Shown: positions 1 through 16,671 of the stretch, in pieces | Layout: each line of letters begins with the position of its first letter | How positions within the stretch are numbered: the first letter of the stretch is position 1 | Virus record (IMG/VR): IMGVR_UViG_3300045988_068193 | Origin: a virus | Strand: one strand, 5' to 3' | Length of the DNA stretch: 16,671 bases | The notes under the pieces: model-generated | Told to the model about the DNA's origin: nothing | Databases searched by the model: none | What the model saw: only the letters and a program-made list of their open reading frames with translations | Program-made: the position numbers and the translations under genes

Positions 1-38
1 CCCAGAGGTCCATGGTTCAAATCCATGCCCCGCTACCA
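1..38 (+). tRNA. 3' portion of a tRNA gene, probably tRNA-Met-like. The anticodon and 5' half lie left of the window.
   Basis: The visible parts are: CCCAG (anticodon-stem 3' strand with CCC, as in initiator-type tRNA-Met), AGGTC variable loop, T-arm CATGG-TTCAAAT-CCATG, acceptor 3' strand CCCCGCT, discriminator A and an encoded CCA ending at 38. The copy at attR has no matching 5' acceptor strand upstream, so the intact gene must be the one at attL. Confidence 0.6.
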
Positions 39-55
39 CTTGACCGTCGTTCCCA
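1..55 (+). repeat. attL: direct repeat identical to 16617..16671; its length is limited by the window edges
   Basis: Character-by-character identity of 1..55 with 16617..16671. The repeat contains a tRNA 3' end. Confidence 0.9.
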
Positions 56-366
56 TTATCGGAACGGCGGTTTTTTAATATCTGCTCGGCCTTCATCGGC
101 GTTAAATCGGTCCTTAGCAGCGTCTCAAGACCGACTCCGAAGAAATCGGCGGCGTTGCACATATCCTCAAAGAACCATGTTTGCTTGTTTTGAAGCATCT
201 TTGAGAGAGCCTGAGGTACTTTATCCATACACTCGGCCAGATCCTTCTTCTTCTTGCGAGATACCGCTAAGAGCAAATTAATGTTAGCGACAGCGATTTT
301 TTGCCGCTCTAGTCCAGTACTTGTTTTTCTAAGCATTGTGTTAACCATACCTTCATTATAAACCAT
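1..366 (-). CDS. cI-like XRE-family HTH repressor; the 3' end is open at the window edge and no stop codon is present
   Basis: I translated the minus frame by hand. It is open from 426 down to 1. The product reads MVYNEGMVNTMLRKTSTGLERQKIAVANINLLLAVSRKKKKDLAECMDKVPQALSKMLQNKQTWFFEDMCNAADFFGVGLETLLRTDLTPMKAEQILKNRRSDNGNDGQVVAGHGFEPWTSG... and has a typical HTH_3-like helix pattern. Possible starts are ATG 366, 348 or 336. ATG 348 lies 6 nt after a TATAAT (360..355), which is compatible with a leaderless mRNA. The gene is divergent from a cro-like gene and co-oriented with int. Confidence 0.7.
   Translation of the reverse strand, partial: MVYNEGMVNTMLRKTSTGLERQKIAVANINLLLAVSRKKKKDLAECMDKVPQALSKMLQNKQTWFFEDMCNAADFFGVGLETLLRTDLTPMKAEQILKNRRSDNGNDGQVVAGHGFEPWTSG
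44..76 (+). terminator. Rho-independent terminator of the tRNA gene
   Basis: A 10-bp stem pairs CCGTCGTTCC (44..53) with GGAACGGCGG (61..70), including one G-U pair. The loop is 7 nt and the stem is followed by TTTTTT (71..76). Confidence 0.6.
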
Positions 367-432
367 AGGTTTAGTTGTGACGACACGCGGCAGATTTGAA
401 ATGTCTAAGCACCCGTGCTTTACTGATTAACT
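367..432. promoter_or_regulatory. Divergent genetic-switch region with back-to-back promoters and a candidate operator
   Basis: Plus strand: TTGAAA (396..401), 17-nt spacer, TTTACT (419..424), 8 nt before the GTG at 433. Minus strand: TCGTCA (383..378), 17-nt spacer, TATAAT (360..355). A 12-bp palindrome AGCAC-CC-GTGCT (408..419) sits in the plus-promoter spacer and overlaps the -10. Confidence 0.45.
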
Positions 433-669
433 GTGAGTTTAGCAATCAATGAACAACAAACTATCGCCAAGCAGGTTCGCGGCAAGTTGCGTGCAAATCA
501 CGTCACGCAACGAGAGCTAGCGGACTCTGTGGGAATGAGCGAACAAGCGTTGTCGAACAAGCTTCGCGGCCTGAAGAACTTCACACTGCGTGATGTGTCG
601 CGTATAGCCGACTTCTTCGACGTTTCCACCGATTTCGTGCTCGGCCGTGAGCCATTGGGGGTGAAGTAA
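433..669 (+). CDS. Cro-like XRE-family HTH DNA-binding protein
   Basis: The 78-aa product contains QVRGKLRANHVTQRELADSVGMSEQALSNKLRG...FTLRDVSRIADFFDVSTDFVLG, a classic HTH_3 signature. It has a GTG start and is divergent from the repressor. Confidence 0.75.
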   Translation: MSLAINEQQTIAKQVRGKLRANHVTQRELADSVGMSEQALSNKLRGLKNFTLRDVSRIADFFDVSTDFVLGREPLGVK

Positions 670-744
670 TGGATTGGCACCTTGTTTTGTCTATTACGGC
701 TCTGGTTTTTTCCATTCTGGTTTCGATTTACGTGTCACGGTGAT

Positions 745-1356
745 TCAGATGGTTGGTTGCGGTGATTTTCTGGCGTCTTCGGGATTGTGGTGGAACCTTC
801 GGTGTGCGCTCCATGCACGGAATCGTTCGGCCAATCTGTGCGATGCCTTCCAGTCCTTTTCCTCCCACCATTTGTCGGCGAGTTCCGAAGTGAGGGGTAT
901 CTCTTCGTATCCGCAGCGTCGCAGTCTTGTAGGTGATTTGGTCCAGTGGATGCAGATCCTGGCATCCTCGGGCATGTCATCCGCGCCTTCGGGCGGCCAG
1001 ATGGCTATTTTCACGTCATCGCCGTCTTCGTTGGATATGCGAGGGACCATCGTCCGCTCGCCGATTTTCCAGCTACCGTTTGGGAGTTTTTCCCATGCAT
1101 ATGCGCGGATTATGCAGTTGTGTCCGAACACGCGGACATCGAAAGCGTCCCCATCGCCGTCATTGGCAATCATGGCCTTCCTGACTGGCAAGCGGCCGTG
1201 TTCGTCGGTCAGTGGTGGCGTCGCGTTGCGCAGGCGAGTGACGATGTACGAGTTCATCCATGACGCCTCTGGTCTATGCCGAACCGTTCTACCGAAGGTT
1301 ACGGCCGTCCAACCCAACGAAATTGCGGCGATGATGTCGCTGAAGTTCAGGTGCAT
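745..1356 (-). CDS. Hypothetical protein with an N-terminal membrane anchor; reverse-oriented moron, function unknown
   Basis: The 203-aa ORF has a strong SD (AAGGAAGGAAG) 5 nt upstream of the ATG at 1356. Third codon positions are G/C-enriched. A hydrophobic N-terminal segment reads DIIAAISLGWTAVTF. The overlapping plus-strand ORF 674..1468 is Ser/Cys-rich and looks like a shadow ORF. Confidence 0.6.
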   Translation of the reverse strand: MHLNFSDIIAAISLGWTAVTFGRTVRHRPEASWMNSYIVTRLRNATPPLTDEHGRLPVRKAMIANDGDGDAFDVRVFGHNCIIRAYAWEKLPNGSWKIGERTMVPRISNEDGDDVKIAIWPPEGADDMPEDARICIHWTKSPTRLRRCGYEEIPLTSELADKWWEEKDWKASHRLAERFRAWSAHRRFHHNPEDARKSPQPTI

Positions 1357-1464
1357 TTATTCTTCCTTCCTTCGTTGTTTGAAAGGTTTGGTTTGTGTGA
1401 TTACAAGCCTATCGCTGCGGAGGAAGGAGCCTAACCGTCCATCCATGAATCAAGGAGCAGTGAA

Positions 1465-1701
1465 ATGAGCGTTTTCAATCCGGAATGCGCCAGCAATTAC
1501 TTCCAGGTGCTGGACATCGACCCGTCGGAATGCACCGGCGGCAATCCCTACGCCTTCAAGTGCCGCATCAAGGTGGGCGAACGATCGTTCGATTTCGATG
1601 GCTTGGACATGGGCGACCTTCAAGGGATGAAGGGCGCGATCAACAAGGCGATGACGCACGCTAGGCGTGCCCGTCGTGAATGGGAAGGAGCCCAGGAATG
1701 A
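1465..1701 (+). CDS. Hypothetical early protein (78 aa)
   Basis: A GGAG SD lies 8 nt upstream of the ATG. The ORF is coupled by an ATGA overlap to the next ORF. Confidence 0.6.
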   Translation: MSVFNPECASNYFQVLDIDPSECTGGNPYAFKCRIKVGERSFDFDGLDMGDLQGMKGAINKAMTHARRARREWEGAQE

Positions 1702-1856
1702 GCGTCACAGTCAAACGTGTGGACAGGAAAAGCAGTCAGCGTTTTTACGAGCTGATCGTTGAGACGGAAGAAGGCGTGACGGTGCGCGTTCCGTTCAACG
1801 GTTACGAGCTTGACGATCTTGAGAAACAGATCGACCGATGCTTCAACGAGGATTGA
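1698..1856 (+). CDS. Hypothetical small early protein (52 aa)
   Basis: This ORF is below the ORF-track cutoff. Its ATG at 1698 overlaps the upstream stop (ATGA). The product is MSVTVKRVDRKSSQRFYELIVETEEGVTVRVPFNGYELDDLEKQIDRCFNED. Confidence 0.45.
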   Translation: MSVTVKRVDRKSSQRFYELIVETEEGVTVRVPFNGYELDDLEKQIDRCFNED

Positions 1857-1858
1857 CC

Positions 1859-1975
1859 GTGAAACGTTTCATCAAGATCGTTCTTCTGATTCTGCTCAGC
1901 CCCCTCGTGTTGTTCATGCTGGGGCTGGTGCTCGCGATCGTCCGTCTGGGTGATTTCCTCACCGACGACGACTGA
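1859..1975 (+). CDS. Hypothetical small membrane protein (38 aa)
   Basis: A GTG at 1859 lies 2 nt after the upstream stop. The product VKRFIKIVLLILLSPLVLFMLGLVLAIVRLGDFLTDDD has one clear transmembrane helix. Confidence 0.4.
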   Translation: MKRFIKIVLLILLSPLVLFMLGLVLAIVRLGDFLTDDD

Positions 1976-2412
1976 CGGCATCCGATAACTTCATAGCCCT
2001 TGACCCAGCCGAAGGTCGGTTGCTGGGGAGGCGTGATAAAGCACCCGGCCGCGCCTTGCCCAGCGCGTTACAAACACGCCCGGAATGCCGGGCGGTTACC
2101 ACGGCCCCAGCGGGGAGCTATGCGGGTGTAACAGATCGCTTCACGGCGTCTTGTTCGGGCGCAACTGGGGACCATCGCCGGCATGCGTGCCGGGCTGTAC
2201 AGCGAGACCTTGCGCGCGGCTTCGGCCGCTGACCTATGCGACGGCGCGGCTCCGTTACGAAGCAACCTTGCATGGCGAACCCTAACCCGGAAGACACTTG
2301 AGCGATCTTGTGTTTTCCGGCTTGGGTTCCCCGCTCTAACGCCCACCACCCGAAGGGCACATCATCCACAATCCTTATCCACTTATCCACAATATGAAAC
2401 GAGGTATGAGAC
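1976..2412. other. ORF-free, GC-rich, hairpin-dense intergenic spacer; candidate structured RNA and/or replication origin
   Basis: Only overlapping Arg/Pro-rich ORFs without SD sequences occur here, in several frames. Stable hairpins include 2004..2027, 2077..2094, 2178..2193, GCGGC-TTCG-GCCGC (2216..2229) and an extended stem at 2277..2329. Confidence 0.4.
2362..2391 (+). promoter_or_regulatory. Three tandem DnaA-box-like 9-mers
   Basis: TCATCCACA (2362..2370, 8/9), TTATCCACT (2375..2383, 8/9) and TTATCCACA (2383..2391, 9/9 to the TTATCCACA consensus). All are in the same orientation and end 21 nt upstream of the ATG at 2413. Confidence 0.55.
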
Positions 2413-2754
2413 ATGGGTTATTCGGTCGATTACAAGCCAACAAGCAGACGTGCCAAGAGGACGGTGCCGAAGAACAAGGCACAGCGCACGAAGGACATCA
2501 AGAACGCAATCCGTTGGAACATCGGGCAGTTGGAGCATGACACCATTGGCACCGACTCGGTACAGCGTCCCATGGTCATCGGCATTCTTCGGCTGAACCG
2601 CATCAGTCCGCACGCCGACCCGTCCGGCGATAACACCTTCCAGCAGCTGATCGCCGAGGGTTGGGTGCAGCGCCCGAAGCGTATCGGCGGCGTGCAGTGT
2701 TTCGACCGCGCAGACCTGATTAGATCGTTGAAGGCTTATGCGGGGGTGGCGTGA
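2413..2754 (+). CDS. Hypothetical basic protein (113 aa)
   Basis: A GAGG SD lies 8 nt upstream. The N-terminus is Lys/Arg-rich. The ORF is coupled to the next ORF through a TGATG overlap. Confidence 0.6.
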   Translation: MGYSVDYKPTSRRAKRTVPKNKAQRTKDIKNAIRWNIGQLEHDTIGTDSVQRPMVIGILRLNRISPHADPSGDNTFQQLIAEGWVQRPKRIGGVQCFDRADLIRSLKAYAGVA

Positions 2755-2945
2755 TGAATCCAAGGGCGAAACTGACCACGGCGCAGGCCGCACGGTACCT
2801 GCATAAGTCACAACGGCAGATGGAACGCATGAGGGCGGACGGCACCGGGCCGACGTGGTTCAAAGCGGGCGACGCGATCAACAGTCCGTGCCTGTACGAG
2901 CTGGCCGACCTTGACATGTGGGTGCGTGGGCAGAAGGCGAAGTGA
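2751..2945 (+). CDS. Excisionase/AlpA/MerR-type HTH DNA-binding protein (Xis-like)
   Basis: The product contains LTTAQAARYLHKSQRQMERMRADGTGPTWFKAGD....YELADLDMWV, matching the short excisionase-family HTH_17 pattern. The likely start is the ATG at 2754. Confidence 0.6.
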   Translation: MMNPRAKLTTAQAARYLHKSQRQMERMRADGTGPTWFKAGDAINSPCLYELADLDMWVRGQKAK

Positions 2946-2946
2946 G

Positions 2947-3666
2947 ATGGGGCGCAGGCAGACGATAGACCCGCTGGTGCGGGCGAAGGTCATCGACACA
3001 TGGGGCAACGATTGTTGGCTTGGATTGCCGGGCTGTACCAAGGTCGGCGCCGAGGACGACCATATCGTGCCCTACTCGCATGGCGGCATGGACACCGTGG
3101 CGAACATACGCCGCGCGTGCAAGCACTGCAACGCATCAAGGCAAGACCGCGTCTTGTACGGCTATGGGGCGCGGTTGCACATGGTGATAGTACCGCCAGG
3201 TTCCTGCGACCGTGAGGCCGTGGACTATATCGACGCGCATAAAGCGCCGGGCGACCCGGTGGTGTCGTTCAGCACGTTGGCCACGGCCATGGGCCTGACC
3301 AATCCCAGTCTTGCGTGCAGGCGCGCGGTGGCCATGGCATGGTCGGGCGCGTACCGGCAGTTCGCCACGTCGGCCGAGCCTATCGACGTGTGGCTGACCC
3401 GCACCACCATCAGCAGCAACCGGCATCCTCGGCTGTTGGACGAGTGGATAGCGTTGGACTATGACGTGCAGGTGATAGACCCCGGCTTCGCCGTCGAGTG
3501 GGAGCGCGCGAGGGACGACGCGACCCGACGTCGCGTCAGGCAATGGTACGCGCTGCACTTATCGCAGGCGTTGGTGGACGCGAGGCGTGCCGAACGGCGC
3601 GCGAAGCTCGTTGCCCTTGGCCTTCGCTCCGAGCCGGTGCAGATCGCTTCGCGGCCGAAGTGGTGA
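2947..3666 (+). CDS. HNH endonuclease with a ~170-aa C-terminal extension
   Basis: The HNH motif is CW.G.PGC....EDDHIVPYSHGG.DTVANIRRACKHCNASR. The ATG at 2947 follows the xis-like stop. The gene sits directly upstream of the terminase genes, as in HK97-like cos phages. Confidence 0.8.
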   Translation: MGRRQTIDPLVRAKVIDTWGNDCWLGLPGCTKVGAEDDHIVPYSHGGMDTVANIRRACKHCNASRQDRVLYGYGARLHMVIVPPGSCDREAVDYIDAHKAPGDPVVSFSTLATAMGLTNPSLACRRAVAMAWSGAYRQFATSAEPIDVWLTRTTISSNRHPRLLDEWIALDYDVQVIDPGFAVEWERARDDATRRRVRQWYALHLSQALVDARRAERRAKLVALGLRSEPVQIASRPKW

Positions 3667-3827
3667 GCCTGTTTTTTAAACACGCGGCCGGCCAAAAGAC
3701 CCCGCGCCCAGTTTTTTCTCCCCCTGAACATAAATAAAAAGCCGCAAAACGTTGGAATACCAACGAAATGCGGCGTATCGCTTTCAAAAAACGAAGATAC
3801 ACCATGTTTGTGATTGGAGCAACCGTT

Positions 3828-4139
3828 ATGGCGCTTTTAGCTGGAATGGATGACGACACCGGCCGTATCATCGGCCCGCAGGAACGCACGACAAGGCAGA
3901 TCGTGGACGACCTTAAAGCCAAGCACCCCGAACCCGACCCGATACGCGACGGCCTATGTCAATCCATGTTGTCGTTGGCCGCGAACATCGACGCGCAGAA
4001 CCGTACCGGCAAAGAGATCAGCCGGAACATGGGGCAGTACATAGACGCCCTGTGGAAGATACGCGACATGTACCCGACCGAGACCGTCGCCGACGACGAC
4101 GTGGAAGCCGTATGGAGCGGCGAAGCGTATGAGGATTAG
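3828..4139 (+). CDS. terS: Probable terminase small subunit
   Basis: The call rests on position between HNH and TerL, small size, and a GGAG SD 8 nt upstream of the ATG at 3828. The longer ORF start at 3768 is buried in the hairpin 3741..3774. The ORF overlaps the terL start. Confidence 0.5.
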   Translation: MALLAGMDDDTGRIIGPQERTTRQIVDDLKAKHPEPDPIRDGLCQSMLSLAANIDAQNRTGKEISRNMGQYIDALWKIRDMYPTETVADDDVEAVWSGEAYED

Positions 4140-5571
4140 AGGCGGCACCAAGCGCAACCCCGACCGGCGTACCGACGGCGGCCGGTTGGCCGCTGTTGCG
4201 CGAATGATGGGAACGCCGCTTATCCCTTGGCAACGGTACGTGGCGGACGTGGCGTGTGAGATCGACCCCGACACCGGGAGCTTCTATTACGACACGGTGG
4301 TGGTCAGCACGCCGCGTCAGTGCGGCAAGTCGGCGCTGGTGGACGGCTCCGACACGTACAACGCGAGTCTTGGCCGTCGCCGGCGCATCGCCTACGCGGC
4401 GCAGACCGGCAAGGACGCAGAAGACCACTTCAAGGAATACGCCGAGGCCATGAAGGCGAGTCGGCTGGTGCAGAAGGTGGACAAGTTCCGCTTTAGTAAC
4501 GGCAACATGTCGGTGACTTTCGGCAATGGCAGCACCATCAGCCCCATGGCCATGACCAAGATAGCCGGCCACGGCAAACAGTTCGACAAGGTGACCATAG
4601 ATGAGGCGTTCAGCCTGACCAAGGACGCCGGCGACACCATCATGGACGCCATCGTACCGACCATGAACACGCGACTTAAGCGCACCGGCATTACCGCGCA
4701 ACGGTGGATTACCTCGACCGAGGGCACCGCCGAAAGTACGTACTTCAATACGCTGTTGGACGGGTTGCGCGCCGGCGATGTGCCCGAACGTACCTGTTGG
4801 TTCGACTTCGGCATACCGGCCGACGCCGACCCCGAAGACCTCGAAACGATCATGCTGTACCATCCCGCTGCCGGCTACCTGTGGTACAAGCCCCAATTGC
4901 ATGACTTCCGCGAGGGCTTCGGCGACAACGTGGCCGGGTGGGCGCGTGCCTTCGGCAACCGACGCGACGAAGGAATCACCGACCGCGTGATAGACGAAGC
5001 GACATGGACGGCAACCGCCGTCGCCCCCATCGAACCGGACGCATTGGGCGACCGCCCGGTGGTGTTCGGCGTGGCCGTGGACGTGGACAGCACGCACACC
5101 AGCATATCGGCCGGCATCCTGAACATTGACGGCACCATAACCACGCAACTGATCGAAACACTGGACGGCACCGGGTACGCGCCAACCGAGCTTGTTAGAT
5201 TATGCGCAGCGTATGGCGCTCCGGTGGTGATAGATTCGCGCGGCACCGCCGCCGACCTCGCCGACCGGCTGCATCACATGACCGACCACAACGGCGACCC
5301 CTCGCTATCGTTCGTGGACATGGACGCCGGCGACTACCTGACCACCGGCCAAAGCTATGTCAGCGGCTTGGCCAACAAGGCGATATGGCACGCCGCCGAC
5401 CCCGACCTTGACGCAAGCGCGGCCAACTCGGCACGCAAATGGGCCGGCGACGCATGGCGCGTGAGCCGACGCGGTTCCACCGGCCTAACCAGCCCCTTGG
5501 AATCGTGCATGTTGGCCGCATGGGGCGCAGCCCACCGCCCCGAAGAGTCGGGGCCGCTGCAAATATTCTGA
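4129..5571 (+). CDS. terL: Terminase large subunit
   Basis: The 480-aa product has a Walker A-like VSTPRQCGKS, a Walker B-like VTIDEA, and a C-terminal nuclease-type region. Its position is canonical. Confidence 0.9.
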   Translation: MRIRGGTKRNPDRRTDGGRLAAVARMMGTPLIPWQRYVADVACEIDPDTGSFYYDTVVVSTPRQCGKSALVDGSDTYNASLGRRRRIAYAAQTGKDAEDHFKEYAEAMKASRLVQKVDKFRFSNGNMSVTFGNGSTISPMAMTKIAGHGKQFDKVTIDEAFSLTKDAGDTIMDAIVPTMNTRLKRTGITAQRWITSTEGTAESTYFNTLLDGLRAGDVPERTCWFDFGIPADADPEDLETIMLYHPAAGYLWYKPQLHDFREGFGDNVAGWARAFGNRRDEGITDRVIDEATWTATAVAPIEPDALGDRPVVFGVAVDVDSTHTSISAGILNIDGTITTQLIETLDGTGYAPTELVRLCAAYGAPVVIDSRGTAADLADRLHHMTDHNGDPSLSFVDMDAGDYLTTGQSYVSGLANKAIWHAADPDLDASAANSARKWAGDAWRVSRRGSTGLTSPLESCMLAAWGAAHRPEESGPLQIF

Positions 5572-5576
5572 CCCTT

Positions 5577-5616
5577 TTGGCGGCACTTGGCGGTACTTGG
5601 CGGCACTTGGCGGCAC
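5577..5616 (+). repeat. Four tandem 10-bp repeats, TTGGCGG(C/T)AC
   Basis: Read directly: 5577..5586, 5587..5596 (C to T variant), 5597..5606 and 5607..5616. They lie in the 75-nt gap between the terL stop and the portal start. Confidence 0.9.
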
Positions 5617-5646
5617 GGTGCTGGACGGGGCCGGCCTGCGGGCAGC

Positions 5647-6789
5647 ATGATTGTCGGCATGACTGACCGATTGACATTGTGGGAGCGGGTGAAACTCGCG
5701 GGCCGGGTATTGACCCGTAGCGCGGTGGACGACATGCCCGAGGGCATCCGCCCGCCGTCGCGCGTCGCGGATTGCGACCCGTTGTCGCTGTCCACGGTTT
5801 TCCGTGGCGTGCAGGTGCTTCAGACCGCCATCACCGGTTTGCCGATTCACGAAATGCGCGGCGGCGTGAAGCTCGACACGGTGTCGCCGCTCGTGTTGCA
5901 GCCGGACGTGAACCGTAGCCGTCGTGACTTTTTGGCCGACCTTGTGGCAAGCATGGTGTTGGATGGCAACGCATTCGTAAGGCTGGTGTCGTATGCGGGC
6001 GACGTGGTGTCGTGCGAGGTGCTGCCCCCGCACCTTGTTGTCGTGTCCGACGACGGACAAGACCCGGCCGCCCCGCGCCTGCGCTACAGCTACTTGGGGA
6101 CGGATTACACGCCCGATCAGATCGTGCATCTGAAGTTTCTGAACGTGCCCGGCAGGCTGCGTGGTCTTGGCCCGATCAGCGCGGCGCGCGAAGAGGTGGA
6201 AGGCGCGAAGATGGCCCGCGACTACAAGGCACGCTTCTACACCGACAGCTCGAACCTTAAGGGCTATTTGAAGACCGACAAGAAGGTTACGCCGGAGTAC
6301 GCGAAGCAGGCGAAGACCGATTGGAAGGCGTCGGGCACGGCCGCCGACATCAAGGTGTTGGGCGAGAACCTCACCTACGTTCCGCTCGACATGAAGCCGG
6401 CCGATTTGCAGTTTTTGGAGACGCAGAAATTCGATACAACGCAGATCGCCCGACTGTTGGGCATCCCCGCGTCAATCATGCTTGCCGCCGTCGATGGCAG
6501 CAACCTCACCTACAGCAACATCGAGCAATCGTGGATTGAGTTCGCCGACTATACGTTGGCCGCCTACGCGGGCGAGATTGAAGAGTTGTTCAATCGCCTG
6601 TTGCCGCGCGGCCGGACGGCAGCGTTCGACTGGGATTCGAGCCGTCGCGCCGACATGGCGGACCGGTTCAACGCCTACCAGACCGCCATAGCGTCCGGTT
6701 GGATGACGGTGGACGAGATCAGGGCGCGCGAGGCCCTGCCGCCATTGGATACGACAACAACAACCGAAGGGAGCAACGATGAAGCGTGA
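5647..6789 (+). CDS. Portal protein (HK97 family)
   Basis: The ~380-aa product follows TerL and shows a portal-like sequence pattern (..GNAFVRL.., ..FLETQKFDTTQIARLLGIPASIM..). The start is uncertain: ATG 5647 or 5659. The track's TTG start at 5587 lies inside the repeats. Confidence 0.85.
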   Translation: MIVGMTDRLTLWERVKLAGRVLTRSAVDDMPEGIRPPSRVADCDPLSLSTVFRGVQVLQTAITGLPIHEMRGGVKLDTVSPLVLQPDVNRSRRDFLADLVASMVLDGNAFVRLVSYAGDVVSCEVLPPHLVVVSDDGQDPAAPRLRYSYLGTDYTPDQIVHLKFLNVPGRLRGLGPISAAREEVEGAKMARDYKARFYTDSSNLKGYLKTDKKVTPEYAKQAKTDWKASGTAADIKVLGENLTYVPLDMKPADLQFLETQKFDTTQIARLLGIPASIMLAAVDGSNLTYSNIEQSWIEFADYTLAAYAGEIEELFNRLLPRGRTAAFDWDSSRRADMADRFNAYQTAIASGWMTVDEIRAREALPPLDTTTTTEGSNDEA

Positions 6790-8347
6790 AATAGGGTTCA
6801 GGGGCGTGTGCCTGCGCTCGGCCGACGACGGCGACGGGCGCACCTTGGAAGGCGTGGCCGTGCCATATGGGCAGATCATCGACACATGGGACGGTGCCGA
6901 GACCTTCGACCCTGACTGCCGCTTCGACGACATCGAATCCGCGAAGCTGTGCTACCAGCACGGCGAACTGATCGGCCGCATCACCGCCGCCGAATCACGG
7001 GAAGACGGCCTGCACATCACCGCCAGGATAAGCGACACGCAGCTTGGCCGCGACGTGGTGAACCTCTTGAAGGACGGCGCTCTGGACTCATTGTCGGTGG
7101 GATTCGTCCCGATCGAGGACGAACGCGACAAGGCCGGGATAACCCATCGCAGGCGCGTCAGGCTGTTGGAAACAAGCGTGGTGAGCTGGCCCGCATACGA
7201 GGCCGCGAAAATCACCGGACAGCGAAGCGAGACCCTGACCGAAGAACCAACCGACAACAAGGAAAGCGAGGACACGAAAGTGGACAAGGAACTGGAAGAG
7301 ACGCTGGACGCCATCAAGGACGAACAGCGCAGTTTGAAGGCCGCGTTGGCCAAGGGCGGCACCACCGAACCGCCGAAACAGATCGGCAGCGAGTACCGCA
7401 CCGCCGGCGACTACCTGCAGGCGCTCTATCGCGGCGACGAAACGGCGGTGCAGTTGATGCACGAATGCCGCGACCTGATCGCCACGGGCGACACCGGCAA
7501 CAAGGTGGCATGGATTGCGGATGAACTGCGCCTGATCGAACAGCGGCGCAAGGTCACCAACCTGCTGACCCACGACACGCTGCCAGACAAGGGCATGACC
7601 ATGGAATACAACGTGGTCAGCACCGACACCACCACGGTGGGCAAGCAGGCCGGCGAGGGCGACGCGCTCCAGTTCGGCAAGGTGACCTTCGGCACCAAGA
7701 GCGTGACCATCGACACCTACGGCGGCTACACCACCCTGTCGCGTCAGGTGATCGAACGCTCGACCACGCCAATGCTGAACACGGCTCTTGCCGCCCTGCG
7801 CAACGCCTACGCGAAGGCCACCGAAACGGCCGTGCGCACCTACCTGTACGACACCATCGCCGCACAGCGCGACGCATCGACCGACGCGAACAAGATCGAC
7901 GCGCCGGCCGCGTTGGCCGCAATGACCATCGACCAGTGGGCCGGCCTCATCATGGACGCCGCCGAGTTGGCCGACGACCGTAACGTGAACCTCACCCGCT
8001 TGGGAGTCAGCAAGGATGTCATGGCCGCCCTGATCGCCCTGAAGGACTCGGGCAGTCGTTTCTTCGACCTGTCCGGCGACGGTAGCGATACGTTGGGCGA
8101 CTTCGATTTGACCGGCATCGCCGGCCGTTTCCTGCGCCTTCCCGTGCAGATGCTGCCCAACGCGCCCGAAGGCACCGCGTGCTTCATCGACCCCGAGTCG
8201 GTGACCGTGTGGGAATCGGGCGGCCCGACCCAGCTCAGCGACGGCGACCCGACCAAGCTCACCGAAAACTATTCAGTGTACGGATACCTGGCCGTGGCGG
8301 CAACACAGCCGCTCGGTCTTATCCCCGTCAAGTTCGCCACGGCCTGA
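6779..8347 (+). CDS. Prohead protease - scaffold-like linker - HK97-type major capsid protein, as a single fused ORF
   Basis: The N-terminal ~150 aa resemble an HK97 prohead protease (LEGVAVPYG...H.....G.......DSLSVGF....). An acidic coiled-coil linker follows (EEPTDNKESEDTKVDKELEETLDAIKDEQRSLKAAL). The ~320-aa C-terminal region is capsid-like. A GAAGGGAG SD precedes the ATG at 6779. Confidence 0.8.
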   Translation: MKREIGFRGVCLRSADDGDGRTLEGVAVPYGQIIDTWDGAETFDPDCRFDDIESAKLCYQHGELIGRITAAESREDGLHITARISDTQLGRDVVNLLKDGALDSLSVGFVPIEDERDKAGITHRRRVRLLETSVVSWPAYEAAKITGQRSETLTEEPTDNKESEDTKVDKELEETLDAIKDEQRSLKAALAKGGTTEPPKQIGSEYRTAGDYLQALYRGDETAVQLMHECRDLIATGDTGNKVAWIADELRLIEQRRKVTNLLTHDTLPDKGMTMEYNVVSTDTTTVGKQAGEGDALQFGKVTFGTKSVTIDTYGGYTTLSRQVIERSTTPMLNTALAALRNAYAKATETAVRTYLYDTIAAQRDASTDANKIDAPAALAAMTIDQWAGLIMDAAELADDRNVNLTRLGVSKDVMAALIALKDSGSRFFDLSGDGSDTLGDFDLTGIAGRFLRLPVQMLPNAPEGTACFIDPESVTVWESGGPTQLSDGDPTKLTENYSVYGYLAVAATQPLGLIPVKFATA

Positions 8348-8349
8348 CC

Positions 8350-8682
8350 ATGACGGACAACTGGACTGACTACGAGCCGGCGGTACGCGATGAGATCGGC
8401 GTGCCGACCGGCGACAACGACCGCGTGCAGCGGGCGACCATCGCCGCCATGGGGTACGTGGACGGTGCCATAGGCGGCTACACGGTGTCGAACACCGTGC
8501 GCGCCGACTGCATCACGTCATGTGCCGCCGACCTGTACAACGCCCGCGACGCCCGATTGGGCGTGATGGACGTGGGCGACGGCACGGTGGAACCATACCG
8601 CATCAGCACCGACCCTCTCAGATCGGTATGGCCGAAACTGAACGCGGTGGGCGTGCCAACGGGCGGGCTGGTGATCGCATGA
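8350..8682 (+). CDS. Head-tail connector (gp6-like) protein
   Basis: 110 aa, immediately after the capsid gene. Size and position are typical of this class. Confidence 0.55.
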   Translation: MTDNWTDYEPAVRDEIGVPTGDNDRVQRATIAAMGYVDGAIGGYTVSNTVRADCITSCAADLYNARDARLGVMDVGDGTVEPYRISTDPLRSVWPKLNAVGVPTGGLVIA

Positions 8683-9047
8683 ACATCCAGGAACAACGCG
8701 CCGCCCTCATGGACACGCTCGCCGACATGCTCGACGGGCTCGTGAGCAGCATCAGCCTCGACGCCCAACTGGTACGCCCCGCCGCCGGCAAGGTGGCCGT
8801 GTTCATCGAACCTCCGACCGTGGAATGGCCGTCATGGGGCCCGCCGGAACCGGTCTGGACGTTGGACGTCATCGCCGGCACGCCGGCCACGCAGCCATCC
8901 GCAGTCGATGACATCCTCACAGCGCTCGACCGGCTCGCCGAACGTGGCCTGAACATCCAGAAGGCCACGCCCGCGACTTGGAACCTCGCAGGAGCCGGCA
9001 CGCTGGCGGCCTACCAGGTCGTGCTGAACGCTCTGGAAACCGAATAA
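8679..9047 (+). CDS. Head-tail joining or tail-terminator-like structural protein
   Basis: 122 aa, ATGA-coupled to the upstream gene. The call is by position only. Confidence 0.4.
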   Translation: MNIQEQRAALMDTLADMLDGLVSSISLDAQLVRPAAGKVAVFIEPPTVEWPSWGPPEPVWTLDVIAGTPATQPSAVDDILTALDRLAERGLNIQKATPATWNLAGAGTLAAYQVVLNALETE

Positions 9048-9067
9048 GACAAGGAAAGGAAAAAATC

Positions 9068-9481
9068 ATGGCTGGAAAGATCCGCACGCTCGGACCAGGC
9101 ATCTTCAAAATCACCGACACCGAAAACGGCAGGGACTTCAGCGCCGACCTGACCAAGGCGCAGCTAAACCCGTCGAACAGCAGCGACGACCCGACCACCT
9201 ACCTCGACGGATCAGAGGAGACGAACACCACGACAACATGGACGTTCGAGGGCACCGTGGGCGACGACTTCAGCGAGGACGGTCTGGCCGTCTGGCTCTT
9301 CGACCACAAGGGCGAGACGCTGCCGGCCCAGTTCGTCCCGAACAATACCGGCAAGATCCAGTGGACCTTCAACGTCACCATCGCGCCAATCGCCATCGGC
9401 GGCGACGTCAAATCGAAGAACACGAACGATCTGAGCTTCGCCGTCACGAACGTCGCCCACGCACCGTACACGGGCAAGTGA
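9068..9481 (+). CDS. Probable major tail protein
   Basis: 137 aa with a strong SD (AAGGAAAGGA). The product is Thr/Asn-rich and beta-type. It lies upstream of the chaperone and tape measure genes. Confidence 0.55.
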   Translation: MAGKIRTLGPGIFKITDTENGRDFSADLTKAQLNPSNSSDDPTTYLDGSEETNTTTTWTFEGTVGDDFSEDGLAVWLFDHKGETLPAQFVPNNTGKIQWTFNVTIAPIAIGGDVKSKNTNDLSFAVTNVAHAPYTGK

Positions 9482-9487
9482 TGAGTG

Positions 9488-9871
9488 ATGGCTGACAAGG
9501 CATTGATGGTCGTCGGCCAGAAACGCTTCGTTCAGACGATGCGCAAGGCCGGCGCGGACATGGACGACCTGAAGGAAGTGAACCGCGCGGCAGCGCAGAT
9601 CGCACTGCCCGCCGTCCGCAACCTCGCCCCACGAGGCAAAACCGGCCGGCTGGCCGGCAGCCTGCGTGTCGGAGCGACGAAACGCGCCGGCGTCATCCGC
9701 GCCGGCCGCAAGGCCGTGCCCTACGCAGGACCAGTCAACTACGGGTGGCCCGCCCGCCACATCAAGCCACGTCTCTTCGTCAACAACGGCGTCGCCTCCA
9801 CCGAGAGCCAATGGCAAAAGGTCTACAAGGACTTCATCGACAAGACACTGAAGCAAGTGAAAGGAAAATAA
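9488..9871 (+). CDS. HK97 gp10-family head-tail/tail completion protein
   Basis: The pattern ...APRGKTGRLAGSLRVG....AGVIRAG....YAGPVNYG... is typical of the HK97 gp10 family. An alternative GTG start is at 9485. Confidence 0.6.
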   Translation: MADKALMVVGQKRFVQTMRKAGADMDDLKEVNRAAAQIALPAVRNLAPRGKTGRLAGSLRVGATKRAGVIRAGRKAVPYAGPVNYGWPARHIKPRLFVNNGVASTESQWQKVYKDFIDKTLKQVKGK

Positions 9872-10143
9872 TGGCAACCACGAGAATCACCTACACGGAC
9901 GGTACCAGCGAGACCGTGCCGATCACGATGCGCGCGACATGCAAGGCCGAGGCGCACGCCATCGACGTGGGCTGGGGGCCAATCACCCAGTCACCCGTCC
10001 GTTCCGGCGCATACGCGGCCTACGCGGCCCTGCGCATGGCCGGCCGCAATCTGCCAGACTTCGAGCATTGGCTGGACACCGTGGCCTCATTCGACCTCGC
10101 TGCTGCGAAGGAGGAACCGGAAGAGGGAAACCCTACGGACTAG
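9871..10143 (+). CDS. Tail assembly chaperone (G-like)
   Basis: 90 aa, directly upstream of the tape measure gene, with a TAATG overlap. It carries a slippery heptamer near its 3' end. Confidence 0.7.
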   Translation: MATTRITYTDGTSETVPITMRATCKAEAHAIDVGWGPITQSPVRSGAYAAYAALRMAGRNLPDFEHWLDTVASFDLAAAKEEPEEGNPTD

Positions 10144-10298
10144 CCGCGTGGCCACAAGACTCGCTCGGCCGTCTCTCGTTCCTCCTGGCCAACCGTTTCG
10201 GCGGCACGCCATGGCAGTGGAGGAACGAGGCCGACGAATTGGATTGGGGCACCGGACTGGCCGAACTGCTCAAGGAAGCCGAATCACGGAAGGAGTGA
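9871..10298 (+). CDS. Tail assembly chaperone -1 frameshift product (GT-like)
   Basis: After a -1 slip at 10125..10131, the reading frame continues as GKPYGLAAWPQDSLGRLSFLLANRFGGTPWQWRNEADELDWGTGLAELLKEAESRKE. It ends 3 nt before the tape measure start. Confidence 0.6.
10125..10131 (+). promoter_or_regulatory. Programmed -1 ribosomal frameshift slippery heptamer G GGA AAC
   Basis: This is a canonical X XXY YYZ motif in the zero frame of 9871..10143, 10 nt before its stop. The -1 frame is open to 10298. Confidence 0.65.
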
Positions 10299-10301
10299 AA
10301 C

Positions 10302-12170
10302 GTGGCGCACAGCGCGATCATGAGCGTGCGCATCACCGGCAACGCCGATGATGCCGTCAAGGCGTTCGAGAAGACCACTACGAAGGCGGCCGCTTTCGGC
10401 AGCGCCATCGGCGGATTGGCCGTCAAGGGCGTGACCGCGCTGTGGGACACGGTAAAGGGCTTCGCCGGCGATGTGGTGAACATGTCGGACAGCACCGACA
10501 AGTTCATGAACACCATGAGCTTCGCCGGCATCGACACCAAAGCCGTGCAGGCAGCCGCGAAGGAAACCCGCAAATACGCCGACGACACCGTGTACGGGCT
10601 CGATGACATCCAGAACACCACCGCGCAGCTCGCGGCAAACGGCATCGGCAACTACATGGAACTGACCGAGGCGGCCGGCAACCTCAACGCGGTGGCCGGA
10701 GGCAACGCCGACAGTTTCAAGAGCGTCGCGATGATGCTCACCCAGACGGCCGGCGCGGGAAAATTGACCACGGAGAACTGGAACCAGCTTGCCGACGCCA
10801 TTCCGGGCGCGTCCGGCAAACTCCAGGAGGCGCTGCTGAAGAACGGCGCGTATACGGGCAACTTCCGCGACGCCATGTCCAAGGGCGAGATCACCGCAGA
10901 CGAGTTCAACAAGGCGCTCATGGACCTCGGCATGACCGACGTGGCGAAACAGGCCGCGACATCGACCAGCACCATCGAGGGAGCCATGGGAAACCTCGAA
11001 GCCGCCGTGACCGGCGGTCTGACCGACGCGTTCAACCTGTTCAAACCGGCCGTGACGGGCGGCATCAACGCCGCATCGGCCGCCGTGACCAGCCTCGCTA
11101 CCACCGGTGTCCAGGGATTGCAGACGTTCTTCGGCCAGGTCAAGGACACCGGAGCGTTCACCTCGCTGCAGTCGGCCGCGCAGTCGGTCGGCGGTGGACT
11201 CCAATCACTGTGGACCGGCATCATGGCCGTCGTGAACGCGATGACCGGAGGACAGCCCGCCGGAACCGCGTTCGGCAACGCGCTCAACACCGTCGCAACC
11301 GCCGCGCAGACGGTCGGCGGCTGGCTGAAGACCGCAGGCAACTGGATCAGCCAGAATCTGGATCTTGTGACCCCGCTCGTCGCCGCGATCGGCGGCGCAG
11401 TGGCAGCCGTCACCGCCGTGACCACCGCAATGCAGGTCGCCGCCGTCGCTCAGGCGGTGCTCAACGCGGTCATGGCCGCGAACCCGATCATGCTGGTCAT
11501 CACGCTCATCGCCGCGCTCACGGCCGTACTCACCTACTTCTTTACCTGCACCAACACCGGCCGGGCCGTGTGGTCGAGCTTCACGAGTTTCCTGGGCTCC
11601 TGCGTGCAGGGCATCACCGGTTTCTTCTCCGGCCTCGGCTCCACCATCGTCGGCATCTTCAGCTCGGCGGCGAACGGTGCTAGGAACGCGTGGAACGGCG
11701 TGGTCGGCTGGTTCCGAGGCCTGCCGGGCACCATTGGCGGTTTCTTCTCCAACGCCGGCAGCATCCTCGTCAACGCAGGCGCAAGCATCATCAACGGCTT
11801 CTGGGACGGCCTCAAAGGCGCCTGGAACAACGTGACCGGCTGGATCAGCGGCATCGGCGACTGGATCAAGGCCCACAAAGGCCCGATCAGCTACGACCGT
11901 CGCCTGCTCATCCCCGCCGGCCAGGCCATCATGACCGGCTTCGCCCAGGGCCTCAACACCGGGTTCGACAGCAACGTCGAAACCGCCATCGGCCGCGCCA
12001 ACCGCAGACTAGCGGCCATGCCACTCAACCTCTCCGCCCAAGGCAACACGGCCACGCCAGCCGTGATCAACACCTGGAACGTGGAAATCAACGGCGAGGT
12101 CATCGACAAGGACGGCACCGCCAAGGCCATCAAACGGCTCCTGGCCGACTACGACGCAAGGAGGTCATGA
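10302..12170 (+). CDS. Tape measure protein
   Basis: 622 aa, Ala/Gly/Thr-rich, with a central hydrophobic segment. It is the largest tail gene and follows the chaperones. A GGAAGGAG SD precedes the GTG at 10302. Confidence 0.9.
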   Translation: MAHSAIMSVRITGNADDAVKAFEKTTTKAAAFGSAIGGLAVKGVTALWDTVKGFAGDVVNMSDSTDKFMNTMSFAGIDTKAVQAAAKETRKYADDTVYGLDDIQNTTAQLAANGIGNYMELTEAAGNLNAVAGGNADSFKSVAMMLTQTAGAGKLTTENWNQLADAIPGASGKLQEALLKNGAYTGNFRDAMSKGEITADEFNKALMDLGMTDVAKQAATSTSTIEGAMGNLEAAVTGGLTDAFNLFKPAVTGGINAASAAVTSLATTGVQGLQTFFGQVKDTGAFTSLQSAAQSVGGGLQSLWTGIMAVVNAMTGGQPAGTAFGNALNTVATAAQTVGGWLKTAGNWISQNLDLVTPLVAAIGGAVAAVTAVTTAMQVAAVAQAVLNAVMAANPIMLVITLIAALTAVLTYFFTCTNTGRAVWSSFTSFLGSCVQGITGFFSGLGSTIVGIFSSAANGARNAWNGVVGWFRGLPGTIGGFFSNAGSILVNAGASIINGFWDGLKGAWNNVTGWISGIGDWIKAHKGPISYDRRLLIPAGQAIMTGFAQGLNTGFDSNVETAIGRANRRLAAMPLNLSAQGNTATPAVINTWNVEINGEVIDKDGTAKAIKRLLADYDARRS

Positions 12171-12175
12171 GATAG

Positions 12176-13714
12176 ATGCAGCAATGCTTCATGTTCATCG
12201 ACACAGGCAACGGCACCGGCTGGACACCGGTGAACGATTCCACCAAGGATGTAGCGGCCCTGGACTCTTTCACCATCGATTGGGGAAGTGACGGCATCGA
12301 CGAACAACCCGAACCTGCCGTGATGTCGTTCACCCTCCGCGACCGCACCGGACGGCTCGCAGGCCAGGCATTGACACTGGCCGGCATGAAAGTGGTCGTC
12401 CAATTCTCCAACCAGCCTCGATGGATGGACCTGACGCCAGCGATGGGCTGCTGGCGCGATCTGCGCATCCCCATCGACTCGCTCCACAAGATGTATTCGC
12501 CAGACTCGCCAGACTCGCCAGACTCGCCAGACTCGCCAGACTCGCCATCCGAAACAATGTTCGCCGGCAGCGTGTCCACCGGCGGCAGCATCGAACCGGC
12601 CAGCGACGGCGGATGGCTGCTCAAACTCTCCGCCACATCGAGGATGGCCATATGGAAACGCCTGCAATCCCAAGGACCGACAGACACGGCCGCGAAATGG
12701 AACGGCGCGCACTGGATAGGCACGCCATCCGCACGCCTCAAGGAGATGAACCGCAGGGCCTCGGCGCAGGGAGCGCCGGAAGCCCAACTGGACGGGCTCG
12801 CCCTGCCGTCAAGCGTCGCACCATACACGCCATCCGACCACCCATCGCAGCTCGACCTGCTGCACCGGCTCACCGTCGGGCCACGACTCCCTCAATGGCA
12901 CGAAGTCTACGACGGCGCGGCATCCACCATCAGGCCGCTGTTCCTCGCCGACCCAATCGCCGTGCATCTGTCAACCGATGGCCGACTCAACGTCCTCACC
13001 GACGGAGAGACACGATACGCACTCTCGGCGGCCGACATCGAGGCATCGACGGATCTGAGCATCACCGAACCTTTGACACAGGTCGTCATCAACGCGAAAC
13101 GCGTCAAATCGGACAACGGCAAGCTCTCTTTCGACGACGTGGAGATCACGATGGGAGACCAGGACCGTCTGCCACCACAATTGACCGTCATGCAGAAGAG
13201 CCTCACCGTCGATTCCGACATGCTCGCCGTGGACGACTCGGGCGGTGTATGGAACAGCGGCGGCACCTCGAACGTCAGCGCCACGGACCGCGCCAACATC
13301 GCGCAATGGCTCGAATCGCACGACCTGCGCATGGTACCGGAGACAGTGACGTTCAACAGCACGCGAATCGACCCGGCACGCCGGCCATGGCTGTACAAGG
13401 CAAGCCCATCCGGCCCATTCATCATCGTCAAGGCCAAATCGTCGGCCCTGACCGGCTCAGACGGCCGACCGTCCTTCACCGGCCCCATCACGACCATCGG
13501 CGGGACGCTCTCATACCGGTGGCGTTCGGGCAAGCCCACACTCACCCAGGAAGCGACGCTGGCCGCGCTCCGGCCGCTGCTGACGGAACGGATCACATGG
13601 GCCGACCTGCCCACCCTCAGCTGGCAGCAGCTCGACCTGCACATCTGCGACCTCTCGATGATCCAGATCATCGACACTTCTTCGCCCACCGCCGAAAAGG
13701 AAGGAACACAATGA
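12176..13714 (+). CDS. Minor tail protein (distal tail / Dit-like)
   Basis: 512 aa, immediately after the tape measure gene. It contains an internal (SPD)n repeat. Confidence 0.6.
   Translation: MQQCFMFIDTGNGTGWTPVNDSTKDVAALDSFTIDWGSDGIDEQPEPAVMSFTLRDRTGRLAGQALTLAGMKVVVQFSNQPRWMDLTPAMGCWRDLRIPIDSLHKMYSPDSPDSPDSPDSPDSPSETMFAGSVSTGGSIEPASDGGWLLKLSATSRMAIWKRLQSQGPTDTAAKWNGAHWIGTPSARLKEMNRRASAQGAPEAQLDGLALPSSVAPYTPSDHPSQLDLLHRLTVGPRLPQWHEVYDGAASTIRPLFLADPIAVHLSTDGRLNVLTDGETRYALSAADIEASTDLSITEPLTQVVINAKRVKSDNGKLSFDDVEITMGDQDRLPPQLTVMQKSLTVDSDMLAVDDSGGVWNSGGTSNVSATDRANIAQWLESHDLRMVPETVTFNSTRIDPARRPWLYKASPSGPFIIVKAKSSALTGSDGRPSFTGPITTIGGTLSYRWRSGKPTLTQEATLAALRPLLTERITWADLPTLSWQQLDLHICDLSMIQIIDTSSPTAEKEGTQ
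12497..12547 (+). repeat. Perfect 9-bp tandem repeat TCGCCAGAC, ~5.7 copies, in frame
   Basis: Read directly. It encodes SPDSPDSPDSPDSPDSP within 12176..13714. Confidence 0.95.
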
Positions 13715-14319
13715 CAGCAACAACACCCATCTACGGGCTCTCATATCCGGAAGGCTCCGACCTCGTGTCATCTGCGGCGGGGTCGTTCAAGGCCATGGCC
13801 GACACCTTCGAGACCGCGCTGGACACCGTCGACAGACGCTCCACCCCAGCCGGTGCGACACCTGTGATCGCCACCACGCTCGAATCGCTGAAGGCGCAGA
13901 CGGCCACGGTCGGCCAGACCGGCTTCGTCACCTCGGACGGCGACAACACCGGCCCGTACATCTGGGACGGGACCAGCTGGCATCACGCACACTGGTACAC
14001 CGCCGATGACAAAGCCAAAACAACGCTCGTCAACAAATCAGGCTGGAAATGCGAATACATGATGAAACATGGATTCGTTTACGTCACGGTTAATCTTTCG
14101 GACAGTGGCACCAAAGGATGGAGCGAAAGCCAAATGCCAGGCACACTCCCCGAAGAAGCACGACCGCCGCTCGAACTGGATTTCGCACCGATGTGCTCCA
14201 ACAACAATTCAATCGGTGTATTCATCGTCAAACCCACCGGAGTCATCGTCTACTCGCGTCGCGGAGGCGGGCAAATCTCCGACAATCGTTATGCAACCAT
14301 GATGTGGCCGGCCGCATGA
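13711..14319 (+). CDS. Minor tail protein / candidate receptor-binding protein
   Basis: 202 aa, ATGA-coupled, and the last tail gene before the lysis cassette. The N-terminus PIYGLSYPEGSDL resembles conserved actinophage minor-tail N-termini. The C-terminal half is visibly AT-richer. Confidence 0.5.
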   Translation: MTATTPIYGLSYPEGSDLVSSAAGSFKAMADTFETALDTVDRRSTPAGATPVIATTLESLKAQTATVGQTGFVTSDGDNTGPYIWDGTSWHHAHWYTADDKAKTTLVNKSGWKCEYMMKHGFVYVTVNLSDSGTKGWSESQMPGTLPEEARPPLELDFAPMCSNNNSIGVFIVKPTGVIVYSRRGGGQISDNRYATMMWPAA

Positions 14320-14543
14320 CGGATCTCATCATCGCCATCGTCGGCGCGGTCGGCGCGGTCGTCGGCGCACTGGTCTCCACCCTCTCGGCCGCCGCCAAGA
14401 ACAAGATGGAAGCCTACAGGCTCGCACAGAAGATGCAGGCCGACAACCAACGCCTCTGGCAATGGAACCGGCAACTCATCGACCACATCTACCGCCGCGC
14501 CCCACCACCACCGCCGGAACCACCTGAAGACCTTTTCAACTAA
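14316..14543 (+). CDS. Small membrane protein (holin-like or lysis accessory)
   Basis: 75 aa with an N-terminal transmembrane helix (LIIAIVGAVGAVVGALVSTL) and a C-terminal PPPPPEPPE tail. It is ATGA-coupled and lies directly upstream of the endolysin. Confidence 0.5.
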   Translation: MTDLIIAIVGAVGAVVGALVSTLSAAAKNKMEAYRLAQKMQADNQRLWQWNRQLIDHIYRRAPPPPPEPPEDLFN

Positions 14544-14556
14544 GAACGGAGCCAAC

Positions 14557-15354
14557 ATGAGCGACATCATCTGGAAAGGAAGCCCGAACCACTACGTGGG
14601 ACGCAACGGCTACGGCGTCACCCACATCACTTTGCACATCATGGTCGGATACCTAGCCGGCACCGATGCCACGTTCGCCAACCAGTCAAGCCGCGCCTCG
14701 GCCCACTACGGCATCGGCGCGACCGGAGAGATCCACCAATACGTGTCGGAACTCGACGGCAGTTATTCCGACGCGAACTACGCGTCTAACAATTCGACCA
14801 TCAGCATCGAGCATGAGGGAGGAATGTCCAACGGCGCGGTCTGCACCCAGGCGTGCATCGACGCAAGCGCGCGCCTCTGCGCCGACATCGCGCTCAGGTA
14901 CGGGTGGACGAAACTGTGGCACGACGGGCTGAAAGGCAACGTATGGCTACACCGGGAGATCCCAGGCACAGACCACCTCGCCTGCCCCGACCTCGCACCC
15001 AACGGCCTGCCATACAAGCAGATCATCGACAAAGCAAATCAGATACTCGAAGGAGGCTCCATGTCAAACGCAGGAGACGAAGTATGGAACTGGGCCTACA
15101 AGCCCAACGGGAAGAACGCCACACCGGGCGGCAACATGTACAACCTGCTCGCCTACGAGCTGCCGCAGCGTGTCCGTGACAGCATCATGCAATACAGCTA
15201 CAAGGGCTCAGCACCGGGCGGCAACATCTACAACACAATCTGCTTCGAGATCCCAGGAATGCTGAAACAGCTCACCAAAACCATCGAGACGCAGCAGCAG
15301 CAGATCAGCGAACTGTCCGAAAAAATCAGCAAGCTGGAAGGGACCACGAAATGA
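14557..15354 (+). CDS. Endolysin: N-acetylmuramoyl-L-alanine amidase (Amidase_2/PGRP type) with a C-terminal repeat module
   Basis: The product contains HITLHIMVG.....F......ASAHYGI...GEIHQYV......SDANY..NN.TISIEHEGG ... WLHREIPGTDHLACP, typical of zinc-amidase endolysins. Confidence 0.85.
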   Translation: MSDIIWKGSPNHYVGRNGYGVTHITLHIMVGYLAGTDATFANQSSRASAHYGIGATGEIHQYVSELDGSYSDANYASNNSTISIEHEGGMSNGAVCTQACIDASARLCADIALRYGWTKLWHDGLKGNVWLHREIPGTDHLACPDLAPNGLPYKQIIDKANQILEGGSMSNAGDEVWNWAYKPNGKNATPGGNMYNLLAYELPQRVRDSIMQYSYKGSAPGGNIYNTICFEIPGMLKQLTKTIETQQQQISELSEKISKLEGTTK

Positions 15355-15701
15355 CCGACACGACGGAAAACCGACTACCGACGGCCAACACAACGGAATA
15401 TGACGCAATGCCAGTCTCGGCGCAGATCATGGCCGCCACCGATGACGACGCCGAGGCATCGACGCCGAGAATCGACGGCGGCACAATATCCAGATTCCTC
15501 GTGCTGCTCCTTGCGCTTGTCAACCAGGCACTGACCATGTTCGGCCATCCGGTGCTCAACATCGATGACACGACCATCACGCAGCTCGTGAGCCTCGCAT
15601 GGACAGCCGGCAGCGCCATCTGGTGCTACTGGAAGGACAACGACGTGACCACGAAGGCTCGCGTCAAAAAGGCGAGGCTATCGGCACGTCACGCGGCCTA
15701 A
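15351..15701 (+). CDS. Holin (Phage_holin_1 / phi-LC3-like)
   Basis: 116 aa with the pattern ISRFLVLLLALVNQALTMFG......TITQLVSLAWTAGSAIWCYWKDNDVTTKA, resembling phi-LC3-family holins. It is ATGA-coupled to the endolysin. Confidence 0.65.
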   Translation: MTDTTENRLPTANTTEYDAMPVSAQIMAATDDDAEASTPRIDGGTISRFLVLLLALVNQALTMFGHPVLNIDDTTITQLVSLAWTAGSAIWCYWKDNDVTTKARVKKARLSARHAA

Positions 15702-16525
15702 ATAAGACGGACGGCCGCCATGGCTTCTCTCAGACGGCCGTCCGGCATCGCCACGTAATGCTCCGTGGTCTCAACCGATTCATGGCCGAGCAGTTCCGCG
15801 ACCACGAACAGGTCGTGTGTGGCGGCGTATGCCGTGGTGGCAAAACGGTGCCGCAACGTGTGCGCGGCGTACCCGTCCGGCAGCAGGCGGCTGATGTGGT
15901 CCCCGATATAGGACTCCTCGACGTGGCCGCCGAACCGGCCAGGGAACAGGTAGCCCCGCGCGTCCATGATGATGCCGGCCAGATCGTCCGGCAACGGCAC
16001 TATGCGCTGCTTGTCGCCTTTGCCGCGCACGATCAATGACCGGCCGGCGCTGTCTGCCACCACGTCATCGCTGTGAACCCGCGCAATCTCGCCACGCCGC
16101 AGTCCGCACTCCGCGCCCAGCCGGATCATGAGTCTTTCCGACGTCGTGGCCATCTTCATCGCCGCAGCGATGTAACGGTCCGGGCATGGTCTGGGATGCG
16201 CGTGCGGCTTCTTCACCCTTGGCACGTCCAGACTCGGATCATCCGACCGTCTGCCGCTTTTATGCAGCCATCGGAAGAACGACGATATGGTGTTCCTGTA
16301 CGCTTTGCGCGTCTCGGGTTTCCATTGCTGCCGTGCGAACGCCTGCACGATCTGCTCCGTGGTCACGTCTTCGGGACCTGATGGCATGAGCAATGTCGCG
16401 AGATGCACCATCTTGTATCGACGGCTTTTGATTGTCTGTGCTGATAGGCCGGCCGCCCTAAGGGTGTCAGTCCACCCGTTGATGCTTTTGCGCCATGGGA
16501 CCGGTGCGCTGATCTTGTTTCTCAT
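15698..16525 (-). CDS. int: Tyrosine recombinase / phage integrase
   Basis: The 275-aa product has an N-terminal SAM-like core-binding domain. Catalytic signatures are LRRGEIARV (Arg), HTLRHRFAT (H-x-x-R) and LLGHESVETTEHY (His...Tyr). It is adjacent to attR. Confidence 0.9.
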   Translation of the reverse strand: MRNKISAPVPWRKSINGWTDTLRAAGLSAQTIKSRRYKMVHLATLLMPSGPEDVTTEQIVQAFARQQWKPETRKAYRNTISSFFRWLHKSGRRSDDPSLDVPRVKKPHAHPRPCPDRYIAAAMKMATTSERLMIRLGAECGLRRGEIARVHSDDVVADSAGRSLIVRGKGDKQRIVPLPDDLAGIIMDARGYLFPGRFGGHVEESYIGDHISRLLPDGYAAHTLRHRFATTAYAATHDLFVVAELLGHESVETTEHYVAMPDGRLREAMAAVRLI

Positions 16526-16560
16526 GATTCATCATGCACCCCTAGCTTTAAGCGACTAAA

Positions 16561-16580
16561 CTGAGCTTGGATAAGCTCAG
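16561..16580. repeat. Perfect 8-bp stem / 4-nt loop hairpin between int and attR
   Basis: CTGAGCTT-GGAT-AAGCTCAG, read directly. Confidence 0.7.
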
Positions 16581-16586
16581 AAGCCC

Positions 16587-16643
16587 CATGGATTTGAACC
16601 TTGGACCTCTGGTGTCCCCAGAGGTCCATGGTTCAAATCCATG
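16587..16643. repeat. 57-nt palindrome: a phage-side inverted copy of the att core / tRNA T-arm facing attR
   Basis: 16587..16612 pairs with 16618..16643 at 25 of 26 positions (the single mismatch is 16601/16629). The spacer is 5 nt, TGTCC. Confidence 0.85.
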
Positions 16644-16671
16644 CCCCGCTACCACTTGACCGTCGTTCCCA
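16617..16671 (+). repeat. attR: direct repeat identical to 1..55, carrying a displaced tRNA 3' fragment
   Basis: It is identical to 1..55. The sequence upstream lacks the AGCGGGG-type 5' acceptor strand, so this copy is not a full tRNA gene. Confidence 0.9.

Follow-up and report, generated by a model that had tools for sequence, protein, structure and literature searches.

Integration-dependent immunity has been proven by experiment in mycobacteriophage BPs (PMC3694055; PMC4557955). In BPs, Brujita, and Charlie, the cassette has three genes: rep and int are read leftward and cro rightward, and attP, corresponding to the 3' end of a tRNA gene, lies inside the 3' part of rep. [quoted passage not shown] This is a minimal genetic switch, in that site-specific recombination itself sets lysis versus lysogeny. 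The system is also predicted for Gordonia Cluster CW phages and for further actinobacteriophages (PMC5559632 and PMC4929511, as relayed by PMC6109161). Closest to the case considered here, Mavrich et al. 2018 (Sci Rep 8:12772, PMC6109161) reconstructed, for B. breve Bb423phi2 and 689b-1, the repressor in its viral form, reported an ssrA-like tag that is removed by integration, and proposed the switch for both; they also report that, by shared gene families, Gordonia Cluster CW-type phages are the nearest relatives. A first-pass annotation of the DNA analyzed below knew of no description of the layout for a prophage at a tRNA-Met-like site in a Bifidobacterium-like host, but that 2018 study had already described it. 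Since both the concept and the tRNA-Met bifidoprophage case were published by then, the present finding confirms rather than discovers.

The DNA in question (the window) is a stretch of 16,671 nt from IMG/VR. Its first 55 nt (1-55) recur exactly as its last 55 (16617-16671). The first-pass annotation took the window for a prophage bounded by 55-nt attL and attR sites, a reading now ruled out by two observations. One is a second sequence, L136 (16,743 nt, with a 127-nt terminal overlap), which matches the window at 100% identity in a circularly permuted order and contains the 55-mer only once. The two give the same unit length (16,743-127 = 16,671-55 = 16,616). The other comes from the lysogen junctions L121, L123, L127, L131, and L132, in which identity to attP ends after ...CGCTAC(C), at 36-37 nt, with host DNA next. 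The 55-nt repeat is best explained as the overlap between the ends of a circular assembly. Given the permuted, one-copy L136 and the early end of junction identity, the window is the complete circular genome of a phage, 16,616 bp in length, in its excised state. Its relatives within IMG/VR are 88-92% identical to it; a megablast search of positions 1-2000 against the GenBank phage collection gave zero matches.

We would give a probability of about 0.75 to the reading that this is a small temperate Bifidobacterium siphophage whose complete circular genome carries an integration-dependent immunity switch. The cassette occupies about 1.6 kb of the circle. The repressor gene runs on the minus strand from 366 through position 1 to 16548, followed on the same strand by a tyrosine integrase gene (16525 to 15698), which begins 22 nt past the repressor stop, and a cro-like HTH_3 gene (433-669, plus strand, 78 aa from GTG) diverges from both. 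The first-pass annotation had compared this layout to that of BPs and Brujita, with attP in the repressor ORF, two C-termini, a co-oriented int, and a divergent cro-like gene, and in each of these respects the comparison stands.

Within positions 1-366, the minus-strand repressor frame comprises 122 sense codons and no stop as far as position 1, just as had been claimed, while the other two minus frames have many stops. Because the window is a circular excised genome, the ORF closes by wrap-around, giving 144 codons in all. The extension, found only in the excised form (16548-16616, minus strand), consists of 22 codons, DTRGPRFKSMGLLSLSKLSLVA, and the stop codon TAA (16550-16548). On its way the ORF crosses a terminator, as the first-pass annotation had it, and the 3' part of a tRNA gene, both in antisense. 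The intrinsic terminator (42-77, plus strand; a 12-bp stem, a 7-nt loop, and a T-run) is phage-borne, would serve the reconstituted tRNA gene, and encodes KNRRSDNGNDGQ of the repressor. The attP common core (1-38, plus strand, present again as the first 38 nt of 16617-16671) is identical to the 3' part of an initiator-type tRNA-Met(CAT), covering the 3' strand of the anticodon stem, the variable loop, the T-arm, the 3' strand of the acceptor, and CCA. Its minus strand encodes ...VVAGHGFEPWTSG, about codons 110-122 of the 144, which places it within a disordered linker toward the C-terminus of the protein. What had been taken for a 55-nt att core is thus tRNA sequence for 38 nt only, the other 17 nt being the 5' arm of the terminator.

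The full tRNA-Met gene is present in lysogen L001, with HTS (metA) upstream of tRNA-Met(CAT) and then a repressor of the window type, and the terminator sequence lies 3' of the tRNA there as well. The same tRNA is found in 67 species-representative contigs, mostly Bifidobacterium, and the exact attP junction recurs in the IMG/VR virome contigs L011-L013. At core position 13, phage-specific alleles remain on the int side in lysogens, and the crossover probably takes place at the T-loop or 3' of it. Two other candidates in this region were set aside. The 96-nt 'tRNA-Gln' that ARAGORN places at 16559-16654 is an artefact of a palindrome (discussed below) and the partial tRNA, and L008, which might be taken for a true attP, is a variant with a 38-nt deletion between the palindrome's two CCATGG motifs. 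Rfam, at gathering thresholds, gave zero matches in the window.

The repressor accordingly has two C-termini, as had been proposed: 144 aa ending ...KLSLVA in the excised form, and 123 aa ending ...EPWTSGL in the integrated form, where the anticodon loop, CTCATAA, supplies a TGA stop. The first-pass annotation had predicted the latter end, together with its TTA-TGA stop, and exactly this is seen in L001, L002, L003, L005, L007, and L009. The viral form is therefore 21 residues longer than the prophage form. The two forms also differ in where they are found. The exact 144-aa protein (P0055) occurs only on phage-sized contigs (8-10 of them, all <=16.7 kb), and the exact 123-aa protein (P0054) is carried by 279 contigs, the longest of them 514 kb. 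Likewise, homologues ending LAA, LVA, or LTA lie on contigs of <=30 kb, those ending ...TSGL on contigs that reach 167 kb, and other truncated-junction forms on ones that reach 623 kb.

The proposed switch would work as follows. In the free genome, the ORF runs its 22 codons into the P arm and ends ...KLSLVA, 22 nt before int. This long form, if its ssrA-like end is recognized by ClpXP-type proteases, would not build up, and since it would fail to accumulate, infection would take a lytic course unless integration occurs. When Int recombines the phage with the tRNA gene, the ORF instead enters the anticodon loop, where the reverse complement of U33-C34-A35 reads TGA, and the protein ends ...EPWTSGL. 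The truncated prophage form would presumably be stable, repressing the divergent cro/early promoter and giving immunity.

The tag-like end itself (codons at 16551-16559, minus strand) reads L-V-A in the window and L-A-A in close relatives; among relatives generally, viral forms end LAA or LTA. An LVA end is also a strong ClpXP tag, according to work in E. coli. Five junctions were sequenced, four of them with full-length Ints that are 52-59% identical, and their P arms are very different. Despite this, the viral forms of all five end L-A-A, spelled with three leucine codons (TTA, CTA, and TTG), four alanine codons (GCC, GCG, GCA, and GCT), and all three stop codons. One of them, from the L118 lineage, has a wholly unrelated tail of 40 residues, still ending YVLAA. 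At the codon level, this pattern offers evidence for selection on the LAA end. A fitting end is found in the tmRNA tag recovered here, AKSNRTEFALAA (ending ...FALAA), from tmRNAs with a B. breve-type 3' end, loci whose assignment to the organism depends on 28 nt shared with the B. breve att core rather than on annotated genomes.

Several features are shared with Bb423phi2 and 689b-1. They too have genomes of about 16-18 kb, in which int stands at one end of the prophage and the repressor at the other, a longer viral repressor with an ssrA-like tag end, and a site beside metA at the tRNA-Met 3' end. The core is about 39 bp there and 36-38 nt in the group of the window, the att sequences found here match Table 3 of PMC6109161, and the phage allele CCTTGG stands in the int-side att copy both there and in the lysogens considered here. 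Some differences are evident. The genome of the window is 16.6 kb, compared to 18.2 kb for Bb423phi2/689b-1, and its viral tail exceeds the prophage form by 21 residues with an LVA end, compared to 18 residues. The excised circular form is seen directly for the window, whereas it was reconstructed for the others. One tail type, YPRGPRSKSMPRLILSLAA (P0003-5), fits the '18 residues' of Bb423phi2/689b-1. The Gordonia CW phages, so far as they are described in the sources cited above, are likewise small temperate siphophages with attP within the repressor gene; they differ in their hosts and att sites.

The repressor was called a cI-like HTH protein by the first-pass annotation, a designation that holds up through relatives, a family profile, and a modeled structure but not by direct matches: Pfam and NCBIfam searches with the protein gave none, and its PHROG match is weak (E = 7.7e-4). 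The homologue family has 53 members, and its profile matches a PDB HTH protein, 3bs3 (E=8e-7). Pfam HTH_26, HTH_3, or DUF739 is found in 8-10 of 21 relatives, and the source annotations call relatives XRE regulators. An AF2 model gives a helical Cro/C1-type HTH domain (pLDDT >90 at residues 4-90) and then a disordered linker (<50 at 92-134). The top Foldseek matches are SinR-N (TM 0.81), P22 c2 (TM 0.79), and DdrO, and lambda cI is also alike. Profile and model agree with a Cro/C1-type (XRE) five-helix HTH protein. Neither a peptidase nor any other domain turned up at its C-terminus in profile, Pfam, and structure searches. The likeness to lambda-type CI/Cro systems lies in the divergence of an HTH repressor and cro and in the Cro/C1 HTH fold. 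Unlike those systems, the window shows no S24 peptidase/dimerisation domain at the repressor's C-terminus and no cII or cIII homologue in the genome, and it has attP inside the repressor gene; integration, besides transcription, would set repressor activity.

The repressor has three candidate starts (ATG at 366, 348, and 336), the first of which is missing in the L008 variant. The start at 348 would suit a leaderless transcript that begins near it, driven by a promoter-like site at 355-383 (minus strand; -35 TCGTCA, a 17-nt spacer, and -10 TATAAT, with 10/12 matches); this site is a weak candidate, since chance alone should yield about one like it in the stretch. A candidate operator between rep and cro, the palindrome AAGCAC-CC-GTGCTT (407-420), occurs once in the genome, which is not statistically above chance; no further repeats were found in this intergenic region.

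The P arm also contains a larger palindrome. An inverted copy of the tRNA variable-loop/T-arm segment (16587-16612) pairs with 16618-16643 (the same sequence as 2-27) to make a palindrome of 26 bp, 96% complementary around a 5-nt center. A second hairpin, small and perfect, lies within the tail-coding segment (16561-16580; CTGAGCTT-GGAT-AAGCTCAG, seen in sequence and fold). Of the five junction types, four have kept the large palindrome; its loops there measure 3-11 nt, and it is read in different frames (RGPRFKSMG, PRGPKVQIHEA, and STVQIHEA). At one position the paired alleles are T/A, G/C, or A/T, and the same position is mismatched in 7 of the 19 loci sampled. The predicted RNA fold of the region has a free energy of -83 kcal/mol (z = -7.7). 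The constraints of this palindrome, rather than those of the peptide, could account for part of the tail's conservation. They cannot explain the terminal LAA of L118, since that lineage lacks the palindrome altogether while retaining the layout.

In comparison to BPs, the window thus presents a mixture of the familiar and the different. Even the antisense T-arm frame is common to both (...EGFEPP... in BPs, ...HGFEPW... here), and the repressors share the HTH fold, with no further likeness in sequence apparent. However, in BPs rep and int overlap, the tail has 33 aa and ends ...DKAS, the Int of 398 aa is itself tagged, and attP, when examined, proved to be without such a palindrome. The window has a near-canonical LAA/LVA tail end, a palindrome across the boundary of core and P arm, and a 275-aa Int (15698-16525, minus strand) with no obvious tag. 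The latter is a two-domain, XerC/XerD-like protein without the extra N-terminal arm-binding domain, and its C-terminus (...AAVRLI), like those of three other lineages (...TLAG, ...GLAV, and ...TLAG), is hydrophobic and not LAA-like. Finally, mycobacterial three-gene switches do without an excisionase, whereas the window encodes a possible excisionase/RDF, a 64-aa HTH_17 protein (2751-2945, plus strand) whose score of 26.8 bits falls just short of the cut-off of 27, which has zero NCBIfam matches, and which might instead be an early regulator. The LVA rather than LAA tail, the Int without an obvious tag, and the possible excisionase all count against the switch.

Could the overlap of attP and repressor be incidental? 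The core would then sit in a dispensable, disordered end of the protein, both forms would be equally stable and active, and integration would have no bearing on lysis or lysogeny. The tail is indeed disordered in the AF2 model, the tRNA-derived segment is constrained by tRNA sequence rather than by protein, and 22 extra open codons would arise by chance with a frequency of about 0.35 (an estimate that assumes uniform codon use). Moreover, the two BPs forms bind DNA similarly (PMC4557955). Against it stand the L-A-A kept in five junction types through synonymous changes and three stop codons, including in the unrelated tail of L118, its agreement with the ALAA end of the recovered tmRNA tag, and the separation of tagged forms on phage-sized contigs from untagged forms on chromosome-sized ones. 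We consider an incidental overlap unlikely. That the ORF is some other small HTH regulator, or is unexpressed, and no immunity repressor at all, is less likely still. The failure of direct Pfam and NCBIfam searches, the weak PHROG match, and the ambiguous start codon would fit, but a family of 53 members (Pfam sees HTH_3 or HTH_26 in several, and sources label relatives XRE regulators), the profile match to a solved HTH protein, the confidently modeled helical domain resembling P22 c2, SinR, and lambda cI, the canonical place next to int and divergent from a cro-like gene, and 144 open codons in DNA of 42-50% GC all speak for a repressor.

Or perhaps the main effect is on nucleic acid, and the peptide tag is secondary. 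In the free genome, the repressor mRNA would carry the 26-bp hairpin ahead of int, and after integration only one arm of it would remain with the repressor. Such a hairpin might limit read-through into int or hinder translation, or RNase III might cleave it and leave a non-stop message; alternatively, the inverted copy might be an accessory Int-binding site. The near-perfect complementarity, its persistence in four of five junction types despite different loops and frames, the paired alleles, the strong predicted fold, and the lack of a palindrome in BPs are all in keeping with such a role. L118, on the other hand, manages the same layout and LAA end without the palindrome, the covarying position is often mismatched, and the idea does not compete with the tag model, since both could hold together. 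As the main effect of integration, it seems improbable to us.

A broader proposal, which we regard as speculative though somewhat more plausible than these rivals, is that integration resets two signals. The palindrome would be a DNA or RNA element, serving as an accessory site for Int or as a hairpin in the mRNA, whose arms are parted on the repressor side when the phage integrates. In addition, a second phage might disarm resident immunity. Since one core is common to the repressor genes of many heteroimmune phages, a newcomer that enters at the tRNA-proximal junction would join its own tagged tail to the resident repressor. One chromosomal arrangement of this kind is found in L124/L145.

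The integration-dependent immunity switch, if correctly read here, is present at the level of sequence in a very common group of human-gut phages, in which many repressor specificities share one att/tag module. It carries the mycobacterial paradigm over to a major commensal genus, and workers in Bifidobacterium genetics would gain from it a module for integration and a degron in one, ready for use. To the published case are added the excised form, seen directly, breadth over several junction types (four with the divergent Ints noted above), the codon-level evidence on the LAA end, and a palindrome whose function is without explanation.

Elsewhere in the window, a GC-rich gap of 437 nt (1976-2412) shows no folding beyond that of shuffled sequences (z = -1.8). 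In the index of the assembly collection, 5,866 blocks contain the exact integrase. Among the loci related to this cassette, an int-deleted variant was found, as was an orphan repressor that has been re-tagged.

The 55-nt exact repeat at the ends of the window (1-55 = 16617-16671), which the first-pass annotation took for the att core of a prophage, is most plausibly an overlap left when a circular genome was assembled, because a permuted relative exists, part of the repeat is phage-borne, and the corresponding junction occurs in virome contigs. The relative, a 16,743-nt contig of human gut metagenomic origin (L136; MEGAHIT k127), is 100% identical to the window along its whole length and circularly permuted. 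It carries a 127-nt terminal overlap and a single copy of the 55-mer, and both contigs yield a unit length of 16,616 (16,743-127 = 16,671-55). The last 17 nt of the 55-mer are phage DNA, the 5' arm of a phage-borne terminator, and the exact junction of P arm (the phage DNA on the int side of the core), core, and repressor flank is found in three IMG/VR contigs. A length of 55 is a common k-mer size of assemblers. In five lysogen junctions with the window integrase (L121, L123, L127, L131, and L132), the match to attP extends through ...CGCTAC(C), 36-37 nt in all, and then gives way to host DNA; the core length in B. breve was given as 39 bp (Mavrich et al., PMC6109161). With one copy in L136 and lysogen identity ending at 36-37 nt, the 55-mers were rejected as attL and attR. 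The att core does overlap the repressor ORF, as had been proposed, but not over 55 nt. A 96-nt "tRNA-Gln" called by ARAGORN (window 16559-16654; 2858-2967 in the chromosomal contig L124) is an artefact that joins the attP palindrome to the partial 3' half of tRNA-Met.

The rest of the anatomy expected from the sequence is present, since the ORF, the repeat, int, and the cro-like gene were all found. The main part of the repressor ORF runs on the minus strand from ATG 366 to position 1, open for 122 codons, while stops abound in the remaining two minus-strand frames. It covers the 3' part of the tRNA (1-38, starting with the anticodon-stem 3' strand, including the T-arm, and ending with CCA) and the terminator-like hairpin with a T-run that follows (42-77). 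On the same strand lies a 275-aa tyrosine recombinase (16525 to 15698), which Pfam Phage_integrase matches at 1e-18 and which aligns over its full length to XerC/XerD models. The cro-like HTH_3 gene (433-669) is divergent. As the genome is circular, the repressor ORF closes by wrap-around (366 to 1, then 16616 to 16548), giving a protein of 144 aa that ends ...EPWTSG-DTRGPRFKSMGLLSLSKLSLVA, its TAA stop 22 nt ahead of the int ATG. Between cro and the early operon, and opposed to the early genes, sits a moron-like variable slot (745-1356, minus strand), which holds a 203-aa ORF without a family match; relatives have 101- plus 87-aa genes or an 80-aa gene there.

Integrated copies were recovered by lookup of the cro-like protein. 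In L001, a 1.24-Mb contig of GCA_020526665.1, HTS/metA is followed by tRNA-Met(CAT) and then by a window-type repressor. C1 lies opposite U72 in this tRNA, and the anticodon stem has three G-C pairs, which we read as initiator features. The repressor ORF ends ...EPWTSG-L-stop, its TGA read from the strand opposite U33-C34-A35 of the anticodon loop CTCATAA, exactly the end predicted from the window. That the C-terminus differs between the two states likewise held: 144 aa in the viral form, 123 aa in the prophage form. In the protein collection, the prophage form (P0054) is found on 279 contigs, the longest 514 kb, and the viral form (P0055) on 8-10, the longest 16.7 kb. An XRE-family regulator of B. 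catenulatum DSM 16992, KFI54813.1, is a named member of the same protein cluster. Homologues behave similarly, forms ending in LAA, LVA, or LTA lying on contigs of at most 30 kb, ...TSGL forms on contigs up to 167 kb, and other shortened junction forms on contigs up to 623 kb. The 51-nt stretch of the tRNA from anticodon to CCA occurs exactly in 67 species-representative contigs, nearly all Bifidobacterium/Bifidobacteriaceae, and in at least eight of these, other HTH ORFs run into the same anticodon-loop stop.

Some junctions are of a different kind. In P0011, P0013, P0018, P0014, P0031, and P0062/65/75, ...EPWTSG is followed by SP, SRVVS, YDCFI, LIR, or long unrelated tails, and in contig L007, the sequence past the TGA differs, which suggests that these elements inserted into further copies of the tRNA, into secondary sites, or at tandem junctions. 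On its host side, the int-proximal junction is a variable island spot (L121-L132 and L143-L152, from GlgE to the int end of the prophage). Depending on the contig, the cargo between the conserved GlgE gene and the prophage encodes 684- and 138-aa proteins, a 311-aa protein, or a TPP enzyme, Mem_trans, and a CoA-transferase.

The layout had been thought undescribed at a tRNA-Met site in Bifidobacterium, wrongly, because Mavrich et al. (2018; PMC6109161) reported tagged viral repressors in tRNA-Met prophages. Their B. breve prophages Bb423phi2 and 689b-1, of about 18 kb, are integrated at tRNA-Met beside metA and carry int and the repressor at opposite ends; the viral repressors, rebuilt in silico, gain 18 C-terminal residues including ssrA-like tags. 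The window is another member of this group, seen excised. Integration-dependent immunity, which the present sequence analysis supports and whose predicted prophage end proved correct, is a reading already published for the group. The proposed mechanism follows the paradigm of mycobacteriophage BPs (PMC3694055, PMC4557955). BPs and the window phage use a common frame through the antisense T-arm (EGFEPP and HGFEPW, respectively), but the 398-aa integrase of BPs is tagged, whereas that of the window phage (275 aa) has no obvious tag. The viral-form tail of BPs is 33 residues ending DKAS, against 21 residues beyond the prophage form ending LVA or LAA in the window group. BPs attP lacks a long palindrome, that of the window phage has one of 26 bp, and the three-gene switch of BPs has no Xis, for which the window phage offers a 64-aa HTH_17 candidate.

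Two DNA states and two predicted repressor forms, the longer with a conserved ssrA-like end, can be read from the sequences. By analogy with BPs, the long form would be degraded by ClpXP-type proteases and establish no immunity; recombination by Int at the tRNA gene would strip the tag as the phage integrates; the short form would be stable and repress the divergent early promoter; and a phage without functional int would be confined to lytic growth. We put the probability of this integration-dependent switch as a whole, tag-driven loss of the viral form and stabilization by integration, at roughly three in four.

The tail sequences support its reading as a tag, against the less likely alternative that the overlap of attP and repressor is incidental. 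The tRNA-encoded ...LVAGHGFEPWTSG is common even to homologues whose HTH domains have diverged far (identity as low as 31-45%), and what follows it varies: DTRGPRFKSMGLLSLSKLSLAA (with variants ending LVA or ELILTA), YPRGPRSKSMPRLILSLAA, LLPRGPKVQIHEATPLSLILAA, NVVAQRSTVQIHEARLFDFILAA, or 40 unrelated residues ending YVLAA. Of five junction types, four have full-length integrases, which are mutually only 52-59% identical. The window tail ends Leu TTA, Val GTC, Ala GCT, stop TAA; elsewhere in the DNA of the five types, we read TTA GCC GCT TAA, TTA GCC GCG TGA, TTA GCG GCG TGA, TTA GCG GCA TAG, CTA GCG GCG TAA, and TTG GCG GCG TAG. Terminal L-A-A thus persists despite synonymous changes and the use of all three stop codons, as selection on the peptide end predicts. 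The tag AKSNRTEFALAA is encoded by tmRNA genes assigned to Bifidobacterium by a 28-nt match to the B. breve-type 3' end. Still less likely is the alternative that the ORF is no repressor: direct Pfam and NCBIfam searches gave nothing, and the best PHROG match is weak (7.7e-4). However, HTH_3, HTH_26, or DUF739 is found in several of 53 homologues, a profile from 21 homologues matches the solved HTH protein 3bs3 at 8e-7, and the AlphaFold model (numbered from ATG 336) has pLDDT >90 at residues 4-90 and <50 at 92-134, with the DNA-binding domains of SinR-N, P22 c2, DdrO, and lambda cI as top structural matches (TM up to 0.84 on target). From these, the protein is modeled as an HTH domain of Cro/C1 type plus a disordered tail that takes in terminator, att core, and P-arm extension; neither family searches nor the model revealed a peptidase or any other C-terminal domain. 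A promoter-like site (-10 TATAAT, 360-355, minus strand) would give a leaderless message from ATG 348, hence 138 aa (viral) and 117 aa (prophage), a start assigned from a single consensus match; ATG 366 is missing in variant L008.

A further unlikely alternative is that integration acts mainly at the level of nucleic acid, through the attP palindrome. This 26-bp palindrome, 96% complementary, pairs the core (16618-16643 = 2-27) with a P-arm segment in which the tRNA T-arm recurs inverted (16587-16612). It is kept in four of five junction types (L011-L013, L115-L117, and L120-L132 besides the window) with loops of 3-11 nt, and because reading frames differ among them, it is conserved as nucleic acid. 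One position carries paired alleles, T/A in 10 loci, G/C in 1, and A/T in 1, and is mismatched in 7, mostly with the host allele in the core arm. The palindrome was not found in lineage L118 or in BPs attP. It may serve as an Int accessory site, form an mRNA hairpin, or be a relic.

Natural variants bear on the proposed switch. L115, a 15,881-nt Logan contig (SRR29934091) 99% identical to the window, has attP and the tagged repressor intact, but a deletion between two GGCGGCCG repeats (5440-5548) has removed almost the whole of int; if the switch operates as proposed, it is a natural variant unable to lysogenize. In L008 (500-540; protein P0071, on six contigs, the longest 16,708 nt), the palindrome has lost 38 nt between its two CCATGG motifs, so that the core lacks its left part and the repressor ends ...EPWGF*, untagged. 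In a chromosomal tandem on a 336-kb contig of GCA_003437945.1 (L124 2553-2978 = L145 9553-9978), a different, orphan HTH repressor lies directly upstream of a window-type int, adjoining genes for a BrnT toxin, a 75-aa product, and a 757-aa protein. Because this orphan carries the window-type tail ...KLSLVA beside that int, super-integration at the shared att core may re-tag a resident repressor.

Elsewhere in the window, DnaA-box-like 9-mers (TTATCCACT, TTATCCACA, and ATCCACAAT) cluster at 2355-2396, at the end of a GC-rich non-coding gap of about 430 nt (1976-2412) that folds no better than shuffled sequences; a replication origin may lie here. At the terminase/portal gene junction (5577-5631), the 10-nt unit TTGGCGGCAC is repeated in tandem about five times, and portal start calls vary among relatives (361-385 aa). 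A tandem 9-nt repeat, GACTCGCCA, occupies 12494-12547 within the gene for a 512-aa tail protein (12176-13714).

Follow-up and report, generated by a model that had tools for sequence, protein, structure and literature searches.

How does a tailed phage start copying its DNA when it carries no recognisable gene for the task? The replication of the smallest tailed phages is unexplained, and the published description of Microbacterium EE-type phages leaves replication unmentioned. The window analysed here, meaning the whole stretch of 16,671 nucleotides, is a complete ~16.6-kb integrase-bearing Bifidobacterium siphovirus, whose relatives include ~17-kb Microbacterium cluster-EE phages. Since a 55-bp repeat is shared by both ends, the window spans the entire element; the repeat corresponds either to a tRNA 3' end/att core or to the terminal repeat of a circular assembly.

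1..55, + strand: 55-bp repeat, identical to 16617-16671

When all ORFs were scanned against Pfam, PHROGs and NCBIfam, the functions recognised were confined to structure, packaging, lysis, integrase and HTH proteins. No initiator, helicase, primase, polymerase or helicase loader was recognisable in the element, and no ORF matched a Rep/O initiator family, so that the statement of the initial annotation on the lack of a recognisable initiator, helicase, primase or polymerase holds. In an integrated relative, 3-4 tiny early genes separate the host genes from the late operon, and the early genes of the minimal integrated relative comprise only cI-like, Cro-like and tiny ORFs. The 15-18-kb phages possess a protease-capsid fusion and hardly any non-structural genes. 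The genes that follow the locus under study are:

2413..2754, + strand: gp113, with a basic disordered N-terminus, a long helix and a winged-helix domain
2751..2945, + strand: gp64, an HTH_17 (MerR/excisionase-like) protein, from profile scans
2911..3666, + strand: packaging-associated HNH endonuclease, from profile scans
3667-3767: low-GC gap 3' of the HNH gene, likely the cos region as judged from HK97-type synteny

gp113 is without match in Pfam, PHROG and NCBIfam; its homologues (n=109) are all unnamed or hypothetical, and the family is confined to these phages. Its AF2 model has a pLDDT of 82, with weak winged-helix matches. The HNH protein was considered as an IscB-like RNA-guided nuclease and rejected, as the HNH motif alone matches (25.7 bits against a 175-bit cut-off).

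Just upstream of gp113 lies a cluster of 9-mers resembling DnaA boxes, which were scored against TTATNCACA / TT[A/T]TNCACA:

2362..2370, + strand: DnaA box 1, TCATCCACA, 8/9; the first unit in nearly all window-type arrays
2375..2383, + strand: DnaA box 2, TTATCCACT, 8/9; the 8-nt-phased unit
2383..2391, + strand: DnaA box 3, TTATCCACA, 9/9
221..229, + strand: solitary box TTATCCATA, 8/9, inside the cI-like gene

The initial annotation had described one perfect and two 8/9 boxes in the same orientation within 30 bp, and these occupy exactly 2362-2391. Start-to-start distances are 13 and 8 bp, with one T common to boxes 2 and 3, which together form a TTATCCAC-TTATCCACA pair; the array is thus built from slippage-prone units of 8 nt (TTATCCAC) and 13 nt (TTATCCACA[A/G]TTC). 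Three same-strand boxes within 30 bp occurred in 0/3000 first-order Markov versions of the window and two in 5/3000, and the cluster is conserved in relatives, which bears out the earlier judgement that three adjacent boxes are unlikely by chance. The whole-window count is unremarkable (4 observed, 1.59 expected), and the TTATCCATA match at 221, the sole box with at most one mismatch outside the array, lies within chance expectation. TTATCCA 7-mers outside the array occur only at 221 and 16574, each at most ~170 bp from the att core. In the B. longum oriC, TTATCCACA is annotated as the 'type A' box, and the box types there include TTATCCACA and TTACCCACA, with the same consensus (PMC2430713).

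The surroundings of the array had been overlooked in the initial annotation. The 437-bp 'intergenic' region consists of a covarying + strand RNA of ~380 nt, the box-bearing spacer and a ribosome-binding site, with the boxes placed between the RNA 3' end and that site:

1981..2357, + strand: structured RNA of ~380 nt, leader of the late operon, recognised by covariation; no Rfam family
1984..1989, + strand: GATAAC, a conserved NATAAY motif at the RNA 5' edge, in all lineages
2051..2076, + strand: invariant block GCGCCTTGCCCAGCGCGTTACAAACA, an RNA hairpin loop plus linker
2345..2348, + strand: (A/U)CCA after the last long-range helix, universal in the alignments
2358..2398, + strand: hypervariable G-poor spacer holding the array, from comparison of relatives
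2399..2404, + strand: Shine-Dalgarno-like ACGAGG ahead of gp113, the gene next after the RNA, from reading the sequence; in most leaders

Across 16 diverse sequences, RNAalifold and pair counts gave 59 pairs, 93% of them paired compared with ~45% in slid controls, and 29 of the 59 showed compensatory changes. The + strand outscores the - strand; a minus-strand RNA was rejected, with weaker structure and covariation and with many G-U pairs that would turn into C-A. Two ORFs, 2118-2414 (-) and 2183-2596 (+), were rejected as coding, because 1-, 8- and 13-nt indels among relatives and compensatory substitutions in helices mark 1976-2412 as non-coding. Rfam returned no match to the RNA at gathering thresholds (best E-value 0.18, 20 bits against a 70-bit cut-off), and ARAGORN found no tRNA or tmRNA in the window, even with its threshold lowered to 80%; its default runs were empty, and relaxed thresholds yielded nothing beyond inconsistent noise. 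The block GCGCCTTGCCCAGCGCGTTACAAACA is identical across all window-type and most divergent sequences, and an exact-match scan located it in genomes of four Bifidobacterium species. The 3' motif reads ACCA or TCCA in every lineage, the L099 type included; it likely marks the 3' boundary of the RNA domain, and may serve in 3' processing. The RNA gene has 61-66% GC and a GC skew of 0.005 to -0.088, with a C-rich, G-poor 3' part.

At the 5' edge, GATAAC is a candidate -10 element; no -35 partner was recognisable, a simple promoter scan called nothing, and neither a promoter nor a terminator of its own was detected for the leader. On the minus strand near the RNA, no promoter was called, and one terminator-like hairpin only was present, at 2094-2077. 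The RNA is presumably transcribed, and the leader around the boxes probably is as well: L020- and L099-type spacers have neither room nor motif for a promoter, so that transcription probably passes through the RNA. This previously undescribed RNA is shared by virtually every Bifidobacterium member of the group. An nhmmer search for homologues in the non-coding gap (640-770 bp) of EE phages from Microbacterium was negative; a covariance model of the 3' domain gave weak matches there (E = 0.064 and 0.67) in the expected place and on the expected strand. The RNA is possibly present in cultured Microbacterium phages too.

The array lies in the sole free spacer between the ACCA end of the RNA and the gp113 ribosome-binding site, and its last box ends 7 nt 5' of ACGAGG. 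Several other roles for this junction were set aside. A promoter made of the boxes themselves (TCCACA-17-CACAAT) fits the spacing in the window and does not fit arrays made entirely of 13-nt units, and the scan called none. The boxes were rejected as cos/terminase site: they lie 1.4 kb upstream of the TerS gene, and synteny favours the gap between HNH and TerS (3667-3767) as the cos candidate. The cI/Cro intergenic region has its own palindrome, AACCATAGGTT, which is unlike the array, and the boxes were accordingly rejected as cI/Cro operators.

Comparison of relatives reveals both persistence and loss of the array. Dozens of related elements bear between 2 and 6 boxes, with 2 in the L135 type, 4 in the L007 type and 6 in the L027/L242 types, always in the same orientation and just 5' of the Shine-Dalgarno sequence. 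Four lineages of the gp113 tree have them, namely the outgroup L189 and the clades of L135, of L004 and of the window itself; the remainder of the spacer is unalignable across all four, yet the boxes persist. The L189 units (TTTTCCACA, TTGTCCAC, TTATCCAC and TTATCCACA) all fit TT[A/G/T]TCCACA. Spacers of relatives differ by 8- and 13-nt indels, which separate otherwise near-identical elements and change box copy number among them, and by wholesale swaps of repeat type. The cluster is missing in the sister lineages L021, L020, L037, L039, L040, L049, L053, L056 and the L099 type, and ~19 related 15-17-kb phages have none anywhere in the genome; the boxes are thus accessory, and these phages must replicate without them. 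Every lineage has a G-poor spacer, the L099 type being almost spacerless, and boxless spacers often have their own tandem repeats in place of the array (ATCAATC x3, ACAGACCRACTC x2, ACAGACC) or CA-rich runs. In Microbacterium phage Noelani a comparable position is taken by CCCCACA repeats, and caATCCCCACAATCCC, which resembles the first unit of the window array, lies upstream of its MerR-like gene.

The same pair of boxes recurs well beyond this family. In phage-plasmids, represented by Klebsiella plasmid records of ~110 kb and their viral-contig counterparts, the exact pair TTATCCACTTATCCAC adjoins initiator genes of the RepFIB/RepB family, and in several phage contigs, of low as well as high GC, it precedes trio-like repeats (pair plus trio-like runs in L132, L139, L143, L166, L208 and L218). 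Searches against GenBank phages gave no match for the pair-bearing viral contig L123 (megablast) or for the high-GC L139 (blastn). This recurrence near initiator genes and trio-like repeats, together with persistence in diverged lineages, makes binding of host DnaA most likely, and a host factor is the simplest binder because none of the phage DNA-binding proteins encoded next to the boxes varies in step with them. On this comparative evidence, the 9-mers are most likely selectively maintained sites for the host initiator. The slot itself is suggestive: in Curtobacterium phage Barebow, a lambda-O-like initiator (gp21) and five 15-bp iterons occupy the place of the RNA plus spacer, between the Cro-like gene and a block of small ORF, HTH, HNH and cos, a synteny with a replication module that is drawn from this one phage.

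Signs of an origin at the boxes themselves were sought and are sparse. DnaA-trios, taken as at least three NAN repeats a few bp past the proximal box with a GC cluster before them, were not found in the window: the longest strict run is 2, it is at most 3 and mostly 1 over 59 family arrays, and it reaches 4-7 in several pair-bearing but unrelated contigs. No GC cluster follows the box pair in the window, and no convincing AT-rich unwinding element adjoins the boxes, the upstream side being the GC-rich RNA gene. The 40 nt downstream are 60% AT and include the ribosome-binding site and start codon. Local GC falls to a minimum of 0.30-0.38 in 30-60-bp windows, the 60-bp minimum at 2362 being the boxes themselves, and the lowest-GC DNA of the element lies at 275-430. 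Cumulative GC skew peaks and bottoms out at 7359 and at either end of the window, with no inflection at the boxes. Iterons matched to an adjacent protein were likewise not found, as neither gp113 nor gp64 tracks the repeats. The proposal that host DnaA is recruited to a phage origin therefore survives in part: the boxes are real and maintained, replication genes are lacking, and the slot is that of the Barebow replication module, whereas trios, GC cluster, unwinding element, Rep, iterons and skew inflection are all absent and many close relatives are boxless.

The array is consequently best regarded, if tentatively and with less than even confidence, as an accessory DnaA docking site that aids an initiator-less, RNA-associated start of replication. 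It would concentrate host DnaA at the replication start, DnaA would in turn bring the host helicase there, and the start would depend on the leader RNA being transcribed, or on transcription that passes through it. This reading is supported by the non-random cluster, its conservation, the lack of replication genes, the Barebow slot and the covarying RNA. Besides the missing origin hallmarks, the boxless relatives and the C-rich 3' part of the RNA, further points weigh against it: the boxes lie inside a probable leader, 7 nt from the Shine-Dalgarno sequence, so that a regulatory site fits equally well, and boxless lineages have other G-poor repeats, so that the spacer may act at the RNA level independently of its sequence.

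The alternatives differ in what, if anything, binds the repeats. A self-sufficient oriC-like origin, the initial proposal at its strongest, in which DnaA would oligomerise on three boxes and melt the adjacent DNA, would draw on tandem consensus boxes in one orientation, the absent phage initiator and the local GC minimum, but it appears highly improbable: the pair is followed by neither trios nor a GC cluster, unlike in several other pair-bearing phage contigs, the flanks are an RNA gene of 65% GC and a ribosome-binding site plus ORF, the cluster is missing in many relatives and the skew is unsupportive. The array is presumably not an origin that DnaA alone could open. Bound DnaA might instead act on late-gene transcription or translation and not on replication, which is possible though unlikely; a transcriptional role of DnaA at the 2413 operon had been among the alternatives in the initial annotation. 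An oligomer 22-50 bp before the gp113 start codon would then block or modulate RNA polymerase entering the late operon, so that late expression would follow host DnaA status or the titration of DnaA by growing phage copy number. DnaA acting as repressor or roadblock at boxes within transcription units is established for chromosomal genes. It would be joined as precedent by a non-origin use of DnaA boxes proposed for the injection-stop region of phage T5 (bioRxiv 10.1101/866236). Such control would suit a leader around the array that has no detectable promoter or terminator and, in the L020 and L099 types, is probably transcribed through the RNA; it would also suit the fixed orientation, the position just before the Shine-Dalgarno sequence and a copy number that varies among near-identical phages, as expected of a tunable regulatory element. 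Against it, relatives control the same operon without boxes, the tandem pair in mobile elements is mostly near initiator genes or origin-like repeats, and a roadblock would be ineffective if the leader RNA makes polymerase termination-resistant.

The repeats could also owe nothing to DnaA. It is rather unlikely that the array is an incidental, slippage-made, G-poor and unstructured 5' UTR whose DnaA-box identity is coincidental or tolerated, acting as a ribosome standby/enhancer or Rho-loading (rut-like) site between the stable RNA fold and the ribosome-binding site. G-poor spacers in all lineages, often with tandem repeats of their own and almost lost in the L099 type, favour this account, as do the 8- and 13-nt indels between near-identical elements and the Noelani sequences, CCCCACA and caATCCCCACAATCCC alike. 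Conserved start-associated sequences whose function is unknown are a precedent in actinophages (PMC7302621). However, a perfect TTATCCACA in a 13-nt unit has a chance of ~1e-4, the pair is kept in lineages whose other spacer sequence has diverged completely, and the L189 variants are still valid box variants. Nor does alignment inspection of the RNA offer UUAUCCAC a complementary partner that covaries across lineages; pairing of UUAUCCAC with the leader (e.g. GUGAUAA 2035-2041) was rejected, since it is not kept in the box-bearing L001. Very doubtful, finally, is a Cox/Apl/Xis-like operator array to which gp113 or gp64 would bind cooperatively, the phage protein thereby controlling its own operon and perhaps also acting at att. 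Tandem direct repeats do adjoin the winged-helix and HTH_17 genes, and the two outside TTATCCA 7-mers are both near the att core, but the co-variation expected of such arrays is absent. The gp64 type is independent of repeat type (that of the window equals that of the ATCAATC-type L037, L004 has a different one and L002 has none), the gp113 recognition helix and wing are common to lineages with 4, 2 and 0 boxes, and the cI/Cro palindrome differs from the repeats. The same grounds speak against the initially suggested phage regulator with a shared ATCCAC core, as neither adjacent DNA-binding protein covaries with the presence or absence of boxes.

Accessory docking can be set beside known systems. 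The established ColE1 layout is a structured RNA followed by a DnaA box, with no encoded initiator, and in ColE1/pBR322 the box downstream of RNA II is helpful but dispensable. The window shares with it the lack of an element-encoded initiator, a long structured RNA (1981-2357) running toward the site and boxes (from 2362) just past the RNA 3' end. It differs in that neither an antisense RNA I nor an R-loop-prone G-rich 3' segment was detected in the region, a C-rich, G-poor 3' part disfavouring a stable R-loop; moreover, the RNA appears to run on into mRNA, ColE1 has a single box where the window has several, and ColE1 is a plasmid whereas the window is a tailed phage. In pBR322 the box points the opposite way relative to the RNA. 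RepFIB/RepB-family plasmid-prophage origins, which are of the P1 oriR type, have the identical 8-bp-phased pair in direct orientation; they also have GATC-rich repeats and a Rep gene by the boxes, whereas the window has no Rep gene, iterons or GATC cluster. Tandem consensus boxes in one orientation recall the basal unwinding system of bacterial oriC, although trios, GC cluster and DUE are absent here. Chromosomal DnaA regulon sites and the proposed injection-stop boxes in the T5 genome are likewise consensus boxes outside an origin, in or near transcription units, but those of the window are packed into an array of variable copy number, within a 5' leader and immediately 3' of a structured RNA. 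The lambda O-type initiator with internal iterons (Barebow gp21) shares the genomic slot, which in the window holds an RNA gene and predicted host-factor sites and no initiator gene. Cis-acting phage leader RNAs, such as HK022 put and the processed P4 CI and P1 C4 RNAs, resemble the window RNA as structured RNAs opening a long phage operon, and the NCCA conserved behind a helix of the window RNA is reminiscent of phage RNAs processed by RNase P. The window RNA is, however, 5-6 times larger, shows no sequence or Rfam similarity, and has no covarying repeated antisense target.

A broader proposal, which is improbable as matters stand, is that RNA and array together serve as replication origin throughout a group of minimal actinobacterial siphoviruses (15-18 kb), an origin that would be initiator-less and RNA-dependent in a ColE1-like or transcript-primed manner. 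The processed ACCA-ended RNA, or its transcription, would supply the primer or the opening, and DnaA would load the helicase. If true, it would explain replication without replication genes, possibly in the cultured Microbacterium cluster-EE phages too.

The window thus offers two handles, a conserved array and a covarying 380-nt RNA, where a relative has an initiator and iterons. Should the RNA and docked DnaA act together in replication or in the timing of late genes, this would represent a new viral use of the host initiator. These elements are abundant prophages of human-gut bifidobacteria, and the question therefore bears on prophage induction in an important commensal.

Three DnaA-box-like 9-mers lie in tandem on the plus strand just before the gene for gp113, a 113-aa protein, exactly where the initial annotation had placed them. 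The array members, and a solitary copy elsewhere in the window, are:

2362-2370, plus strand: DnaA-box 9-mer 1, TCATCCACA
2375-2383, plus strand: DnaA-box 9-mer 2, TTATCCACT
2383-2391, plus strand: DnaA-box 9-mer 3, TTATCCACA
221-229, plus strand: solitary one-mismatch box, TTATCCATA

The notable feature of these 9-mers is their clustering, not their total number. Four boxes against 1.6 expected is unremarkable, whereas two same-strand boxes within 30 bp arose in 5 of 3000 first-order Markov simulations of the window and three in none (0/3000), which bears out the earlier suggestion that three adjacent copies are unlikely to occur by chance.

The terminal 55 bp of the window are identical (1-55 and 16617-16671, a direct repeat containing a tRNA 3' end), so the window represents a complete element of ~16.6 kb, either running from attL to attR or assembled as a circle. 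Its genes are arranged as follows:

About 1-367, near the left end, minus strand: cI-like HTH gene (ORF and profile scans)
433-669: Cro-like HTH gene (profile scans)
745-1356, minus strand: gene for a 203-aa orphan
Before the gap: three tiny ORFs
1976-2412: 437-bp gap between the early ORFs and the gp113 gene
2413-2754: gp113, a 113-aa orphan, followed by the gene for an HTH_17 protein and then an HNH endonuclease gene
Late genes: probable small terminase, large terminase, portal, protease-capsid fusion, tail genes, holin and lysin
Also in the window: tyrosine integrase gene

In agreement with the initial annotation, no initiator, helicase, loader, primase or polymerase family was detected in the window ORFs. 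An integrated relative in a host contig shows the same compact early region (host atp and HTS genes, then cI-like, Cro-like, a 52-aa ORF, the gap and late genes), indicating that this absence is real and no artefact of window cutting. The hosts of the element family are bifidobacteria. Among cultured phages, the ~17-kb Microbacterium cluster EE and Curtobacterium phage Barebow come closest, with 33-34% identity over the capsid fusion. Cluster-EE phages have been described as lacking most non-structural genes (PMC7302621).

Several further features surround the ends and the early genes. The cI-like ORF stays open up to the window's left end, reading across the att core and a terminator hairpin, so its C-terminus would differ between the integrated and circular states; the hairpin and T-run at 42-72 resemble the terminator of a tRNA. 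An inverted complement of the 55-bp repeat (ccatggatttgaaccttggacctctgg / ccagaggtccatggttcaaatccatgg) lies just left of the right copy, within 16559-16654, where ARAGORN calls an odd 96-nt 'tRNA-Gln'. Outside the array, TTATCCA 7-mers occur only at 221-229 (plus) and 16568-16574 (minus), each at most ~170 bp from the att core, the latter within the palindrome gagcttggataagctc; they could be due to chance or mark a recombination-directionality site. The 203-aa orphan, with no match in Pfam, PHROG, NCBIfam or PDB, is missing from a minimal integrated relative and is therefore taken to be accessory cargo, with a possible role in exclusion or defence. The 100-bp gap at 3667-3767, low in GC (33-39%), separates the HNH gene from that of the putative small terminase and is, by HK97-type synteny, the likely cos site.

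Covariation identifies the 437-bp gap as a predicted RNA gene, and the leader it forms with the boxes contains these elements:

1981-2357, plus strand: structured RNA of ~380 nt
1984-1989: conserved NATAAY motif at the RNA 5' edge, a possible -10 element
2345-2348: universally conserved (A/U)CCA at the RNA 3' edge, directly after the last long-range helix
2399-2404: Shine-Dalgarno motif ACGAGG of the 113-aa gene

An alignment of the gap from 35 relatives showed long invariant blocks, such as GCGCCTTGCCCAGCGCGTTACAAACA at 2051-2076, which fall in loops and linkers of the RNA, together with clear compensatory changes. RNAalifold on 15 sequences predicted 81 pairs on the plus strand, with double changes in 22, versus 68 pairs with double changes in 13 on the minus strand, and many switches from G-C or A-U to G-U fit the plus strand only. 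Among 16 more diverse sequences, 59 pairs were 93% paired versus ~45% when partners were slid by 1-3 columns; compensatory changes occurred in 29 of them, and the covariation score was 0.368 versus ~0.08, values that 0 of 500 shuffles reached. The RNA has no Rfam match and contains no tRNA or tmRNA by ARAGORN. Relatives first thought to lack it carry a divergent version sharing the 3' half only, which makes the RNA near-universal in the 15-17-kb Bifidobacterium phage group. It appears to be a new family, and a more surprising object than the boxes themselves. The Arg/Lys-rich N-terminus of gp113 (RRAKRTVPKNKAQRTKDIKNAIRW, residues 1-45, window 2413-2547) is nearly invariant in most lineages, unlike its winged-helix part, which varies; since this N-terminus resembles arginine-rich RNA-binding motifs, the conserved upstream RNA is a candidate gp113 ligand.

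The boxes lie in the spacer that separates the ACCA of the RNA from the Shine-Dalgarno motif. No promoter or terminator was predicted within this spacer, and in some relatives it is too short or featureless for a promoter; the boxes are thus most likely transcribed within a long leader. In the main human-gut lineage the array consists of 8-nt TTATCCAC and 13-nt TTATCCACA[A/G]TTC units and holds two to six boxes, near-identical phages differing by whole units, which also shows the stretch to be non-coding. Other lineages carry different, likewise G-poor repeats in the spacer: three ATCAATC copies in L037 and L039 (also found in the L041 leader), two copies of ACAGACCRACTC in L021 (also in the L032 and L035 leaders) and CA-rich runs in L020, while the L099 type has no array at all. 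Genome-wide, the box cluster is absent from ~19 related 15-17-kb phages, and with so many relatives lacking boxes their role, whatever it may be, is accessory. In the gp113 tree, boxes occur in the outgroup L189, the L135 clade and both large clades, interspersed with box-less clades, and the surrounding spacer is unalignable among box-bearing lineages; this distribution does not resemble a young lineage-specific duplication. The four L189 units (TTTTCCACA, TTGTCCAC, TTATCCAC and TTATCCACA) vary only at the position where DnaA boxes tolerate change. Both TTATCCACA and TTACCCACA are box types annotated in the B. longum oriC (PMC2430713).

The initial annotation had also considered a phage regulator as the binder, and the two DNA-binding candidates immediately downstream do not track box presence across lineages. 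The window shares its type of HTH_17 protein with an ATCAATC-type phage, and in other box-bearing phages the protein is of a different type or missing. In the gp113 model (pLDDT 82; winged-helix matches weak), a basic tail and a long helix accompany a winged helix; the gp113 recognition helix and wing are common to lineages with four, two and no boxes. As the immunity-region palindrome is also unrelated to the boxes, a host factor would be the simplest binder; to our knowledge, DnaA is the sole factor known for this sequence, and we infer that host DnaA binds it.

The same box pair recurs in other mobile elements. A search of viral contigs for exact copies of TTATCCACTTATCCAC returned at least 120 stretches; the window's family accounts for 23 of the 120 matches listed, and many others among them are phage-plasmid-like contigs in which the pair adjoins GATC-rich repeats. 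One such type has matches in ~110-kb Klebsiella plasmid records, which show a RepFIB/RepB-family initiator gene at the pair. In several other listed contigs a short GC cluster and then 4-7 trio-like repeats (e.g., CTACTACTACTAG) come after the pair, an arrangement that is the signature of an oriC-type unwinding module. Its recurrence beside an initiator gene, GATC-rich or trio-like repeats suggests that the 8-bp-phased pair is a natural DnaA module. Five high-GC IMG/VR contigs (L139 ~12710, L143 ~5450, L213 ~260, L238 ~7090 and L239 ~6630) carry the pair, a GC cluster and CTACTACTAC-type trios, which look like oriC-like unwinding modules in actinobacterial phage contigs; L139 had no blastn match among GenBank phages.

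Unlike those modules, the window locus does not have the make-up of an oriC-type origin. The last box is followed by ATATGAAACGAGGTATGAGACATG, and the longest strict trio run is two in the window and mostly one across 59 family arrays. Upstream lies the RNA gene with 61-66% GC, downstream an RBS and ORF, and the boxes themselves form the local GC minimum; AT content within the element is highest between the cI and Cro genes (275-430). Cumulative GC skew is lowest at the window ends and peaks at 7359, and no turn is seen at 2.36 kb; as nearly all transcription of this phage runs from one strand, the skew weighs little as evidence. No Rep protein or iterons were found in the window. Accordingly, the proposal that the boxes recruit host DnaA to a phage origin does not hold in its oriC-type form, with neither trios, AT-rich flank nor skew turn, and a self-sufficient origin of this kind is the least probable reading. 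In Barebow, a temperate relative with the same gene order (repressor, Cro-like, slot, small ORFs, HTH, HNH, genome end), the slot is occupied by gp21, a 256-aa protein annotated as hypothetical (L245 1969-2739) that matches PHROG replication-initiation, lambda-O-like and DnaD-like families (E = 2e-12 to 2e-7). Its gene carries five internal 15-bp iterons, CCGTCCACGGAAnnn (L245 2424-2505), and is predicted to be a lambda-type origin; the box position in the equivalent slot nevertheless favours a link with replication. The cultured cluster-EE phages Noelani and BonaeVitae have 640-770 bp without annotation in this slot:

L244 15772-16538: Noelani gap
L246 1772-2409 (record 15771-16408): BonaeVitae gap

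Visual comparison shows short motifs, 5' and 3', that are common to these gaps and the Bifidobacterium RNA (GCGATAACCGAATA, GGCTCCG, TTCACCA / TTTCCACCA). A covariance model of the RNA 3' domain gave weak matches at the expected place and strand (Noelani E = 0.67, BonaeVitae E = 0.064), and nhmmer with the Bifidobacterium RNA found nothing in them; homology is no more than possible. In Noelani, an unannotated ORF probably starts near 16285.

The boxes, their conservation pattern, the RNA, the lack of replication genes and the synteny are established here. Tentatively, and with less than even confidence, we read the array as the place where host DnaA docks, on the downstream border of the leader-RNA gene. 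Replication start would be host-driven, with no phage initiator, and would depend on the leader RNA or its transcription; docked DnaA would assist it through helicase loading, and the RNA may prime or open the DNA. In ColE1/pBR322, helicase loading is aided by a non-essential DnaA box lying beyond RNA II, and the likeness lies in boxes downstream of a structured RNA helping replication start, with DnaA action in the phage presumed. The main alternative, possible though rather unlikely, is that DnaA blocks or regulates read-through into the late operon. That the array is an unstructured spacer at the RNA level, its DnaA-box identity incidental, is unlikely; it is supported by the G-poor repeats occupying the same place in box-less lineages and by CCCCACA repeats in Noelani. 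An operator for a phage protein is highly improbable, given how the HTH_17 protein and gp113 are distributed.

DnaA boxes are already known in plasmid and phage-plasmid origins and in chromosomal regulatory sites, and have been proposed in the T5 injection-stop region (bioRxiv 10.1101/866236). What is new is a variable-copy DnaA-box array in the late-operon leader of a tailed phage without replication genes, and, on the predicted structure, its direct abutment on a large undescribed structured RNA. That RNA and boxes together form the origin of minimal actinophages, with a tailed virus using a ColE1-like strategy, is quite improbable at present, but would be of high interest if true.

Follow-up and report, generated by a model that had tools for sequence, protein, structure and literature searches.

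Does the repressor gene of this small temperate phage encode one protein in the free phage and another in the lysogen? The question is raised by a repressor reading frame (rep) at the left end of the window, the whole 16,671-nt stretch of DNA analysed here (61% GC). When the two ends of the window are joined, the frame continues into a C-terminus that resembles a degradation tag and stops shortly upstream of the integrase gene (int). A switch of this architecture is known from the mycobacteriophages BPs, Brujita, and Charlie (Clusters G, I, N, and P; Broussard et al. 2013 Mol Cell; PMC3694055). In BPs-type systems attP lies inside rep, and the prophage form of Rep (gp33-103) is stable and active. 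The promoter Prep drives both rep and int, Int itself is unstable, and there is no xis, cII, or cIII (PMC3694055, PMC4557955). A preliminary description of the window had put forward two ideas: that a tag-like tail is present only on the attP form of the repressor, and that rep and int form a leftward unit that is broken by integration. Both are supported by their match to the published model. Our analysis indicates that the window, from a temperate siphovirus with a 16.6-kb genome and hosts likely in the Bifidobacterium catenulatum group, probably carries an integration-dependent immunity cassette (cro/rep-attP-int).

The window is the circular form of the phage

The first and last 55 bp of the window are an exact direct repeat (Table 1), and removal of one copy leaves a circle of 16,616 bp. 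Positions 1–38 cover the 3′ strand of the anticodon stem, the T-arm, the acceptor, and the CCA of a tRNA, and match the 3′ part of the host tRNA-Met in L054 exactly. The preliminary description had taken the window to be a prophage bounded by att cores. On that premise the repeats would be attL and attR, and the full-length Rep described below would be merely hypothetical for this molecule. It fits the premise that the repeat begins exactly where the host tRNA identity starts, at the 3′ strand of the anticodon stem. However, the repeat does not stop at the CCA but continues for 17 nt of phage-specific terminator sequence, and phage-type sequence (TGGGAACGACGGTCAAGTGGT) flanks its right-hand copy. 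In relatives, true int-side junctions of prophages turn to host sequence there, the core copy being preceded by the host tRNA terminator (...CCGGTTTCAATTGGT or ...CCGGAAACCAAAAGGTTTCCGGTTTCAATTGGT). The published att sites are also 39 bp long (PMC6109161), as against the 55 bp of the repeat. An overlap of 55 bp is what de Bruijn assembly typically leaves, and the contig would break at this point if the graph branched at the att boundary.

An independent MEGAHIT contig from the human gut (L089; ENA ERZ920157; 16,743 nt) matches the window at 100% identity throughout and is circularly permuted. Its terminal overlap of 127 nt gives a unit of exactly 16,616 bp, and it passes uninterrupted through the window junction. 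Two further contigs, L057 (99% identical to the window) and L020, are likewise continuous across the junction. Since the repeat runs past the CCA, its right-hand copy has a phage flank, and L089 closes to a circle, we read the window as the circular phage form with an assembly overlap; an integrated prophage between attL and attR is extremely improbable. The error in the premise is harmless, as the joined reading frame is the one that the circular molecule actually encodes, and the attP junction inferred in the preliminary description is the junction actually sequenced in L089.

Table 1. Coordinates of the features of the cassette and of the window ends (positions in the 16,671-nt window)
Feature	Position	Strand	Remarks
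Terminal repeat, copy 1	1..55	+	1–38, tRNA-Met 3′ part, att common core; 39–55, phage-specific, start of terminator stem
rep, codons 1–112	1..336	-	Translation from ATG 336
Intrinsic-terminator-like hairpin and T-run	42..72	+	Directly after the tRNA 3′ end; consensus scan
Promoter-like site, candidate Prep	355..383	-	TCGTCA-17-TATAAT upstream of rep; sigma-70-like by consensus match only
cro-like HTH_3 gene	433..669	+	78 aa, GTG start, divergent from rep; Pfam HTH_3 8e-9
int, tyrosine integrase	15698..16525	-	275 aa; Pfam Phage_integrase 1e-18, PHROG 1
rep–int spacer	16526..16547	-	22 nt; AGCTAGGGGTGCATGATGAATC
rep tail, in the repressor of the circular (attP) form only	16548..16616	-	22 codons (DTRGPRFKSMGLLSLSKLSLVA) and TAA
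Second small hairpin	16561..16580	-	CTGAGCTT-ATCC-AAGCTCAG, within the tail coding sequence
26-bp inverted repeat	16587–16612 / 16618–16643	.	25/26 complementary, 5-nt loop
Terminal repeat, copy 2	16617..16671	+	Identical 55 bp; assembly overlap of the circular genome

The repressor reading frame crosses the junction

Retranslation of the circular form gives a minus-strand frame that runs from the ATG at 336 across 1/16616 to a TAA at 16550..16548 and encodes 134 aa. Codon 112 (G) occupies 3..1 and codon 113 (D) 16616..16614. The protein ends ...EPWTSG followed across the junction by the tail given in Table 1 (in a longer stretch, ...VAGHGFEPWTSG followed by DTRGPRFKSMGLLSLSKLSLVA). The last three codons before the TAA are TTA GTC GCT (L-V-A). 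All coordinates of the preliminary description, which had the repressor frame cross the junction, end in LVA, and stop 22 nt short of the int start codon at 16525, are correct. There are three in-frame start options for rep (336, 348, and 366), and public gene calls take 366, which yields 144 aa; this ambiguity is without effect on the C-terminus. The exact LVA-ended protein (P0067; 144 aa, upstream ATG) is found on at least 10 contigs from several samples. These contigs range from 2.3 to 16.7 kb (7 of 10 blocks in the 10–20 kb class), and the 275-aa int always lies 22 nt downstream.

Rep matches the transcriptional regulators of PHROG 1373 in a profile search (E=7e-4), and its homologues carry HTH_3/HTH_26 domains. 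Residues ~5–90 form an XRE/Cro-C1-type helix-turn-helix (HTH) domain. AlphaFold2 gave a pLDDT of ~90 over residues 11–90 and <50 over residues 92–134. The predicted fold matches the DNA-binding domains of SinR, P22 c2, and DdrO (TM to target 0.76–0.84). Residues 92–134, which comprise the core-encoded segment and the tail, are predicted to be disordered. The attP core lies within the ORF near its 3′ end (codons 94–112 of 134), and from codon 94 the ORF is the antisense of the tRNA-derived core. Because the core starts beyond the folded domain, recombination swaps only the unstructured end of Rep and leaves the HTH domain untouched. The linker of Rep (...KNRRSDNGNDG) is encoded on the minus strand of the terminator-like hairpin at 42..72, which would terminate the reconstituted tRNA gene in the lysogen.

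Integrated relatives carry the repressor without the tail

On long bacterial contigs, relatives of the phage are inserted in a tRNA-Met(CAT) gene beside metA (HTS) and the ATP synthase operon. The target looks like an initiator tRNA-Met (C1:U72 mismatch, three G-C pairs closing the anticodon stem). In these integrated relatives the 3′ end of rep reads GAA CCA TGG ACC TCT GGG TTA TGA, so that the protein ends ...EPWTSGL; the TGA stop is from the complement of the CAT anticodon loop. One such prophage-form protein (P0070) is the same as the window Rep at all shared residues through ...TSG and ends TSGL. Another (P0068; B. catenulatum DSM 16992, KFI54813.1) differs from the window Rep by one residue (GQLVAG vs. 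GQVVAG) and has the same end. Both were found on contigs of up to 2 Mb. A second matched pair consists of P0016 (prophage form, ...TSGL; 92 blocks listed) and P0020 (viral form, on ~16-kb contigs, ...YVLAA). The tagged repressor allele of the circular form and the untagged allele of the integrated form of the same phages are thus both present in public assemblies.

The att core is identical to the published B. breve sites save for the final base. It ends ...CTCTGGGT in the published sites and in host-flanked rep-side junctions, and ...CTCTGGGG in the circular form of the window. Integrated relatives also show an A/T polymorphism within the core, with CCATGG (functional T-stem) on the rep side and CCTTGG on the int side; the attR and attL of published B. 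breve prophages are split in the same way (Mavrich et al. 2018, PMC6109161). In one class of relatives (type E, below) the common core of attP is reduced to GTGGTAGCGGGGCATGGA. A crossover at the anticodon loop was considered and rejected, as attP and attB differ there. This difference, the A/T marker that separates the rep and int sides, and the short core of type E together place strand exchange in the T-loop/acceptor part of the tRNA.

The last residues of the tail are conserved

The open frame and the degron-like end read in the window recur in free-form relatives, where we observed five distinct tail sequences that keep the frame open to an L-A-A-type end. Type A, to which the window belongs, is DTRGPRFKSMGLLSLS[K/E]L[S/I]L[A/T/V]A; types B, C, and D are YPRGPRSKPMPRLILSLAA, LLPRGPKVQIHEATPLSLILAA, and NVVAQRSTVQIHEARLFDFILAA; and type E is an unrelated 44-residue tail (...YVLAA). 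The types have different lengths and different stop codons (TAA, TGA, or TAG), and they use different reading registers with respect to homologous DNA. All five finish in L-A-A, or in L-T-A or L-V-A. The terminal codons vary across the types: leucine is TTA, CTA, or TTG, the middle codon is GCG or GCC (ACC or ACG for threonine, GTC for valine), and the last is GCT, GCC, GCA, or GCG. In an alignment of 19 viral-form proteins with N-terminal HTH domains that are 41–87% identical, L132 and A134 are invariant, and they are the sole invariant tail positions. Five unlike tails with a shared L-x-A end and synonymous codon variation argue for selection on the peptide end. The pattern indicates selection on the last three residues of Rep, as expected of a free C-terminal recognition motif.

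LAA is the common allele in relatives, and the LVA of the window is a minority allele that arises by a single C-to-T change relative to L057 (GCC to GTC). Its presence on at least 10 contigs shows that it is no error. LVA also occurs once, in P0040, within another rep lineage that is unrelated, where the other full-length cluster members, among those listed, end in LAA or LTA. Judged by its sequence, the viral-form tail is ssrA-like, and it is predicted to be accessible and unstructured, as an ssrA-type degron needs. Like the tmRNA (ssrA) tag and the LVA variant engineered from it, it has a disordered C-terminus with L-[A/V]-A at the end; both LAA and LVA lead to fast ClpXP-dependent turnover in E. 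coli (PMC3511798). The half-life of LacI-LVA in E. coli is ~13 min, compared with ~8 min for LAA (PMC3511798); LVA is nearly as destabilising as LAA there, and its activity is documented in E. coli only. Unlike the ssrA tag, the tail is encoded in the genome and is not added by trans-translation, and its upstream part is without likeness to the ssrA tag or the SspB site. The tmRNA tag of a B. breve plasmid ends ...FTLAA (PMC10832533). For the chromosomal Bifidobacterium tag, a scan of genome contigs with the published tmRNA att core returned Bacilli, Mollicutes, and other unrelated MAGs only, and the tmRNAs found in a scan of viral contigs included none assignable to Bifidobacterium.

Could the tail be a passive read-through of attP, with selection acting on DNA (integrase-binding sites and the 26-bp inverted repeat) and the LVA end without function? 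In this GC-rich genome, 22 or more open codons in a row are to be expected by chance (P ~0.65), the interior residues of the tail vary freely (K/E, S/I, L/P, R/W), and the inverted repeat, itself conserved at the DNA level, codes for the first half of the tail and so partly constrains it. The tail in the window alone is accordingly weak evidence. The comparative evidence is strong: the same kind of end is reached in different lengths, registers, and stop codons and with synonymous changes, type E arrives at ...YVLAA without any inverted repeat, and L[AVT]A precedes just 2 of the 672 stops in all six frames of the window. We consider passive read-through very unlikely. A functional tail that is not a degron, and that alters oligomerisation, operator choice, or Prep activation in the viral form, would draw on the fairly conserved interiors of type A tails and on BPs, in which the stabilised long form modestly raised Prep activity and C-terminal residues may contact RNA polymerase (PMC4557955). 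But both BPs forms bind DNA alike (PMC4557955), the tail is predicted to be disordered, and invariance confined to a terminal L and A bears the mark of a free C-terminus recognised by ClpX, not that of an interaction surface, which makes this reading most improbable. A putative degron at the end of the viral repressor is the interpretation that we favour.

int and the proposed rep–int unit

The start of int is fixed by a TGA that lies in frame two codons ahead of the ATG at 16525. Int consists of SAM-like and catalytic domains only and has no arm-binding domain. It is homologous to the BPs-type integrases, with 42.8–43.2% identity to gp32 of Cluster G mycobacteriophages over 97% of its length, and it is 43–44% identical to the integrases of Gordonia phage EricDab and Curtobacterium phage Barebow. 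The window Int ends ...AAVRLI and those of relatives end LAG, LAV, LGS, LDV, or RLG, so no ssrA-like or AA-type end is seen. The signal on BPs-type Int is not a strict motif; Angel Int ends ...LVAGF. L057 carries a natural deletion of int.

In the circular form rep (336 to 16548) and int (16525 to 15698) follow one another on the minus strand, and a 96-nt intergenic region separates rep from the divergent cro-like gene. All viral-form relatives share this layout, with a rep–int spacing of 14–33 nt in all five types. Consensus scans placed a promoter-like site upstream of rep only (Table 1) and revealed none in the spacer and tail, no terminator-like site between the rep stop and int, and no T-tract after either of the two hairpins in this region. 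A terminator-like hairpin (15719..15706) overlaps the last int codons. By analogy with BPs, where Prep drives both genes (PMC3694055, PMC4557955), rep and int are most likely one transcript from Prep in the circular form. That integration separates int from the repressor promoter, as the preliminary description stated, follows directly from the geometry.

The region around the junction is highly structured. A 181-nt junction RNA folds with −83.3 kcal mol−1 (z = −8.3), owing to the 26-bp inverted repeat and a smaller hairpin. The inverted repeat is an inverted duplicate of the anticodon-stem/T-arm segment of the tRNA, and both arms are translated in rep (GHGFEPWTSG and DTRGPRFKSMG). It is kept in tail types A–D and absent from type E. 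Possible compensatory variants were noted (core CCTTGG and arm CCAAGG in L057; core CCATGG and arm CCATGG in L003). Only TTTAG follows the smaller hairpin, which the other tail types do not conserve and the scan did not score as a terminator. Searched by E-value against Rfam, the junction returned no family and only miRNA-hairpin matches below threshold. ARAGORN called a 'tRNA-Gln' at 16559–16654 (96 nt), which we rejected as an artefact of the inverted repeat.

These structures bear on whether rep and int are a simple operon. The rep 3′ hairpins might terminate or attenuate the transcript or be cleaved (for example, by RNase III), and int would then be set post-transcriptionally or from another promoter. 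Such an arrangement touches only the co-transcription half of the model and is compatible with the degron. The stability of the junction RNA with its near-perfect 26-bp stem, the retention of this stem in 4 of 5 attP types, and the position of a possible weak Shine–Dalgarno site in the spacer (a GGGG run 13 nt upstream of int, a poor spacing) speak for it. The lack of T-tracts, scored terminators, and promoter-like sites in the scans speaks against it, as do the short spacing in all types, the unchanged layout of type E phages that have no hairpin, and the precedent of BPs. We regard it as unlikely and favour the single transcript. It is a long shot that the inverted tRNA duplicate in attP is a second regulatory layer and not a relic. 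As RNA, the hairpin in the rep–int mRNA could be cleaved (RNase III type) or stall ribosomes and so uncouple int from rep; it could also yield non-stop rep mRNA, which tmRNA itself would tag. As DNA, the inverted T-arm-like site could be a second binding site for the arm-less integrase and set the directionality of recombination.

Proposed mechanism

The attachment site, the 3′ part of tRNA-Met, lies where the repressor ORF extends into its unstructured C-terminus. In the circle, rep is read through the antisense tRNA segment and its inverted copy, which adds a 22-residue tail with an L-V-A end; most relatives have L-A-A. On the analogy of BPs gp33(136), the tail would mark the viral repressor for ClpXP-type proteolysis, so that immunity would not build up, while int, 22 nt downstream, would be read off the same Prep transcript. 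Integration into tRNA-Met cuts rep from its tail and leaves a tag-free, presumably stable repressor ending ...EPWTSGL. At the same time it moves int ~16 kb away from Prep. The short form of the repressor would then confer immunity. Of this scheme, the gene anatomy, the junction, the two protein forms, the conserved tail end, and the homology of Int are seen in the sequences, and we infer proteolysis, the difference in stability, co-transcription, and immunity through the short form. Several observations count against the model: LVA is not the canonical LAA, Int proteins of the family show no ssrA-like tag, an excisionase may be encoded, Rep has no detectable sequence similarity to deposited phages, part of the tail is constrained as DNA, and the stable hairpins near the end of rep might cause attenuation or processing of the rep–int transcript.

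Comparison with known systems

Like the BPs system, the window has a three-gene cassette (cro/rep-int) with attP in the 3′ end of rep, over an antisense-read tRNA 3′ end (G[FL]EP..T). The viral Rep is the longer form and carries a C-terminal tag in both (136 vs. 103 aa in BPs, 134 vs. 113 aa here), and both have a short, homologous Int (43% identity to Cluster G gp32, phage Angel). Unlike in the BPs system, the sequence of Rep is without detectable similarity. A tblastn search of deposited phages with Rep gave no match; we therefore do not claim homology to BPs Rep, and membership in the system rests on the architecture and on Int. The Bifidobacterium tail has a near-canonical ssrA-type end (LAA/LVA), whereas Rep of Angel (BPs-type, Cluster G) ends ...DKAS, and no tag is evident on the Bifidobacterium phage Int. 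The 26-bp inverted tRNA duplicate in attP, the initiator-like tRNA-Met target, and the small 16.6-kb genome also set the window apart. A possible excisionase (a 64-aa HTH_17 ORF) may be a further difference, given that the minimal BPs model is without xis.

Angel, EricDab, and Barebow share the cro/rep-int layout of the window, and the cro-like gene occupies the position of BPs/Angel gp34 and EricDab gp20. Their Rep proteins are also read through an antisense tRNA T-arm (EGFEPPT, GLEPPT, and DSNPEP; motifs G[FL]EPPT and SNPEP). The C-termini in this set are ...DKAS (Angel), ...RRAS, and ...PPWAA (EricDab). EricDab (16.7 kb) and Barebow (18.3 kb) resemble the window in their small genomes, in providing its best integrase matches, and in a repressor directly upstream of int; they differ in hosts, tRNA targets, and tail sequences. 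EricDab Int has a tag-like end (WAAAA), in contrast to the RLI of the window Int.

The closest precedent is the work of Mavrich et al. (2018) on the ~18-kb B. breve tRNA-Met prophages Bb423phi2 and 689b-1, which were circularised in silico to give a Rep with 18 additional C-terminal residues including an ssrA-like tag (PMC6109161). The window shares with them the att core (TGGTAGCGGGGCATGGATTTGAACC[A/T]TGGACCTCTGGG), the tRNA-Met/metA locus, the ~17–18 kb size class (16,616 bp here), and the placement of rep and int at opposite prophage ends. The 18 residues gained by the published pair fit type B (...YPRGPRSKSMPRLILSLAA), whereas the window is of type A, with 21 extra residues and LVA. The circular form, reconstructed in silico there, is seen directly in metagenomes here. 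A further parallel is the sib retroregulation of lambda int, where the state of att, intact or split, likewise governs a lysogeny gene and makes its expression differ between the circular and the integrated genome. The lambda switch acts through an RNA element past att that destabilises the int mRNA; here the repressor coding sequence itself is altered, and control is proposed to be proteolytic.

The switch is therefore already known from mycobacteriophages (Broussard and Hatfull 2013) and was predicted for the same group of Bifidobacterium prophages (Mavrich et al. 2018, PMC6109161). Our finding correctly rediscovers it in a sister phage whose tail is of type A and whose allele is LVA, and it opens no new biological question. 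A switch that is well characterised in mycobacteriophages is thereby extended to small, abundant phages of Bifidobacterium in the human gut. Beyond the in silico prediction of 2018, the finding adds the sight of both repressor alleles in assemblies and comparative evidence of selection on the last three residues.

The remainder of the genome

The window holds a complete small siphovirus. Pfam and PHROG searches identified an HNH endonuclease, a large terminase, a portal, a protease/major-capsid fusion, a tape measure, an Amidase_2 endolysin, and an SPP1-type holin. Domain and profile searches of the window gave no hits to cII- or cIII-like genes, and PADLOC and Pfam returned nothing for a 203-aa accessory ORF. 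With 26.8 bits, the HTH_17 ORF (2751..2945) fell just short of the cut-off of 27; an excisionase-like protein is a possible product. In a megablast search of the whole window against deposited phages, a single 340-bp tape-measure fragment was the only match. The host is likely a member of the B. catenulatum group and not B. breve.

The minimal cassette (cro/rep-attP-int) measures ~1.7 kb and is a candidate integration vector or recombination-coupled protein-stability switch in Bifidobacterium. The two forms of rep also explain the many differing repressor lengths that gene callers report in these prophages.

Attachment site and strand exchange

The anticodon loop of the target tRNA-Met (CAT) determines where the prophage-form repressor ends. 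Its complement supplies the stop codon (TTA TGA, located in L054, a relative integrated in tRNA-Met), and the repressor therefore ends one residue past the core in every phage of the family that integrates there.

The core carries a natural marker. In the integrated relatives among loci L001-L056, the rep-side core has CCATGG and the int-side core has CCTTGG, a change synonymous in rep; either version occurs in free forms. The core of the type E attP is short (GTGGTAGCGGGGCATGGA). Taken together in these sequence comparisons, the marker and the short type E core locate strand exchange within the T-loop/acceptor region of the tRNA.

Both arms of the inverted duplicate inside attP are translated, and it is kept in four of the five attP types. 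Possible compensatory variants are observed in two related contigs, L057 and L003. An Rfam search with the duplicate gave only miRNA-hairpin matches, all of them sub-threshold. The ‘tRNA-Gln’ reported by ARAGORN at 16559-16654 is a false call that the duplicate produces.

Positions of the features (window coordinates unless a relative is named)
Feature	Position	Strand	Remarks
Cro-like gene start codon	433-435		GTG
203-aa ORF	745-1356	-	Same orientation as rep
64-aa HTH_17 ORF	2751-2945	+	26.8 bits (cut-off 27)
10-nt unit TTGGCGGCAC, about 5 tandem copies	5577-5631		
9-nt tandem repeat GACTCGCCA	12494-12547		Within ORF 12176-13714 (+)
int deletion	L057 5440-5560		Equivalent to window 15719-16447; relative 99% identical to window
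26-bp inverted duplicate of tRNA anticodon-stem/T-arm	16587-16643		Within attP
Core CCATGG	14 / 16630		Compared across loci L001-L056
Prophage-form repressor end, TTA TGA	L054 10396-10401		

Immunity region and variation among relatives

L057 (a 15.9-kb contig from Logan SRR29934091) has lost nearly the whole of int through a clean 727-bp deletion. Despite this loss it retains rep, including the LSLAA tail. Lysogeny is not possible without int if the repressor loses its tag-like tail only on integration, and L057 may thus be a natural, obligately lytic derivative.

The cro-like gene starts with ATG in L057, as against GTG in the window. Because of the GTG start, the 78-aa HTH_3 protein appears in public gene calls for contig L089, which is identical to the window, as no more than a 44-aa fragment.

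The 203-aa ORF had no match in Pfam, PHROG or PADLOC. It is missing from relatives L053-L056, and an 80-aa ORF takes its place in L092-L094. The slot that it occupies, adjoining the immunity region, is variable, and the ORF is a candidate accessory (moron) gene.

Other features

The HTH_17 ORF is directly upstream of the HNH endonuclease gene; its product could be excisionase-like or could be a helper protein in DNA packaging. If it is an excisionase, the system would depart from the minimal three-gene switch. The GACTCGCCA repeat could encode a variable-length linker; the ORF that contains it weakly matches a minor tail protein. The TTGGCGGCAC repeats, whose 10-nt period is not divisible by three, are a possible packaging or regulatory site. 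They lie between the large-terminase stop (5571) and the probable portal start, just 3′ of the former.
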